Below are positions 1-64,000 of a DNA stretch of 64,000 bases, one piece after another. Below the pieces are notes generated by a model that ran no database searches, was not told where the DNA came from, and saw nothing but the letters and a program-made list of their open reading frames with translations. Source of the DNA: Candidatus Andersenbacteria bacterium RIFCSPHIGHO2_02_FULL_46_16 (GTDB taxonomy: Bacteria > Patescibacteriota > Andersenbacteria > UBA10190); contig MHHQ01000009.1 of NCBI GenBank assembly GCA_001817065.1, positions 16,211 through 80,210 of the forward strand. Direction: 5' to 3'. The position numbers and the translations under genes were made by a program. Within the stretch, counting starts at the first letter, position 1. Each line of letters opens with the position of its first letter.

Positions 1-38
1 AACGAGATCTGGTCAAGTTATTTATTTACGGCGCCTAA
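1..38. repeat. Partial copy of MITE family 3 (terminal segment), truncated by the window edge
   Basis: Positions 1-35 (aacgagatctggtcaagttatttatttacggcgcc) closely match the terminal ~35 nt of the copy at 60335-60376 (gaacgagatctggccaagttatttttggatggcgcc). Confidence 0.4.
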
Positions 39-42
39 TCGT

Positions 43-570
43 ATGCTTTACACTGGTCGCGGTGATGACGGAACCACGACTTTGTACGGAGGCAAGAAGA
101 GAATTGGCAAAGACAGTAAGATAATAGGCGCATTGGGTAGCGTCGATGAGACTAATTCTTTTGTTGGTTGGTGTAAGGCGGAGGCTTGCGAGGAGGAGAT
201 GAAGCAGGTGTTGGAAGCGGCCCAACAAGTATTATTTGTGCTGCAAGCAGAGATAGCGGGATCGGATAAAACGGTTCGAGTTAGGGATGTGCAACGGATG
301 GAAAAAGATATAAAAAAGTTTAGTGCTGAACTGGCACCTATTAAGGGGTTTGTCTTAGCTGGAGAAACTAAGAGAGCGGCTATGCTGGATGTGGCACGCA
401 CAATAGCACGTCGAGCTGAACGATGTATTAATAAGGGACTGAACGAAGGGGAACTTAAAATTGGGGAGGCGGCTTTAGCCTATTTAAATAGACTATCCAG
501 TCTGTTGTATGTGTTGGCCAGAGTGACTAACGTGCGGGCACGAAAGAAGGAAAAGCCACCCAAGTATTAA
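43..570 (+). CDS. ATP:cob(I)alamin adenosyltransferase, PduO-type
   Basis: N-terminal YTGRGDDGTTTL motif and overall length/helical pattern are typical of PduO/MMAB-type adenosyltransferases. Confidence 0.8.
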   Translation: MLYTGRGDDGTTTLYGGKKRIGKDSKIIGALGSVDETNSFVGWCKAEACEEEMKQVLEAAQQVLFVLQAEIAGSDKTVRVRDVQRMEKDIKKFSAELAPIKGFVLAGETKRAAMLDVARTIARRAERCINKGLNEGELKIGEAALAYLNRLSSLLYVLARVTNVRARKKEKPPKY

Positions 571-583
571 GGGTGAGGCGAGT

Positions 584-1216
584 TTAGTGCTCGTCGTACT
601 CGAGAGAAAAGTCCAGCGCTTCTTCAATGGCGCCTTTAAGTTGAGAGGGGTAATCGATAATTGATTGCGGGTTGCCTTGTTTAAGGAGAGACTCGTTGTG
701 ATAACCCCAGGTGACGCCGATACAAGGAATAAGCACCTGCTGTGCTTCCATAATATCACCTAAGGTGTCGGTAATGAAAACGCATTCAGTCGGCTGAACC
801 TGGTAATGCTGCAGGAGAAGCGAAAATTTGTCTGACTTTAAGTTGGGAAAGTCATTGGAAAAAATCGCGCTAAAATAGCGAGCTAGGTGATGTTTTTGCA
901 GGTATTGCTTAATGGGCGGACTAGTGGTGGAGGAGACCAGAATAGTGGTGAAATTAGCACCGATGAATTCTAGAGCATCCGCCATGCCGGCAATTAGCGG
1001 CCGGTCAATGATACCTTTGGAATATTCAGTAAAGAAATCAAAACCAGCGTGGGATAATTTCTGCAGCATATCCGCTCGGGAACTATCACGAGCAAATCTT
1101 TGGCGAAAAGATTGTTCTGACTCCTGGGGGTTTATCCGAGAGACGATATCGAAACAGAGGCGAAAAGAATCAACGATTACTCCGTCGAAATCTATTAAGA
1201 CAAATTCTGATTGCAT
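584..1216 (-). CDS. HAD-superfamily hydrolase (phosphatase-like)
   Basis: N-terminal LIDFDGVIVDS (DxDG/T motif I of HAD fold), 210 aa. Confidence 0.75.
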   Translation of the reverse strand: MQSEFVLIDFDGVIVDSFRLCFDIVSRINPQESEQSFRQRFARDSSRADMLQKLSHAGFDFFTEYSKGIIDRPLIAGMADALEFIGANFTTILVSSTTSPPIKQYLQKHHLARYFSAIFSNDFPNLKSDKFSLLLQHYQVQPTECVFITDTLGDIMEAQQVLIPCIGVTWGYHNESLLKQGNPQSIIDYPSQLKGAIEEALDFSLEYDEH

Positions 1217-1343
1217 GGTCTTTGATTGTAATATTTACGTGAAAAGCAACTCGAGGGTGGTTGTATTATAAGATAGATTGGTCATAGATAGAACAAACGC
1301 CCGAGTAGAAACTGGGGCGTTTGCTGACAACTAAAAAATTCGG

Positions 1344-1481
1344 CTAGACAGTTGTCTCTGCCTCATCGCCCTCTGCCGGAGTTTCCGTTGGAGTTTCTTC
1401 GGCTGGAACAGCCGGGGTCTCTTCTGGAGTTTCTTCGGTTGGAGCTACCGGGGTTTCTTCTGGCATTGTTTCATCATCCAT
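1344..1481 (-). CDS. Small (45 aa) acidic Pro/Glu/Thr-repeat protein, hypothetical
   Basis: ATG at 1481 (minus) preceded by a strong SD (aagaggaggtgatc). Translation MDDETMPEETPVAPTEETPEETPAVPAEETPTETPAEGDEAETTV with repeated EETPxxP units. Below the ORF-track length cutoff. Confidence 0.4.
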   Translation of the reverse strand: MDDETMPEETPVAPTEETPEETPAVPAEETPTETPAEGDEAETTV

Positions 1482-1588
1482 AAAAGATCACCTCCTCTTG
1501 AGTAAGATAAGTTATTACTAATATTTGCTGATCCTTATCAGCATTAAACTAAGTCTAAAGGTAAATAATAATTTATACAATGAAGTTT

Positions 1589-2599
1589 TTAGTTGGCGGC
1601 AGTTATAGCTTGCATGTTTCGCAGCATTAAGTCGATGTAGCTATCGTGAGGATCAATGCCACCGGTTGGATCAATGGTCATAATTTTTAACTCAAATTCC
1701 TGCTGCATTAGACGGATACCGGCAGAGGTTGTTTTTTGCGGCTCGGTGTAGAAAGATTTTATCTGGTACTGCTGGATTAGCTGTTGCAGTCGTTGCAGAT
1801 CATTGATGGTAGGGGTGCGACCTTCCAACGGTTCATAAGTAGCGACTAGGGAGAGACCATAATGTTGCGCAAAATATGACCAGGCATCATGCACGGCAAT
1901 AAAGTTACGCTGGGTGGCTTGGGAAGCTAACTGTTGGAGTTCCTGTTCCAGCTGGTCGAGCGAGCGGAGGTAATTGGTAAGATTGGTTTGATAATCGGTG
2001 GTGTTGGTAGGATCGATGCGGATTAGTTCTTGGGCGATGGTGGACGCGATAGCCTGTGCATTGGGTACTGTTAACCAATAATGCGGATCTTCGTTGGAAC
2101 TTTCGTGATCGGAATCGGTTTGATCAGAGTTCTCGAGATTGGGGCCAAATTCACGCAGAGTAATGTTTTGATCGACTATGATGGTTGAGTAAGGCAAGGT
2201 CTTAAAAGCAGAATTGACGCCTCGTTCATCGCCAATGGCTTTAAGGGTGGCGTCAGTAACGCGTTGGTCTAAACCATGTCCGATGGCAAAGGTGGTTACC
2301 ACGTATGTTAATTGTCGGATTTGCTGGGGGGTCAGGTTAAATGAGTGGGCAGTGGAGTTGCTGGGAATTAATTGAACGACTTGGGCATGCGGTCCAGCAA
2401 TTTGTCGCGTGATATCGGCTAAAGGAAAAATAGTAGCGGCAACAACTAATTGATCGGGAGGAGGGGATGGGGGGCGAGTCAAAATTATGCCGGCTAACAA
2501 GGCAAAGGCAACTAGGATTATGAAAAACAAGAGGATAACAAATTCTTTATTCATAAAGTGTTTGATGGGGTAAAAATAAGTTAGCGAAAAATTTCCCAA
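1589..2599 (-). CDS. Metal ABC transporter substrate-binding protein (ZnuA/TroA family)
   Basis: N-terminal TM anchor. HDAWSYFAQHYGL-type motif and His/Asp/Glu-rich loop typical of cluster A-I metal-binding SBPs. Alternative start at 2554 (MNKEF...). Confidence 0.75.
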   Translation of the reverse strand: MGNFSLTYFYPIKHFMNKEFVILLFFIILVAFALLAGIILTRPPSPPPDQLVVAATIFPLADITRQIAGPHAQVVQLIPSNSTAHSFNLTPQQIRQLTYVVTTFAIGHGLDQRVTDATLKAIGDERGVNSAFKTLPYSTIIVDQNITLREFGPNLENSDQTDSDHESSNEDPHYWLTVPNAQAIASTIAQELIRIDPTNTTDYQTNLTNYLRSLDQLEQELQQLASQATQRNFIAVHDAWSYFAQHYGLSLVATYEPLEGRTPTINDLQRLQQLIQQYQIKSFYTEPQKTTSAGIRLMQQEFELKIMTIDPTGGIDPHDSYIDLMLRNMQAITAAN

Positions 2600-2703
2600 C
2601 TAAAAGGATGGATAGTGACAGTATACAACAATAAGGATGTTATCAGGGGGGCGTGAAAAAGGAGGCGCCTAAGCATGCGATGATTAATCGAGAGTGGTTG
2701 TTA

Positions 2704-4047
2704 TCAATGAGATAAGGAATGGCCGGCTGTGTCTTGAGGACGTGGGCGTACCCAACCGCGCAGCAACATAGATTGCTGGAGGCGCCTAATGGCAAGGGCG
2801 TAAGCGGCTTGGCGAAGATTACCGGATGGTGATTGCTCGCTTAGAACATCCCGAGTCGATTCCTGCATTTTCTGTCTTAGTTTAGAGTTGATGGCTTTTT
2901 CGCTCCAGTACAAATTCTGAATGTTTTGCGTCCATTCGTAATAACTAACAGTGACTCCGCCAGCATTGGCTAGAATGTCAGGAATGACGGGGATTTTTTT
3001 CTGATCAAGGATGTCTTGAGCGGCGGGGGTCGTTGGCCCATTAGCGAGTTCTAATATGAGCCGGGCTTGAATTTGCGCCGCGTTGTCCGCAGTAATTTGG
3101 TTTTCGATCGCGGCGGGTACTAGTACATCTACTTTAAGTTCAAGGAGTTCCTGGTTGGAAATTTGCTGGCAGCTATCATCAGCGGAAGAACCAGCTTGTT
3201 CAACAGACAGTTTGGGGTAGCAGAGATTGCGATCTAGTTTACCACCGTGCTGGATAGCCTTGATAACAGATGGGATGTCAAGGCCTTGAGGGTGGTAGAT
3301 ACCACCCTCGGCATCAGAAATAGCCACGACTTTGAAACCAGACTGATCGGCTAAGCAAGCAAAATTTGATCCCACATTCCCGAACCCTTGAACGGCTATG
3401 GTTAGATTAGACTGGGTTTGTTTGGTTTGCGCGAGGTATTCTTGCAGAACAGTTAATCCACCCAGGCCAGTGGCGGCTTCGCGACCTAAGCTGCCACCTA
3501 GGGCAATGGGTTTGCCGGTAAAGGTAGCGGTGATGTGTTCGTGATGGTTATTGAGACGGGAATATTCATCGGTAAACCAAGCCATGATTTGTGAATTTGT
3601 ATTAACGTCAGGAGCAGGAATGTCATTAGTAGGGCCGATATTATTACCCAGCTGAGCGATGTAACGGCGGGCTAGACGCTGCAACTCGCGGTCACTTAAT
3701 TGCTGGGGATCGATAGTGATACCTCCCTTAGCACCTCCGAAGGGTATGTTAACAACAGCTGTTTTTAGTGTCATCCAGGCAGCCAATGCCTTCATTTCGT
3801 CTAAATCTACATTGGGATGAAATCTAACACCGCCCTTATAGGGGCCGCGTGCGTTGTTGTGTTGAACGCGGTAGCCTTGATAGATAGCAATCTCACCAGT
3901 GTCTTTTTCGATCGGCAACTCAACCTCAATCACTTTTTGTGGTACGGAAAGAAGGGCAATGATGTCAGGGTGAGCATCAATTGATCGTCCCACTTGCTCC
4001 AAGGTGGAAGTGAAACTAAAGAAAGGTGAATTTTTTTTCTTAGACAT
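2704..4047 (-). CDS. gdhA: Glutamate dehydrogenase (Glu/Leu/Phe/Val dehydrogenase family)
   Basis: KGGVRFHP and GGAKGG motifs plus an NAD(P)-binding GFGNVG region. 447 aa. Confidence 0.9.
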   Translation of the reverse strand: MSKKKNSPFFSFTSTLEQVGRSIDAHPDIIALLSVPQKVIEVELPIEKDTGEIAIYQGYRVQHNNARGPYKGGVRFHPNVDLDEMKALAAWMTLKTAVVNIPFGGAKGGITIDPQQLSDRELQRLARRYIAQLGNNIGPTNDIPAPDVNTNSQIMAWFTDEYSRLNNHHEHITATFTGKPIALGGSLGREAATGLGGLTVLQEYLAQTKQTQSNLTIAVQGFGNVGSNFACLADQSGFKVVAISDAEGGIYHPQGLDIPSVIKAIQHGGKLDRNLCYPKLSVEQAGSSADDSCQQISNQELLELKVDVLVPAAIENQITADNAAQIQARLILELANGPTTPAAQDILDQKKIPVIPDILANAGGVTVSYYEWTQNIQNLYWSEKAINSKLRQKMQESTRDVLSEQSPSGNLRQAAYALAIRRLQQSMLLRGWVRPRPQDTAGHSLSH

Positions 4048-4077
4048 GGATAATGTTTAAATATAAAATCAATAGTG

Positions 4078-4106
4078 TTGACAAGTGTTTTATGATGGAT
4101 AATGAT
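4078..4106 (+). promoter_or_regulatory. Candidate sigma-70-like promoter in the divergent gdhA/arsR intergenic region
   Basis: TTGACA at 4078-4083 followed by AT-rich -10-like hexamers (gataat/aatgat) at 14-17 nt spacing. Weak, by-eye only. Confidence 0.2.
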
Positions 4107-4145
4107 TATTAAGTGATTGCTTAATCTATTAATAAATGTAGTAGG

Positions 4146-4487
4146 ATGTTAACTAAGAAGCAAGCCGAGATTATAAAGAATGATGTCAGCAAGGGCAGTG
4201 TACAGTTGGCAGTTATGTTGAATGCTTTGAGTGATACTGGCCGGTTAAAAATCTTTCGGTTGTTGACAAAGTACGAAGACTTGTGCGTAACTGATCTGGC
4301 CAATGTTTTAGAGGTTTCCGTACCGGCAGCATCACAAGGGCTTCGAATTATGGAATTGAGTGGATTGGTTAAAAAAGAACGACGTGGACAGATGATTTGC
4401 TATGTTGTAGCTAGAGATATGCCATTGGTTCGTGCGCTGCAGCGGATCGTAACAGGAGTACATGTGACCGCGAAGGATAGTAGGTAA
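4146..4487 (+). CDS. ArsR/SmtB-family HTH transcriptional regulator
   Basis: 113 aa. The LKIFRLL...CVTDLANVLEVSVPAASQGLRIM segment matches the ArsR winged-helix recognition region. Confidence 0.65.
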   Translation: MLTKKQAEIIKNDVSKGSVQLAVMLNALSDTGRLKIFRLLTKYEDLCVTDLANVLEVSVPAASQGLRIMELSGLVKKERRGQMICYVVARDMPLVRALQRIVTGVHVTAKDSR

Positions 4488-4512
4488 TAGTTTATCATTA
4501 AATATATAACTT

Positions 4513-4746
4513 ATGCCAAATGTAGTAATTTATACAACACCAACCTGCGGATATTGTCATCTCGCCAAAGCTTATTTCGCTGAGAATAATATTGCCTATG
4601 AGGAAAAAAATGTAGCGACAGATCTAGTGGCGCGGGAGGAAATGATGAAAAAGACACAACAGAGCGGAGTGCCAGTCATTAATATTGACGGAGACTCAGT
4701 AATTGGTTTTGATCAGCAGAAGATTGCGCAATTATTAGGTATATAG
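4513..4746 (+). CDS. Glutaredoxin-like protein (YruB/NrdH-like thioredoxin fold)
   Basis: 77 aa. TCGYCHLAK (CxxC) near the N-terminus, and VPVINIDGDSVIGFD typical of glutaredoxin-like proteins. Confidence 0.75.
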   Translation: MPNVVIYTTPTCGYCHLAKAYFAENNIAYEEKNVATDLVAREEMMKKTQQSGVPVINIDGDSVIGFDQQKIAQLLGI

Positions 4747-4857
4747 AGATATAATTAGTTGTGAGGTTGGGGGGATAGATGTTTTATCCTTGACTTGTAA
4801 CAGTAAGCTGGTCATAAAGTAGCGAAAGGTTTAAAAGTAATATGTTTATAGTTTGGT

Positions 4858-5628
4858 ATGGATGAGCAAATAGAGAATAGCGGGATTGTGGAAGAAAACA
4901 AAGCTGTGAAAAAGGTGGAAAGAAAGCGACAACGGCGAGAGGAAAAACAACGGTTAAGAGCAAACGAGGTGCAAAAGCAACGGATTAAACGGGCGGTGGT
5001 GTGGGGTCTGGTGGCATTGGGGCTCGCCGGTATTATTTTCTTGGCCGTCAATTTGAGTGGGGAGCAACCAGGCAGTACCGGGGCGGCAGTCGAGGGGATG
5101 CAAATTAGGGCAGATGATTGGATTAAAGGTAATCCAGCAGCGAAGGTTGTCTTGGTGGAATATGCTGATTTTCAGTGCCCAGCGTGTGCTATTTTCAGCA
5201 AGGTGGTAGAAAAATTAAGCAGTTCTTATGGTGATCGGGTGGAGTTTGTCTACCGCCAATTTCCTCTTAAGCAAATTCATCGCAATGCCGAGATAGCAGC
5301 TTATGCGGCTGAAGCAGCGGGTAAACAAGATAAGTTTTGGGAGATGCATGATATATTATATGAGCGGCAGAGTGATTGGTCGGAGAGTGACGAAGCTCGG
5401 AAATTGTTTACAGATTATGCGACAACACTATATTTGGATTTAGGGCGATTTCAGGCAGATAGTGAAGCTAAGGAGATTCAGGAAAAGATTAATGCTTCCT
5501 ATGCAGAGGCAGTCGGGTTAGGTTTGACCTCAACGCCGTCGTTTATATTAAATGGCAAAAAGATTGAAGCTCGGTCTTATGAACAACTTGAACAGCTTAT
5601 CAGACAAGAGTTGGGAGAAGGGACCTAG
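4858..5628 (+). CDS. DsbA-family thiol:disulfide oxidoreductase, membrane-anchored
   Basis: N-terminal Lys/Arg-rich region plus a TM helix. FQCPACAIF CxxC active site. Thioredoxin-fold length. Confidence 0.8.
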   Translation: MDEQIENSGIVEENKAVKKVERKRQRREEKQRLRANEVQKQRIKRAVVWGLVALGLAGIIFLAVNLSGEQPGSTGAAVEGMQIRADDWIKGNPAAKVVLVEYADFQCPACAIFSKVVEKLSSSYGDRVEFVYRQFPLKQIHRNAEIAAYAAEAAGKQDKFWEMHDILYERQSDWSESDEARKLFTDYATTLYLDLGRFQADSEAKEIQEKINASYAEAVGLGLTSTPSFILNGKKIEARSYEQLEQLIRQELGEGT

Positions 5629-5635
5629 CTGGTTA

Positions 5636-6037
5636 GTGGGTGGACAGATTGGGTTGGCGGTGATCGGTTTGTTTTTGGCTACGTTCTTAGCGGCAGAATA
5701 TTTGCGGGGTGCGTGGCCGCCTTGTTCTCTAACTGACGGGTGTCAGACAGTGCTGGGAAGCAAGTATGCCCAGATTGGTCCAGTACCGACGGCTTCGTTG
5801 GGAATTATTTATTATCTGCTGTTAGTAATACTGGGGGTGGCGTACCTACAGGGGAAGCGATTGAGGTGGCTTCATTTATCACTGCGGCTAACAGTGGTGG
5901 GAGCAATGGTGTCGTTTTATTTAGTTTATTTGCAGCTGTTTGTAATCAAAGCAATCTGTCCCTACTGTATGTTATCGGCGGCTCTGTGTTTTTTGCTGCT
6001 GGGAATTGACTTGATTGTTTGGCGGCGATATTTATAA
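5636..6037 (+). CDS. Vitamin K epoxide reductase (VKOR) family protein (DsbB functional substitute)
   Basis: Loop Cys pair (CSLTDGC), a TM4 CPYC motif and four or more TM helices. Lies directly downstream of DsbA in a different frame. Start is ambiguous (GTG 5636 or TTG 5633; the ORF track's ATG 5552 overlaps DsbA). Confidence 0.7.
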   Translation: MGGQIGLAVIGLFLATFLAAEYLRGAWPPCSLTDGCQTVLGSKYAQIGPVPTASLGIIYYLLLVILGVAYLQGKRLRWLHLSLRLTVVGAMVSFYLVYLQLFVIKAICPYCMLSAALCFLLLGIDLIVWRRYL

Positions 6038-6080
6038 AACACTCACAATATTCTGATTTAGATGGTTTTGAACTGGTGAT

Positions 6081-6129
6081 CCCACTGTGCAGAAAACCAC
6101 CCCGCCGCAGGCGGGGTGGGGGCTCCATT
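6081..6129 (+). repeat. Family-1 GC-rich element, short 'solo hairpin' copy
   Basis: gtgcagaaaaccaccccgccgcaggcggggtgggggctccat. Shares the 5' (gcagaaaacc) and 3' (ggggctccat) termini of the long copies at 7209 and 26478, and contains a perfect 10-bp hairpin. Confidence 0.5.
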
Positions 6130-6181
6130 AGATAATTTTAGCAGCAACGGAGCGGAAATTAGTCAGGCTGGTGATGGGGGA

Positions 6182-7042
6182 TCACTTGATTGAGTCTTTA
6201 ACTAACGCTAACGCACCATAAAATGCTCGATCGTCGCCGAGTGTGGCTGGTTTGATGACGGGTGGGGTGGGTATGAAAGAAGTAAGATTGGTGGTCGCTT
6301 TGATAACCTGACCTAGGGGGATGTCTCTCATCATGGGTCCACCCAGGACTATAACAGAAGGGGACCATAAGAAAGTGATATTGGTTAAACCGTAAGCGAG
6401 CCACTCAGCTAGTGATGACCATACTTGCGGATCCTTAATGGCTTTGGGGTGGCAATTGAATCGTTTGGCGATACTGGCACCGCCGACTAAGTCTTCGAGT
6501 GAAGAAGGGCTATGGCAGTCGGGGCAGAGAGTACCGCTGGCATCGATAATGTGGAAGCCTGGCTCAAAGCCATACGAATTAGCATCAATCTTTTGATTGA
6601 CAATGCGTGCGCCGCCAACACCGGTGCTGATAGTTAAATAGGCAACAATATCGAAATCACGGCCAGCTCCACTGCAGGCCTCACCCAGGCCAGCGAGGGC
6701 AGAGTCATTGATAATGCGAACCGGAACCTGCGTCAGGTTCTCCAGCTCTTCTTGGATAGGATGACCGATCCAGTCGCTTAAATTTGGCGAGGCGGCTAAG
6801 CGACCCGTTTCTTTATTCATGGTTCCGGGCAAGCCAACAACGACACCTTGAATCGGCTGGTCAGCAACTAGAGGAAGGATTTGGGCGGAGAGGGCAGCGA
6901 TAGCTTCGGTAAAAATTGGCGGGGTAGGGCATTTAACAGGCGGGGTAAACGCATCTGGTGAAGACGTGGTGGTAATACGTGTGTTGGTGCCGCCAATATC
7001 AAGAAAGAGAAACATGAATGTAGTATAAAATTCAAATGACAA
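6182..7042 (-). CDS. ROK-family sugar kinase (glucokinase-like)
   Basis: N-terminal LFLDIGGTNTR ATP-binding motif, GLPG, and a CPDCH zinc-motif region typical of the ROK family. Confidence 0.7.
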   Translation of the reverse strand: MSFEFYTTFMFLFLDIGGTNTRITTTSSPDAFTPPVKCPTPPIFTEAIAALSAQILPLVADQPIQGVVVGLPGTMNKETGRLAASPNLSDWIGHPIQEELENLTQVPVRIINDSALAGLGEACSGAGRDFDIVAYLTISTGVGGARIVNQKIDANSYGFEPGFHIIDASGTLCPDCHSPSSLEDLVGGASIAKRFNCHPKAIKDPQVWSSLAEWLAYGLTNITFLWSPSVIVLGGPMMRDIPLGQVIKATTNLTSFIPTPPVIKPATLGDDRAFYGALALVKDSIK

Positions 7043-7208
7043 AGTTCAAATATTCTGAAGGGATTTCCTGGGGGTAAACTTTGATATAACGATAATAAAC
7101 TTAACAAACAGAAAGGACCAGAGTAGCACGATCCTTCAAACAACGAACTCTAAAGTGTAAATGTCAAAGTTCCCTCCTTCGCTCGATTAAAAGCTAAAGG
7201 AAATTTTA

Positions 7209-7428
7209 TTCCACGGTGCAGAAAACTACCCCGCTGGTGGTGGTTGAATCAGCTGTCGCCAATGCTTTGGCCGACAAGACAAGGTGCGAATGGGATAATC
7301 CCTCGCTGCCATTCAAAGCTCCGTGAGCAAGGGAGGGTAGCTCCGCCGATAGCGGAGCAAGTGAGATTGACAGTTGGCTGCTACGCGGGATTCCGCTCCC
7401 AGTCCAGGGGGCGGGATGGGGCTCCATG
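7209..7428 (+). repeat. Family-1 GC-rich structured element, long copy A (~220 nt)
   Basis: Shares termini and an internal core (ccattcaaagctccgtgag..., gctgctacgcgggattccgct...cagggggcgggatg) with the copy at 26478-26702. Three overlapping ORF-track ORFs here are judged spurious. Confidence 0.5.
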
Positions 7429-7557
7429 TAAGTAGTGTAACGATAGGCGGGATACCCTGAACGTGCGTACCTTGAACGTGCACTTGGACGGGCACTGCAC
7501 TTGTGTATTAAGTGAGCTTAGTTATAATGATTTGATAATTATTTATATATTTAATTT

Positions 7558-8307
7558 ATGACTGAAGATAAACTGACAACAGTTGCCGACACGCAATCAG
7601 CGGTGGGGGTGCCTGTAGCTATTGTTGTAGCAGGAGCGTTAATAGCGGGGGCGATTTATTTTAGTGGGTCGCCGATAGGAAAGGGAGGTACTAAAGAAGT
7701 TAATGAACCGACTGCAGCAGCGGTACAGCCAGCGGACGATGGACAGGTAGCGGGAGCGGTGGTGGGTGACTTAAGGGCAGTTGACGAAAAGGACCATGTT
7801 AGAGGATCAGCTAACGCTAAGGTCACAATAATTGAGTATTCCGACATTGAATGTCCATTCTGCAAAAGGTTTCATCCCACGCTAAGGAAAGTACTTGATA
7901 CCTATCCAAACGATGTAAGGTGGGTATATAGACATTTCCCGTTAGAGCAATTACATCCAAATGCTAAGGTGGCTGCTTTGGCAACGGAATGCGCGGCAGA
8001 ACAGGGTAAGTTCTGGGAAACATTGGATTACCTGCTGGAGAAGGTACAAACAGGAGAAGAGCTAGCCGAGGACAAATTACCCGCATTAGCCCAGAAGGCG
8101 GGGGTGGTCGGAGTAAGTCAGTTTACGACATGTTTGTCGTCAAAGAAATATGAAGCGAGAATTGCTAGTGATATACAGGATGCAGCTGTGGCGGGTGGAC
8201 AGGGGACACCTTATAGCGTGATCATCGGGCCTAATGGAGAGAAGGAGCCTTTGTCGGGAGCGCAGCCTTATGAGGCTGTTAAGGCCGCAGTAGACAAGTA
8301 TTTATAG
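7558..8307 (+). CDS. DsbA-like thioredoxin-domain protein, membrane-anchored
   Basis: N-terminal TM, an ECPFCKRFH CxxC motif, thioredoxin-fold length. Confidence 0.75.
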   Translation: MTEDKLTTVADTQSAVGVPVAIVVAGALIAGAIYFSGSPIGKGGTKEVNEPTAAAVQPADDGQVAGAVVGDLRAVDEKDHVRGSANAKVTIIEYSDIECPFCKRFHPTLRKVLDTYPNDVRWVYRHFPLEQLHPNAKVAALATECAAEQGKFWETLDYLLEKVQTGEELAEDKLPALAQKAGVVGVSQFTTCLSSKKYEARIASDIQDAAVAGGQGTPYSVIIGPNGEKEPLSGAQPYEAVKAAVDKYL

Positions 8308-8444
8308 CAGAAACTAAACAATTAAGGTGGGGCCGGTAAGCTGAAGCAGCATAAATAAATTAAGGGAAGTCAGTGACAGGCGGAGTGTTAGTGTGGTGTA
8401 AATTAGAGCCGAATGACTGGGGTGCTATGGTATAATGTTGAGTA

Positions 8445-9506
8445 ATGAGAGATTGGCTTTTCAATAGTCCGATTTGGGACACAATACTTTTTGGTAATGC
8501 CTTATATGACTACTTAATGGCGGTCGTATTATTTGCGTTGTTCGTGCTCATCTTTAAAGGGCTGCAGTGGGCAGCGCTACGCTCTGTTGAGGACGTGATA
8601 AAAAGAACAGAAACGAACTGGGACGATGCGATGGTGACAATTATTAAAACCATCAGGCCACCTTTTTACTGGTATGTCGCATTTTATATTGCACTGAGCT
8701 ACTTGAAGATCGAAGGCATCGCGGCCAGGGCAGTCGATTTAGGATTGATCACTTGGCTGGTTTATCAAGCGGTGCTCGCTTTAAGAATTCTCATTGATTT
8801 TTATGTTGAGCAGCGCCTCTCCAAGAGCGACCGCGGAGCCCAGGCGGCTATTCAGCTAGTGCACAGTTTAGCGGGAGCGGGACTATGGCTGCTGGGAGGT
8901 TTATTCTTACTGCAGAACTTCGGGGTTAATGTGACATCTTTAATTGCTGGCTTGGGGATTGGTGGTATTGCTATTGCGCTTGCGGCGCAAAATGTTTTAG
9001 CGGATTTATTCAGCTCGTTAGCGATCTTTTTTGATAAACCTTTTGTGCCGGGCGACTTTATTGAGCTAAATGGCAACAAGGGAACGGTACAGAAGATTGG
9101 TATAAAGACGACGCGGATTAGAGCTTTAAACGGAGAAGAGGTCATAGTGCCGAATCGGGAAGTGACCGGAGTGGTTATAAAGAATATCGGGAGAAGGAAA
9201 GAGCGGCGGGTAACGTTTAAAATAGGCATTGTTTATGAGACCTTAACAGAAAAGGTAAAGAAGGTACCCGAGCTTATTAGGGAGGTAATTGAGATGCAGG
9301 ATAAAATCGAGTTTGATCGGGTGCATTTGAAAGAGCTGGCCGAGTCATCCTTGAGCTTCGAGGTTGTTTATCATGTGAAGTCGAATGATTATCAGGTATA
9401 TATGGATGTCAATCAACGGGTGCTGTTGGGTATTAAGGAGGCGTTTGAGAGAAATGGCATTGAAATCGCCTATCCAACTAGGATGGTTTATGTCAATAAA
9501 CCATAA
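8445..9506 (+). CDS. Mechanosensitive ion channel (MscS family)
   Basis: Multiple N-terminal TM helices and a conserved MscS beta-domain segment (FDKPFVPGDFIELNGNKGTVQKIGIKTTRIRALNGEEVIVPN). Confidence 0.85.
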   Translation: MRDWLFNSPIWDTILFGNALYDYLMAVVLFALFVLIFKGLQWAALRSVEDVIKRTETNWDDAMVTIIKTIRPPFYWYVAFYIALSYLKIEGIAARAVDLGLITWLVYQAVLALRILIDFYVEQRLSKSDRGAQAAIQLVHSLAGAGLWLLGGLFLLQNFGVNVTSLIAGLGIGGIAIALAAQNVLADLFSSLAIFFDKPFVPGDFIELNGNKGTVQKIGIKTTRIRALNGEEVIVPNREVTGVVIKNIGRRKERRVTFKIGIVYETLTEKVKKVPELIREVIEMQDKIEFDRVHLKELAESSLSFEVVYHVKSNDYQVYMDVNQRVLLGIKEAFERNGIEIAYPTRMVYVNKP

Positions 9507-10221
9507 GTAAAATAGGCTTTAATGGGCCATAATATTGATAGAAAAATGAGACAGAGGCACTAGTTTATTTTGTCAGCTAGTTTTGACAAAATTTATAAAT
9601 GCTCGCACAATCCTTATGTGTGGTTCCTTTTATGTTATGTCGAGGCCTTTTTTGCAAGGACGTTGGTATGGGTAAGCTGCATGAATTCTCTTTCCGATCC
9701 ATGTTTGGACGGGACATTAGTGATGGGGATGTGAGAAGGATGTGCAAAGGAATGACGTGTTGTTTATCCGGAAAACAGATTAAGCACGATACCTGGCTGG
9801 CGATCGTACGAAAGCGGGGGAAATTGTGCGTTTGTTTACCGGAGCATGTCAATGGCCACGAAACTTGCGTTCCAACAAGAGAGATGGTCGAGAAGTTAGT
9901 ACCGGGTCTGAGCAGTATGAACTTAACAGTACTGGATCGCTATTCGACGGGAACACGGAAGAGGAAACGGGCGAAAGCTGTTGCTGGTGTTTAACGATGG
10001 TAGCGGGTGTTGTTGCTTTTTTCCTTGATCTCATTGGAGTATTGGAATGACGAAGAAACCTGATGGGAAGAACAAGAAGCGATTGGTGACCAGCGGTTCT
10101 GGAGAGGGTATCTTCTATAACCCCCCAAAAACGATACGGCGTCACAAAGCTCCTGGGCCCAATGTCCGTGTTTACCTGCCGCCGACCCGAAAATAGCGAA
10201 GGCATCGAGATATTCTCTTTA

Positions 10222-10271
10222 GGCGAATCTGTTCACTGCTTTACTCTAAGCAAACAGACTCGCCTTTTTTT
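10222..10271 (+). terminator. Intrinsic (rho-independent) terminator-like hairpin
   Basis: 12-bp stem with one mismatch (ggcgaatctgtt ... aacagactcgcc) followed by T7. The nearest upstream plus-strand CDS ends 700 nt away, so this may terminate an unannotated RNA or act as an attenuator before lgt. Confidence 0.45.
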
Positions 10272-10299
10272 CTTGGCAAAGATGTGTTGAACTATAAGA

Positions 10300-11037
10300 A
10301 TGATTGAGTTATTTCCCAGCCGAGAAGTAGCACTGGGTATTGGCAGCTGGTCAGTGCATTGGTATGGGGTGTTGTATGTGCTGGCGTTTGGGATGGGCCT
10401 TGGGCTAGCGCTCCGACTGCAAAAGTATCGGGGATTACACCTTAGGGCAGGCGAGTGGCTAGAGGTCGTTACATGGGTGATGGCAGGGGTGCTGATCGGG
10501 GGACGGCTGGGGTATGTGCTATTGTATGGTCGAGAATATTTCTGGGAGCAACCCGGGCAAATCTTTAATTTAGGGCAAGGCGGTATGGCTAGTCATGGCG
10601 GGTTTGTTGGTGTGGCCATAGCGTTATGGTTGGCAAGCCGGTTACAAAAATTAAATTATTGGCAATTGATGGATGTAGTGGTGGTACCGATAGCACTTGG
10701 TTTGTCTTTGGGGCGGATTGGCAATGTGATTAACCAAGAAATATTTACTACGCTGCTAGCGCAAATCTTGGCAGTAGGGAAAGATTTAGTGATTGCCGGA
10801 GTTGTTTGGTGGCATTTGCGTCGAGCAAAAGGACGAGCAGGAAAGACGACGGCATTATTTTTAGGGATGTACGGGGTTCTGCGTTTTTTGATTGAGTATG
10901 GGCGCGAGCAGGCTTGGCCGATCGTATCGGGTCTGACACGCGGACAATGGTATACGGTACCGATTATAGTAGCAGGAGTGGGATTGTGGTGGTATTTTAA
11001 GCAGACGGATGATCAAGCTAAGACAACAAGTAAATGA
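10300..11037 (+). CDS. lgt: Prolipoprotein diacylglyceryl transferase
   Basis: HWYGVLYVLAFG signature, GGxxSHGG-like region (GGMASHGGFVG), polytopic, 245 aa. Confidence 0.85.
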   Translation: MIELFPSREVALGIGSWSVHWYGVLYVLAFGMGLGLALRLQKYRGLHLRAGEWLEVVTWVMAGVLIGGRLGYVLLYGREYFWEQPGQIFNLGQGGMASHGGFVGVAIALWLASRLQKLNYWQLMDVVVVPIALGLSLGRIGNVINQEIFTTLLAQILAVGKDLVIAGVVWWHLRRAKGRAGKTTALFLGMYGVLRFLIEYGREQAWPIVSGLTRGQWYTVPIIVAGVGLWWYFKQTDDQAKTTSK

Positions 11038-14000
11038 CCATGTAAGAGCTAGGCAGGAACTGCGTGCCCATTTCGCGGAGCTTTATAAACAGCTTAATCC
11101 AGAGCAGCGCGAGGCGGTGGATACTATTGAAGGGCCGGTGATGGTAATGGCCGGGCCGGGTACGGGAAAAACACAAGTATTAACGATGAGGATCGCTAAC
11201 ATTTTGCGCCAGACGGATACTGACGCGAGCAGCATTTTATGTTTAACGTTTACGGAGTCAGCCGCCGCCGCGATGCGAGAGAGGCTGCTGAATATAATTG
11301 GCACGGACGCATATCGGGTACGAATTGGTACCTTCCATGCTTTTTGTAACGACATCATTCAAGAGAATCCGGAAAAATTTGCTTTGGCGCGGGAATGGCA
11401 GGCGTTGTCTGAAGCGGAACGGATTGAGATGCTGTGTGATGAGATAGATCGGCTTCCGGCAACTAGTCCATTGAAACCTTTTGGCAGTCCCTATTTATTT
11501 TTACCGGACATTATTGAAAACTTGCAGTGGTTGAAAAAGGAAGGAGTCGAGGCGGAGGAATTAAAACAGTTAGTGCAAAGCAGCCGAACTTTAATTGAAG
11601 AAATTGGGCCACTGGTGAGTGACTATTGTGGGCAGCGGGCAACTGATAGAACAGAGCAGGCAATCAATGTTTTAATTGAAGAGCTCAAGAGACGACAACG
11701 GGTTACTATGGCAAGAAAGGCAGTATGGCAGCAGGTTCAGGAAGTAGTGGTGGACTATGCAGAGGCGGAGAAGCAGGCAGAAAACAAAAGAGAGCTGGGG
11801 AAGGCGCGAACCCAATTTAAGAATAAGTTAAAAAATCTTTTAGACGGGATTACTAAACAAGCGCCGCGGCAAGAGCAACTGGTGCAGCTGTACCAAGGTT
11901 ATCAGAAACGACTGAAAGAGATGGGACGATATGACTTTGATGACATGATAATGCAGGTGTTAGCAGCATTGGAAAAAGATGATGAATTGCTGGCGCAAAA
12001 CCAAGAGAGGTGGCAATACATATTAGTCGATGAATACCAGGACACTAACGGAGCGCAAAATGAGGTGGTCAATTTGATCAGTTGTTGGCACGATGCGCCT
12101 AACGTATTCGTCGTAGGTGATGATAAACAATCAATCTTCCGTTTTCAAGGCGCATCACTAGAAAATTTACTTAGTTTTTGGCAGCGTTACCAGAAACAAA
12201 TAAAGGTAATTGCACTGAAGAAGAATTACCGCAGCCACCAATTAATTTTGGATGCTGCCGCGCAGCTGATTAGCCATAATCGGGAATCGGTGGCGCGTTA
12301 TGTGCCAGGAACCAAAGCAACATTAACGGCAGCGAATGGCAATCAGACAGAAAAGATAGAGGAGATGAAATTTGAGACGGAGGAGATGGAAGGATACGGT
12401 GTGGCACAGCGGATTAAAGGTTTGATTGAAGAAGGAGTGGCGTTGGCTGAAATAGCGGTGTTAGGACGCTACAACAGAGACATAGAAGAGATGGGTGAAA
12501 TACTAACTAAAATGGGAATACCGGTCGCTTTGCAGGTGGGATTTAACGTGCTGCGTGAGGTCCGGGTTCAGCAATTTAAACGTTTAGTGGAATGGGCGAT
12601 AAACCTGGAGCATGAAGAGAGGTTAGCTGACGTTTTGCAATATGATTGGTGGGGATTTAAACCCTTAGACGTTTTGAAAGTGATTTATTTTGCTGGCCAT
12701 AACCGCGAGGGGCTGCTGGGCGTGATTATGAATGAGCAAAAGCTAAAGCAGGCGGAAGTCGAGCAGCCAGAAATATTTATGGAATGGGCAACGAAGGTTG
12801 CCAAGTGGAAGCGGATTTTGGTCAACCAGCCGTTAATATATGTGTTTGACGAATTGCTGAATGACACAGGGTTGTTAAAACGAATTTTACATGAACCGAA
12901 CGGATTGAATATTCTGCATGCGCTGAATGCCTTATTTGGTGAGCTGAAACAAATGAGTGAAGGAAAGCCGGATTTAACAATGGAGGATTTTATCGATCGA
13001 TTGGCTTTAATGGAAGAGAATCGTTTGCCATTAACGGCCGAAGCAGGACTTACGGGCAGTAAGGCGGTTCGTTTAATGACGGCGCATAAAGCAAAGGGTT
13101 TGGAATTTGAGCACGTCTTTATTATTAAGCTGGTGGATAGGCATTGGGGCAACCAGCAGAGCCGGACGAAATTATCCCTGCCAGCTGGCATTGTGAGGTT
13201 TGATCCTGTGACAGGACAGGAAAATGATGAGGATGAAAGACGCTTATTTTATGTCGCACTAACGAGAGCAAAAAAGCGGTTATATTGGTCTTATTCCCAA
13301 TATAACGTTAACGGGCGCGAGCAAATACCGGCGCAGTTCCGGGGTGAAATTGGCACAGAGCTGGTGGAACAGAAGGTTTGGCCGGCTGACCAAACTCATA
13401 TCCAAGAGCGAGCACACGTGGCGCATCGGCGGACGGAAAGCAAAGTTAATAGCGAGATGATTAGAGGCTGGGCAGATGAGAAATTAAAAAATTACATTAT
13501 GAGCGTAACGCATCTCAACTACTATTTAGAGTGTCCCCGGATGTTTTATTACCGTAGTTTTTTGCATGTACCGGCGGCTAAAAATAAGCACTTGGCTTTT
13601 GGTACGGCGGTGCATGGTGCGTTATATGATGCGTGGCAGATGGCTAAGCAGACTAAGCAAGTGTCAGAAAAATTTCTGTTAGACCGTTTTAACAAGCGGC
13701 TGCGACGGGAAATATTGTCGGTGAAGGATAGGAAAGACAGTTTGGTGATGGGTGAGGCGGCTTTGCGAGAATATTTCCGGTTTTATGGAATAGCGCCTAG
13801 CCAAAAGATTGAGCTGGAATATAGTTTTCGACGGCATGGGGTGATGGTGGGGGAATTACCGTTAACCGGGCAATTAGACAAAATTGAATACCTGAATAAT
13901 GAACAGGTGAAAGTAGTGGATTATAAGACAGGTAATCCAGACAGTGCTTATAAAGAAAGCCGACCGGGCGGAAAGTATTACCGGCAGTTGGTGTTTTATA

Positions 14001-14242
14001 AATTGCTGTGCGACGAATCGCAAAGATTTAATCATCAGATGGTGAGCGGCGTGTTGGATTTTATTCAGCCGAGTAAGCGTCGGGGGAAACTGGTCCGGAT
14101 GGATTATGTAATTACACCCAAAGAAGTGGCGGAATTGAAGGAAACGATCGAAGGGGTATGGGCAGATATTAAAACTTTGCGGTTCATGGAAGAGGAAGCG
14201 GGATGCGGCGTGTGTGAGTATTGTACGGCCGGGTGGCGATGA
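11009..14242 (+). CDS. UvrD/PcrA-family helicase fused to a C-terminal PD-(D/E)xK (Cas4/AddB-like) Fe-S nuclease domain (AddA-like helicase-nuclease)
   Basis: Walker A (AGPGTGKT), helicase motifs (VDEYQDTN, VGDDKQSIFRFQGA) and a C-terminal Cys cluster (CGVCEYCTAG) after a nuclease-like region. 1077 aa. Confidence 0.8.
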   Translation: MIKLRQQVNDHVRARQELRAHFAELYKQLNPEQREAVDTIEGPVMVMAGPGTGKTQVLTMRIANILRQTDTDASSILCLTFTESAAAAMRERLLNIIGTDAYRVRIGTFHAFCNDIIQENPEKFALAREWQALSEAERIEMLCDEIDRLPATSPLKPFGSPYLFLPDIIENLQWLKKEGVEAEELKQLVQSSRTLIEEIGPLVSDYCGQRATDRTEQAINVLIEELKRRQRVTMARKAVWQQVQEVVVDYAEAEKQAENKRELGKARTQFKNKLKNLLDGITKQAPRQEQLVQLYQGYQKRLKEMGRYDFDDMIMQVLAALEKDDELLAQNQERWQYILVDEYQDTNGAQNEVVNLISCWHDAPNVFVVGDDKQSIFRFQGASLENLLSFWQRYQKQIKVIALKKNYRSHQLILDAAAQLISHNRESVARYVPGTKATLTAANGNQTEKIEEMKFETEEMEGYGVAQRIKGLIEEGVALAEIAVLGRYNRDIEEMGEILTKMGIPVALQVGFNVLREVRVQQFKRLVEWAINLEHEERLADVLQYDWWGFKPLDVLKVIYFAGHNREGLLGVIMNEQKLKQAEVEQPEIFMEWATKVAKWKRILVNQPLIYVFDELLNDTGLLKRILHEPNGLNILHALNALFGELKQMSEGKPDLTMEDFIDRLALMEENRLPLTAEAGLTGSKAVRLMTAHKAKGLEFEHVFIIKLVDRHWGNQQSRTKLSLPAGIVRFDPVTGQENDEDERRLFYVALTRAKKRLYWSYSQYNVNGREQIPAQFRGEIGTELVEQKVWPADQTHIQERAHVAHRRTESKVNSEMIRGWADEKLKNYIMSVTHLNYYLECPRMFYYRSFLHVPAAKNKHLAFGTAVHGALYDAWQMAKQTKQVSEKFLLDRFNKRLRREILSVKDRKDSLVMGEAALREYFRFYGIAPSQKIELEYSFRRHGVMVGELPLTGQLDKIEYLNNEQVKVVDYKTGNPDSAYKESRPGGKYYRQLVFYKLLCDESQRFNHQMVSGVLDFIQPSKRRGKLVRMDYVITPKEVAELKETIEGVWADIKTLRFMEEEAGCGVCEYCTAGWR

Positions 14243-14276
14243 AAGCTGGTGAAAAAGAAACGAAGTTGATATAATA

Positions 14277-14885
14277 TTGGCGATGAAGAATATCGGTTTA
14301 ATTGGGTTGGTGATAGTGTTATTAGTTGTGTTTGGAGGTTATTGGTCGTATCGAGCAACCGTGCCGGAAGCAGATAGTCCGGCCCAGGTTACTGATAATA
14401 ATGTGAACGAGGCTGGTACGCAGTTTATTCAAATGAAACCGGATAGTTTGCCGCCGATTATCGACGATGAGGCGGGTGTGTCTGTAGAACCAGAAATTCC
14501 GGCAGCGAATAAAAATAACGAAAAGAATGGGGTGGTTAGCGGAGCGCAGGATGAAAATGCGAATCAAACTAATAATGAAACTAAGGAAGATAGCCAAACA
14601 ACAGTTGATCAGCCGGGGGTGGTGGTATCTATGACTGATACCGGATTCTTTCCTTCGCTGATAACGGTCAAGGCTGGAACAAAAGTAAGTTTTGTTAATG
14701 ATGGGCAAGCGTTGCATTGGCCGGCGTCAGATCCGCATCCGGCTCATGATGGTTTAGCGGGATTTGATGCGGGCAGCGGAGTAGCGACCGGAGAAAGTTA
14801 CGTTTTTCAATTTGACCAACCAGGAGAGTGGAGTTTTCACGATCACTTATCTGTGGATCAGACGGGAAAGATAATTGTTGAGTAA
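14277..14885 (+). CDS. Membrane-anchored cupredoxin-like domain protein (no copper-ligand Cys)
   Basis: N-terminal TM plus an acidic low-complexity linker. The C-terminal PSLITVKAGTKVSFVND...FHDHLSVDQTGKIIVE resembles the plastocyanin/amicyanin fold, but Asp sits where the ligand Cys is expected. Confidence 0.45.
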   Translation: MAMKNIGLIGLVIVLLVVFGGYWSYRATVPEADSPAQVTDNNVNEAGTQFIQMKPDSLPPIIDDEAGVSVEPEIPAANKNNEKNGVVSGAQDENANQTNNETKEDSQTTVDQPGVVVSMTDTGFFPSLITVKAGTKVSFVNDGQALHWPASDPHPAHDGLAGFDAGSGVATGESYVFQFDQPGEWSFHDHLSVDQTGKIIVE

Positions 14886-14943
14886 ACCGCTTAGAAGTTT
14901 ATTAGCGGGCAGTTAGGACAAGGCTAAGTTAGGGGAGATTATT

Positions 14944-16347
14944 ATGCTAACAGTGACGTTTTATGGGGGAGCAGGCGGTGTAACCGGGTCTAAGCATTTA
15001 GTGGAAGTGAATGGCAAGCGAACCTTGCTGGACTGCGGCACCTTTCAGGGGTTGTCTGATGTGCGGGAAAGAAATCGCGTCTTACCTTTTCGACCGGAAA
15101 CGATTGATCGGGTAGTGTTGTCGCATGCACATATCGACCACTGTGGGATGCTGTTGGTTTTAGTAAAACGGGGTTTTGCCGGGCCGATTTTTGTGACCGC
15201 GGCAACTAAAGAAGTAGTTAATTATATGTTGTTGGACATGGTGGGTATTGAAGCGGGTGATGCAGAGTTTAGACGGAAACATAAAATTGGTGCACCGGAT
15301 GAGCGAGAACCTTTGTTTGTCGAAGAAGATGTGGCGCCGGTGATGGAGCAATTTGTGGAGGTGCCATACGTGAGAGAGAGTAAGGAGTGGTATAAGATTG
15401 ACGATGATACGGAGCTCAAGTTTTATGACGCTGGTCATATCTTAGGATCAGCGGTTAGTGTGTTGCGGTTTAAGTCGAGCGATATCACGATGGCATATAC
15501 AGGAGACCTAGGGCAAGTGGGCATGCCGCTGCTCTTTGATCCAGAGGTGCCAACTGAAGAAGTGCAGTTTGTCATTTGTGAGAGCACTTATGGCAGCCGC
15601 AAGCATCAGCCATTACAGCAGGCATTAGACAGAATGGCAGACGTAATGAAGCAGACGTGTGCGCGAGGCGGCAAAATGATTGTGCCAGCTTTTTCTTTGG
15701 GCAGGACCCAAGAGCTGGTTTATTGGTTGCATAAAATGGTTGATGATAAACAAATCCCTCGATTTCCGATATATGTTGATTCACCCCTGGCAACTGATTT
15801 AACAGAGGTTTATCGGCATCATCGTGATGATTATGACGAGGAGTCTTGGACAGATTTTCCGCGAGCAGATGACAGGCCGCTAGCTTTTAGTAATTTGCGC
15901 TATGTTACGTCACGCAGCGAATCGATGAGTTTGAATAAAAAGCCAGGTCCTTTCATGGTGATTTCCGCTTCGGGTATGATGTCAGCCGGACGAGTGGTGC
16001 ATCACCTGAAGCACAATTTGTCTGATCCAAATAACGTAATTTTTGTGACAGGCTACCAAGCAGAGGGGACGTTAGGACGCAGGATATTAGAAGGGGCAAA
16101 AAGTGTGGAGATATTTGGCGAGCAGATAAGAGTTAAGGCGCAGGTGGAATTACTTAATGAGCTATCGGCGCATGCCGATCGTGATCAATTACAGCATTAC
16201 TTAGAACGCATCAAGGGATTAAAACAAGTAGCCTTGGTACATGGGGAGCCGCATCAAGCAGGCGATTTTAGGAGGCAATTGCAACAAGCTCATCCAGAAT
16301 GGACAGTGACGAGGCCGGAGGAAGGAGAAGTACTTGAGGTCAGTTAG
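14944..16347 (+). CDS. MBL-fold beta-CASP ribonuclease (RNase J/CPSF-like RNA-metabolising metallo-beta-lactamase)
   Basis: HAHIDHCG metal motif near the N-terminus, beta-CASP region, 467 aa. Confidence 0.8.
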   Translation: MLTVTFYGGAGGVTGSKHLVEVNGKRTLLDCGTFQGLSDVRERNRVLPFRPETIDRVVLSHAHIDHCGMLLVLVKRGFAGPIFVTAATKEVVNYMLLDMVGIEAGDAEFRRKHKIGAPDEREPLFVEEDVAPVMEQFVEVPYVRESKEWYKIDDDTELKFYDAGHILGSAVSVLRFKSSDITMAYTGDLGQVGMPLLFDPEVPTEEVQFVICESTYGSRKHQPLQQALDRMADVMKQTCARGGKMIVPAFSLGRTQELVYWLHKMVDDKQIPRFPIYVDSPLATDLTEVYRHHRDDYDEESWTDFPRADDRPLAFSNLRYVTSRSESMSLNKKPGPFMVISASGMMSAGRVVHHLKHNLSDPNNVIFVTGYQAEGTLGRRILEGAKSVEIFGEQIRVKAQVELLNELSAHADRDQLQHYLERIKGLKQVALVHGEPHQAGDFRRQLQQAHPEWTVTRPEEGEVLEVS

Positions 16348-16420
16348 AATTTAGCAGGGACTTCCTCAAGTAAAATAAAAAACTAATATTTATTACGAAA
16401 AAGTTGATGACGGGTGAGGC

Positions 16421-16642
16421 TTAATGTTTAGGAGTGCGCCATTTATTATGCGTCGGATGCCACTGGGCGTTATGGGTATCAGCTGATTTTATGTTTTTGG
16501 CATATTTATCACTAATTGAACTTTTGCCCCATGCACCCATGGTGTTGCCGGCAATAATCCCTAGCATGATTCCTGGGCCGAACCCGGTAATGGCATAAAG
16601 AACCACATAGGATAGAGTTTGCAGAATAATAATGATGGCCAT
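16421..16642 (-). CDS. Small membrane protein, hypothetical
   Basis: 73 aa with one N-terminal TM. Immediately preceded on the minus strand by another 38-aa hydrophobic mini-ORF (16649-16765). No recognisable homology. Confidence 0.3.
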   Translation of the reverse strand: MAIIIILQTLSYVVLYAITGFGPGIMLGIIAGNTMGAWGKSSISDKYAKNIKSADTHNAQWHPTHNKWRTPKH

Positions 16643-17019
16643 ACCTTACCGCACTTTTGTGTTACTCGCTGACGCTAGAGTCCAGACGATGAAAAACCCC
16701 AGGACGAAGCCGGCTAAAAAGAAGGCTCCCCAAAGGGAAATATGGTTTAACAAGGTAAGCATAGGACAGTTTGATTATATCTAAGTTTACCTGGCATCCA
16801 CAACATGCGTAAGCCTTAATATTATAGTGCAAATGAAGGCCAGCGGTCGTATTAGGAATACCCCGATTTTGGTAAACACTCACGCTAGCGAAGTTATCTT
16901 AATTATTTATGCTTAGTTAAGTTTTTTCTTGTCATTGCCCGGCTTAACCGGGCAATCCAGCTAATCATAAAAAATGGCTCTGGATTCCCGCTTTCGCGGG
17001 AATGACTTCGGAGGAGTGA

Positions 17020-17310
17020 GTGTTTACGATTTTGGCCCTTGTATATATACTTGCTTTGTGGTACTATATACGAGTGAAACAAAAGAAAAACCAGGAGGAG
17101 GATGTAAATTTTATCGGAGCTACGACTGATGGCTTTATAAAATATTACAATGAAAACATCCCTGCTTCTTTTCCACGGGCTACACTTAAGATATTGAAAA
17201 AATTTCAAGCATTATATCCAGCGCTTTTTAAAGAAGGCAGTGAATGGACTATAAACCGGCACCGGAAAAAATTAATGGATTGGCTGTCTTCGTATCGGGA
17301 CGAGGATTAA
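17020..17310 (+). CDS. Hypothetical protein with N-terminal TM helix
   Basis: 96 aa ORF followed by an intrinsic terminator. Confidence 0.35.
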   Translation: MFTILALVYILALWYYIRVKQKKNQEEDVNFIGATTDGFIKYYNENIPASFPRATLKILKKFQALYPALFKEGSEWTINRHRKKLMDWLSSYRDED

Positions 17311-17336
17311 ATACCTGACAAATTTTCAAGTTAATG

Positions 17337-17366
17337 ATCAGGCACTAGATGAGCGCCTGATTTTTG
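17337..17366 (+). terminator. Intrinsic terminator
   Basis: atcaggc-N11-gcctgat hairpin immediately followed by TTTTT. Confidence 0.5.
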
Positions 17367-17427
17367 AGGGTAAAAAGTTGACAGTAATTTATGGTAAAAA
17401 ATAATAGAAAGTGCGGACGGCGTTGTA

Positions 17428-17874
17428 ATGGGTGTTGTAATGGGGGAACTTTATGGAGATGTAGTATATAATTTACTTATGAATGAATATGACTGGTATG
17501 CGCAGCTGAGTAAGCCAGTATGGTCGCCGCCAGCGGAAATTTTTGGTCTGGTGTGGATAGTGCTTTATGCTTTGATTGCGTTCTCGTTCGGCAAAGTTTT
17601 TTACATGGCTTGGCGAAGAGAAGTACCAGGTTATGTGGTCTGGCCGTTTGTGCTAAATCTTGTCTTCAATGCTGCTTTTACGCCGCTGCAATTTGGGTTA
17701 AAAAGTAATCTTCTGGCGGCGGCTGATATATTATTAGTATTGGGAACATTGGTTTGGGGGATGGCGGCCATATATTCATACCGACGCTACCTTGTTTATC
17801 TGCAAATACCTTATTTGTTGTGGGTAGGTTTTGCCACGTTTTTACAATTAACGATTACTTATTTAAACAGATAG
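17428..17874 (+). CDS. TspO/MBR family (tryptophan-rich sensory protein)
   Basis: W..LSKPVWSPP...VWIVLY motif and five TM helices, 148 aa. Confidence 0.8.
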   Translation: MGVVMGELYGDVVYNLLMNEYDWYAQLSKPVWSPPAEIFGLVWIVLYALIAFSFGKVFYMAWRREVPGYVVWPFVLNLVFNAAFTPLQFGLKSNLLAAADILLVLGTLVWGMAAIYSYRRYLVYLQIPYLLWVGFATFLQLTITYLNR

Positions 17875-17879
17875 TTTTA

Positions 17880-18026
17880 ATGGATGAAACATATAAAAAT
17901 TGCCAAAGTTGCGGGATGCCGATTAAGAAAGATCCGCAAGGCGGGGGAATGAATGTTGATGGAAGCTGTGTACGCCGGCGATTGGTCTTGCGAGGGAAAA
18001 ATGTACATACATATCGCGCTTTTTAG
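17880..18026 (+). CDS. Putative zinc-ribbon protein (PF12674-like), possibly degenerate
   Basis: CQSCGMPIKKDPQGGGMNVDGS matches the N-terminal half of the putative zinc-ribbon domain family. The second Cys pair is missing, and the ORF overlaps the next gene by 26 nt. Confidence 0.35.
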   Translation: MDETYKNCQSCGMPIKKDPQGGGMNVDGSCVRRRLVLRGKNVHTYRAF

Positions 18027-18297
18027 GTGGAAACCGGGTGTCGAGCCCGAGGAAATTAAGCGTGCACTTCGGGAAGTGGAGTCGCTCAAGGACAAAGTAC
18101 CTGGCGTGGTAGATATTAGCACTGGTAGAAACAGTTCTCGCTATTCTGCGGGATACACGCATGTCGTGTTGGTACGTGCCGAAAGCCAAGAAGCAATCGA
18201 TGCGTATCGGCAACATCCCGATCATGTGAACGTTGCCCAAAAGATCGATGCGATGGAGGAACACGGTATTGGTGTGGATTTAATGACGAATACATAG
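18001..18297 (+). CDS. Dabb-family stress-responsive dimeric alpha/beta-barrel protein
   Basis: MYIHIALFRWKPG...VPGVVDISTGRN...YTHVVLV, typical Dabb domain of ~98 aa. Confidence 0.7.
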   Translation: MYIHIALFRWKPGVEPEEIKRALREVESLKDKVPGVVDISTGRNSSRYSAGYTHVVLVRAESQEAIDAYRQHPDHVNVAQKIDAMEEHGIGVDLMTNT

Positions 18298-18642
18298 CGG
18301 TCTATAGAAGTAGATGTCGTGGTATAGGATGGAAGGCCGGGAGATGGGGATGTGGTCTTAGGTGGCGGACATGGCTTTAAGGTTAGTTAGAACTGCTCAA
18401 CAACCAATTTAGCAGCCGCTTTGATGGGTAACAAAGACGCCAGAGACTGACAGGAAAGAGTAACTGCTCACAGGTTAAGGGTGGATTACTAGGTTAAGCC
18501 ATATTTAGAGCCAGAAAAAGAAGGTTTTCTTAAAAGTGAAAAATTATAACGTCTTATCTTAGCCAATAGTCTTCCTCGACCAGTGAGCAGTTACAGGAAA
18601 GAGTCTGGACAGATGGAAGATGATATACTATAACAATCTCTT

Positions 18643-20526
18643 ATGCGATCAGACAAAATAGTAATTGGCGCTAGGCGGATAGGTGAAGGCGAACCAGTAT
18701 TTATAATTGCCGAGGCCTCGATTAATCATAACGGGAGCATCAAACGGGCGCGACAGTTGATCAAAGCGGCAGCTGCTACTGGGGCCGACGCAGTGAAGTT
18801 CCAGAAGCGTAATTTGGAGGAAGTTTACCAGAAAAAACTGTTAGATAATCCCAATAGTGCTGAACAGAAATATCAATATTTGATTCCTTTGCTAAAGGAA
18901 TTTGAGTTGCCGGATGAAGCATTTGTAGAGCTGGAAAAATATGCGGAAGAGCTAGGTATCATTTTTCTGGTTAATGGCTGGGACGTGAAGAGTGTGGGAT
19001 GGATTGAAGATAATTTGCATATTCCGGTACATAAAGTCGGGTCGCCGGACATGACTAATGACGAGCTGCTGGAAGTTATCGCAGCGACCAAGAAGCCGAT
19101 GATTGTTTCAACGGGGATGAGCAGGGAAGAGGAAATTGACCATATGGTGCTGCTGCTGCAAGGTTTAGGCACCAAGTTTGCTTTGATGCATACAAACAAT
19201 ATTTATCCGGCACCGTTTGATGAAATTAATTTGAAGTTTATGGATCGGCTGCGTAAATATGGTCTGCCGGTAGGTTATTCTGGTCATGAGCGAGGGATAG
19301 CGGTAGCGATCGCAGCTGTCGCGCGCGGAGCTGTGATTGTCGAACGTCATTTGACGGTCGACCGTTTACTGGAGGGGCCAGATCACAAAGCCAGTTTACT
19401 GCCAGAGGAGTTTAAGGAAATGGTAACGAGCATTCAACAGGTGGAGAAGTCCTTAGGGGATGGGCAGAAAAGGTTTATTCGGATAGAACAAATGAATCGG
19501 GAGCAACTGGGCAAGAGTATTGTGGCAAAAACTTTTATCAGTGATGGAACGGTCATTACCCGGGACATGTTGATGACCAGGAGTCCCGCGAAGGGTTTAT
19601 CGCCGCAAAGGATGGAAGAAGTAGTGGGGGTCATAGCACCCCGCGATATACCCGCGGGCGAAGCTTTGATGGAGGATGATTTAACAGCGGACGAGATATT
19701 ACAAACATTCAACGGACATGGTATACCATTGAAATGGGGACCAGTGGTTCGGCTGCGTGAGGATTTTGAACGATATATGGGTTTTGAACCCAAGGTCTTT
19801 GAGTTTCATTTAAGTGATAAAGATTTGGATGAGGAAGTGCCCCAGGGTAAATTTCAGCAAGAGGTGGTCGTGCATGCGCCAGAGTATATGCACCGGCTGT
19901 ATTTGAATCCGGCGACGGAGAATAAGGAAGAGCGGCAAATTGCCATTAAGACATTACAGCGCAGTATCCAGGTAGCGGAGCAGCTGGCCGAATCGTTCAA
20001 GGGACCGGCGAAGTTAGTGATTCATCCTTGCGGCGTAACCTTGCAACCGGCGACGGATGCGGCAAAGCTGCTAGAAATATTTGTGGATACACTGCAGCAG
20101 CTAAAGACGAATAATGTTGAACTGCTGCCGGAGAATATGCCGCCGCGGCCCTGGGTATTTGGGGGAGAGTGGGTAGGTAATATATTTCTGCTGGATGAAG
20201 AAATTAAACGGTTTCTAAATCAGACGGGACATAAGATGTGTTTTGACACATCACATGCAGCACTGGCGTGTAATGCTGCCGGTTATGATTTAATAAGAAT
20301 GGTACGAGAATTAAAACCTTATATTCGCCATTTGCATGTGTCTGATGCTAGCGGGATTGGGGATGAAGGATTACAAATTGGTGAAGGGACAATTGATTGG
20401 GCGAAGGTATTTAGGGAGTTAGAAGGTTATCAGTATACGATGGTACCAGAAATATGGCAGGGACATTTGCATGGCGGAAAAGGTTTTTTGCAGGGAATGG
20501 AGCATTTGCGTAAATATTGGCAATAA
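18643..20526 (+). CDS. N-acetylneuraminate/nonulosonate synthase (NeuB/PseI/LegI family) fused to a C-terminal xylose-isomerase-like TIM-barrel (sugar-phosphate isomerase/epimerase) domain
   Basis: NeuB N-terminal motifs (IIAEASINHNGS, AVKFQ, SGHERG) and a SAF domain, then a ~270-aa extension ending in HLHVSDASGIGDEGLQIGEGTIDW, typical of AP-endonuclease-2/xylose-isomerase-like barrels. 627 aa versus ~350 aa for a typical NeuB. Confidence 0.8.
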   Translation: MRSDKIVIGARRIGEGEPVFIIAEASINHNGSIKRARQLIKAAAATGADAVKFQKRNLEEVYQKKLLDNPNSAEQKYQYLIPLLKEFELPDEAFVELEKYAEELGIIFLVNGWDVKSVGWIEDNLHIPVHKVGSPDMTNDELLEVIAATKKPMIVSTGMSREEEIDHMVLLLQGLGTKFALMHTNNIYPAPFDEINLKFMDRLRKYGLPVGYSGHERGIAVAIAAVARGAVIVERHLTVDRLLEGPDHKASLLPEEFKEMVTSIQQVEKSLGDGQKRFIRIEQMNREQLGKSIVAKTFISDGTVITRDMLMTRSPAKGLSPQRMEEVVGVIAPRDIPAGEALMEDDLTADEILQTFNGHGIPLKWGPVVRLREDFERYMGFEPKVFEFHLSDKDLDEEVPQGKFQQEVVVHAPEYMHRLYLNPATENKEERQIAIKTLQRSIQVAEQLAESFKGPAKLVIHPCGVTLQPATDAAKLLEIFVDTLQQLKTNNVELLPENMPPRPWVFGGEWVGNIFLLDEEIKRFLNQTGHKMCFDTSHAALACNAAGYDLIRMVRELKPYIRHLHVSDASGIGDEGLQIGEGTIDWAKVFRELEGYQYTMVPEIWQGHLHGGKGFLQGMEHLRKYWQ

Positions 20527-20581
20527 GAATAATGAGTAAGATGATATTTTAAAAATAATTTTTACTAGATAGTCTAATAAT

Positions 20582-21370
20582 ATGTATAAGCTGAGAAAAT
20601 TTTATCCACCGGGATTTGATCCGCAGCAGTATTGGGAGGATAGATATGCACAGGAGCACATTGCAGGTCGGAGCAGCGATGAGTTTCGTAAACAAGGTTT
20701 TTGGCCACTAATGGAGCGTCATTTGCCGCGGGATAAAAAAGTGTTAGATGCTGGTTGCGGAGTCGGGGGATGGATTGTTTTTTTGAAGGAGGAGGGTTAT
20801 GACATCGAAGGCATTGATAACGCAGCGCGCATGGTTCGAGCAATGACGGAGTATGATCCTGACCTAAAGGTGAAGATAGCGGCGATTGATGCTATCCCCT
20901 ATCCAAACAACTGTTTTGGGGGAGTGGTAGCGGTCGGTACGCTAGAGTATGTAGAAGATAAGGTGGATGAGGCATTAAGAGAAGTGAATCGTGTTTTGAT
21001 GCCCAATGGAATATTCTTTTTGGAGGTACCAATTATCAATGGCTTGCGGCGATTTTTTTATATTCCATTGAAAGATCTAGAGAGGTGGCTCAAGGGAAAA
21101 AATAATCGACCGGTTTTCGCTAATTATTTCTTCGGTCGTCAGGAGTTAAGAAGGAAACTAGACGAGGCTGGTTTTACGGTTATTACAGAGCAGCCGCATG
21201 AACTGCCAGATGATCATAGTCATTATGGTCTGTACGTGGATTGGAAATGGTTACGAGGAAGCCAGCCTTATCGGCTAAATATTGTTGGGTTAGCCATAAA
21301 AAAATTAGCCAACATTGTATCACCATGGATAGCTTCAACAGGAATGGTGATAGTCGCTAAGAAGCGTTGA
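20582..21370 (+). CDS. Class I SAM-dependent methyltransferase
   Basis: VLDAGCGVGGW motif I. 262 aa. Confidence 0.7.
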   Translation: MYKLRKFYPPGFDPQQYWEDRYAQEHIAGRSSDEFRKQGFWPLMERHLPRDKKVLDAGCGVGGWIVFLKEEGYDIEGIDNAARMVRAMTEYDPDLKVKIAAIDAIPYPNNCFGGVVAVGTLEYVEDKVDEALREVNRVLMPNGIFFLEVPIINGLRRFFYIPLKDLERWLKGKNNRPVFANYFFGRQELRRKLDEAGFTVITEQPHELPDDHSHYGLYVDWKWLRGSQPYRLNIVGLAIKKLANIVSPWIASTGMVIVAKKR

Positions 21371-21395
21371 CTAATTTTTACTTGGTAACATCAGA

Positions 21396-21491
21396 TTAAA
21401 AACCTCCGCCAAAAACAGCGAGACCGACCGTAAGTGCAATGAAAACAAGTAGAGCGAAAGTTAGCCACTGCATCGTATTTTGCTCATTCAT
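21396..21491 (-). CDS. Small (31 aa) single-TM peptide, hypothetical
   Basis: Strong SD (gggaggtgatcc) 7 nt upstream of the ATG. Translation MNEQNTMQWLTFALLVFIALTVGLAVFGGGF. Confidence 0.3.
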   Translation of the reverse strand: MNEQNTMQWLTFALLVFIALTVGLAVFGGGF

Positions 21492-21716
21492 GAAGGATCA
21501 CCTCCCGTAGTTTATCTATAAAAGATAGATAACTAGTAATTATTAGTTTACCTCAATTTGTTTGAAGTGGCGAATAAGGTGTTTCCATAGACTTGAAGAG
21601 GTAAAGTGAGAGAGAAAGTAGTCAAATGCGGTGCAACTAAAGATGCGCTATACTTGACTTATAGACGATAACGCGTAGTCTTCTACTTTATTAGTATACG
21701 TCTTTAGCTTGAGCAA

Positions 21717-22469
21717 ATGAGCAGAGAAAACAAAAGTCTAAAAGGCAAGGTGGTGGTACTGACCGGTGGTGTCGGATTTTTAGGTCAGTACTTTAGTCGC
21801 TTATTGCGGGAAGTCGGGGTAGTCGTGATAGTGACTGATGTGGCTAAAGAAGCTGATGTGATAATGGACGTTACTGATCAAGACTCAATTGATCAAGGAT
21901 TAAAGGAGATTAGGCAGGAACAAGGGAAGATTGATGTGGTTATAAATAACGCAGCCATCGATCCTAAGTTTGATATTGGGGCGGCGCAGAATAAATACGA
22001 GTTTGTAAATTATCCAGAGGAGGCCATGCAGCAAAGTGTTAATGTTAATTTGCTGGGGACCTGGCGGGTTTGTAAGACAGCGATAAAAATTATGTGCGAG
22101 CAAGGCTTTGGCAATATTGTGAATGTAGCTTCGTTTTATGGAGTAACACCGCCGCGACAGGAAATCTATCCGACCGGCACAGAAAAACCGGTTGATTATC
22201 CGGTGACGAAAGCTGGAGTGATTATGCTGAGCAGACACATTGCGTCGCAGTTTGGCCGGGATGGGATCAGGTGTAATGTTTTAGCGCCGGGGGGAGTGGT
22301 TAGGGAACAGGCCAAGGATTTTCAGGAGAAATACAGTGAACACACGTCGTTAGGGCGGATGTCTACACCAGAGGAAGTAAGTGATGCGTTATTGTTTCTG
22401 GTAAGTGATAATTCTCGCGGGATGACCGGTGAAGTGCTGGTAGTGGACGCTGGCTGGCGATCTAGATAA
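21717..22469 (+). CDS. SDR-family oxidoreductase
   Basis: TGGVGFLG Rossmann motif, NNAAI, and a catalytic Y..K region. Confidence 0.8.
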   Translation: MSRENKSLKGKVVVLTGGVGFLGQYFSRLLREVGVVVIVTDVAKEADVIMDVTDQDSIDQGLKEIRQEQGKIDVVINNAAIDPKFDIGAAQNKYEFVNYPEEAMQQSVNVNLLGTWRVCKTAIKIMCEQGFGNIVNVASFYGVTPPRQEIYPTGTEKPVDYPVTKAGVIMLSRHIASQFGRDGIRCNVLAPGGVVREQAKDFQEKYSEHTSLGRMSTPEEVSDALLFLVSDNSRGMTGEVLVVDAGWRSR

Positions 22470-23411
22470 TTAAACAGAAGGCCAATGGGCCGGATCGACT
22501 AAGTTGGGATCGGCAATGGCTAGGTTGGATAGTTTGCCCAATACTGGTGGGCTAAGAGGGCCTTCTTTGATAGCAGACAGGGCGCTATGTAAATGCCGTG
22601 GTTCGATGGTGCCAATTAATATAGTGGAGACAGCGGGATGGGAGGTGGCAAAGCGGATGGCTAAGCTGGGCAAGTCGGTGGATAATTTTTTAGCTATGGC
22701 AGCGGCTTGGGCGGAATTTTCTTTTAGGGGATCTAAGGCGGGAGGAAGGTGCCAGACGGAGGAGGTGAGAGCTCCTTTTAATAAAACTGACCGATTAATG
22801 ATGCCAATATTACTGGCAAAAGCAGCGGGAAAGACTTGAGCTGCCATGCGTTGGTCAAGAATGCTGTAAGCAGTTTGAATGGTAGAGAAAAAGTTGGTTT
22901 CAATGGCAGCGAGGGGTGCATCGGTGCCGCGTGTGGCAATACCGATATGCTGTATTTTCCCCTCATCCTTTATACGTCGCAAAATATCTATTAATTCTCC
23001 ACGTTCCAACTGCTCGGCGGATCCGCCATGCAGCTGTAACAGCTGGAGGGAATCGGTGCGCAGGCGCCTAAGGCTTTCTTCTACCTCGCTCCTGATAGCC
23101 TGCTCCAATTCCGGGCCGCGCGGATCCTGGCCTTTTTCTAAAAATTGAGCACACTTGGTGCCAATAACAATTTGAGGCAGGCGAGCTATGCCAGATCGTC
23201 CGATACGTTCTTCTGCGACGCCATAGCTATGGGCAGTATCGAAATAGGTGATACCTAAGTCTACAGCGGTTTTAAGGATGCGATCTGCTTCTTTGTCAGT
23301 GGGAAGAGTAGTGACTCCAATACCATAAGGCAGACCAATCTCAACAGTTCCAAGACCAATGGAAGAAACATTTAATTTGGTGGAACCTAAGGGGTGACTG
23401 GTTAATGCCAT
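22470..23411 (-). CDS. Aldo/keto reductase family oxidoreductase
   Basis: GLGTVEIG...YFDTAHSYG signature. 313 aa. Confidence 0.8.
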   Translation of the reverse strand: MALTSHPLGSTKLNVSSIGLGTVEIGLPYGIGVTTLPTDKEADRILKTAVDLGITYFDTAHSYGVAEERIGRSGIARLPQIVIGTKCAQFLEKGQDPRGPELEQAIRSEVEESLRRLRTDSLQLLQLHGGSAEQLERGELIDILRRIKDEGKIQHIGIATRGTDAPLAAIETNFFSTIQTAYSILDQRMAAQVFPAAFASNIGIINRSVLLKGALTSSVWHLPPALDPLKENSAQAAAIAKKLSTDLPSLAIRFATSHPAVSTILIGTIEPRHLHSALSAIKEGPLSPPVLGKLSNLAIADPNLVDPAHWPSV

Positions 23412-23483
23412 ATTTGCAGCGTAGCATATTGAGAGAAATTACTATCTATTCAGAGTCCAAATGCGTATGCGTGAAGGCAGAGG

Positions 23484-24127
23484 TTAAGTTAATAGACGAA
23501 GTGGCACTTTAATAATAATTTTTTGCACAAAAGTAGTAGAGGGATGAGAAAAACCAGGCCGGTGGGCGTCATAGGGGAAAAGAATTGCGACATAGCGGGG
23601 CAGCATGGGAATAGATTGGGCGGCTGGTGTGGGATTGTATAGGACATAGTCTTCTTGGTCATTCCGCGAGACTGATATTAGACCGTCGACGGGAACTACT
23701 TGAATGATTTCGCTACCCGATAAACAAATATGGACATCTATAGATGTCACATTATGAAATGCCACTCTTAAATAAACGGGTGGCGGCGCGGGGGACCCCC
23801 ACCGAGCGCCTGCAGGCTGCCCGCCTGGCAGGCCGAAGCCGTCGGGTGGGGGTGCAGCGCCGACAGGGCCCGTCACTATATTTGTGGCATTTCATAATGT
23901 GACTTCCATATGTGACGCATATGTGACTCATATTTATCAGAGCTGGACTTTGTGGTGGGTATGGTTTTTAAATAAGCTTTAATGGTTGGGAGATTCGGAT
24001 TAATAAAAGTGTTGTTTTGATCGGAGAGCGGTATCTGAGTAAGCCAGGTAAAAACGGTGCGCCAAGCGGGATGTGGCAGTTGTTCATACACCTGGGCAAG
24101 GTTGTCCAGATCGCCAATGATAGACAT
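23484..24127 (-). pseudogene. YhcH/YjgK/YiaL (DUF386, NanQ-like) family gene disrupted by a MITE insertion
   Basis: The upstream fragment (24127->~23906: MSIIGDLDNL...KYESHMRHI) and downstream fragment (~23745->23484: ...HICLSGSEII...AILFPYDAHRPG...KIIIKV) together match the ~155-aa DUF386 layout (MIIG.L.NL, (E/K)xHxxYIDIQ, FFP.D.H.P, KVVVKV). They are separated by the 160-nt TIR element and lie in different frames. Confidence 0.5.
23737..23910. mobile_element. MITE family 2, copy 1 (TIR-flanked GC-rich core) inserted in the DUF386 gene
   Basis: 20-bp perfect terminal inverted repeats gtcacattatgaaatgccac (23745-23764) / gtggcatttcataatgtgac (23884-23903) flank a GC-rich core homologous to the element at 56639-56864. 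Confidence 0.5.
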
Positions 24128-24171
24128 AGGTTTGTCTTTAGGATAACCATTTAACTAGTAAAAGGAATATA

Positions 24172-25086
24172 TTGGTAGCAACACGGCTTGCGGTGCTGGT
24201 CAATCAATGGTATAGAGAACGCATGAGTCAGCAAAGCGATAATCCAAAGAGGGAACTGATAGAAACGGTGGCGATTATTCCGGCGCGGGGAGGCAAACAG
24301 AGCATCCCCTACAAAAATTTACAAAAACTTGGGGGGAGGACTCTGTTGGCATGGGCGGTAGAAGTGGCCTTAGCGGCTGAGAGCGTGGATGCTGTGTTAG
24401 TATCAACGGAAGACAAGAAGATAGCCCAAGAAGCAGAAAGGTTGGGAGCAATAGTAGTTCCCCGGCCAAAAAAATATTCGCAACCTCAGAGCAGCGATGC
24501 CGGTTGGTATTCCCATGCGGTGGACTGGATGGAAACAGAAAAAGGCTGGAAACCGGAATTATTGGTTAATTTACGGCCAACTAGTCCACTGCGGTTCGTG
24601 TATGATGTGGAGGCGATGGTTAAGTATATGAAGAACAATCCGCAGGCGGATGGTCTAAAAAGCGTTGTCTCGGCGCCTATACATCCTTATAAAATGTGGG
24701 TATTTGCTGGTGAAAACAGTGTCAATAATGATGAGTCAGGCTTATCAGGATCACAGGACGAAGATAGTGGCCGGGAATTAGCGGTTGGTGGGGCAGGGAC
24801 CCTTAAAGGAGTCTTTGATAATGATTTTCGCCGGCTGCATGGACCAGACCACCCCCGACAAAAAATACAAAAAAGCTGGCCGGTTTATTGGCAGGATGGG
24901 CAGGTAGATATTACACGTCGGCGTTTTGTTTTGCGCCCAGAATGTTTACAGTACAATAATGTTTGGGGAGAAAACTTGCATGGCTATGTGCTGGATCCGC
25001 GAACGAGTACCGACTTAGATACACTGGAGGATTTTCACCGAGCAGAAAAAATATATAAAGAGCTGCAAAAAGAACGAGGCAATTAA
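24172..25086 (+). CDS. Acylneuraminate (CMP-nonulosonate) cytidylyltransferase family protein (NeuA-like)
   Basis: VAIIPARGGKQSIPYKNL...VLVSTED...A..LGA pattern of CMP-NeuAc/CMP-Kdo synthetase-like enzymes. A likely later start lies at MSQQSD (24223). Confidence 0.7.
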   Translation: MVATRLAVLVNQWYRERMSQQSDNPKRELIETVAIIPARGGKQSIPYKNLQKLGGRTLLAWAVEVALAAESVDAVLVSTEDKKIAQEAERLGAIVVPRPKKYSQPQSSDAGWYSHAVDWMETEKGWKPELLVNLRPTSPLRFVYDVEAMVKYMKNNPQADGLKSVVSAPIHPYKMWVFAGENSVNNDESGLSGSQDEDSGRELAVGGAGTLKGVFDNDFRRLHGPDHPRQKIQKSWPVYWQDGQVDITRRRFVLRPECLQYNNVWGENLHGYVLDPRTSTDLDTLEDFHRAEKIYKELQKERGN

Positions 25087-25204
25087 AGAAAAATTGTCAG
25101 GCGGTTTTTATATTGTCTGGCGATAGACTTTAGTTTAGTGCGGCAGGTAGTTTTTGCTTGCTTTGACTGGGTCAGATTAGCCGAGCAGAAACCAAATAGT
25201 CTAA

Positions 25205-25525
25205 TTATTTTTGACGAAGCTCGTCTTCCAAATCTTTCATTCCCGCTGGCCCTTTTTGAGCGGCTTGTTCAATCTTGGAGCGAAGGTTAGCTGGCATCTT
25301 GGCTAGAAGCCCCTGCATTAAGTCTTCTGCTGTCACTGTGTCGTGATCGACGAGACGTGCTTGGTTTTCAGCCGCCTTGGTGAGTTGCTTTCGTACGGTT
25401 CCCTTCAACGCACTGGGTACGGGTGCTTGGCTGAGGGCTTTTTCTAAAGCTTGGGAAGCTGTGGGGTCCCAAGAGAGTGTTTTAGTGACACTTGGAGAGC
25501 TTTTTTTGGAAAATAATTTAAACAT
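25205..25525 (-). CDS. PCP_red-like domain protein (PF08369-like), hypothetical
   Basis: LSWDPTASQALEKALSQAPVPSALKGTVRKQLTKAAENQARLVDHDTVTAEDL resembles the protochlorophyllide-reductase 57 kDa subunit C-terminal domain that also occurs as stand-alone proteins. Confidence 0.35.
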   Translation of the reverse strand: MFKLFSKKSSPSVTKTLSWDPTASQALEKALSQAPVPSALKGTVRKQLTKAAENQARLVDHDTVTAEDLMQGLLAKMPANLRSKIEQAAQKGPAGMKDLEDELRQK

Positions 25526-25647
25526 ATTCCTTACTGTAATCGAGTGGCATAAAAGGTAAAGAGTAAAAATAGCGAAATGACTAATTGAAGTGGAAAATTA
25601 AGGATAAAGGTGAGAGAAAAATGAATTTTATTGTATGATGAACCGCG

Positions 25648-26379
25648 ATGATAAAACAATCAACAATGAAGGGACAAATTATAGTGCAGGGACGGAGGTA
25701 TGAATATACACTGCGGCGAAATAGGCGAGCTAGGCGTTTGATACTAAAAGTTGGTCCGGTCGGGGACATAGTGGCAGTTATGCCGTGGCGTGTGTCCAGG
25801 AAAGTAGCGGAAGAATTTGTTTTAAGTAAGGCAAAGTGGCTGGATCAAGCCATAAAGAAACAAGAAGAAAAACCTGTGCAGCCATTGGTTGAATTTAGAT
25901 CGGGGGCTTGGCTGCCAATATTGGGGGACATGATACAGCTGTTGGTGACGGTCGAAAAAGATCGTCAGCGGACAAGTTTTATAGAAGAGGGTAATATGCT
26001 GCGAGTGGCGGTGTCACAATTCGCAGGAGTCAAGAAGGCGCTAGCCAAGTGGTATTGGACGAGAGTGAAAGGATATGTTAAAAAACGGGCAGATGATCTG
26101 GCCGATCAGATGGGGTTACGAATAGATAAGATTGTGATATCAAGTGCCAAGTCCCAATGGGGCAGTTGTATAAAAAGCAAAGGGAGGATTTCTATCCAGT
26201 GGAGACTAGCTCAAGCACCGCTCGGTGTGATTGATTATGTCATTACCCATGAAGTAATGCATTTAAAGTGCAGCGGTCACGGGAAGGATTTTTGGCAGGG
26301 AGTGGAAGAGGTCTGTCCGGATTATCGGGAACGGCGGCGGTGGCTGAAGGAGAACGGACATCGATTGTATTGGCGATGA
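25648..26379 (+). CDS. YgjP/DUF45-family metal-dependent hydrolase (SprT-like zinc metallopeptidase fold)
   Basis: C-terminal HEVMHLKCSGHGKDFW (HExxH...H) and an N-terminal basic region typical of DUF45. Confidence 0.7.
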   Translation: MIKQSTMKGQIIVQGRRYEYTLRRNRRARRLILKVGPVGDIVAVMPWRVSRKVAEEFVLSKAKWLDQAIKKQEEKPVQPLVEFRSGAWLPILGDMIQLLVTVEKDRQRTSFIEEGNMLRVAVSQFAGVKKALAKWYWTRVKGYVKKRADDLADQMGLRIDKIVISSAKSQWGSCIKSKGRISIQWRLAQAPLGVIDYVITHEVMHLKCSGHGKDFWQGVEEVCPDYRERRRWLKENGHRLYWR

Positions 26380-26477
26380 TGCAGTTTAGGATTGTTGCGA
26401 ATAAGGCACTTGTCGAGCAAGGTGTGATTTTTAATTAGTGTTTGACACTTGTTTATACCAGTAAATTTTACAATTTA

Positions 26478-26702
26478 TTCCACTGCGCAGAAAACCACGC
26501 CGCCGGTGGCGGGGGTGGATGAATCAGCGTCGCCAAGGCTTTGGCAGACAAGGAATGGGATAACCTCGCACTACCATTCAAAGCTCCGTGAGTAAGTGGG
26601 GTAGATAGTTGGTTGCTACGCGGGATTCCGCTATCCCACCCAGGGGGCGGGATGCCCCGTTATCGCGGGGACCGCCCCGCCTGCGGCGGGGTGGGGCTCC
26701 AT
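26478..26702 (+). repeat. Family-1 GC-rich structured element, long copy B (~225 nt), with hairpins at both ends
   Basis: 5' hairpin ccacgccgcc-ggt-ggcgggggtgg and 3' hairpin ccgccccgcc-tgc-ggcggggtgg. Internal core shared with copy A. Followed by a further GC-rich structured tract to ~26950. Confidence 0.5.
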
Positions 26703-27031
26703 AGGTTGTAAACAAGACATTAGGCTGATTGGTATGAGCTCACAAGACTGAAATGACGCCTGGCACAGCCGGCCCTATTCGCTCATTCTCTCTCGCCCCA
26801 GCGGCTCGTTGAGAGAGGAGTTCGGCCTGGTTGCCACGCCTACGCATGCAGCCTGCCGTCCGGCAGGCAGGCTTCGGCGGGGACCAGGCCGAAAAGACCT
26901 CACAATTCGCTCCTAGCACTGGCTGTGCGATGCTGGGTTAGCTAGGTTACTCGGGTTGGTGAGTAGATAAACTGATTGTGTTGACAGCCGAATAGATATA
27001 TGGTAGTCTATTAGTGATAATAATTTACTAA

Positions 27032-27331
27032 ATGGTTATGGCGTTCATAACAGGGGGGAACACAATGGTAATGGCGAGTGTGACGATGGGATTGATGCTT
27101 GTCGTATTAATGTTTTTGGTGTTATCGGCTTTTAATTTCGACAATTTGTTATCGGTGGCCAATATTGGCGGGAAGGGAGAACAAGAGAATGAGGAACCGG
27201 CACCTGAGCAGGTGACTGAGGAGCCAACGTTGGATGCGGAAGTAGCGCGTCAATTGTTAGGTTTTGTGGATTACCCGGTGGTAAAAGTGCGACCGACAGT
27301 GATCAGTTTATTCTCACCGGAAGCGCGATAA
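27032..27331 (+). CDS. Small membrane protein, hypothetical
   Basis: 99 aa, N-terminal TM, acidic tail. No homology recognised. Confidence 0.3.
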   Translation: MVMAFITGGNTMVMASVTMGLMLVVLMFLVLSAFNFDNLLSVANIGGKGEQENEEPAPEQVTEEPTLDAEVARQLLGFVDYPVVKVRPTVISLFSPEAR

Positions 27332-27604
27332 GTTATTGGAAGTCTCAGTGAGGTTGAGATACAGCAAAGATGTGCGTATATTTTCATTGATTTTAACCGC
27401 GACCGTTGTGTGCGAGCGGAGAGGGCTTGCGCGGAGAGTGTTACTTCTGATCAGGGGCATTGGGCCTGTCTGAACGGCCATGATTTTTGGGTTGGAAAAG
27501 AGTTGTCGTATTTAGAGCGGACTACTCAGTAATTATTGGGGGGCAAAAAATACAGCAAAAAATACAGGCTTGGCAAGTACACGGTTATCTGATAAACAGA
27601 CGTT

Positions 27605-28162
27605 ATGTTAGGAATGAATGATATTAAGAAGGGACGGATGGTGGTGTTGGAAGGTCAGCCCTTTTTGGTGATGTCTGCAGACTTTTTAAAGAAGCAACAG
27701 CGGCGTCCGGTGGTGCGAGCAATATTAAAGCACATTAAAACAGGACAAAACAAAGAGCATACGTTTATGCAGTCGGACAAAATCGCGGAAGCGGAGATTG
27801 AACGGCGGCCATTTCAGTTTTTGTATAAAGATGAAAGTGGTTGGCAGTTTATGGACCCAAATACTTATGAACAGGTAATTTTGTCCGACGATGTGGTGGG
27901 TGAAATGGGAAAGTGGTTCGTTGAAGGGCAGGAAGCATCCTTATTAATGTTTGAACAGCAACCGGTTTTAGTGGAGTTGCCGATCAAAATTGACCGTGAG
28001 GTTATTATTGCACCACCGGGTATCAAGGGAGATACTTCGACGAATGTTATGAAAGAAGTCGAAATTGAAGGAGGAACTAAAGTAAAAGCACCGCTTTTTA
28101 TTAAGACAGGCGATAAAATTAGGATTGATACCAGGACGGGAACGTACGTGGAGAGAGCATAG
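27605..28162 (+). CDS. efp: Elongation factor P
   Basis: KOW-like N-terminal region (DIKKGRMVVLEGQPFLV) and OB-domain C-terminus (GDTSTNVMKEVEIEGGTKVKAPLFIKTGDKIRIDTRTGTYVERA). Confidence 0.85.
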   Translation: MLGMNDIKKGRMVVLEGQPFLVMSADFLKKQQRRPVVRAILKHIKTGQNKEHTFMQSDKIAEAEIERRPFQFLYKDESGWQFMDPNTYEQVILSDDVVGEMGKWFVEGQEASLLMFEQQPVLVELPIKIDREVIIAPPGIKGDTSTNVMKEVEIEGGTKVKAPLFIKTGDKIRIDTRTGTYVERA

Positions 28163-28309
28163 GATTTTTTAGTTGGTGAGGAGCTTTGGTAATGCCTAAA
28201 GTCCAGAGCACAATTCACAAAATCCAAACAAAGCACAAACTGAATAGAATACAAACTTGATCACGCTGTTTGAGATTTGTTAAGTTTGTGTACTGTATTT
28301 TGTTCTTTT

Positions 28310-29155
28310 TTATGACGAGGCGCTGCTGTAACGACGCAGACCAGCCCGCCAGGCGAGGTTGGCTAGAATGAGAAAAATTGCAGCTAGGGCGATAGCGGTA
28401 GGTAGCTGCCAAAGTTGGAGCCGGCCGGTGATGGCTTGAGCAGGGACGAAGACGATGAAAGCAAGTGGTAGGGCATAAGTTAAGGCTAGACGGGGTGTGG
28501 TAGGAAACACATCAAAAGGAACCGTGAGAGGCTCCGTTATTAACTGCAGAAAACTCCAAAGTGCTTCCAGTCTCTCAATATAAAATACCAGCGAAGCAAG
28601 GAGAATGAGGAGGCTATAGAAAATGATAAGTCCGGTCATGACCAGCAAGATCATTATTAACCAGGCATTAAGGTTGGGTTGATAATTCAGTTGGGATAAC
28701 GCATAGAGAAAAGTAGCTAGTCCTCCACCTATCTGGCCGATGGTGCTATGCAGGTAGAATTGTTTAAAAGAAGTGTAGAAAAGCACGGGACTGGGTTTGG
28801 TTAGATAAAAATCAAAACTTCCTTTTTGCACAATAGATGGTAGGTCGGCTATATTATGGGTGAAAAAAGTGTCCATAATACCTTCGACAATACGAGAAAG
28901 GGCAAGAATAATCAGTGCTTCCGGTTTTTGCCAGCCAGCGATGGACTGAGTATGACTGAAAATTGTTTCAATCATAAAAATGAAGGCGGCTAGCCACAGC
29001 CCTTGTCGCAAGATACCGAGAAAGAAATTGGACCGGAACTCCATTTCGCGAATAAGGCTGGCACGGGTGTTAGCGCGCCAAACTCGCCACAGGTAACGGC
29101 TATTGGCCAGGAACGGCATAGCGCTGTAAGCCTTTTTGCCAGAGAGTATAGGCAA
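28310..29155 (-). CDS. ABC-2 family transporter permease
   Basis: Six TM helices. Same operon as the ATPase at 29896-30882. Confidence 0.55.
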   Translation of the reverse strand: MPILSGKKAYSAMPFLANSRYLWRVWRANTRASLIREMEFRSNFFLGILRQGLWLAAFIFMIETIFSHTQSIAGWQKPEALIILALSRIVEGIMDTFFTHNIADLPSIVQKGSFDFYLTKPSPVLFYTSFKQFYLHSTIGQIGGGLATFLYALSQLNYQPNLNAWLIMILLVMTGLIIFYSLLILLASLVFYIERLEALWSFLQLITEPLTVPFDVFPTTPRLALTYALPLAFIVFVPAQAITGRLQLWQLPTAIALAAIFLILANLAWRAGLRRYSSASS

Positions 29156-29957
29156 GCATGATTATTAGGAAAATCCAAACTGTTTGGTAGAGCAATAATT
29201 GAATTGATTGGTTAAAGGAGGCTTGGCCGAGTAATATTTCGGCCGGGACAGATACAATGTACCGGAAGGGCAGAAAACTAAGAGCGGTACGGACGGTCGG
29301 GGGCATCAGAATAAAGGGTATTAAAACACCGGAAGCGACAAGTTCGAAAATATTTTTAAAGCTTCTGATTTGTTGTGCTTCTTCAAGCCAAAAAGCCAGG
29401 AAGCCAAAACAGGTTTCCAGGGTGAAGGATAAAATAAGGGCTAAGAGGAGGCTGGGGATAAAAAGCAACCAGTGGGAGGGGATAAATATTTGGGGGGAAA
29501 AGGTGTGGGGAAAACTAAATAGAAAAAAGATAAAAAGGGGAAGTGGAATAAGTAATTTAATACATTTTTCCACGGTATTGTTGATAATGTCATTCCAGAT
29601 CATGGGAAAAGGCCTGATTAGATATTTGACGATATCGCCATTAAGAATTTCCCAGGCCGTAAAAAAACCGTTCCAGGCATCGGTAATGATTTTAATGAAG
29701 ATTACCAGCAGGAAGTAAGTTAAAGTTTCTTGGGGTGAGAGACCAGTTGGATTTTGCAGCGACACGTTATACCAAAGAGCCAGGGAGACAAGAGGGATGG
29801 AGGCCGCGGCTAAAGACCAAGCGATGACATCGATGCGGTATTCGAGTACGCGACCCCACTCCATGGCATATATCCGCCCGATTTTTTGGAAAAATTTACG
29901 CATAATTCTGATTAGTGAAAAGCTCACGGACAACATTTTCGAGCGAGGGTTCGTCAA
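29100..29957 (-). CDS. ABC-2 family transporter permease
   Basis: Polytopic membrane protein between the second permease and the ABC ATPase, with overlapping gene ends. Confidence 0.55.
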   Translation of the reverse strand: MTNPRSKMLSVSFSLIRIMRKFFQKIGRIYAMEWGRVLEYRIDVIAWSLAAASIPLVSLALWYNVSLQNPTGLSPQETLTYFLLVIFIKIITDAWNGFFTAWEILNGDIVKYLIRPFPMIWNDIINNTVEKCIKLLIPLPLFIFFLFSFPHTFSPQIFIPSHWLLFIPSLLLALILSFTLETCFGFLAFWLEEAQQIRSFKNIFELVASGVLIPFILMPPTVRTALSFLPFRYIVSVPAEILLGQASFNQSIQLLLYQTVWIFLIIMLAYTLWQKGLQRYAVPGQ

Positions 29958-30882
29958 TGGAAATATCTTCGACCGGAAACTTGGTTAGCAGTTGGGCAGC
30001 GCGCTTGGTAGTTTGGTTGCGGGGGACATGTAAGATAGTGTGCAGCGGCTGATATTTAATAATCTGTCCATATGGCAGCAGGGCAGTTTTGGCCACTGGT
30101 TGGAAGAAGGTTAGAACAATACGTCGATGGTCGACATGCTGCTTGATGAGATTTTCGGTTGAACCATCATAGGCGATACGACCATGGTCAATAATGACTA
30201 GGCGGCGAGCCAGTTCGCGGACATCATCAAGATAATGGCTAGTGAGGATAATGGTGGCGTTGTATTTTTGCTGGTATTGTTTAATAAATTTACGGACTTT
30301 TTTTTGCACGACGATATCAAGACCGATGGTAGGTTCGTCCAGTAATAATACTTGCGGGTGGTAAACTAAGGCGGCGGCTAGTTCGCCGCGCATGCGCTGT
30401 CCCAGCGAAAGTTTGCGGACTTGCACTTTAAGAAATTTATCCAAGTCCAATAATTCGGTTAGTTCCTGCAAACTGGACCGAAAGACAGATTTATCTATTT
30501 CGTAGATATCTCTTTGCAATAGCAGAGAATCGTAAAGCGGCAGATCCCACCAGAGCTGGGCTTTTTGGCCCATGACAAGCGAGAAATTCTTGAGAAAATC
30601 CCTTTTGCGTTGCCAGGGGGTATAATCCATCACCGTGGCAGTACCGGAAGTCGGATAAAGTAAGCCGGAGAGCATCTTTAACGTGGTGGTTTTTCCAGCG
30701 CCATTTGGTCCGATAAAGCCAACGAGCTCGCCGGTCTGTATGGAAAGGCTGATGTTGTCAACAGCTGTGATCGTTTTATAACGACGGTTAAATAAACCTT
30801 GGATAGAGCCGATAAAACCTGGCTCCTTCTGATGTACTTGGTAAGACTTACTTAAGTCCTTGATGTTTATGATAACGGACAT
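29896..30882 (-). CDS. ABC transporter ATP-binding protein (ABC-2 exporter type)
   Basis: Walker A GPNGAGKTTTLKML, signature LSLGQRMR, Walker B LLLDEPT. Confidence 0.85.
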   Translation of the reverse strand: MSVIINIKDLSKSYQVHQKEPGFIGSIQGLFNRRYKTITAVDNISLSIQTGELVGFIGPNGAGKTTTLKMLSGLLYPTSGTATVMDYTPWQRKRDFLKNFSLVMGQKAQLWWDLPLYDSLLLQRDIYEIDKSVFRSSLQELTELLDLDKFLKVQVRKLSLGQRMRGELAAALVYHPQVLLLDEPTIGLDIVVQKKVRKFIKQYQQKYNATIILTSHYLDDVRELARRLVIIDHGRIAYDGSTENLIKQHVDHRRIVLTFFQPVAKTALLPYGQIIKYQPLHTILHVPRNQTTKRAAQLLTKFPVEDISIDEPSLENVVRELFTNQNYA

Positions 30883-31043
30883 AGAAAGAGATGATGAGAA
30901 ATTAGGTACTAAATCAAGATGGCTTAATAATTAGAAAATTGATATTGGAGCATTTTACTCGTACTGCGGTTAGGCTAAACTACTATAACAGTATTAAGTA
31001 GCAGAAGGTGGGTGTGGATAAATCAAACGGTAATAAATAAAAA

Positions 31044-31904
31044 ATGAGCATTAGCAGAACAAGAACAAAGCAAGCGTCCTCTTTACGGCAATATCTAGAA
31101 GAGATTGGCCAGACGCCATTGTTAACCAGTGAGGAAGAGGCGAGATTGGCCATAAGAATTCAGGAAATGAATGATGAGGATGCGCGCCAGTTATTAATGA
31201 AAGCAAATTTGCGATTGGTTGTTAGTATTGCTAAGCAATATGCAGCGCCACAGGACCAGGATATGCTGCTGGACTTTATTCAAGAAGGGAACATGGGCCT
31301 GATGCGGGCGGTAGATCGCTTCAAGCCGGAATTTAAAACCCGCTTCTCAACTTATGGTGTGTATTGGATTAGGCAGGCGATTTTGCGGGCCTTAAAAGCA
31401 CGCCGGATTGTTCGGTTGCCAGAGAACGTGGTTGATTTAGTAATGCAGATGAAGCGAGTACGGCAGGCTCTTTATCAGATATTTGGACGGTGGCCAACGG
31501 CGGATGAGTTAGCGGAAGAAATGGAAGTGCCAGTGAAAACGATAAATATGTTAGAAGCGGCGGGGGCGGAAGTGGTTTCGTTGGATCAGCCAGTGCGGGG
31601 TAAGGAGGGAGAAGAAGAAACACAGTTAAAGGATATGATTGAGGATACGGACACGATGAGTCCCAACCAGGAAACTCAACGTGAGATGGTACGAAACGAG
31701 ATAAGTTCGGCAGTGGCATCTTTACCGCCGAGAGAAAGGAAGATACTTGAGTTAAGATTCGGTTTGGGAAATAAAATACGGCCTTACACATTAGAGGAGA
31801 TTGGCCTAGAGTTTGGGATTAGCCGAGAGCGGGTGAGGCAACTACAAAACGTGGCTTTATCCAGATTGCGCCAACGGAAAACTATGCAGAATTTTTATGA
31901 GTAG
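31044..31904 (+). CDS. RNA polymerase sigma factor, sigma-70 family (RpoD-like, compact)
   Basis: Region 2 ([37 protein letters not shown]), region 3 and region 4 HTH ([27 protein letters not shown]). Confidence 0.85.
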   Translation: [286 protein letters not shown]

Positions 31905-31955
31905 AAAAATTGAATAACGGGTGGTATAAGGCTGTCGGTGATTGGTAGGTAAAAA

Positions 31956-33155
31956 ATGGTGACAAAATGCTACAATATTAGCATGGGTCAACCGTTTTTA
32001 TATGGTGCAGCTACTAGTGCTCACCAAACTGAGGGAAATAATGTTCATAATGATTGGTGGGCGTGGGAGATGGGAAGGCCGATTGAGATGAGGTCTGGTT
32101 TGGCGGCTGATCATTACGATCGTTTTCGAGAAGACTTTCGTTTGGCTAAAGAATTGGGACATAACGCACATCGATTTTCGCTGGAATGGAGCAGGATTGA
32201 ACCCAAACGGGGACGGTGGGACAAACAAGCATTGGGGCATTATCGACATGTCTTAGAAGAGCTAAAGAAATTAGAGATAACGCCATTTGTTACTTTGCAT
32301 CATTTTACGAATCCCCGATGGTTTGCTGAACGAGGGGGGTGGCTCAGGTCTGATGCAGCAGAGCTGTTTACTCGATATGTGCAGACGGCAGCTGATTATC
32401 TGGGTGATCTAGTACCGTTTTGGATTACGTTGAATGAGCCTGTTTTATGGAGTAGTCTGGCGTATTGGCAAAGACGATGGCCGCCCCAACAGCGTAGTTT
32501 AATAAAATTTAACCGATCGGTACACCATTTGGCGGTGGCGCACAATCAGGCTTATCAAGTACTGCATCGTAAACATGCGCAGACGCAAGTCGGACTAGCC
32601 AGGAATCTGGTGGCTTATCAGCCGGCTAGTGAGTCTTGGTTGGATCGGGTAGCGTGCCAGACAGTAGACTGGTGGTTTAACCGAAGATTTTATAATATGA
32701 CTTGGCCGCAGCACGACTTTTTGGGTATAAATTACTATTTCCAAACAAAGATACATTGGGAGACTAAGTCGTTTAGCATAGTGCAAAGTGATACTCAGGG
32801 TGAGCGAAGCGACGTTGGCTGGACGATAGCACCGGATGGTTTGCGGCAAGTGCTGGAAAGTGTCCGGCGGTATAAATGTCCAGTTTATGTAACAGAGAAC
32901 GGGCTAGCGGATCGGCACGACAAATTACGAGCTGATTTTATTAGAGACCACTTGAGAGCGGTGGAGAGGGCGCAGGAGAGTGGCGTCGATGTACGGGGAT
33001 ATTTTCATTGGTCATTGTTGGATAACTACGAGTGGGATTTAGGGGTAACGCCTAGATTTGGTTTGGTGGCAGTGGATTATAAAACAATGTCCCGTAGTAT
33101 TAGACCGAGTGCCTATGTGTATAAGAGCATTATCGAACAAGCGAGAGGCGGGTAG
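31956..33155 (+). CDS. Beta-glucosidase, glycoside hydrolase family 1
   Basis: N-terminal F.YGAATSAHQTEG, acid/base LNEP, nucleophile YVTENG. 399 aa. Confidence 0.85.
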   Translation: MVTKCYNISMGQPFLYGAATSAHQTEGNNVHNDWWAWEMGRPIEMRSGLAADHYDRFREDFRLAKELGHNAHRFSLEWSRIEPKRGRWDKQALGHYRHVLEELKKLEITPFVTLHHFTNPRWFAERGGWLRSDAAELFTRYVQTAADYLGDLVPFWITLNEPVLWSSLAYWQRRWPPQQRSLIKFNRSVHHLAVAHNQAYQVLHRKHAQTQVGLARNLVAYQPASESWLDRVACQTVDWWFNRRFYNMTWPQHDFLGINYYFQTKIHWETKSFSIVQSDTQGERSDVGWTIAPDGLRQVLESVRRYKCPVYVTENGLADRHDKLRADFIRDHLRAVERAQESGVDVRGYFHWSLLDNYEWDLGVTPRFGLVAVDYKTMSRSIRPSAYVYKSIIEQARGG

Positions 33156-33244
33156 CAGCAGCTGGATGCGTGCTCGGCGGAATTAAAGTATAAAAAACGT
33201 AGTGGCATGAAGACTCTAGACAAGCAACTTCTTAGTAGATTGCA

Positions 33245-33655
33245 CTAAACTAGTGGCGACAAGGCGCTAAGCTGACTTTGCAGTTGCTTCAAGCTTTTAT
33301 ATCTAATAACCTGGTTAGCCATAGTAGAGATGTACCGAGTGGCAACTCCTTGTCTAATGGCAGCATATATAGGTTTTTTTAAGGCATAGGCGTAACCAAT
33401 TTCTAACAGCATGCCTTCGCTCTTATCGTTGCTTTTTATGTAGGCTAATAATATATCAGCTGCTCTTAAATGGGGCAGTGATGAATCGATAATTTGTTTA
33501 GCAGTATAGTGGTGTTGTTGGAATAGACCTTCCTGCTGAAAAGCACAGAAAACAGTATGGTCGGCGGCTTCCAAGGTGTGGATGATAGCATTCAGGTCGG
33601 TTTTTAGAACAGTGCGTTTTTCCCCGGTAAATTTGTACGATAGATAGATTTTCAT
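33245..33655 (-). CDS. Nucleoside 2-deoxyribosyltransferase-like protein
   Basis: GMLLEIGYAYALKKPIY resembles the NDT-family motif (ElG.A.alGKPv). 136 aa. Confidence 0.4.
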   Translation of the reverse strand: MKIYLSYKFTGEKRTVLKTDLNAIIHTLEAADHTVFCAFQQEGLFQQHHYTAKQIIDSSLPHLRAADILLAYIKSNDKSEGMLLEIGYAYALKKPIYAAIRQGVATRYISTMANQVIRYKSLKQLQSQLSALSPLV

Positions 33656-33698
33656 GGTTTTTAATGGCTATGAGCGGAGGTTGCTATAAATACTGTAC

Positions 33699-34673
33699 TT
33701 GGTTTTTAATCGGTTAGTCGAATGGATTCGGCAGGTAGGGTACAATCAACTCATGTGGTGGCTTTTTTATGCCTTGTTGGCACATGTAATGAATGCAGGC
33801 GTTTTTGTTGTTGATAAAAGTCTTTTAGCCACAAATAGTAAGATTAGTTCACCGATTAAATATGCAGCTTGGTCGGGGGTGTTGGCGGGAGGAGCGGTTT
33901 TGCTGCTACCCTTTTACTGGGTGGCGCCGACTTGGGCAGTGGTTAATTGGTCGTTGGTCGCCGGTGTTTGTTGGGTCGGGGCGTTATGGTTTTCTTTCGC
34001 GGCTTTAAAGGTGGGTGAGCCGTCGGTCGTGGTGCCGCTAACCGGTTCAGTAGTCCCGATATTCACATGGTTGATAGCTGTTGTTTTTTTAGGAGAACGG
34101 CTGTCTAACGTAACGATGACCGCAATGGTGCTGTTGGTGTTGGGTGGTGCGGTGTTGTCTTTGCGATTATCTAAGGCGGCGCGAATGAACTCACTGGTGA
34201 TTGGTACGGCGGCGCTAAGTGGTATGTTTTATGCGGTATACTTTGCGGTGGTGAAGCATGTCTATATTGTATTCCCTTTCTTCTTGCCAGCTTTTGCTTA
34301 TACGAGGATGGGGGTTGGAATAGCGGGACTAGCGTTAGTGTTTTGGCTGATGAGAAGGCCAGCAGAAAAGCAGTTGGTTAAGGAAAGAAAAAATGGCAAT
34401 AAACTTACCGTATATATTATCGGGGCGTTGGTCATAAGCAAGGGTTTTGGTATGATGGCGCTTATTTTACAAAATTACGCGATTAGTTTGGGTAGTGTGA
34501 CGGTGGTTAATGCTTTACAAGGTACGCAGTATTTGTTCTTACTTGGTTTGGCGGTACTGGTGTCACGGTATTATCCCCGATTATGGAAAGAGGAATACTC
34601 AAGAGTCACTCTTACCCAGAGATTAGTGGGAATGAGCCTAGTAAGTATGGGTTTAGTATTGTTAGTTATGTAA
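33699..34673 (+). CDS. DMT-superfamily (EamA-like) transporter
   Basis: ~10 TM helices arranged as two 5-TM halves. Confidence 0.5.
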   Translation: MVFNRLVEWIRQVGYNQLMWWLFYALLAHVMNAGVFVVDKSLLATNSKISSPIKYAAWSGVLAGGAVLLLPFYWVAPTWAVVNWSLVAGVCWVGALWFSFAALKVGEPSVVVPLTGSVVPIFTWLIAVVFLGERLSNVTMTAMVLLVLGGAVLSLRLSKAARMNSLVIGTAALSGMFYAVYFAVVKHVYIVFPFFLPAFAYTRMGVGIAGLALVFWLMRRPAEKQLVKERKNGNKLTVYIIGALVISKGFGMMALILQNYAISLGSVTVVNALQGTQYLFLLGLAVLVSRYYPRLWKEEYSRVTLTQRLVGMSLVSMGLVLLVM

Positions 34674-35677
34674 TGCAGACGGTAAGAAAAAAATGGTGGA
34701 GGGTAATATCGATTACAGTAATTGTTACATTATTAATAATCGTTACTTGGCTCGGAAGACCAGAGTTTAAGGCAGAGCAGATGGAGTACGGAGTGACCTT
34801 TTCTGCGCCTAATGCTGAGTGGGTAGTGGGAAACTGGAAAGAAGCTTACGAGGCAACACTAGTAGATTTGGGGGTGAAGAGGCTGCGCTTATCGGCGTAT
34901 TGGAATATCATTGAACCGGCAGACGGCAAGTTTGATTTTAGCGGACTGGATTACCAAATGGATCGGGCAGCAGAGGAAGGAGCGCAGGTAATTTTATCGA
35001 TTGGAAGAAAGTTGCCGCGGTGGCCGGAGTGTCATACGCCAGACTGGGCAGTCGGATGGCCGGAAGAGCAACAACAGGCCAGAGTCATGAAAATGTTAGT
35101 GATAGTGATTGAGCGTTACCAAGAGCATCCGGCCTTACGGATGTGGCAATTAGAGAATGAACCATTGCTGGATTTTGGGGGTTGTCCGCCAGAGGACAGG
35201 CGGTTTTTAGCAGAGGAAGAACGGTTGGTGAGAACCTTAGATGATCAACATCCGATATTAATAACTGATTCGGGAGAGCTTAACTGGTGGCTGGATGCGG
35301 CCAAATACGGTGATATTTTAGGGACGACGATGTATCGGACTGTTCATTCAACACGAACTAATCGTCTATTTTCGTACGACTATATCTTTCCATCATGGCT
35401 GTACCGAGCTAAAGCAAGGCTAGTTAATTTGGTGGAAGGGAAAGACATAATAATCTCTGAATTGCAGGGGGAACCGTGGGGGTCTGGCGCTTATATTTAT
35501 TTGTCGGAGCAGGAGCGAGGCGAGTCGTTTTCGCTGGATAGATTTATTGAACTGCAGAAATTTGCTGAACGTACACAACTTAATGAGGCGTACTGGTGGG
35601 GGGTGGAATATTGGTACTGGGAAAAAGTTAAAAACAATAATCCGGCTTATTGGAATTTCGCTAAGACACTGTTTTAG
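34673..35677 (+). CDS. Membrane-anchored TIM-barrel glycoside hydrolase (clan GH-A-like, NEP motif)
   Basis: Start ATG overlaps the upstream stop (TAATG). N-terminal TM. GVKRLRLSAYWNIIEP and WQLENEP (GH-A acid/base NEP) motifs. Confidence 0.5.
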   Translation: MQTVRKKWWRVISITVIVTLLIIVTWLGRPEFKAEQMEYGVTFSAPNAEWVVGNWKEAYEATLVDLGVKRLRLSAYWNIIEPADGKFDFSGLDYQMDRAAEEGAQVILSIGRKLPRWPECHTPDWAVGWPEEQQQARVMKMLVIVIERYQEHPALRMWQLENEPLLDFGGCPPEDRRFLAEEERLVRTLDDQHPILITDSGELNWWLDAAKYGDILGTTMYRTVHSTRTNRLFSYDYIFPSWLYRAKARLVNLVEGKDIIISELQGEPWGSGAYIYLSEQERGESFSLDRFIELQKFAERTQLNEAYWWGVEYWYWEKVKNNNPAYWNFAKTLF

Positions 35678-35827
35678 TGAGCTCTAGCAGAGCGTGAATT
35701 TGTTTTAAGTAGAAAACGAAAGAAAACAGTGAAATTGGCTTGTCTGGGCAGGAAAAAATATTTAGTATGGGCTAGAGTTCTTCGGTGTTCTTTTTAGGAA
35801 GAGTCTGCGAAAATAGGGAGAAATAAT

Positions 35828-36253
35828 GTGTTGCAGATAGGAGAAACAATTGAGTTACGACGAAGTGTGGTAGGGCTGGCGACTTCTTGGGTAGGGTTAA
35901 TACATTACGTGTATAGGGAGGAGGAGGTAGATATTCCCCGCCCAGTAAATTGGTATTTATTTACCTCTTGGATATTTAGTCAGTGTAGTATGGTTTTACC
36001 GAGAGATTTGGGAAAACAGAGTTGGTGTGGGCAAGGGGTGGAAAGCCGATTGGAATGGGCGTTAGCTGATTTAGTCTTCACGAAAGGCAGCCAGGGACAA
36101 GAGTTTACTGATGGTGTTGGTCATGTCGGTATCGTCGGCGACGATGTAGTGATTCATGCTAGTTGCAAGAGAGGATCCGTGATAGCAGAACCGATAGATG
36201 ATTTTTTAAGTAGCTATGAATTAGTACGGGTGCGACGAGTTGTTAATTATTGA
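35828..36253 (+). CDS. NlpC/P60-family domain protein with Ser in place of the catalytic Cys
   Basis: LPRD...GDLVF-like spacing and HVGIVGDDVVIHAS...GSV match NlpC/P60. The canonical DCSG is FTSW here. Confidence 0.5.
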   Translation: MLQIGETIELRRSVVGLATSWVGLIHYVYREEEVDIPRPVNWYLFTSWIFSQCSMVLPRDLGKQSWCGQGVESRLEWALADLVFTKGSQGQEFTDGVGHVGIVGDDVVIHASCKRGSVIAEPIDDFLSSYELVRVRRVVNY

Positions 36254-37539
36254 CCACTTTGTGAGCAGGGTGGTTTTTTAAATGTCACTAATACGTCACC
36301 AATTAGATAAAGGGATCCGGTGACTAATAATAAGTTGTTTGGTCGCAGTGCCTGCTGGGCAAATAAGAGGGCTTGGCGAGGATCGGCGATCGCATGCAAG
36401 GAAGATTGGCGAGGGTTAAATAGCGATATGAGCTGGGAGGCGGGCAGAGGATTATAATTGGCTTGGGTGACGATAATGCGGCGGAAGCGAGGGGCAATCT
36501 TCTTTATTATTGGCTGAGGGTTGGTGTCGGCTTTAAGGCCGACGACTAAAGTGTCCGGGGGAGGGAAAGGGCCAGTGTCCAGCGCATTGGATAAAGAAGC
36601 AATACCGGCGTCATTATGTGCTCCGTCCAGTAAAATAAAAGGATCGCGTGAGACAATATCCAGACGGCCAGGCCATTTAGCATTAGCTAGTCCTTGGTGA
36701 ATAGTCTGTCTGGTGATAGCCGGCAGGCTTTTTTTGAGTACGAAGGCGGCAGTAATAGCGGTTCCGGCGTTAGTAATTTGATGCGGGCCTAAGAGAGATA
36801 TCTGGTAAGTGTCATTAATTATACCGGAGGCGGCAAAGCTTTGGCCGTCTAGTGTGTTCTGCTCGGGGATAGTGGTAAGAAGCGAAGAAACAGAGTAAAA
36901 AGGCGAGTTAAGATGAGAGCAGCGGCTAGCAAAAAATGAGCAAATTGATGGATTGGTTTCCGCTGTGACGAGGGGGACACCTGGTTTGATGATCCCGGCT
37001 TTGCGTTGGGCGATGGTTGGCCTGGTTCGTCCTAACCACTCTGTATGATCGATGGTCACATTGGTGATGATAGACAGGAGAGGGGCAATGACATTGGTGG
37101 CATCGAGATCGCCGCCCATGCCAACTTCTATAACAGCGATATCAATTTTTTGTGCAGCGAAGTGAAGAAATGCTAGGGCGGTAGTAAATTCAAAGAAAGT
37201 GGGTGTGAGATGGGCGTGGTGGGCGGCGGCACGTGTCTGGCTAATGAGGTGGCTTAAATGAGTGTCGGTAATTGGCTGACCGTCAATGACTACTCGCTCG
37301 GGGAAGGAGCAAAGATGAGGGCTGGTGTACAAACCGGTGTGATATTTTGATTGTTGCAGGATTGAGGCTATAAAGGCGGCTGTGCTACCCTTGCCGTTGG
37401 TGCCGGCGATGTGGATAGAAGAGAACTTGGTTTGCGGATTACCGAGAGCCTGCATTAATGACAGCATAGTTTGAAGGCCAGGTTTGATTTTTTCAAAACG
37501 ATGGAGGTGGGTAAGGTAGTTGAGCTGCTTGTCTATCAT
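36247..37539 (-). CDS. folC: Folylpolyglutamate synthase / dihydrofolate synthase (Mur-ligase family)
   Basis: HIAGTNGKGSTAAFIASIL P-loop and Mur-ligase middle and C-terminal domains. The ORF-track start at 37611 is probably too long (alternative M at 37539). Confidence 0.8.
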   Translation of the reverse strand: MIDKQLNYLTHLHRFEKIKPGLQTMLSLMQALGNPQTKFSSIHIAGTNGKGSTAAFIASILQQSKYHTGLYTSPHLCSFPERVVIDGQPITDTHLSHLISQTRAAAHHAHLTPTFFEFTTALAFLHFAAQKIDIAVIEVGMGGDLDATNVIAPLLSIITNVTIDHTEWLGRTRPTIAQRKAGIIKPGVPLVTAETNPSICSFFASRCSHLNSPFYSVSSLLTTIPEQNTLDGQSFAASGIINDTYQISLLGPHQITNAGTAITAAFVLKKSLPAITRQTIHQGLANAKWPGRLDIVSRDPFILLDGAHNDAGIASLSNALDTGPFPPPDTLVVGLKADTNPQPIIKKIAPRFRRIIVTQANYNPLPASQLISLFNPRQSSLHAIADPRQALLFAQQALRPNNLLLVTGSLYLIGDVLVTFKKPPCSQSGQ

Positions 37540-37602
37540 AGGAAAGACAATAACACTAATCTCCCTGGACGCCCAACAATAGATGAGCCAAACTATAGAC
37601 AG

Positions 37603-38466
37603 ATGAAACATTATCTGGACATGGTGCGTTATGTGCTGGAGAACGGGGAACGAAAGGTAAACCGGACAGGCGTGGCCACGCTGGCGTGTTTTGCTTATTT
37701 TTATAAAGTGGATTTACAGACTGGCTTTCCCTTGCTGACGACCAAAAAGATGTATTGGGATTCCTTGGTGCATGAGCTGTTCTGGTATTTGTCTGGAGAA
37801 GCGCACATTAGGAGCTTGCGGAAGAAAACGAAAATCTGGGATGCTTGGGCAGATGACGAGGGGAGACTGCAAACAGCCTATGGCCGGTTTTGGCGTAGGT
37901 TTCCGATGCCGGAGAAGGGGATGGAGGGAGAGAAGTGGGGGACTAAGTGGGTGACAAGAGATGAAGAAACTGGTCAAAAGACATTTGATCAGATCCAGTA
38001 TGTGATCGATTCATTGAAGGAAATAAGGGTGAATCCTGAGCATCCTAATTTGCGTCGGCTAGTAGTATCAGCTTGGCATCCGGGAAATGCGGCGGAAAGT
38101 CGGTTGCCGCCGTGTCATTATACTTTCTGCTTTAACGTAATGGGCGATAAACTAAATTGTCATCTGACGCAACGATCGTGTGATATTGCGCTGGGTGTAC
38201 CGTTTAACTTGGCTGGCTATGCACTGCTGACGATGATGATTGCTCAGGAAACAGGCTTTAAGGCAGGGGAATTTGCTCACTCTCTTTTGGACGCGCACAT
38301 TTATGAGAACCATATTGAGGGATTAAAAGAGCAATTGAAAAGAGAACCTAAGCGGCTGCCGCGGGTGGAGATAGCCAGTAAACCGTTTGATAGATTGTCA
38401 TTTGATGACGTGACGTTGCATGATTATGTGGCAGATGAAGTAATTAAGTTTCCGGTGGCAGTGTAG
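37603..38466 (+). CDS. thyA: Thymidylate synthase
   Basis: MKHYLDMVRYVLENGERKVNRTGV, LLTTKKMYW, FWYLSGE and PPCH motifs. Start reassigned to the ATG at 37603 (in frame with the ORF-track ORF). Confidence 0.9.
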   Translation: MKHYLDMVRYVLENGERKVNRTGVATLACFAYFYKVDLQTGFPLLTTKKMYWDSLVHELFWYLSGEAHIRSLRKKTKIWDAWADDEGRLQTAYGRFWRRFPMPEKGMEGEKWGTKWVTRDEETGQKTFDQIQYVIDSLKEIRVNPEHPNLRRLVVSAWHPGNAAESRLPPCHYTFCFNVMGDKLNCHLTQRSCDIALGVPFNLAGYALLTMMIAQETGFKAGEFAHSLLDAHIYENHIEGLKEQLKREPKRLPRVEIASKPFDRLSFDDVTLHDYVADEVIKFPVAV

Positions 38467-38591
38467 GGACGAAAGCACAAAACACAAATTACAAAACCCA
38501 AAGAAACTTAACAAACGTGACAAGCTTTGCAAACAAACGTTACAAACCGAGCAAACTAAATAAGAACTAATAAACAATAAAGAAAAGAGGA

Positions 38592-39173
38592 ATGAAAATA
38601 CATTTAATTGTGGCGATTACTGCGCAAGGAGTTATTGGAAATAAGAAAGGTTTACCCTGGCATATACCGGAGGATTTAAAACAATTCAAGAAGATAACGT
38701 CCGGCAACACTATCTTAATGGGACGACGGACTTATGAAACAATCGGACGGCCATTGCCAAACAAGGAGAACCTTGTACTAGATGCCGAAAAGAAGCCAAT
38801 AGCCGGAGCCACGGTTTGCGGTTCTATAGATGAAGCTCTGACTTGGGCGGAAAAGCAAGGGAAGGAATTATATGTGATAGGCGGGGCTAGTGTGTATGCG
38901 CAAATGTTACCGATGGTTGAGGTGATGCATATATCGCACGTAAAGAAAGATTATCCTGGGGATGTTTATTTTCCTGAGTATGATAAATCCAAGTGGCAGG
39001 AAATCAAACGGGAAGAATATGATGAGTTCACGGCCATAACATATCGCAGAAACTCCAAATTATCTCCCAAGTATCCCCTAGGGACAAAACGCAAGAATTT
39101 TATAGCGAGTTTGAAATCCGAAAGCTTAAAATCCTCCCTAAAAGGGATCCCTTCGGGAGAAACAAATCAGTAA
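38592..39173 (+). CDS. folA: Dihydrofolate reductase (with C-terminal extension)
   Basis: IVAITAQGVIGNKKGLPWHIPEDLKQFKKITSGNTILMGRRTYETIG, classical DHFR N-terminus. 193 aa. Confidence 0.85.
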   Translation: MKIHLIVAITAQGVIGNKKGLPWHIPEDLKQFKKITSGNTILMGRRTYETIGRPLPNKENLVLDAEKKPIAGATVCGSIDEALTWAEKQGKELYVIGGASVYAQMLPMVEVMHISHVKKDYPGDVYFPEYDKSKWQEIKREEYDEFTAITYRRNSKLSPKYPLGTKRKNFIASLKSESLKSSLKGIPSGETNQ

Positions 39174-39279
39174 GTTTAAAAACTTTATAAACCTTAACAA
39201 AACGATAACAAACTTAACACACAGATGGGATAAACTGATAAATATTTTCAATTTTTGAATTTACTTTTAATTTTATTTT

Positions 39280-40665
39280 ATGCTTAAACAATCAGATCCA
39301 GAGGTGTATGCCATTTTGAAGAAAGAAGAAAAGAGGCAGCAGGACAAGTTGTCGTTGATTGCTTCAGAAAATTGTTTTTCGCCAAGTGTCCGGGAAGCAG
39401 TGGGGTCTGTTTTTAGTCATAAGTATTCGGAGGGTAATGTCGGAGAGCGATATTACGAGGGGAATGAAAATATTGATCAATTGGAGCAGTTGGCAATTGA
39501 TCGAGCCTGTCAATTGTTTAAAGTGCCAAAAGATTGGACAGCGAATGTGCAAGCGTTGTCAGGCAGCAACGCTAATTTAGCCGTGTACTTGGCGCTGATG
39601 GAGGCAGGGGACACTTTAATGTCGATGTACTTGCCGGATGGCGGTCATCTATCACATGGATGGTCTTTCGAGCCGGATGAGAGCAAGCGAAAGGCCGATT
39701 TAGTGTCGGGCAGCTTAGTGTATTTGGGGGGCAAACGGAAGGTGCATCTGACATCGCGGCTGTATAAAGTAGTGCAATACAAGACTGAGCCGCAAACAAA
39801 GCTTTTTAATTATGATGAAGTGGAGAAGATAGCCGTGAAATATAAGCCGCGATTAATTATTACGGGAGGGACGGCATACCCGCGTAATATTGATTACAGG
39901 CGGATGCGCGAGGTTGCCGACAGAGTAGGTGCTTTATATTTAGCGGATATCGCCCATGAAGCGGGACTGGTGGCAGGAAGGGCGGTACGGTCGCCGGTCG
40001 GGGTGGCTGATGTGGTGACTATGACTACGCATAAAACACTACGAGCAGGCCGGGGAGCGATTATTCTCGCTGACAAAGGATTAATTGGCAAGATTAATCG
40101 CGGGTTACTGCCTGGCTTACAAGGTGGACCGCATAACCACAATATTGCTGGTATTACTGTGGGATTAGGAGAGGCGCTGCGCCCGGAATTTACCAAGTAT
40201 GCCCAGCAAGTTGTTAAGAATGCGAAGCATTTAGCCAAGGCGTTGGAGAAGCAGGGCTTTAAGATTGTGACAAAAGGGACGGATAAACACTTGTTATTGG
40301 TTGACCTGAATGATCAGCCGATATTAGGTAAAAATTTTGCTTTTATTCTAGACGAGGCAGGGTTAGTGACTAATGCGACTACTTTACCATGGGATAGTTC
40401 CCCGCCGCGGAATCCGGCTGGTCTAAGGTTAGGGACGCCATGGGTAACCACGAGAGGTATGAAAGAAAAAGAGATGGATATTATTGCCAGCTGGATCAAG
40501 CAGGTGATGAATATTGCAAGCTCGTGGTCAAAGTTAACTAGCCAAGAGTTAGAAGAGAAAGCGGGAGCGTCAATGGAGTTAAAAAATATTGCGCGGGCGG
40601 TTAGCAAATTAGGACGTAATTTTATGGATTTTCCCAAGAAAGGAATGGTAGCAAGGGCTATATAA
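39280..40665 (+). CDS. glyA: Serine hydroxymethyltransferase
   Basis: LIASENCFSPSVREAVGSVFSHKYSEG and the PLP-lysine region TTHKTLRAGRGAIIL. Confidence 0.9.
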   Translation: MLKQSDPEVYAILKKEEKRQQDKLSLIASENCFSPSVREAVGSVFSHKYSEGNVGERYYEGNENIDQLEQLAIDRACQLFKVPKDWTANVQALSGSNANLAVYLALMEAGDTLMSMYLPDGGHLSHGWSFEPDESKRKADLVSGSLVYLGGKRKVHLTSRLYKVVQYKTEPQTKLFNYDEVEKIAVKYKPRLIITGGTAYPRNIDYRRMREVADRVGALYLADIAHEAGLVAGRAVRSPVGVADVVTMTTHKTLRAGRGAIILADKGLIGKINRGLLPGLQGGPHNHNIAGITVGLGEALRPEFTKYAQQVVKNAKHLAKALEKQGFKIVTKGTDKHLLLVDLNDQPILGKNFAFILDEAGLVTNATTLPWDSSPPRNPAGLRLGTPWVTTRGMKEKEMDIIASWIKQVMNIASSWSKLTSQELEEKAGASMELKNIARAVSKLGRNFMDFPKKGMVARAI

Positions 40666-40784
40666 GGGGTAAAAGGTGACTAATTGTAGAAATTAGTAAT
40701 ATACTTACCATATGGTCTTGATAGTGCAATTAGATATTGTTTCAGACGAAATTTGGAGACAGTCGGTGAAAATTATGGAGGGGG

Positions 40785-41048
40785 GTGATTGTCGTGGATA
40801 ACAAGAGTCTTAGTTTATGGGCAGCAGTCTTACTGCTTGTGGGTGGTTTGGTGCATTTGATACCGGGACTGTATTCCGGTTTGACTGGTTTGACAGGAGG
40901 TTTCCCGTGGATTCAGGTCGTGGTAGGTATTTTGTCGGTGATTGTGGCTTTAGTCATGTTTGCAGGCGACAAGCAGGATGGTAATGAGACTACAAAAAAC
41001 GAACCAGAGAAGCCGCCAGTTGACAATAATATAAAAGTTAATGGATAA
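40785..41048 (+). CDS. Small two-TM membrane protein, hypothetical
   Basis: 87 aa, two hydrophobic helices, polar tail. Confidence 0.35.
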   Translation: MIVVDNKSLSLWAAVLLLVGGLVHLIPGLYSGLTGLTGGFPWIQVVVGILSVIVALVMFAGDKQDGNETTKNEPEKPPVDNNIKVNG

Positions 41049-41139
41049 AACTGCCGGTTGAGATATGGGGGGGGCTGTTCTTCCTGGGAGATTGAATTAT
41101 CAGTACCTGTTTTCAAAGGTATTGATTTTTCTATCCTAG

Positions 41140-41265
41140 CGAGAGCTCCACGGGCGTAAGCCCGTGGGTGAGAGCCGTTCCGACAGCAGTCGGACAGGCA
41201 ACACCTGCTCCGTTGTGGTTAGAACCACGGGCGTAAGCGCGTGGGTGTCTATAGGTGAGTTATAA
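41140..41265 (+). repeat. Tandem-hairpin structured element
   Basis: Two near-identical hairpins (ccacgggcgtaagcccgtggg and ccacgggcgtaagcgcgtggg) ~60 nt apart, flanked by ctatcctag/ctatagg. Confidence 0.3.
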
Positions 41266-41806
41266 AAATTTTGCTGGACAAACGAAATCTATGGGAACTT
41301 ACGGTGCTGGTTGGTGTTACGGTGTTGGCAAAGGATGTGGGGAAGGCACAGAACAAAAGGGATGGAAAAGAAAACCCCCGTGACAAATTGTCATAACGGG
41401 GAAAGAGAGCAAGGTAGACAAGTATTTTGTCTAGGGAAGGAAGATCAATAGTTTTCGGACAAAATTTTTTGAGCCTCTAGACTAAGTAGTCGGCTGTTGT
41501 GTGGGCCTGGGCCGTAAGTAGGTTCACCGAATAACCCGATATGATGGTTCGCGCATGATTGAAGGTGAACGGGAAAAGTACGAAGAGGTATTGGTTGGTT
41601 ACAGATGTTGCACGTTTGAGTTTTGTCGTCCTCACTATTGTTGCACATGAGATTCTTCCTCGAAGTTGGTGAAGGAACCATCAAGCTAAGTAAATTGTTA
41701 TTAGTGTAGCGATTAGAAAGTGACGTGTCAAAGAGGAGTGGTGGAGTGGTGGAGAAAAGTGATGTTACGCAGTGAGCGGCAATGATTTGGTAGGTGAAAA
41801 CAATTT

Positions 41807-41995
41807 TACTAAGGCGCCATCCAAAAATAACTTGGCCAGATCTCGTTCAATATGCGTCGAGATACGGCTTTTCCAATTGAGCGAACCAGGAGCCGTAGCC
41901 AAGCTACGGTGAGTGGTTCGCGATTGAAGAAAAGTCGTAGATTGGCGCATAGTGGGCGAGAGATGGTTAAGTTATTTACGGATGGTGACTAAGGC
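41807..41995 (+). mobile_element. MITE family 3 copy with 8-bp target-site duplication
   Basis: Direct repeat ACTAAGGC at 41807-41814 and 41988-41995. Imperfect ~22-bp TIRs (gccatccaaaaataacttggcc / ggttaagttatttacggatggtg). Structured core (gcgaacca-ccgtagccaagctacgg-tggttcgc). Confidence 0.55.
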
Positions 41996-42037
41996 TGATT
42001 ATAATTTTATTGATATTACGGTATGCTAGGTTAGAAG

Positions 42038-42640
42038 ATGGCTAAGTTATCAAAATTTGAGCAGTGGTGGCTGAACGCTTGGCCGCACCGATTACATGTC
42101 CGGAGATTTGTACCAAAGTTTTTACGGGCGTGCCCGGAGCCTTTTCGAGGAGAAGTTTTGGAAGTGGGGGCGGGCAGCGGTTGGTCCTCCAGAATGATTT
42201 TAGATACTTTTCCACAAGTCGAATTGACTGCCTCTGATGTTGACCCAAAAACAAAGAGCAAATTTGAGCGTATACGGAGCAAGTACGGGCAGCGGTTGAT
42301 TTTCAAGCAAGCGGACTTAATGAGCTTACCCTTTGATCGAGAGTCATATGACCTCGTCTTGGCTATTCATGTGCTCCATTACGCCTTCGATTTACGAGGG
42401 GCAATTAGACAGTTTATTCGAGTATTGCGACCAGGCGGTTTGCTGGGTATTGGTGATTTTAATCCTAAGTATCAGCGCGGTATATTAAAAAAATTCTTTC
42501 CTACATCGTCTCTGCCCTGGCGCAAGATGATGACGGATATGTTGGTAGAGGAAGGTTGTGAAATCTTGGTGTCGCAAGGTGAATTACATTATTACATTTG
42601 GGCGCGAAAGCCATACCCGATAGAACCAAAGCGTGATTAG
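42038..42640 (+). CDS. Class I SAM-dependent methyltransferase
   Basis: VLEVGAGSGW motif I. 200 aa. Confidence 0.7.
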   Translation: MAKLSKFEQWWLNAWPHRLHVRRFVPKFLRACPEPFRGEVLEVGAGSGWSSRMILDTFPQVELTASDVDPKTKSKFERIRSKYGQRLIFKQADLMSLPFDRESYDLVLAIHVLHYAFDLRGAIRQFIRVLRPGGLLGIGDFNPKYQRGILKKFFPTSSLPWRKMMTDMLVEEGCEILVSQGELHYYIWARKPYPIEPKRD

Positions 42641-42651
42641 GGAACAGAGTA

Positions 42652-42987
42652 ATGAAGTTAATCAAAAGATCAGAACTTGAGTGCGAACCCATCTCGCATA
42701 ACCCTGAGTTATTAAAGACGGTTTGGATAAGAAAGGGGATAATACGGCATTTAACTTTCCTGTCAGAAACAGAGATCCCGGCAGGAAAAATTGTGGCTTC
42801 CCATTCACATACAGATATGACTGAAGTATTCATTGTTACTTCAGGAATAGGATCATTTCAGGTCAATAAAAGTACGTATAATATTAGGGCAGGTATTAGT
42901 GTGGTGATAGAGCCGGGTGAGACACATACGATTGAAAATACCGGGCGGGACCCATTAAAGATGACCTATTTTGGCATTGCTTATTAG
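42652..42987 (+). CDS. Cupin-domain protein
   Basis: HSHTDMTEVFIVTSG...GETHTIENTG, the two-motif cupin pattern. 111 aa. Confidence 0.65.
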   Translation: MKLIKRSELECEPISHNPELLKTVWIRKGIIRHLTFLSETEIPAGKIVASHSHTDMTEVFIVTSGIGSFQVNKSTYNIRAGISVVIEPGETHTIENTGRDPLKMTYFGIAY

Positions 42988-43114
42988 CTGAGTGAGGGCC
43001 AGTAAGTGTTGCGGCAGGTTTGGTATAATCGGTCTGTTTTGGTATTTACGGGCAACAAAACACAACAAAACACGCTATTGACTATGGCGATCGCTTGTCG
43101 CATGCTGCTAAGTT

Positions 43115-44626
43115 ATGGCAATCGCATATAAAATAAGTTCTGTACGGCCGGTCAAGGCAGAAGTTGAGGTGTTAGCAATACCGCGGCAAGACGTAAAGTC
43201 ACAATGGGTGGGGTGGCCGAAGAAAGCGGTTGATAAATTAAAGAAAGAATTGCGTCGCCGCGGGTGGCAAGCACAATGGAGCCAAGTAGAAATTCTAGCT
43301 GAGGCAAAAGTAGGTCGCGCGACGCTTTTGGCCATGATTGGTTTAGGCCAGAATGAGAATAGCGCGCGACAACAGGAAGCCTTGCGACGCGGTATGGCCA
43401 GTGTGGTTAGTGAAGCAGGCCGGCTGGGTTTAAGAACAGTAGGGATTGATTTGTTGAGTAATAGTCTGGGGGCAGACATGGCAGCAGCAGCGGTAGAAGG
43501 AATAGAAATGGTTAGTTATGGTTTTACTGCCTATTCACGTAAGCTTGCTAAAAAACAGAAGAAAAGTAGTATCAACCAAGTAGTGCTGTTGTGTCGCGAG
43601 GAACAAGCAATGGCGGTGCGTCGAGCAGTTCAGCAGACCAAGCAGTTAATGAAAGGAGTGGAGTTAGCTAGGGATCTGGTTAATAAACCGGCCGGGGATA
43701 TGTCGCCAGTCAAATTGGCTAAGGAGGCGCAAGGGATAGCGAGGAGGTCTAAACTGATTAATGTTAATATCTTAAACCGTGAACAAGCACGGCGGGAAAA
43801 GTTCAACGCCTTTTTGGCTGTGGCGGGTGGGTCGGCCGAAGAGCCTTGTGTTATTCACCTCAAATATGTACCGATCGCCGGAAACAATAAGAGAAAGAAA
43901 TTATGGGTAGTAGGCAAAGGAGTTACTTTTGATTCCGGAGGTTTGAGTATTAAACCGGCGGAGCATATGGAGTTGATGAAAAGCGATATGGCTGGGGCGG
44001 CAGCAGTGTTAGGTTTATTTGCGGTATTGGAACGAATGGCGTTGGATGTGGAAGTTCATGGCTTGATAGCGGCCTGTGAAAATATGCCTTCTGGCACGGC
44101 TTATCGTCCGGGTGATGTCTTAACCGCCTTGAATGGAAAAACAATTGAGGTATTAAATACGGATGCGGAAGGGCGAATTACGTTGGCAGATGCGTTATCT
44201 TTTGCAGCGAAGAGTGAACCAAACGCCATTATCGATCTGGCCACATTAACTGGGGCCTGTCTGGTAGCATTGGGGGAAACGGTGGCTGGGTTATGGAGCA
44301 ATAATGAGGAATTAAAGCAAAAAGTAGTGCAAGCAGCCAACCAAACGGGGGAGAGAGTAGAAACAATGCCTATGCCTGAGGAGTATGAAAGTAAGCTAGA
44401 TAGTCCCATTGCTGATATGCAGAATATACCCAGTTCTCGCTATGGTGGGGCTATATCTGCCGCGATGTTCTTACGTGAATTTGTCGGAGATGTGCCGTGG
44501 GCACATTTGGATATTGCTGGTCCATCGTATGTGGAGCAGCGGTATTTGACTTATTGGAATCGAGGGGCCACTGGTTATGGTGTCAGGTTATTAGTGCGCC
44601 TGTTGGAGGATATTGCGGCGAAGTAA
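43115..44626 (+). CDS. pepA: Leucyl aminopeptidase (M17 family)
   Basis: NTDAEGRITLADAL signature and the VGKGVTFDSGG metal-site region. Confidence 0.85.
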   Translation: MAIAYKISSVRPVKAEVEVLAIPRQDVKSQWVGWPKKAVDKLKKELRRRGWQAQWSQVEILAEAKVGRATLLAMIGLGQNENSARQQEALRRGMASVVSEAGRLGLRTVGIDLLSNSLGADMAAAAVEGIEMVSYGFTAYSRKLAKKQKKSSINQVVLLCREEQAMAVRRAVQQTKQLMKGVELARDLVNKPAGDMSPVKLAKEAQGIARRSKLINVNILNREQARREKFNAFLAVAGGSAEEPCVIHLKYVPIAGNNKRKKLWVVGKGVTFDSGGLSIKPAEHMELMKSDMAGAAAVLGLFAVLERMALDVEVHGLIAACENMPSGTAYRPGDVLTALNGKTIEVLNTDAEGRITLADALSFAAKSEPNAIIDLATLTGACLVALGETVAGLWSNNEELKQKVVQAANQTGERVETMPMPEEYESKLDSPIADMQNIPSSRYGGAISAAMFLREFVGDVPWAHLDIAGPSYVEQRYLTYWNRGATGYGVRLLVRLLEDIAAK

Positions 44627-44642
44627 GAGGGAATGTGTATGA

Positions 44643-45452
44643 TTAGGCTGATTTAATCAGAGGGCGTAATAACAAAGAGATTATAAATAGAACGGAACCG
44701 ACTAATACCACCGTGGGGCCGGAAGGGGTGTTTAGAGTGGCGCTGAGAAACAAGCCAAAAACCATGGAGATTAAGGAAAGCGCGACACTTCCTGTGAACA
44801 TGCTAGTGAGCGAGCGGGTAAGGTTTTGTGCCGTGGCGGCGGGAATAACCAGTAAAGCGGTTACTAACACAACGCCGACTAATTTGATAGCTAAGGCTAT
44901 AAGTCCTGCCAGCAATAACATAAAGAGCAGTTCGTAGGTCTTGACGTTGATGCCTTCCGCTTGGGCCAGGTTAGCGTCAAAAGTAATGGCAATAAAATGT
45001 TTGCCAGAAAAAATAATAATAATTAGAGCGATCAGAGAAACCGCTACCGTAAGGTAAATATCGAACTGGCTTACAGCTAAAATGTCGCCAAACAAAAAGC
45101 TGATTAGATCGGATTGGTATCCGGGGGTAAGTTGCACCAGGATAACACCGAGCGCAACCGAACTTGAGAAAAGGACGCCTAATAAGGTGTCGAGTGGCAA
45201 CTTAGTATGACTGGCGGCGAGAGAGATGCCGATAGCAATGACTAGAGTGAAGATTAAGGCACTTAAGTAGGGATTGATATGAAGCAAAAGACCCAAGGCG
45301 ATGCCGGTCAAGGCTGCGTGGCCAATCGCGTCAGAGAAAAAAGACATACGTCTTAAGACAACAAAAACACCAACAATAGCCATCAAGACGCCGAGAATAA
45401 CACCGATGATTAAGGCTCGTTGGAAGAAGGGGAGGAGAAGTAGGTCAAGCAT
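44643..45452 (-). CDS. Metal ABC transporter permease (ZnuB/TroC-like)
   Basis: 8-TM permease of the ABC-3 family. Same strand as the ATPase at 45780-46526. Confidence 0.75.
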   Translation of the reverse strand: MLDLLLLPFFQRALIIGVILGVLMAIVGVFVVLRRMSFFSDAIGHAALTGIALGLLLHINPYLSALIFTLVIAIGISLAASHTKLPLDTLLGVLFSSSVALGVILVQLTPGYQSDLISFLFGDILAVSQFDIYLTVAVSLIALIIIIFSGKHFIAITFDANLAQAEGINVKTYELLFMLLLAGLIALAIKLVGVVLVTALLVIPAATAQNLTRSLTSMFTGSVALSLISMVFGLFLSATLNTPSGPTVVLVGSVLFIISLLLRPLIKSA

Positions 45453-45592
45453 GAGTTAAATTATAACGTAAATAAAAATAGAAAATAATCCGTACTTGGA
45501 GAACGATGGGATCAACATAGGCCCCATGAAGACACTCGGCGATGTGTCTTCATTTGTTGGTAGGATGATTTGGAATTTGGTTTTTGACATGG

Positions 45593-45779
45593 GGATTTAG
45601 GCACCGCAACGAAATAATTTCTTAAGGTTTCGTTCAAGATGTGTCCAGCTATGGCTTTTTCGATTGAGCGAAATACGAGGCGTAGCCAAGCTACGGTGAG
45701 TATTTCGTGATTGAGAAAAAGTCATAGATGGGTGCAGATTGGGCGAAAGGTGGGAAATTATTTTGTGGCGGTGCCTTAG
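45593..45779 (+). mobile_element. MITE family 3 copy (diverged) between the metal-ABC ATPase and permease genes
   Basis: TIRs ggcaccgcaacgaaataatttc / gaaattattttgtggcggtgcc. Core (gagcgaaatacgaggcgtagccaagctacggtgag) homologous to the 41807 copy. Short TTAG repeats flank it. Confidence 0.5.
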
Positions 45780-46526
45780 TTAACGATGGTCATGCAGGAA
45801 GTGTCCTACTTCCGTACCATACATACGCTGCAGGGTTTCGTTAGTCAGGACTTTGTGGGGAGCACCGGCGCAAAGCAGTCTTCTGTTTAAACAGAGTACT
45901 TGGTCGGCATAATTCATAACGATTTGCAGCTCATGACTGATGAGAACCATGGTTAATTTCTCTTCATGTTGGATGCGAGAGAGGAGGGTATAGATGGTGT
46001 CTTGTCCTTCGGCATCAATGCCGGCAGCTGGTTCATCCAGAAGAAGTACTTTAGGATGGTCCATTAGACTGTAAGCGAGAATAATACGCTGCAGCTGACC
46101 GCCTGATAAAACACTAAGTCGACTGTTGATCAAGTGCCTAGTATTAGTTTTTGCAAGGAGGTCGTGCATATGTCGTTTTTCGATGGGGCTTAAACCCAGG
46201 GGGCGTGGTGATTTTAGAGAAAAGAGACCGGCTACAGTCAATGGGAACTGGTGGTCAATGTTGATGTATTGAGGGATATAGGAAACTAAGGGAGCGATTT
46301 TGTGATATTGGTCATGGTTGGTATCCATTATTTCGACCGTCCCGCTTTGTTTAGGCAACAGATTTAAGATGCATTTGATCAGAACGGATTTGCCGGCACC
46401 ATTAGGTCCAATAATAGCGGTAACTGAGCCAATGGGCACTTGAAAAGATATACCATCGATAATGCGGTGTTTGTCCAGCTCCACAACTAAGTTTTGCACA
46501 TTTAACGCCAGGGTCGGGGTGGTCAT
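45780..46526 (-). CDS. Metal ABC transporter ATP-binding protein (ZnuC-like)
   Basis: Walker A GPNGAGKSVL, signature LSGGQLQR, Walker B LLLDEP. 248 aa. Confidence 0.85.
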   Translation of the reverse strand: MTTPTLALNVQNLVVELDKHRIIDGISFQVPIGSVTAIIGPNGAGKSVLIKCILNLLPKQSGTVEIMDTNHDQYHKIAPLVSYIPQYINIDHQFPLTVAGLFSLKSPRPLGLSPIEKRHMHDLLAKTNTRHLINSRLSVLSGGQLQRIILAYSLMDHPKVLLLDEPAAGIDAEGQDTIYTLLSRIQHEEKLTMVLISHELQIVMNYADQVLCLNRRLLCAGAPHKVLTNETLQRMYGTEVGHFLHDHR

Positions 46527-46563
46527 AAAAAATAATTGTTATTCTTTATGTTACACTAAGGTG

Positions 46564-48297
46564 ATGGTGGATGATAATAATAAAAACGTATTAGTGGTTT
46601 TGGCGGAGCAGGGGCTGATAAAAGGCGAGAGTCAGATTAGTGACATCACGCAGCAATTAGATGGTGGTGCCACCCTTGACCAAGTATTAGTGGAAACAGA
46701 TTTGGTTGAGCCGGAGGCTTTGGCCAAAGTCAGAGCGCAAGTGGCGGGGCTGCCTTATGTGGATTTACGGGAGAAACAAATACCTAAGAACGTACTTGAT
46801 ATTATTCCGGAATCAACGGCACGCGGGCACATGATCATCGCTTATGAGCAGACTGATAACGTGGTACGAGTAGCTATGTCTGACCCAAGCGATCGACAAA
46901 TTGTCGAATTTATCCGAAAGAAGGTGGATCGACCAGTGGAGGTAGGTGTCGCATCGGCGGGGGCGGTGAGGAACACATTAGGTAATTATCAGGAGAGTCT
47001 CGAGGCGGAATTGGATGATGTGGTAAGTAAGGAACTAAAATTGGTAAATGAAATAGTGAATGATTTAGGCAAGGCAGCGGAAGACCTACCAATCGTCAGG
47101 ATTACTCAAGCAATTTTAAAACATGCCATAGTGGAGGGAGCGTCAGATATTCACATTGAGCCAACAGATAAGGACGTCATTATCAGATACCGGGTGGACG
47201 GCATTTTACACGATATGTTGGTATTACCCCGGGCAGTTTTAGCTGGATTAGTAGCGCGGATAAAAGTGTTGAGTAATCTGAAAATAGATGAACATCGGTT
47301 ACCGCAGGATGGTCGATTTATGATTGAGTCGGACGAATATAAAGTGGCTTTCCGTGTTTCCACCTTACCGGTGTTTGATGGTGAAAAGGTAGTAATGCGT
47401 TTGTTGGATGAGTCGGGTAAAAAGTTGAGTTTGGATGATATCGGTATTAGACCGGCCGCTTTAGAACTGATGCGACGGATTATAAAACGTCCACATGGCA
47501 TGGTGTTAGTAACTGGCCCAACTGGATCTGGTAAAACAACCACGTTGTACGCGGCCATGAAAGAAGTTAATACGGCGGATGTTAATATCAGCACTATAGA
47601 AGATCCGGTGGAATACCGAATGCCGCGGATAAATCAAACACAGGTTAAACCGCAGATTGGCCTAACTTTTGCTAATGGATTAAGAGCGCTGGTTAGGCAA
47701 GATCCTGACGTTATTATGGTCGGCGAGATTAGAGATGAAGAGACAGCTTCCTTGGCGATCAATGCTGCCTTAACCGGACATTTGGTTCTGACTACTTTGC
47801 ATACCAACAGTGCAGCTGGCGCGATACCGCGGATGCGAGACATGAAGGTTGAGGCTTTCTTGTTGGCCTCAACCGTAAATTTGATAATGGCACAACGGTT
47901 AGTGCGGAAATTGTGCGTGAAGTGTCGCAAGGAGCGAAAGCTAGACGCGCAGGTTATTGGAGAAATAAAGAAGGAGTTTAATAGTGAAGAAATTTTCAAA
48001 ACCTTAGTAAGGGAAAAAGTAGTGAAAGAGGGCTCAGGCTGGAAGGATGTTGTAATTTACCAGGCAGTGGGATGTAAGAGGTGCCACGATGGATATAAAG
48101 GCCGTATAGGGATTTATGAAACTATGGAGATAACACCGGAGATACAGAAGATGATTAAGCCAAGCGTAACAGCAGAACAAATAGAACAAGCGGCCAGAGA
48201 AAATGATGGCATGGTAAGTATGTTAGAAGATGGGATAATTAAAACGGTGGAAGGTACTACTACGCTGGAAGAGGTGCTTAGGGTAGCGCGAGAGTAG
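46564..48297 (+). CDS. pilB: Type IV pilus assembly ATPase PilB (GspE family)
   Basis: GspE N-terminal domain, Walker A GPTGSGKTTT, Asp box, His box and a C-terminal tetracysteine motif (CVKC...CKRC). Start set at ATG 46564 with an SD (aaggtg), to avoid overlap with the convergent ZnuC-like gene. Confidence 0.85.
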   Translation: MVDDNNKNVLVVLAEQGLIKGESQISDITQQLDGGATLDQVLVETDLVEPEALAKVRAQVAGLPYVDLREKQIPKNVLDIIPESTARGHMIIAYEQTDNVVRVAMSDPSDRQIVEFIRKKVDRPVEVGVASAGAVRNTLGNYQESLEAELDDVVSKELKLVNEIVNDLGKAAEDLPIVRITQAILKHAIVEGASDIHIEPTDKDVIIRYRVDGILHDMLVLPRAVLAGLVARIKVLSNLKIDEHRLPQDGRFMIESDEYKVAFRVSTLPVFDGEKVVMRLLDESGKKLSLDDIGIRPAALELMRRIIKRPHGMVLVTGPTGSGKTTTLYAAMKEVNTADVNISTIEDPVEYRMPRINQTQVKPQIGLTFANGLRALVRQDPDVIMVGEIRDEETASLAINAALTGHLVLTTLHTNSAAGAIPRMRDMKVEAFLLASTVNLIMAQRLVRKLCVKCRKERKLDAQVIGEIKKEFNSEEIFKTLVREKVVKEGSGWKDVVIYQAVGCKRCHDGYKGRIGIYETMEITPEIQKMIKPSVTAEQIEQAARENDGMVSMLEDGIIKTVEGTTTLEEVLRVARE

Positions 48298-48403
48298 CAG
48301 TAGCGCGCTAATCAAGACTGGCACATTGTGTTAAGCTGGTGATAAATGGTGGAAATGACGGGCGGCGTAGGGTTTTGTCGTAAGGGTTTTTATAAGTAGG
48401 TTT

Positions 48404-49621
48404 ATGCCAATATATTCTTTCGAAGGACGGCGAGAAAAAACCGGTGAGGTAATAAGGGGCTTACGTGAAGCGCAGTCTCATGCATTACTGGGTCAAGATC
48501 TTCTAACGGAAGGCGTATTGTTGACGCGCTACACACAAAAAGTCCAACGCTTGCCTGGTGCAACGTTGTATTCAATGATTTTTAATCGTGTGCCGGTAAT
48601 CGAGCGAGTGCTTTTTTCGCGCTATTTTTCTCTGATGTTGCGGGCTGGTATGGATGTTAAGCGGTCACTGCAAGCCCTGCAGCAACAGACGCGCAGTAAA
48701 CCCCTGAAAATGGCTTTAGAGAGTGTTTATCATGATATTGAACGAGGTAGAACGTTAGCGGAAAGTATGCAGGTATTTCCGGCGGCATTTCCTCCGATGT
48801 TTATAAGTTTTATTGAGGTAGGTGAAACAACGGGGCGATTACAAGAGTCTTTAGAAGTATTGGCGAGTCAATTGCAGAAGGAATATGAGCTGCGAAGAGC
48901 GGTTAAGGGAGGGTTGATGTACCCGGCAGTGATTATTTTAGCTTTAATCGCAGTGGCCATTGCCATGATGTTTTTCGTTGTGCCAAAACTAGTGGAAGTG
49001 TTTGAAGGTTTTAATGTGCAGTTACCAATAGCAACGCGGATATTGATATTTGCCAGCGATATTTTTCAAAACTATTGGATGTGGATATTTATAGGTGTTT
49101 TTGTGTTGTTGGTAGGTGCTTGGGGTTTGATGCAGGTAAAATCGGTTTATGCAGTGGTAAATGAAGGACTATTACATTTGCCTATCTTTGGTGGAATTAT
49201 TCAAAAAGTTAACTTGGGCAGGTTCGCGCGAAATTTAAGTTCCCTCTTACAGAGTGGAGTGTCCTTTATTAGGGCGCTGGAGATATTAGGTCAAAATACG
49301 CCACATCCCAGTTATGCTCGCGTCTTCTCTGCAGCGCGAGAGCATGTCAGGCAGGGTAAAGAATTGAGCAGCTTTTTGGCTGATTTTCAACGACTGTTTC
49401 CACCGATTGTAATTAACGTGATTAAAGTGGGAGAGGAAACAGGAGCGCTAGACCAGGTGTTGGCTGAGACTGCTTTGTTTTATGAGAGTGAAGTTGACCA
49501 AACTATGAAGAATCTGACGTCTATCATGGAGCCAATATTAATGGTGGCTGTCGGATTGGCGGTTGGTGCATTAGCGGTGTCGGTAATCTCGCCAATCTAT
49601 GACTTGGTTAATGTTGTTTGA
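48404..49621 (+). CDS. pilC: Type IV pilus inner-membrane platform protein PilC (GspF family)
   Basis: Two GspF repeats and three TM helices. 405 aa. Confidence 0.85.
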   Translation: MPIYSFEGRREKTGEVIRGLREAQSHALLGQDLLTEGVLLTRYTQKVQRLPGATLYSMIFNRVPVIERVLFSRYFSLMLRAGMDVKRSLQALQQQTRSKPLKMALESVYHDIERGRTLAESMQVFPAAFPPMFISFIEVGETTGRLQESLEVLASQLQKEYELRRAVKGGLMYPAVIILALIAVAIAMMFFVVPKLVEVFEGFNVQLPIATRILIFASDIFQNYWMWIFIGVFVLLVGAWGLMQVKSVYAVVNEGLLHLPIFGGIIQKVNLGRFARNLSSLLQSGVSFIRALEILGQNTPHPSYARVFSAAREHVRQGKELSSFLADFQRLFPPIVINVIKVGEETGALDQVLAETALFYESEVDQTMKNLTSIMEPILMVAVGLAVGALAVSVISPIYDLVNVV

Positions 49622-51206
49622 TAAGAGGCAAAGCGAGCGTATTAATCCAGTTTGGCGACAATTCTTGTTTAGTGACGCAAGGGATAATGGTGTAGTTAGC
49701 AAAAGACCGAAGAGGAAAGTGGCTTCGTCCGGCTTTACGATTATTGAGGTGCTGGTGGCAACTTTTGTGATAGGGACTGCAATTGTAGGATTGTTTGGAT
49801 TGTTTGCGTTGGGACTGCGATTAGCTGGAGAAAGCGAGAATAGACTAATAGCTATTGCCTTGGCTAATGAAAAGATGGAGTTAATCAGAAATCTGCCCTA
49901 CGTGGATGTCGGAACGGCTGGTGGAATTCCAGCCGGAACTATAGTGCAGGAGGAGTCGATGGTGCGAAATAACGTTAATTATCTGGTTAAAACAGATATT
50001 CGATATGTGGATGATCCTTATGATGGGGTAGCTAGTGGTGGAGGAACAGGCGGATGTGTTGCTGTAGCGCATACACCGCCAGGGCAATCGACAAATTGCA
50101 ATGACTTGTGTGTTAACAGCTCAGCGGTGAATGCGCATTTAATGCATGGTGATGTGATGGGTAATTGTGATGGTACATACAGCGGACCGGATGTACTAAA
50201 TACCGATTATAAACAGGTAAGAGTAGAGGTCTCTTGGCCTAGTCCGAATGAACCACGGCCGATTTTACTCATCACGAAAGTGGCGCCGAATGGCGTGGAG
50301 GGCGGCGAATTGTTTGGGACATTAGATTTTCTGGTCATTAATAGCCAAGGCTTGGGAGTAACAGCGGCGAATGTCAGTTTAATTAATAGTGAAGTGGATC
50401 CGGCGGTAAACTATGCAACGCAGACCAATAGTGAGGGACGGGTAGTAGTACCGGGGCTACCGGAAGGCGCGCAAAATTATAAATTGATGGTCAGTAAATC
50501 AGACCATACCACAGAGCAGACGTTTGATGTCTTGTCCGACTTTATACCTGACCCGGACCATACGCATTTATCCATGCTAATTGGGGAAGTCACACAAAAA
50601 ACTTTCGTGATTGATCTGGCCAGCTCGTTGCAGATCACTTTTGAAGAGGGTGGGGATAGTGTGGAAAATTATTGCGAGGGAGCGCCACCTCAACCGTTAG
50701 CAGCGATTGATTATAGTTTGCGAGGAACTAAAACGATTGGGATGGATGACGTTGGTGATCCAGTATATGTGTACGATTATGCCGGTGCGTCGGACGCAAA
50801 CGGGCAAAGTAATCATGAAAATTTGGTATGGGATACTTATGAATTAGATCTAGTAGATGGAGTTGTGTGCGATATTAAGGAAACAAGTTTGATCAGGCCA
50901 GTAACTATTAATCCTGGGGAAGATTTAGCCATGACGGTTAAATTAGTGAAGCATACGGAGGTTTCTTTGCACGTAACGGTGGTTGATACGGCGGGTTTGG
51001 CAGTGGACAACGCCACGGTACGCTTGATAGGAGATGGTGCGGATGAAACACTCGGAACCGGACCGTGGGGTCAAATATTATTTGCTGATTTGCCGGCTAA
51101 TGACCAGTTCGTTTTAATAGTGCAAGCGCCTGGTTATGCGGAATGGCAGGATAATGTTGATGTGGAAGGTACTTCATTGGTACAAGTGGTCATGAGCAGT
51201 CTTTAA
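49599..51206 (+). CDS. Prepilin-type (PilV-like) protein with large C-terminal carboxypeptidase-regulatory-like beta-sandwich domains
   Basis: Class III signal ...SSG|FTIIEVLVATFVIGTAIVGLFG, with an alternative GTG start at 49719 that gives a 5-aa leader with GAGGA SD. PilV-like helix. Two CarboxypepD_reg-like repeats (GxxVxxDxxGxxVxxA...PGxYxLxVxAPGY). Confidence 0.7.
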   Translation: MTWLMLFDKRQSERINPVWRQFLFSDARDNGVVSKRPKRKVASSGFTIIEVLVATFVIGTAIVGLFGLFALGLRLAGESENRLIAIALANEKMELIRNLPYVDVGTAGGIPAGTIVQEESMVRNNVNYLVKTDIRYVDDPYDGVASGGGTGGCVAVAHTPPGQSTNCNDLCVNSSAVNAHLMHGDVMGNCDGTYSGPDVLNTDYKQVRVEVSWPSPNEPRPILLITKVAPNGVEGGELFGTLDFLVINSQGLGVTAANVSLINSEVDPAVNYATQTNSEGRVVVPGLPEGAQNYKLMVSKSDHTTEQTFDVLSDFIPDPDHTHLSMLIGEVTQKTFVIDLASSLQITFEEGGDSVENYCEGAPPQPLAAIDYSLRGTKTIGMDDVGDPVYVYDYAGASDANGQSNHENLVWDTYELDLVDGVVCDIKETSLIRPVTINPGEDLAMTVKLVKHTEVSLHVTVVDTAGLAVDNATVRLIGDGADETLGTGPWGQILFADLPANDQFVLIVQAPGYAEWQDNVDVEGTSLVQVVMSSL

Positions 51207-51228
51207 CTGTTGAGAAATATTTATTGCT

Positions 51229-51876
51229 ATGGAGCGTGGCATAGGGCAACAGGGGCAAAGTAGGCAAAGGGGTCTGACAATAATGGAAATATTAGTGGTG
51301 GTATCTATCAGCTCGATAGTACTAATGGCACTACTACGTTTTTTAGTGGCCGGTTATCCTTTGTCAAAGACAATGGTGTTGCAGCAGCGCTCAACAGAAA
51401 CGGCCAGGGTTAATTTGAAACGGATAGTGAAAAGTTTACGCGAGGCTCGCCATTCTGATACTGGGGCGTATCCGTTGGTAGCAACCGAGCCGCAAAGGAT
51501 TGTTTATTATGCTAATGTGGATAGCGATCCGGCGACAGAAAAAGTTCGCTTGGAATTGTCGGGTAGCGACTTGGTCCGGGGCGTAACTAAGCCGACTGGA
51601 GACCCATTAATATATGACCAAAACAATGAGGTGACAGCGGTGATTATCGCTACGGTCAGGAATGGGACAGAGAAAGTATTTAGTTATTACACTGGAGAGT
51701 TCCCGGTGGATACAGGCGAGTTAACGCCAACGGATTTAACTGAGGTTAAATATATTGCATTCAGTTTACTTATTGATGCCGATCCGGCGGTTGAGCCACC
51801 CGCAATTCAGGTAAAGTCACAAGTACAACTGCGTAATTTGAAGACAAATTTAGGTCAAGTGGTGGAGGCGCCGTAA
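51229..51876 (+). CDS. Minor pilin-like prepilin-type protein
   Basis: QRG|LTIMEILVVVSISSIVLMALL N-terminal methylation-type helix. 215 aa. Confidence 0.6.
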   Translation: MERGIGQQGQSRQRGLTIMEILVVVSISSIVLMALLRFLVAGYPLSKTMVLQQRSTETARVNLKRIVKSLREARHSDTGAYPLVATEPQRIVYYANVDSDPATEKVRLELSGSDLVRGVTKPTGDPLIYDQNNEVTAVIIATVRNGTEKVFSYYTGEFPVDTGELTPTDLTEVKYIAFSLLIDADPAVEPPAIQVKSQVQLRNLKTNLGQVVEAP

Positions 51877-51988
51877 AAGTTACCGACGGGGACTATGATG
51901 TCTGACAGAGGCGGAGGACGAAGGGTAGGCAGAGGTGAAGGAGGGTCAGATGTTTTTTATTGTGACGCAATAACTTATAATAACTGCT

Positions 51989-54343
51989 ATGGGGATGATT
52001 AAAAGACAAGCCGGTCAATCGTTAGTGGAAGTATTAGTGGCGGCATTTATTTTGGGCATATTGGCTGTAGCGCTGGCGGGCGTCTCAACTCTGGGAACGA
52101 AAACGGCGGGGGTCAGCGAGCAAAGAACGGTGTCGCAAGCAATAGCTAACAAAAAAGAGGAGATCCTCAAGTTAACACCTTATTTAGATGTTGGTTATGT
52201 AGGGGGGGGAATACCGGACGGTATTTTTGCTGCCAGTGAAATGGTGAGCATGAATAACCAATCCTATGAAGTAAAAATGGAAATTACGATGATTGATGAT
52301 CCGGCGAATGGCTGCCTGGATGCTGGTGGTACTTGCGATGGCAGCACATTAGATGAAGATACGGCGGATTATAAAAGGGTAGTGATTAGTATTAAATATC
52401 CCTCATCTAATAATGCGACAGATGAGGTTAAAGTCACCGTTCTGAGTATGCCTGGCCAAGCGGAAGATTTATTGAATATGGTGGCGTGTGATTCGACTGA
52501 TACGTCGGGATCTTGCGGAGCCGGGAAGATCTGTTGTGACGAAAGATGTTTGCCCAGGTGCGAGCCTGGCTCTTGTCCGTCGGGCTACACGTGCGCAGCA
52601 GATGGATGTGGATGTGAAGTGGAAAGCTGTCCGACCTGTGGCATGGCGTCTTGTTTCGATGACTTTGAGTGCGCTGCCACTAACCAGCAATGTAAAAATG
52701 GTAGTTGTGTATATAAATGCGTTGATGATGGTGATTGCGGGGGAGAGACTTGCGTTTATGGCATCTGTCAATCTTTTTGTATCAACAATGGCGAATGCAA
52801 TGATGACCAGTTTTGCCAAGACGGAGTATGTCATATGAGCACTTGCCTTGATAATTTCGATTGCCGAGTAGGTTATAGTTGTGTTGATTTTCAATGTCAA
52901 CCGACCGACTGCGTCGATGCCGGTTATTGCCAGTCTAATTTCGAGTGCGTCGAGAATACCTGTATGCCGGCCGCATGTTCGACTGGAACTTGTCCGGGCA
53001 GTTGGGAATGTGTGTTTGGCAAATGCCAGCCGCCGCAGTGTACGGCTGCGCAATTGTGTAATGGACGATCTTGCGTGGAAAGCAAATGCCAGCCGCCATC
53101 CTGTGAAAACCATGAACAATGTGGCGGAATAGCTGTTTGTTTAGGCGGGGTCTGTTCAAGCCCACCGGCATGCGGAGCGGGTTGTCCGGTATCACTATCA
53201 TGTGTGTATGGCCAGTGTTATAAACCCAATATGAGCGTGACGCCATTGATTGTTTCCGAAGAGTGTCCGGCACCGCTCGCTTTTCCATGCCTGCCGGCGA
53301 TGGGTGAGATTACGGTGAATTGGCTGCCGGTTGAAGGCCAAAATTATTGTGAGCCAGCGGTAACAATTGGCTCTTGTACGACGGGCGCTGATCCGGCAGC
53401 CCAATGGAGTGATACGGATGGAGATGGAATTACGAATTGCGGAGCGGTTGGGACTACACCAGCGATAAATGCTTGTACACCAATAAATCCCATTGAATGC
53501 GGTGCTAGTTGTCCGGGGTGCCCGAGTTGTCCCGCTAACGAGTCTTGTATAGAAGGCCAGTGTATGCCGGAGCAACCTTGCCCGGTTGGGTATGCTAACC
53601 ACCCGACTATCGATGGAGCATGCGCAGAGGAAGTGCCGGTGGTACCGCCCATTACGTGTCCGCCGGAAATATGTTCTGGCGCAGCTTATTGTTCGGCTGG
53701 CCAGTGTAAGACCGCCGGTTGTTTAACTGACGATCAGTGCGGAGCTCATGGTAAATATTTATGCCGTAATAATATTTGTATACCGTCACTGGCGAGAGAC
53801 TGCGAGTATTGCATTCCAGCAGAACGAATCCAGTATTGTTATCAGGAAGATTGTTCGACTTGCGGCCAGGGGCCTGGTTCGGCATGCACAGATACACTGG
53901 GTAAGCCGAGCGTAGTAGTATGGGCACAGGATAGTGAAATAGGTTGCAACTATTTGAATTGCGAATACGCACCAACTGTCTGCGGTGACGGTATTTTACA
54001 GCCGGGAGAACAATGTGACGCTCCCGATGATAGCAATTGTCCCGGAGAGTGTGGGCCGCAAGGTGGCTCGATTGAACCAGCTTGCCAGTGCCCGGCACCG
54101 GTATGTGGTAACGGAATACTTGAGCTAGATGAGGAGTGTGATGCACCGCAAGATGCCGCTTGTCCAGACCAATGCGGATCTGCTGGAGCGCCGCCATGTA
54201 TCTGTCCGACACAGGCGGCGCCACCTTTATGTGGAAATGGCTTAATAGATACTATGTTTGGGGAAATGTGTGATTGGTCAGTGGGTGATGCTACGTGTCC
54301 AGGAGGTTATTGCCTTGATATATGTGAGTGCGCGTATCCGTAA
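51989..54343 (+). CDS. Giant cysteine-rich prepilin-type protein (PilV-like N-terminus plus ~35 tandem Cys-rich repeats incl. Myxococcus-type disulfide repeats)
   Basis: AG|QSLVEVLVAAFILGILAVALAG prepilin helix. ~110 Cys in 784 aa in CxxxxC-x4-6-C repeats. C-terminal CGDGILQPGEQCDAPDD..., CGNGILELDEECDAPQD..., CGNGLIDTMFGEMCD repeats match the Myxococcus cysteine-rich repeat (TIGR02232-like). Confidence 0.7.
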   Translation: MGMIKRQAGQSLVEVLVAAFILGILAVALAGVSTLGTKTAGVSEQRTVSQAIANKKEEILKLTPYLDVGYVGGGIPDGIFAASEMVSMNNQSYEVKMEITMIDDPANGCLDAGGTCDGSTLDEDTADYKRVVISIKYPSSNNATDEVKVTVLSMPGQAEDLLNMVACDSTDTSGSCGAGKICCDERCLPRCEPGSCPSGYTCAADGCGCEVESCPTCGMASCFDDFECAATNQQCKNGSCVYKCVDDGDCGGETCVYGICQSFCINNGECNDDQFCQDGVCHMSTCLDNFDCRVGYSCVDFQCQPTDCVDAGYCQSNFECVENTCMPAACSTGTCPGSWECVFGKCQPPQCTAAQLCNGRSCVESKCQPPSCENHEQCGGIAVCLGGVCSSPPACGAGCPVSLSCVYGQCYKPNMSVTPLIVSEECPAPLAFPCLPAMGEITVNWLPVEGQNYCEPAVTIGSCTTGADPAAQWSDTDGDGITNCGAVGTTPAINACTPINPIECGASCPGCPSCPANESCIEGQCMPEQPCPVGYANHPTIDGACAEEVPVVPPITCPPEICSGAAYCSAGQCKTAGCLTDDQCGAHGKYLCRNNICIPSLARDCEYCIPAERIQYCYQEDCSTCGQGPGSACTDTLGKPSVVVWAQDSEIGCNYLNCEYAPTVCGDGILQPGEQCDAPDDSNCPGECGPQGGSIEPACQCPAPVCGNGILELDEECDAPQDAACPDQCGSAGAPPCICPTQAAPPLCGNGLIDTMFGEMCDWSVGDATCPGGYCLDICECAYP

Positions 54344-54823
54344 ATGATGTCTGGAGAAGAAGGAATGAACAACAGCAAAAACAATCAGGCGGGCGGGGTG
54401 ATGTTGTTGGTTTTAATAATAATGATAATTTTTATTGTTATTGCGAGCGCTACCTTGCGCTATGTTATTAGACAATCACATGAGACGATTGACCAGGAAC
54501 AAGAGGAGCAAGCGTTTAACGCGGCAGACAGCGGCGTATCGTATGTGTATTGGTTGTTGGATCCGGCAGGGGGACAGAAAGTCGTGACAGATATTCAGGC
54601 GGTAACCAAGACGGTATATGACGACTTGGATGCAGCAATTGGTACGTTTACGATCGATGACATTGTTACAGATACTAACGAAATTGAATTCACATCAACC
54701 GGGAGAGATATTGCACTGCCTGATCGCTGCCAAGTGATACAAGTTCGTTTGCGACAAGTAGAAGCGAATGAAAGGCATGTCTTAACGGACTGGGATAATT
54801 TGGTGGGGTATCCTTGTTCGTAA
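54344..54823 (+). CDS. PilX-N-like minor pilin/pilus assembly protein
   Basis: Hydrophobic N-terminal helix (GGVMLLVLIIMIIFIVIASATLRYV) followed by EQAFNAADSGV, resembling the PilX_N domain. Confidence 0.5.
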   Translation: MMSGEEGMNNSKNNQAGGVMLLVLIIMIIFIVIASATLRYVIRQSHETIDQEQEEQAFNAADSGVSYVYWLLDPAGGQKVVTDIQAVTKTVYDDLDAAIGTFTIDDIVTDTNEIEFTSTGRDIALPDRCQVIQVRLRQVEANERHVLTDWDNLVGYPCS

Positions 54824-54848
54824 TTTAGCAGATAGATCGACAGATATT

Positions 54849-56486
54849 ATGGGAAATCGCCAGCGAGGGAAATTCTGGAAGCTGATCAAGCAGATAGTCA
54901 AAGGGGCTGAGGATGGGGTAACCGTTGTGGAGTTATTGGTATTTATTGGCATCGGATCGGTTCTGATTGCGACGCTAGCGGTGATCGTATCTGGAACGTC
55001 TCGCGTCTCGCGGCAGCAGATGGAGCAAGGAGTAATCACAGAAAAGGCGCGGGTACAATTAGAAAGAATAAGTGATGAAATCCGGAATGCCCAGTATGTG
55101 GACTGTAACTTGGATAGCGATACGGCTGATGTCAATGAATACTGGTTGTACGGCGCGAGTGATTGGGAAATAATTGTTTTAAGCAATGTGGATGATGATG
55201 TGGAAGCAGAACGGGTGAGATATTTTGTGCAGGCTAGTACTACCGGTGAAACAAAGAAGTTAAAGAGGGCGGTGACGCAGCCAGGTGCATCATTGTGCGA
55301 TTTTTCACCTAATTCTGAAAATATCACAACAGTCCTAGATGGTTTAGTAAATGTGACACTCGACCCTGACAGGCCGCTTTTTCAGTATTTCATGAGTGGC
55401 CAGGATGCAGCCCGTTTAACCACGCCGGTGATACGATTATCGAGCGTGCTTAGGGTGAGGTTGCATTTAGTAATTGACGAGGATATAAACACCGATCCGG
55501 CGCTGGTGGAGGTGGTGACTGATGTGGTACCGCGCGGCGTGGAGGATCCGGGAGCATGTGTGATCAATAGGGTTGATTTTTATCGATACCATATGACCGA
55601 ATCGTTTGCCGATGCCGCTTTTATTTCATGTCAGTCTCATTGCCTAGGGATAGCAGTGCTACCGCCTGGTGAATGTTGTCCCTGGTCAACGGCTTTTTAT
55701 CTGGATTCAGCTACTGGCTGGGTGTGGTCCACGTGCCAGTGCGCTGATACCTATTTGCCGCCGGATATAATTCCAGAAAATGTTAATCTTAACCAATATA
55801 CGTCTTCTGTGAGAGGGTGTTTGGACGGAACCAGATGCGCGGGGCTAAAGGGCGAGGCGGTCTGTGAGGCAGGCTGCCTAGACACACCAGGAGAATGCGT
55901 GTGTGTTTGTCCGGCCGGATTACCGCCGACGACGGCGTGCAATGACGGGGTTGATAATGATGGGGACGGGACGGCAGATTGTTCGGGTTGTGGCGGTGTG
56001 GCGGGTTTATTAGATGATCCAGGATGTTCGGGTTACGGCGATAGCTCAGAGTGGGGCACCACCCAATGTGATGACGGTATCGATAATGACGGTTGTAACG
56101 GAACTGACTTTAAGATTAACGGGACCGGAGATATTGACTGTGTTGATCCGGCGGATGACGACGAAGGCCCTTGTTTGAGTGGTTCTCCGTCAGGTTGCGT
56201 GCCAACACAGATTCCGAGCATACCACAATGCAGTGATGAATTGGATAATGACTGCGCAGGTGATGGGATTGATTATGCCGGTGGGGCGGGGGACTTGCAG
56301 TGCCAAAATATTAACGATAATAATGAATGGTCAATCAACAAGCAGTGCAATGATGGGTTTGATAATGATGCAGACGGGACAGTTGATTGTTGGTGGCTAT
56401 TTTGTGCTAGATTAAGACCTGATGATAAGTCCGCGGACACTGATTGCACCGGTCCAAATGACGACAGTGAGTTTTCGGATGTATAG
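54849..56486 (+). CDS. Prepilin-type protein with C-terminal MopE/thrombospondin-type-3-like Asp-rich Cys repeats
   Basis: AEDG|VTVVELLVFIGIGSVLIATLAV prepilin helix. The C-terminal 200 aa contain CNDGVDNDGDGTADC, QCDDGIDNDGCNGTD, CSDELDNDCAGDGID and QCNDGFDNDADGTVDC repeats (putative Ca/metal-binding, C.DG.DNDCDG..D). Confidence 0.65.
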   Translation: MGNRQRGKFWKLIKQIVKGAEDGVTVVELLVFIGIGSVLIATLAVIVSGTSRVSRQQMEQGVITEKARVQLERISDEIRNAQYVDCNLDSDTADVNEYWLYGASDWEIIVLSNVDDDVEAERVRYFVQASTTGETKKLKRAVTQPGASLCDFSPNSENITTVLDGLVNVTLDPDRPLFQYFMSGQDAARLTTPVIRLSSVLRVRLHLVIDEDINTDPALVEVVTDVVPRGVEDPGACVINRVDFYRYHMTESFADAAFISCQSHCLGIAVLPPGECCPWSTAFYLDSATGWVWSTCQCADTYLPPDIIPENVNLNQYTSSVRGCLDGTRCAGLKGEAVCEAGCLDTPGECVCVCPAGLPPTTACNDGVDNDGDGTADCSGCGGVAGLLDDPGCSGYGDSSEWGTTQCDDGIDNDGCNGTDFKINGTGDIDCVDPADDDEGPCLSGSPSGCVPTQIPSIPQCSDELDNDCAGDGIDYAGGAGDLQCQNINDNNEWSINKQCNDGFDNDADGTVDCWWLFCARLRPDDKSADTDCTGPNDDSEFSDV

Positions 56487-56638
56487 TGGTATCGCCGTCT
56501 CCTACTATTCCGATACCGACTCCCTAGTCTTCGACTACCTTATTTTTTCTCTGTGCTTGACGATGTACGGTTCAATGATTCGATAATATAAGGATGGGAA
56601 AAATAACGGTCCGGCAGAAGAGTGATTGATGATAGCGA

Positions 56639-56864
56639 CTATAGACATCACATCATAAAATGTCACTGCAGAATAAGCGGGTGGCGGCGCGGGGGTCCCC
56701 CACCGAGCGCCAGCAGCCCTGAGCCTGCCTACCGGTAGGCAGGCTTGTCGAAGGGCGATGCCGTCGGGTGGGGGGAGCAGCGCCGACAGGCCTGCGGGCC
56801 GAAGCCATAGCGAAGGCTGGACCCGTTTCTTGTCTGGTGGCTTTTCATGATGTGACACCTATAG
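56639..56864. mobile_element. MITE family 2, copy 2 (TIR-flanked GC-rich core)
   Basis: TIRs ctatagacatcacatcataaaatgtcac / gtggcttttcatgatgtgacacctatag. The core shares aagcgggtggcggcgcgggggtcccccaccgagcgcc and gccgtcgggtggggg.gcagcgccgacagg with copy 1. Confidence 0.5.
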
Positions 56865-56971
56865 TTAGGTGGTTATATAATTACCAGATCACGCCTTAAC
56901 GATGGTACTAAAGGGATATTATAAAGAAAGACATATTTGCCGAAAGTTAGGAAAAAGGCTAAACAAAATAA

Positions 56972-58510
56972 ATGGGGCACCTAGCGCAACTTTATGAATG
57001 GCGAAACTGGTCAAGCAAGACTTGGCTAGTTTTAATTTTGCTGACAGCCAGCGTGGTTACCCATTTTATCTGGTTTGGTTATCCTACGCAGGTAGTGTTT
57101 GATGAGGTGCATTTTGGTAAGTTTGTGACGGCATATTGCTGCACCCACCAACGTTTTTTTGACATTCATCCCCCCCACGCCAAGTTGTTAATCGCTGGTA
57201 CGGCATATGCCTTAGGCTATCGGGGCGGGGTAAGTTTTGAGAATATAGGTCAAGACTTTGGCAGTGTGAGTACGTGGCCACTGCGCGTTTTTCCGGCAAT
57301 AACTGGAGTGCTGTTACCGCTGGTTATATATGCATTACTTAGGCAATTAAAGGCGTCAGCCGCAGCGGCGTTTTTTGGCGGCATGCTGGTTGTGTTGGAT
57401 AATGCGTTAACGGTGCAGACAAGGATGATCGCTTTAGACGGTTTATTACTAGTGTCAACCTTTGGAGCGCTGGCGGTATATTTAGCAGCGAGAAAAGAGA
57501 TGCAGCAGTACAGAGAGTCCCCAGATCAGAATGGAGGACAAAGCAACTGGTGGAGTAGGTTGACTGGCGGGATCAGGATGCGACGAGAGGGGTGGATGTT
57601 TGGTCTAGCGGGGGGTCTGGCTGGTTTAGCGGTGGGTACCAAGTTTACAGGGCTCACAGCCGGTGGATTGTTAGTGCTATTGTTGGGTGCGTGGCTGGTG
57701 CAGATTAGATCATGGGGGGAAATTAAGCGGTGGAGGACAGCGGTGGTGTTTATAGTACTGGCGGCGATCGTGGTGTATGGGTTGGGCTGGATGATACATT
57801 TTATGATTTTAACGGAAGCAGGGGACGGGGACTTGTGGCGCAAACCACAATGGGAACAACCGATCATGGCTAGTTTTTGGCGGGAGACAAAAGCTATACA
57901 CAAATTAATGTATGACGCTAATAGTGGATTAAAAGCGGAACACCATGATGCCAGCCATTGGTGGTCTTGGCCTTTAGTACAGACCCCGGTATTTTATTGG
58001 CAATTGAGTCAGAACGAAGGAGGGGTAAGTCGATCGGGATCGATCTACTTCCTGCCAAATCCGATTTTGTGGTGGGGTACATCCGCCGTGTTTGCGGTAA
58101 TACTTTTATCGATGCTGATAACGGGGGTAAACAATTTAGTCAGATGGCATGGCGGGTGGCAAAAGAGAGTCGGGCGAATGAGGCAGCAGTGGCAACAGTC
58201 GTTCTTGAAACAAGCATGGTTACCGTTAATGGGCTATGCAGCATCATATATACCATTAATGAAAGTGACGAGAGTGTTATTTCTTTATCACTATCTGACA
58301 CCATGGTTGTTTTCACTATTGGTGGTGGTGTTGTGGTTAGAACGAATAGGCTGGATTGCACGGGAGGAGATAGTTGATCAGCCAAAGAGGTATTGGTTGG
58401 TACTAGCCATTATCCTTGGTGCCTTTATATTTTTTAGTCCACTGACATACGGATTTCTATTGTCGGAAGTGAGCCGGAGCTGGCTATTTTGGTTTAAGAC
58501 ATGGTTGTAA
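56972..58510 (+). CDS. PMT-family (GT39-like, dolichyl-phosphate-mannose-protein mannosyltransferase-type) integral-membrane glycosyltransferase
   Basis: VVFDEVHFGKF...FFDIHPPHAKLL, the loop-1 DE motif and flanking residues characteristic of protein O-mannosyltransferases. About 11 TM helices, 512 aa. Confidence 0.75.
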   Translation: MGHLAQLYEWRNWSSKTWLVLILLTASVVTHFIWFGYPTQVVFDEVHFGKFVTAYCCTHQRFFDIHPPHAKLLIAGTAYALGYRGGVSFENIGQDFGSVSTWPLRVFPAITGVLLPLVIYALLRQLKASAAAAFFGGMLVVLDNALTVQTRMIALDGLLLVSTFGALAVYLAARKEMQQYRESPDQNGGQSNWWSRLTGGIRMRREGWMFGLAGGLAGLAVGTKFTGLTAGGLLVLLLGAWLVQIRSWGEIKRWRTAVVFIVLAAIVVYGLGWMIHFMILTEAGDGDLWRKPQWEQPIMASFWRETKAIHKLMYDANSGLKAEHHDASHWWSWPLVQTPVFYWQLSQNEGGVSRSGSIYFLPNPILWWGTSAVFAVILLSMLITGVNNLVRWHGGWQKRVGRMRQQWQQSFLKQAWLPLMGYAASYIPLMKVTRVLFLYHYLTPWLFSLLVVVLWLERIGWIAREEIVDQPKRYWLVLAIILGAFIFFSPLTYGFLLSEVSRSWLFWFKTWL

Positions 58511-58782
58511 AGATGAAACATACTCAAAACACCCTCCTACGCTAAAGCTACGGATGGGCAGGCAAAGCATAAAACTCAGACAAAGCACAGGTTATTATAA
58601 ACTTTCCAAACCATAACAAATCGGTAACAAACTTAACAAACAACAGACACGAAAATTTCAAGGTCCATCCTGCCTAAAAGCTTCTGACGGGATCCCCTCA
58701 GGACAATTATTAAATAATGACCACTGACCTTGCCTTCCCGTAAGCCGTGGGGGTAAGGTAGGCGATGTGATATTATTAAGGG

Positions 58783-60171
58783 ATGAATAAGAGGAGGACA
58801 GACGGGTGGAGCAAGGGTGGCGGCGTGTTGGTGATGACACTGGTGTTTGTGAGCATGTTCTTAGTGATTTTTATTGGTATCTCTGGCATGGTGAGCCGGA
58901 CTTATCATGAAACGGTTCTCCAGGCGCATGACGAATTGGCTTTTCAGGTGGCCGAGGCGGGACTAAATTATGCACGATGGAGATTGGCTCATAATGGTGA
59001 TGATTTAGCAGCGGCGGAGGGCGTGTTAACAGATCAGTTAGCGGGTGATTTGGGTGAGTATGAATTGACGTTTGCGCAATCGCAGCCAGGCAATTCGGTA
59101 ATCAGAATAACTTCAGTAGGAACCACCTTAAGCCAACCGATGAGGCAAGTGACCTTGAATGCATTATACGGAAAGCCTTCCTTGGCGCGTTATGCTTCCA
59201 TTACTAACAATGATGTTTGGTACGGAGGAACCATTTCTGGTCCGGTTCATGCTAATGGGGGCATTAGAATGGACGGACAGTCAGATAGTTTAATGACCTC
59301 AGCTAAAGAAACCTATGCCTGCCAGCCTTACCATGGATGTTCATCGCCTTATCAAACTAAGCCGGGTATTTGGGGGACGGGTGAAATACAAGAACTGTGG
59401 GAATGGCCAGTAACCAATGTGGACTACGCTTCGATTACCCTAGATTTATTGGATATGCGTGCGGCCGCTGATGAAACCGATACGCACTATGGGTCATCCG
59501 GTGGCTTTGGTTATCAGATAGAGTTTGCCAGTAATAATACTTACTCCATTTACAAGGTGACGAAGAGAGGATCAAATATTTGGTCCTGGACTCATGAAAC
59601 GGATTGGCAATATACGTCGCATGATGTGGGTAGTAAAACATTAATTGAAACAAGGGCAGTGCCGTCAGGTGGAGTGATTTATTTAGACGATAGGACTTGG
59701 GTAAAAGGAGATATTCGTGATCGGGTGACGGTGGCGGCTGGTGTTTCTCCGGCAACCCCGTCTACCAATGTTGATATCATAGTCAATGGAAATATCAGTT
59801 ATGGCGATGTGCATGATGGGACACGGGCTTTTGCTGCTGTAGCGCAACGGCATATTCAAATTCCTTGGTCTGGTGTACCTGATAATATGCGTATGGATGG
59901 AGCATTTGTTGCCCAGAACGGATCGTTTCATCGGCGATATTATCCGAATTGCTGTGGGGCACAAGCCCATCGTCTAAAGACAAGCTTAACGCGGTTTGGC
60001 ATGGTGGCAAGTAACGGGGTGCCGGCCACGGCGTGGCTCGAGAACGGCAATATAGTTAGCGGTTTTAGATCGGGCCAGGCTACTTATGATGCCAACCTAC
60101 TTTATGGTCCACCACCTTATTTTCCGGCCAACAGCCAATATGAATTAATCTCTTGGGAGGAGGACCAGTAG
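58783..60171 (+). CDS. PilX-N-domain pilus-associated protein with large C-terminal domain
   Basis: GGVLVMTLVFVSMFLVIFIGISGMVSRTY...AFQVAEAGLNYARWRL matches the PilX N-terminal domain. 462 aa. Confidence 0.6.
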   Translation: MNKRRTDGWSKGGGVLVMTLVFVSMFLVIFIGISGMVSRTYHETVLQAHDELAFQVAEAGLNYARWRLAHNGDDLAAAEGVLTDQLAGDLGEYELTFAQSQPGNSVIRITSVGTTLSQPMRQVTLNALYGKPSLARYASITNNDVWYGGTISGPVHANGGIRMDGQSDSLMTSAKETYACQPYHGCSSPYQTKPGIWGTGEIQELWEWPVTNVDYASITLDLLDMRAAADETDTHYGSSGGFGYQIEFASNNTYSIYKVTKRGSNIWSWTHETDWQYTSHDVGSKTLIETRAVPSGGVIYLDDRTWVKGDIRDRVTVAAGVSPATPSTNVDIIVNGNISYGDVHDGTRAFAAVAQRHIQIPWSGVPDNMRMDGAFVAQNGSFHRRYYPNCCGAQAHRLKTSLTRFGMVASNGVPATAWLENGNIVSGFRSGQATYDANLLYGPPPYFPANSQYELISWEEDQ

Positions 60172-60193
60172 GCGGTAAGACATTAAATTAGGT

Positions 60194-60376
60194 AAGTCAC
60201 CATCCGTAAATAACTTAACCATTTCTCGCCCACTATGCGCCAATCTACGACTTTTCTTCAATCGCGAACCACTCACCGTAGCTTGGCTACGGCTCCTGGT
60301 TCGCTCAATTGGAAAAGCCGTATCTCGACGCATATTGAACGAGATCTGGCCAAGTTATTTTTGGATGGCGCCTAAG
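60194..60376 (-). mobile_element. MITE family 3 copy (inverted orientation)
   Basis: Reverse complement of the 41815-41987 element: gtcaccatccgtaaataacttaacc ... ggccaagttatttttggatggcgcc. Confidence 0.5.
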
Positions 60377-60514
60377 GAAAAAAGTGAATTATGCGACCCA
60401 ATTTTGAAGCGAGGAGGTGGGTTTGGGATAATTCAGAAAAATGGATGAACGAGGTATAGTTAAGAGTGAGTTTAATTATTTTCTTATTATGGGAAGGGAT
60501 GAAAGGAATAAATT

Positions 60515-61543
60515 ATGATAGGCATTGATATCTCAGACGGGTCAATCAAATTAGTACAACGATCAAAGACGGAAGGGGATATGTTGCAGTCTTTTTGTTG
60601 GCGGGTGATTGAAGAAGGAGTGATAGAACGAGGTGTTATTGTTGAACCTAAGAAGCTTCGCCAAGCGATTGTGCAAACTTTTGAACAATGCCATCTTGAA
60701 GTAAATACAGATGATGCGGTGGTGGCATCAATTCCAGAGACACAGTCTTTTCTGCGTGTCATTGAGGTGCCGGATATGACGGACGAAGAAACGGACGAAG
60801 GAGTGCGCTGGGAAGTAGCCCAGCATATCCCCTTTGGCTTGGAAAATGTTTATATTGACTGGCAACCCATTCCCCGTGGTCACCAGGCGGCGAAGGGGAT
60901 TAGAGAGGTGCTGGTTGGCGCTGCCCAGAAAAAGGTAGTTGATCCGTTGTTGGCAGTATTGAAGGATCTGGACTTGGATGTGGCGGCGCTGGAGTTGGAA
61001 AGCCAGGCAATTGTTCGTGCTTTAATATCACCGGAACTGCAGAACAAACAAGGTATGCTGATAGTCGATTTAGGTGGCAGTGCGACGAATGTCATTATTC
61101 ATGATCATGGAGCGATGAGATTTACGGCTAGTTTGCAGCACGGGGTAAGAAGAATAGCTGAAACATTGTCGCATAAAGACAAGGAAGAATTACTAGTGCC
61201 CACCACCACAGATATACCGACAGAATCGGCTAATCGGATCGCGGAAGCAATGCGACCAGCACAAGAGGAATTAGTGATGGAGATTAAAGGAATTGTAGAA
61301 TTTTATAACGGAATCGATGACAAACATGAGGTGACGGAAATATTATTGACTGGCGGTGGATCTAACTACCCGGGTCTGGATCGAGTGGTCGCCAAGTATT
61401 TTGATGATGTGCATGTACAGCGAGGCAATCCCTGGGTGAATTTGTTACCGCACAACCAGATGAGCAAGGCGCCTATGTCACTCAAAGAGTCGGTGCATTT
61501 TTCCACGGCGATTGGTTTGGCATTAAGAAAGATAGACGCATGA
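60515..61543 (+). CDS. pilM: Type IV pilus assembly protein PilM (actin-like ATPase fold)
   Basis: MIGIDISDGSIKLV start and DLGGSATNV in the second actin-fold half. 342 aa, followed by pilN/pilO-like genes. Confidence 0.8.
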   Translation: MIGIDISDGSIKLVQRSKTEGDMLQSFCWRVIEEGVIERGVIVEPKKLRQAIVQTFEQCHLEVNTDDAVVASIPETQSFLRVIEVPDMTDEETDEGVRWEVAQHIPFGLENVYIDWQPIPRGHQAAKGIREVLVGAAQKKVVDPLLAVLKDLDLDVAALELESQAIVRALISPELQNKQGMLIVDLGGSATNVIIHDHGAMRFTASLQHGVRRIAETLSHKDKEELLVPTTTDIPTESANRIAEAMRPAQEELVMEIKGIVEFYNGIDDKHEVTEILLTGGGSNYPGLDRVVAKYFDDVHVQRGNPWVNLLPHNQMSKAPMSLKESVHFSTAIGLALRKIDA

Positions 61544-62073
61544 AGGACGACATAAATCTCTTACCAAAACAGCTTGTAGTAGGTCGAGAAAGACGAGCAT
61601 ATTTGTTCGGATTTGGTCGTTTGCTCCAGCGAGTAGCCTTTTTACTAGCGGCTATTATTTTGGGAGAGGCGATAATTTATGGCGCTTATTATTATTTCGA
61701 TTATACGTTAGAAAAGAGCTGGAACTCGCAGGTACAAAGTATGAGCGCTACTTTGGAAACACAGAATATGAATGATTTATTGACGTTGGTGGACACTACA
61801 CGGAAACAGTTTGTGAGCTGGTCTTTGTATAGTGAAGAGGTGCTAAATAGTGCGCCGAGAGAAATCACTATTAGTAGATTGGAAGTAAAGGAAAATCTAG
61901 GTGTTTTAGAGATTGATGGTTATACCAGCCGGCGGTCGTCTGTGTTGGAGTATAAAAATATTTTAGCTGGGTTGAGCTGGGTCGACCAGGTGGAAGCACC
62001 GCTGCAGAATTATGCAATTGGGCCTGATTCTGGTTTTTCGCTTAGCTTAGTTGTTGATGAAGGAAAACAATGA
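61540..62073 (+). CDS. pilN: PilN-like pilus assembly protein
   Basis: N-terminal INLLPK motif, single TM, ~175 aa. Start overlaps the pilM stop. Confidence 0.6.
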   Translation: MKDDINLLPKQLVVGRERRAYLFGFGRLLQRVAFLLAAIILGEAIIYGAYYYFDYTLEKSWNSQVQSMSATLETQNMNDLLTLVDTTRKQFVSWSLYSEEVLNSAPREITISRLEVKENLGVLEIDGYTSRRSSVLEYKNILAGLSWVDQVEAPLQNYAIGPDSGFSLSLVVDEGKQ

Positions 62074-62714
62074 AATCATTGCGCTTGAAAAAACTAATTA
62101 TTACCCGGGCGATTGGGATCTTCATTGTAATTTTGTTGATAGCGCTGGTAATATATGCGGCTAAATTAGTGCAGGGGGTGAGGATTCGATTAATGGAGCG
62201 ACAAATAAAAATGGAAGAGAGTCTGGATGAGGCAGTGCATCGGGCAGTGGTGGCGGATACGTTAGTGCAATATGAAAAAGAGATGAAGCGCGTGAGAGGT
62301 ATTGTTCCCTGGCGTGATGAAATTGGACAGGTGGTCGAGACAGTAGATGGCGAAGCAAAACGTTGGGACGTCGCTGTACTGGTGCCGAAAATTAGCGAAG
62401 AGCCAATATACGATGAGAGTGGCATGGTTATTGCGCAAACTGGGCCGACTCGCTTGATTCGTTTAACGGTTGAAGCAGCTGGTGGTCCATGGGCATTGAT
62501 TAATTTGTTACATAGCCTGGAAAGCTTGCCTTACTTAATGAGCCCGGTGTCATATGTGCTTGATAACGAAGCAGATGAGATAAATGCGTTTGGTGCAACA
62601 GCTTTGGCACCAGCTTTACCACTCTCCAAAGACACAGTGAAAACAATGCCGGTGCAGCTGGCTATATTGAAAGCAGATTTTTTACTAACCATCAGAGTTG
62701 AGGAGGGTAAATAA
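62070..62714 (+). CDS. PilO-like pilus assembly protein
   Basis: Single N-terminal TM, coiled-coil region and periplasmic domain. Position after pilN and an overlapping start. Confidence 0.45.
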   Translation: MKSLRLKKLIITRAIGIFIVILLIALVIYAAKLVQGVRIRLMERQIKMEESLDEAVHRAVVADTLVQYEKEMKRVRGIVPWRDEIGQVVETVDGEAKRWDVAVLVPKISEEPIYDESGMVIAQTGPTRLIRLTVEAAGGPWALINLLHSLESLPYLMSPVSYVLDNEADEINAFGATALAPALPLSKDTVKTMPVQLAILKADFLLTIRVEEGK

Positions 62715-63069
62715 AATGATTAATATTAACTGGCAAAATCTACGTAGTGCAATCGAAAAGAAAAACTGGTATCTAATAGGTAGCCGTTTGCGGGTATTGA
62801 TACACCAAATGCCGCGAGCCTTGTTTATTAGGCATAGCCACATTATAGACATAATAGCAGTGGGGATTGGGTTACTGGTGGCGATATATTTAGTGCTGGT
62901 ACTGGTGTTTAGGCCACCGGTGGCGGTTAACACGCAACCAGTGCAGACTGGGGATTTATCCGTTGACGTGTTAAGAAACTTGAATAACTGGGTGGCTGAC
63001 CGTCAGAGAGAGAAAGAACGGCGAATAGAGTTGAACAGAATTGACATCTTTAAGTTACCAAGTAATTAA
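62698..63069 (+). CDS. Small single-TM protein in the pilus locus (PilP-like position), hypothetical
   Basis: 123 aa (an alternative start at 62716 gives MININWQ...). One TM, basic C-terminal tail. Confidence 0.3.
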   Translation: MRRVNKMININWQNLRSAIEKKNWYLIGSRLRVLIHQMPRALFIRHSHIIDIIAVGIGLLVAIYLVLVLVFRPPVAVNTQPVQTGDLSVDVLRNLNNWVADRQREKERRIELNRIDIFKLPSN

Positions 63070-63078
63070 ACAAGGTAT

Positions 63079-64000
63079 ATGATAGGGATAGATTTATCTG
63101 ACCGATCGATAAAAATTGTCGAAATTAGAGGCGATGACAATCCAACTTTGCGAACTTTATGTTGGTCACCTTTGGTGCCAAACTTACTGAGACGCGGGGT
63201 AGTGCAGGATGTTGCTTTAGTTTCCGAGGCCCTTAAAGAGGCAATGTTGAAATGTTCGCCGACGCCGGTCGAGGGTGGTGATGTAGTAGCCTCTATTCCG
63301 GAAGTACAGTCTTTTGTCAGGGTGTTAGAGGTGCCTGTGATGTCGGAACGGGAAATGGACGAGGCAGTGCAATGGGCTGTCAGGCGCCATATTCCATTTG
63401 ATTTGGACCGAGTTTACATTGATTGGGAAGAGTTAGAGTTAGCCTCAGGACAACCGCAACATAAGCAGGTATTAGTTGGCGCAGCACAGCGTGATGTGGT
63501 TGATCCGCTACTGACAGTATTGGATAGTTTAGGATTTAATGTGGTGGCATTGGAGTTGGAGGCGCAAGCGGTTATGCGGTGCTTGTTACCCAGGGACATT
63601 AAGGAAAACAGGGATATTCGAGGAGTGCTGGTCATTGATCTAGGGGCGACTTCCACCAACGTAATTTTGTTTGATCAAGGGGCGATGCGATTTACGGCCA
63701 GTATTCAAGTAGGTGGGGATGATCTGACGCAACAACTAGCCCATGATATGAATCTTAGCCCCGTTGAGGCGATGGAGATAAAGGCTAAAGTTGGAGCAGG
63801 ATTTACTAAAGAAAATCCGGCAGCGGCACAAGCATTAGAGAGTGCGACATTAAATTTAGCCCGTATGGTGGAACGAGCAGTTCAGGAAATGACCGTACAG
63901 TTACCGCGGGAACAACGGGTGAGAACAATATTACTAACGGGGGGGAATGCTAATCTGGTTGGTATAAAAGAGCTGTTCGGCAGTGTTTTTACTAATATAC
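63079..64000 (+). CDS. pilM: Second PilM paralog (partial, runs off window end)
   Basis: MIGIDLSDRSIKIVEI...ASIPEVQSFVRVLEVP...VLVGAAQRDVVDPLLTVLDSLGFNVVALELEAQA...LVIDLGATSTNV is clearly homologous to the PilM at 60515. Not in the ORF track because no stop lies within the window. Confidence 0.75.
   Translation, partial: MIGIDLSDRSIKIVEIRGDDNPTLRTLCWSPLVPNLLRRGVVQDVALVSEALKEAMLKCSPTPVEGGDVVASIPEVQSFVRVLEVPVMSEREMDEAVQWAVRRHIPFDLDRVYIDWEELELASGQPQHKQVLVGAAQRDVVDPLLTVLDSLGFNVVALELEAQAVMRCLLPRDIKENRDIRGVLVIDLGATSTNVILFDQGAMRFTASIQVGGDDLTQQLAHDMNLSPVEAMEIKAKVGAGFTKENPAAAQALESATLNLARMVERAVQEMTVQLPREQRVRTILLTGGNANLVGIKELFGSVFTNI

Follow-up and report, generated by a model that had tools for sequence, protein, structure and literature searches.

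We identified a glycosyltransferase gene of the GT39/PMT family built into a type IV pilus operon of a Candidatus Andersenbacteria MAG, a position that suggests sugar-coating of pilus-associated surface proteins in this CPR lineage. Of the means by which CPR bacteria (Patescibacteria) might attach to hosts and take up DNA, type IV pili have the best support. The GT39 label of this protein, which we call PMT, is already public; we found no published description of the pilus link. The gene lies in a 64-kb stretch of DNA (the window), among the following features:

46462..48297, + strand: PilB-type assembly ATPase (ORF and orthologues; MshEN and T2SSE in orthologues)
48404..49621, + strand: PilC platform protein (ORF and orthologues; T2SSF in orthologues)
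49599..51206, + strand: psp535, a PilV-like pseudopilin of 535 aa with a CarboxypepD_reg domain, part of the conserved operon core
51229..51876, + strand: psp215, a 215-aa prepilin-type minor pilin, a conserved core gene
51989..54343, + strand: 784-aa prepilin-type protein of the variable slot, 12.5% cysteine (absent from L001)
54344..54823, + strand: 159-aa protein of the variable slot with a ComGG/PilX-like N-terminus (absent from L001)
54849..56486, + strand: 545-aa prepilin-type protein of the variable slot with acidic double-disulfide repeats, directly upstream of the PMT gene (absent from L001)
56639..56868, no strand: GC-rich palindromic MITE-like repeat of about 230 nt, between the 545-aa gene and the PMT gene
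56852..56881, + strand: promoter-like GTGACA-18 nt-TATAAT, 11/12 consensus matches (consensus match only)
56972..58510, + strand: PMT, a MIR-less bacterial GT39/PMT homologue of 512 aa with about 11 TM helices (Pfam, alignment, AF2)
58783..60171, + strand: X462, a ComZ-like large minor pilin of 462 aa with a PilX/ComGG-like N-terminus (no Pfam family)
60515..61543, + strand: PilM (Pfam; PilM_2, 130.6 bits)
61540..62073, + strand: PilN-like bitopic protein (the equivalent gene of the second set matches PF05137 weakly)
62070..62714, + strand: PilO-like bitopic protein

The PMT gene is an open reading frame with an ATG start, its end coordinate including the stop codon. The first-pass annotation had recognized in it a signature of protein O-mannosyltransferases (VFDEVHFGKF...FFDIHPP), and this identification was borne out. 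The product contains the quoted stretch, VVFDEVHFGKFVTAYCCTHQRFFDIHPPHAKLL, and matches two Pfam domains, PF02366 (PMT; residues 23-280, 108.6 bits against a cut-off of 22.7, E 5e-31) and PF16192 (PMT_4TMC; residues 302-511, a full-length model match, 117.1 bits against a cut-off of 32.4, E 1e-33). The Pfam scan of the 512-aa protein gave no match to PF13231 (PMT_2) at E<=0.01 and none to a MIR domain; the HMM comparison that the same annotation had recommended thus favored PF02366. Orthology with actinobacterial Pmt was ruled out, the NCBIfam model NF058602 scoring 27.1 bits against a cut-off of 800.

The protein has the GT-C fold, and the best matches to it in both sequence and structure are eukaryotic PMT1, PMT2, and PMT4 (6p25, 9e61, 9i5k). 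By sequence, Pmt4, Pmt1, and Pmt2 are the closest solved relatives (E 2e-33 to 4e-22), aligning in two segments that leave out the MIR domain. The AF2 model is confident (pLDDT 88, pTM 0.90), and the best seven Foldseek matches to it are all Pmt4, Pmt1, or Pmt2 (E 4e-20 to 2e-13). TM scores were 0.72-0.77 against ctPmt4, scPmt4, and scPmt1/2, compared with 0.40-0.47 against OST, AglB, and PglB and 0.30-0.40 against Emb proteins, while ArnT (5f15) ranked 20th (TM 0.45, E 2e-3). The assignment to GT39/PMT over ArnT/GT83 is upheld by these HMM and fold results together with the conserved catalytic residues described below; with a fold nearer to solved PMTs and no PF13231 match, an ArnT/GT83 identity was ruled out. 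Eukaryotic PMTs carry a luminal MIR beta-trefoil between TM7 and TM8, whereas PMT has an 85-residue loop with a beta-hairpin; the loop at 280-363 holds the hairpin only, and the Pmt4 alignment skips chain residues ~330-533. The chain stops after the last TM helix (H472-493), with no TPR match. A further difference is that the donor would be built on bacterial polyprenyl phosphate here and on dolichyl phosphate in eukaryotic PMTs.

The active site is conserved. The DE motif, whose functional importance is documented for PMTs (PMC11727336 among the sources), corresponds to D44-E45 in extracytoplasmic loop 1, lies within VVFDEVHFGKF, and aligns to D84-E85 of ctPmt4, in which the loop-1 stretch is the same. 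Across 34 homologues of 42-100% identity, the motif and residues F43, D44, E45, H47, H66, D156, K224, R434, and F437 are invariant. These match positions of ctPmt4 and S. coelicolor Pmt that bind the acceptor threonine, the metal, or the donor phosphate, or that are essential (S. coelicolor H159, D233, K302, and R510; ctPmt4 F83, H87, D197, and F669), the pairing being by HMMER alignment for ctPmt4 and by motif context only for S. coelicolor. The ctPmt4 contacts with the acceptor threonine, F83, D84, H87, and F669, are identical in PMT (F43, D44, H47, F437), and the metal and phosphate residues are likewise shared.

PMT is a member of the pilus operon. The genes upstream of it encode PilB, PilC, and five proteins that have prepilin-type N-termini (535, 215, 784, 159, and 545 aa), and those downstream encode X462, followed by PilM, PilN, and PilO. 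Because PilB orthologues are 575-580 aa long, the PilB start probably lies inside the reading frame rather than at 46462. The PMT gene shares the strand of its neighbors and sits within the minor-pilin block, not at the operon edge, with prepilin-type genes on both sides. The upstream prepilin-type genes and the downstream X462 therefore confirm the earlier placement of this gene between pilin-like genes and a PilX-like gene. X462 is conserved in >470 metagenomic loci, and its structure, predicted from database homologues, combines an N-terminal pilin helix with a beta-rich domain. We found no gene for a small major pilin in the 64-kb window, nor for a major pilin within 10 kb in relatives.

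The position of PMT is retained across one lineage. A PMT gene occupies the same pilus slot in about 33 species-level genomes, with PMT identity falling to ~37%; by other samplings, the slot is shared by loci L001-L007, by about 30 of 80 species-representative genomes, and by 11-12 of 15 close metagenomic loci that were picked by a neighbor gene. The pilus-slot PMTs form a single clade in a neighbor-joining tree. Across 29 loci of this clade, the gaps flanking the gene are short (median 41 nt on the upstream side and 71 nt on the downstream side, with five overlaps). In L028, L032, and L044, the start of PMT overlaps the stop of the upstream prepilin-signal gene by 4 nt. The slot was kept while neighboring genes came and went. 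More distant pilus operons share the order PilB-PilC-psp535-psp215-X462-PilM, with X462 at 33-40% identity, and PMT occurs in none of 42-64 such loci; in lineages that lack it, the psp215 gene abuts the X462 gene. Absence of the gene from orthologous pilus loci, which the first-pass annotation had named as evidence against its reading, was thus seen in distant loci but not in close relatives, and we conclude that PMT is a lineage-specific accessory rather than a core or general pilus component. Given the family call and the clade-wide retention of the slot, neither this absence nor an ArnT identity, the other finding named as adverse, applies to the close relatives.

We compared pilus loci with and without PMT for features of candidate acceptors. 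Since all PMT-containing loci belong to one clade, the resulting co-occurrence statistics lack phylogenetic independence: the stretch between psp215 and X462 contains >0.8 kb of additional coding DNA in 12 of 19 loci with PMT and 1 of 42 without (p = 3e-7), and Pro/Ser/Thr linker tracts occur in pilin-block proteins at 7 of 33 loci with PMT and 0 of 59 without (p = 5e-4). Large extra pilin-like genes are thus found in the slot almost only at PMT-containing loci. However, the remaining 7 of the 19 loci have no extra pilin gene there, so the variable pilins cannot alone explain why PMT is retained. Within PMT-containing loci, tracts are carried by 9 of 145 pilin-block proteins versus 2 of 468 other proteins (OR 15, p = 7e-5), and in L031 the linker-bearing protein is encoded directly upstream of PMT. 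The Pro/Ser/Thr-linker pilins of L031, L099, L043, and L045 can be named as candidate acceptors. The window's own pilin-like proteins contain no Ser/Thr-rich or Pro/Ser/Thr tract, the maximum being 7 Ser/Thr in 20 residues. Plain Ser/Thr density was dropped as an acceptor mark in favor of the explicit linker criterion: the medians were 9 Ser/Thr per best 20-residue window in loci with PMT and 8 in loci without, and more residues were scanned in the former.

By homology, the donor is predicted to be a lipid-phosphate-sugar, carrying mannose or another sugar. A search by motif, by homology, and by the Pfam labels of called genes, covering the window and the relatives' flanks, found no polyprenyl-phosphate-sugar synthase or flippase, either in the 64 kb or up to 10 kb from any PMT gene embedded in a pilus locus. 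Elsewhere, members of this PMT family are usually encoded next to such a synthase: at 14-15 loci of other lineages that have no pilus genes, the PMT gene adjoins a GT2 of the GtrB/ArnC/PgfS type, which in one case carries a GtrA/DPMS TM domain. A sugar-1-phosphate nucleotidylyltransferase is encoded about 8 kb downstream; its best match is mannose-1-phosphate guanylyltransferase, at 166 bits and below the cut-off of 440.

Our proposal, to which we give about an even chance, is that PMT performs extracytoplasmic O-glycosylation of pilus-associated proteins; its activity, its donor, a protein acceptor, and the pilus proteins as targets are all parts that we infer. PMT would be an active MIR-less GT39 enzyme of the cytoplasmic membrane with catalytic loop 1 (D44-E45) outside. 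By homology, it is predicted to move a single sugar, with inversion, from polyprenyl-phosphate-sugar to Ser/Thr hydroxyls of proteins that would emerge at the membrane's outer face. Pilins are held in the membrane before assembly, bitopic with the N-terminus in and the C-terminus out. Together with a probable co-transcription of PMT with minor-pilin genes, this would make pilus-associated proteins of the type encoded in the operon the likeliest acceptors; fungal Pmt4, for its part, favors membrane-anchored substrates. Candidates include the variable large adhesin-like pilins encoded in the same slot as PMT; the ComZ-like tip pilin, or a major pilin encoded elsewhere, may be others. The gene may have been inserted once, in the Andersenbacteria lineage, into an older conserved pilus operon and kept since. 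More tentatively, we suggest a pilus glycosylation module dedicated to this purpose in Andersenbacteria, in which a GT39 enzyme acquired once would O-glycosylate pilin adhesins that are large, tip-associated, and fast-changing, and perhaps the ComZ-like tip pilin as well. On this tentative suggestion, PMT would resemble proteobacterial-type PMTs more closely in sequence than it does PMTs from other Patescibacteria, and the modification would tune recognition of hosts or surfaces, or shield the pilus from phages and proteases.

A competing explanation, which we hold possible though doubtful, is that PMT is a general housekeeping O-glycosyltransferase of envelope proteins whose place in the pilus operon reflects surface co-expression or inherited order. 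The bacterial PMTs characterized to date have a broad spectrum and modify many secreted proteins (PMC11727336, PMC8698208), and gene order in streamlined CPR genomes could stay conserved through inertia. Each Andersenbacteria genome represented in the comparison contributed one PMT locus, as expected of a single general enzyme; related lineages make the same pilus without PMT, and the pilins of the window are devoid of typical acceptor tracts. Moreover, at one locus within the clade (L035), PMT has no pilus genes within 10 kb upstream or 0.8 kb downstream and adjoins a small Ser/Thr/Pro-rich membrane protein, which fits a broader substrate range. A housekeeping role accounts less readily for a gene placed inside the minor-pilin block, at times overlapping a prepilin gene, in a slot that stayed constant through gain and loss of its neighbors. 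It is also at variance with the 15-fold enrichment of Pro/Ser/Thr linkers in pilin-block proteins of PMT-containing loci and their absence from pilus loci without PMT, and with the two cases in another PMT clade (L068, L086) in which PMT and pilus genes came together independently. This explanation and glycosylation of pilus-associated proteins overlap, in that a general enzyme would modify pilins too.

We consider it improbable that PMT glycosylates a non-protein acceptor (a wall polymer, lipid, or lipoglycan), in the manner of ArnT/GT83 and numerous further GT-C enzymes, with a pilus context that is incidental or related to passage through the wall. GT-C enzymes of the same architecture do act on lipid A, arabinan, and O-antigen (PMC11127046), and some PMT homologues also match PF13231 (P0006, P0065, and others). 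Against this stand the lack of a PF13231 match in PMT itself, its invariant acceptor-threonine contacts, and a fold closer to PMTs than to ArnT or Emb proteins; in addition, the GT39 members studied so far modify proteins (PMC11727336 among the sources). That PMT is catalytically dead, serving as a structural membrane part or chaperone of the pilus machinery, is very improbable, as only its constant operon position speaks for this, whereas its catalytic and donor-binding residues are all invariant, homologues of other phyla are paired with lipid-phosphate-sugar synthases, and sister-lineage pilus operons work without it.

The closest functional analogy is TfpW of P. aeruginosa group IV, a pilin D-arabinofuranosyltransferase of GT-C type with 11 TM helices and a lipid-linked donor, encoded next to pilA, which modifies pilin Ser/Thr on the periplasmic side. 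TfpW differs in its Emb-like family, DDX motif, and C-terminal TPR domain. It directly follows the major pilin gene and has a known donor pathway, whereas PMT ends after TM11, is placed among minor pilins, and its activity is predicted. PglL and TfpO (PilO) also glycosylate Ser/Thr of type IV pilins outside the cytoplasm, tfpO likewise adjoining pilA, but they are of an unrelated family and transfer preassembled oligosaccharides from undecaprenyl diphosphate, not single sugars from polyprenyl monophosphate. No Pfam match to a Wzy_C/O-antigen-ligase-type domain was found in PMT or in any neighbor scanned. The first-pass view that the pilin O-glycosylation systems described so far fall into other families therefore holds for PglL/TfpO but was incomplete, as TfpW is also a GT-C enzyme; the idea of a different route to pilin or adhesin glycosylation is softened by the same case.

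Actinobacterial Pmt (M. tuberculosis Rv1002c, C. glutamicum Cg_1014, S. coelicolor Pmt) belongs to the same GT39 family as PMT and shares about 11 TM helices, the loop-1 DE motif, the lack of a MIR domain, and His, Lys, and Arg at the donor phosphate. Its chemistry, from polyprenyl-phosphate-sugar to Ser/Thr at the membrane's outer face, is presumably shared as well. The typical acceptors of actinobacterial Pmt are Pro/Ser/Thr-rich linkers, which are also present in pilin-block proteins of the clade described here. The actinobacterial enzyme differs in being general, in having a known Ppm1 synthase partner, and in not being reported in pilus operons, and the host here is a CPR bacterium. The three-component GtrA/GtrB/Gtr* and Pgf-type systems share the logic of a synthase plus a GT-C transferase by way of the GT2-paired homologues of other phyla (PMC11127046). 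In the pilus-embedded clade, however, the GT2 partner is unlinked, and Gtr* enzymes act on O-antigen, not protein.

So far, glycosylation of CPR pilins has been predicted by bioinformatics only, and no enzyme had been assigned to it (PMC11623550). Bacterial GT39 enzymes are widespread, being reported from >3,800 genomes, but studies of them are confined to Actinobacteria, in which the benefit they bring is unclear (PMC11727336). A GT39 gene fixed in a pilus operon offers both fields a concrete, testable enzyme-substrate hypothesis, and C. glutamicum lacking its own Pmt is an existing heterologous test bed. If PMT does glycosylate the pilus, such modification would have evolved three times or more, each time with another enzyme family. 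If the dedicated module is real, PMT would be the first GT39 enzyme outside Actinobacteria whose substrate class is defined, the first CPR pilus glycosylation enzyme, and the third independent family for pilin O-glycosylation. If neither proves true, the locus still shows cleanly how a conserved pilus operon can capture, in its variable slot, an accessory gene specific to one lineage.

The long gaps around the PMT gene contain palindromic repeat elements. In this genome, the ~230-nt repeat and the promoter-like site separate PMT from the upstream pilin gene; the site lies at the right end of the repeat and faces the PMT start. This repeat is missing from the corresponding position in relatives, and a second, shorter copy is found at 23738-23910. 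The window contains no tRNA genes, and searches for structured RNAs or riboswitches gave no Rfam match at gathering score in the whole window and none at E<=1 in 56480-60520. Repeats of 187 nt at 41804 and 60195 are 98% complementary, and we considered them as ends of an invertible or mobile pilus segment. We set this reading aside: they are themselves palindromic, they recur elsewhere (at 45597 and at the start of the window), and the gene order is the same in relatives; given its palindromic form and further copies, the 187-nt element looks like a dispersed MITE-like repeat.

The gene at 56972-58510 (+ strand) encodes a 512-aa protein with an ATG start and carries the protein O-mannosyltransferase (PMT) signature reported by the first-pass annotation, VVFDEVHFGKF...FFDIHPPHAKLL. 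Its assignment to the GT39 family is borne out by both Pfam scores and fold. In a Pfam search, the protein matched PF02366 (PMT; residues 23-280, 108.6 bits, cut-off 22.7) and PF16192 (PMT_4TMC; residues 302-511, 117.1 bits, cut-off 32.4). The closest solved structures by sequence are the eukaryotic Pmt4, Pmt1 and Pmt2 (E 2e-33 to 4e-22), to which it aligns as two stretches that leave out the luminal MIR domain. An AlphaFold2 model built from 34 homologues (mean pLDDT 88, pTM 0.90) has approximately 11 transmembrane helices, with an 85-residue TM7-TM8 loop containing a beta-hairpin at the position of the eukaryotic MIR domain. In a Foldseek search of the PDB, the top seven matches to this model are PMT chains (TM 0.72-0.77, E 4e-20 to 2e-13), followed at lower similarity by AglB/OST/PglB (TM 0.40-0.47) and ArnT (TM 0.45, E 2e-3). 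The ArnT-like PMT_2 model, PF13231, found no match, and together with the low ArnT TM score this rules out ArnT/GT83 as the best match. We also rejected orthology to the actinobacterial Pmt (NCBIfam NF058602, 27 bits versus a cut-off of 800). The protein falls outside the MIR-containing eukaryotic subfamilies and is a bona fide MIR-less bacterial GT39 enzyme from an unstudied lineage; as far as we found in the literature, bacterial GT39 enzymes have been studied only in Actinobacteria (PMC11727336). Identical proteins occur in Candidatus Andersenbacteria/Parcubacteria-group MAGs, where two records read "hypothetical protein" and another "Dolichyl-phosphate-mannose-protein mannosyltransferase 4"; the PMT family annotation is therefore already public.

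Nine residues are invariant in the 34-sequence alignment: F43, D44, E45, H47, H66, D156, K224, R434 and F437. The first four match in context F83, D84, E85 and H87 of the eukaryotic ctPmt4, which comprise acceptor-threonine contacts and the DE motif. The counterparts of D156 are ctPmt4 D197 and Streptomyces coelicolor D233, and that of F437 is ctPmt4 F669. H66, K224 and R434 are equivalent to S. coelicolor H159, K302 and R510, residues that position the donor phosphate and are indispensable in vivo. Judged from these residues, the protein is presumably an active enzyme.

The PMT gene lies within a type IV pilus cluster encoded entirely on one strand.

Genes of the pilus cluster, in order
46462, + strand: PilB
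48404, + strand: PilC
after PilC, + strand: PilV-like pseudopilin, 535 aa, with a CarboxypepD_reg domain (psp535)
after psp535, + strand: prepilin-type protein, 215 aa (psp215)
51989-54343, + strand: prepilin-type protein, 784 aa, 12.5% cysteine
after the 784-aa protein, + strand: 159-aa protein with a ComGG/PilX-like N-terminus
54849-56486, + strand: prepilin-type protein, 545 aa, with acidic double-disulfide repeats
56972-58510, + strand: PMT
58783-60171, + strand: 462-aa protein (X462)
after X462, + strand: PilM, PilN and PilO

This order places the PMT gene between pilin-like genes and a PilX-like gene, as had been proposed. The downstream protein, X462, is occasionally labelled PilX by JGI, and none of 120 homologues has a Pfam domain. 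Its confident model (pLDDT 86) combines an extended N-terminal helix with a body rich in beta structure. In the PDB it significantly matches only ComZ of Thermus thermophilus (E ~1e-10, near full length), with a TM score that is low because of domain orientation. ComZ is a beta-solenoid pilin argued to bind DNA at the pilus tip (PMC6561018). Given this match, "PilX-like" is approximately right, and X462 is better described as a ComZ-type large minor pilin. The family to which it belongs is large, with 934 database proteins at E<=1e-10 and over 470 loci in metagenomes, and lacks a Pfam model; many of its residues are invariant (e.g., VHANGGIRMDG and GPPPYFP), and CPR pilus operons of this type conserve it. 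Downstream, the set of PilM, PilN, PilO and a small protein is present twice in tandem (60515-63069 and onward; L089:8446-13629), the first set being followed by a second PilM_2 gene and three small bitopic proteins. Relatives (L001, L003 and L007) share this duplication. The 784- and 545-aa proteins are extremely cysteine-rich (12.5% and 5.9%, respectively), and two DsbA-like thioredoxins and a VKOR-like protein encoded at 4858-6037 and 7558-8307 fit heavy extracytoplasmic disulfide formation.

Retention of the PMT gene in this setting follows lineage. On long contigs, the order PilB, PilC, pseudopilins, PMT, X462 and PilM/N/O is common to homologues at 85%, 60%, 58%, 50%, 48% and 45% identity; a gammaproteobacterial homologue at 44% identity lacks it. 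When a single genome was surveyed for each species, 80 loci emerged; in approximately 30, with the labels Andersenbacteria or generic CPR, the gene lies inside a pilus cluster. No pilus gene was present within 10 kb of the homologues, at 30-43% identity, in Proteobacteria, Bdellovibrionota, Nitrospirota, Acidobacteriota and most other Patescibacteria. In a neighbor-joining tree without support values, the PMTs from pilus clusters group in a single clade, apart from that of other Patescibacteria PMTs, and they are nearer to proteobacterial-type sequences (40-43% identity) than to the latter (31-34%). Within the clade the gene is closely packed, the median gap being 41 nt on the upstream side and 71 nt on the downstream side; in five loci it overlaps a neighbor, including 4-nt start/stop overlaps with an upstream prepilin-signal gene in L028, L032 and L044.

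We performed the reciprocal test on an independent set of JGI metagenome contigs, picking pilus loci by X462 and keeping 80 of more than 470 matches. At X462 identities of 52% or more, 15 loci have some upstream sequence, and 11-12 of these carry PMT immediately before X462; the exceptions are L094, with a (TP)n-linker protein upstream of X462 and a flank of only 639 nt, and L097 and L104, near-identical contigs sharing one split-locus arrangement. At 33-40% X462 identity (64 loci), the order PilB-PilC-psp535-psp215-X462-PilM is unchanged, PMT is absent, and psp215 abuts X462. PMT is therefore a lineage-specific insertion in an older conserved operon and not a core pilus gene. Absence from orthologous loci, which the first-pass annotation had named as refuting its reading, is thus found in distant operons but not within the clade. 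Elsewhere, a Paceibacterota-type PMT outside the clade (L068) lies 1.5 kb from psp215-like and X462-like genes and a pilin block. In a non-Andersenbacteria member of Patescibacteria (L086:7949-11491), PMT directly precedes a short PilB-like ATPase and then PilC, an independent and differently organized juxtaposition; a 681-aa polytopic membrane protein is encoded 3 nt before this PMT.

The operon's variable slot coincides with the point of PMT insertion. More than 0.8 kb of extra coding DNA (2-6.6 kb) accompanies PMT between psp215 and X462 in 12 of 19 PMT-containing loci, compared with 1 of 42 loci lacking PMT (p = 3e-7). Here the extras are the genes for the 784-, 159- and 545-aa proteins; L001, a relative at 85% identity, has none of them. 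Bacterial PMTs canonically modify Pro/Ser/Thr linker tracts (PMC11727336). Such linkers occur in pilin-block proteins of 7/33 PMT-containing versus 0/59 PMT-lacking loci (p = 5e-4), with L094 a further case, and, within PMT-containing loci, in 9 of 145 pilin-block proteins versus 2 of 468 others (odds ratio 15, p = 7e-5). They give a clearer signal than overall Ser/Thr density, which hardly differs between the two groups of loci. The slot and linker statistics are not phylogenetically independent, because the PMT-containing loci all belong to one clade.

In the mechanism we propose, the enzyme would sit in the membrane with loop 1 facing outside, take a flipped polyprenyl-phosphate-monosaccharide as donor and pass the sugar with inversion to serine or threonine. 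Before assembly, its substrates would be held in the membrane by their own N-terminal pilin helix, a geometry also preferred by fungal Pmt4, which favors membrane-anchored substrates. Co-transcription with minor pilins would ensure that enzyme and substrates are made together. The data establish the family, fold, active site, operon position, retention and lineage specificity; activity, donor, sugar and acceptors are inferred. In function the PMT most resembles TfpW, which is encoded beside pilA, spans the membrane with 11 helices and glycosylates pilin from lipid-linked D-Araf; TfpW is likewise a GT-C enzyme but belongs to another, Emb-like family, with a TPR domain at its C-terminus. The oligosaccharyltransferases PglL/TfpO are unrelated to the PMT. 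For CPR bacteria, glycosylation of pilins has only been predicted in the literature we found (PMC11623550), and our literature search found no paper tying a mannosyltransferase to Patescibacteria pili. The protein adds a member to a known family, in a context that is both new and conserved. The pilus-glycosylation hypothesis is concrete and testable, but this locus shows no evident substrate and the organisms are uncultivated.

The earlier proposal of pilin or adhesin glycosylation is partly supported: the family and the pilus context conserved in the clade speak for it, the lack of a Ser/Thr-rich tract in any pilin-like protein of the window against it. We give roughly even chances that pilus-associated proteins are the physiologically relevant substrates. 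A general envelope O-glycosyltransferase merely resident in the pilus operon is a distinctly less probable reading, and such an enzyme would modify suitably tracted pilins as well. One in-clade Andersenbacteria genome, L035, counts against an exclusive pilus link: it has no pilus genes within 10 kb upstream of PMT or in the 0.8 kb of available downstream sequence, and the gene immediately before PMT encodes a 164-aa membrane-anchored protein with a Ser/Thr/Pro-rich tract (L035:9424-11290). The flanks of this PMT encode Lgt and a UvrD-like helicase (at 10300-14885 in the window), and CTP_transf_like and PrsW proteins normally found after the pilus cluster, which suggests a large rearrangement or relocation of pilus genes. 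A non-protein acceptor appears very unlikely, and we regard a non-catalytic role as similarly improbable.

Clues to the donor come from PMT loci without pilus genes, where a GT2 directly adjoins PMT in 14-15 of approximately 47. The best matches of these GT2s are PgfS and ArnC-type undecaprenyl-phosphate glycosyltransferases, and one has a GtrA/DPMS transmembrane domain; the family as a whole therefore follows a lipid-phosphate-sugar synthase plus GT-C transferase logic (PMC11127046). Searches by motif, homology and precomputed Pfam labels found no GT2 synthase in the window, nor any within 10 kb of the PMTs that lie in pilus clusters, and the putative Andersenbacteria partner would be unlinked. 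Approximately 8 kb downstream on the native contig are a sugar-1-phosphate nucleotidylyltransferase, whose best match is a mycobacterial mannose-1-phosphate guanylyltransferase at sub-threshold score (166 bits versus 440), and a nearby NDP-sugar epimerase/dehydratase; these are only hints of a donor pathway. A nonulosonic-acid (sialic, pseudaminic or legionaminic-like) biosynthesis cluster at 18643-25086 encodes a 627-aa NeuB-family synthase fused to a xylose-isomerase-like TIM barrel (NeuB_NnaB 319 bits, under the 400 cut-off), a methyltransferase, an SDR and a PseF/NeuA-like cytidylyltransferase; this would give the genome a second way of glycosylating its surface, based on nucleotide sugars.

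Several intergenic repeats punctuate the region. A GC-rich palindrome of approximately 230 nt (56639-56868), with a second, 173-nt copy carrying internal deletions at 23738-23910, is bounded by terminal inverted repeats (CTATAG..GTGACA), has outward-facing promoter-like hexamers at both ends, folds as a single long hairpin (-123.6 kcal/mol, z -6.2) and has no Rfam match. Its insertion just upstream of PMT is seen in this organism only and accounts for the largest upstream PMT gap in the clade. A second palindromic family of approximately 185 nt (41804-41990, 45597-45764, 60195-60381 and 1-38; hairpin -77 kcal/mol, z -8.8) is probably a dispersed MITE-like element. Two inverted copies, 98% identical, flank the 18 kb spanning PilB through the ComZ-like gene, and recombination between them could invert this segment. 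Other short families (D2, D3, D7 and D9) occur at 6079-6116, 7208-7397 and 26477-26691, and at 7063-7110, 39176-39223 and 58595-58642, with one copy in the gap just downstream of PMT. GC skew is strongly and uniformly positive across 1-64000 (0.17-0.33 in every 2-kb bin), and the + strand carries most long ORFs, including the entire pilus cluster.
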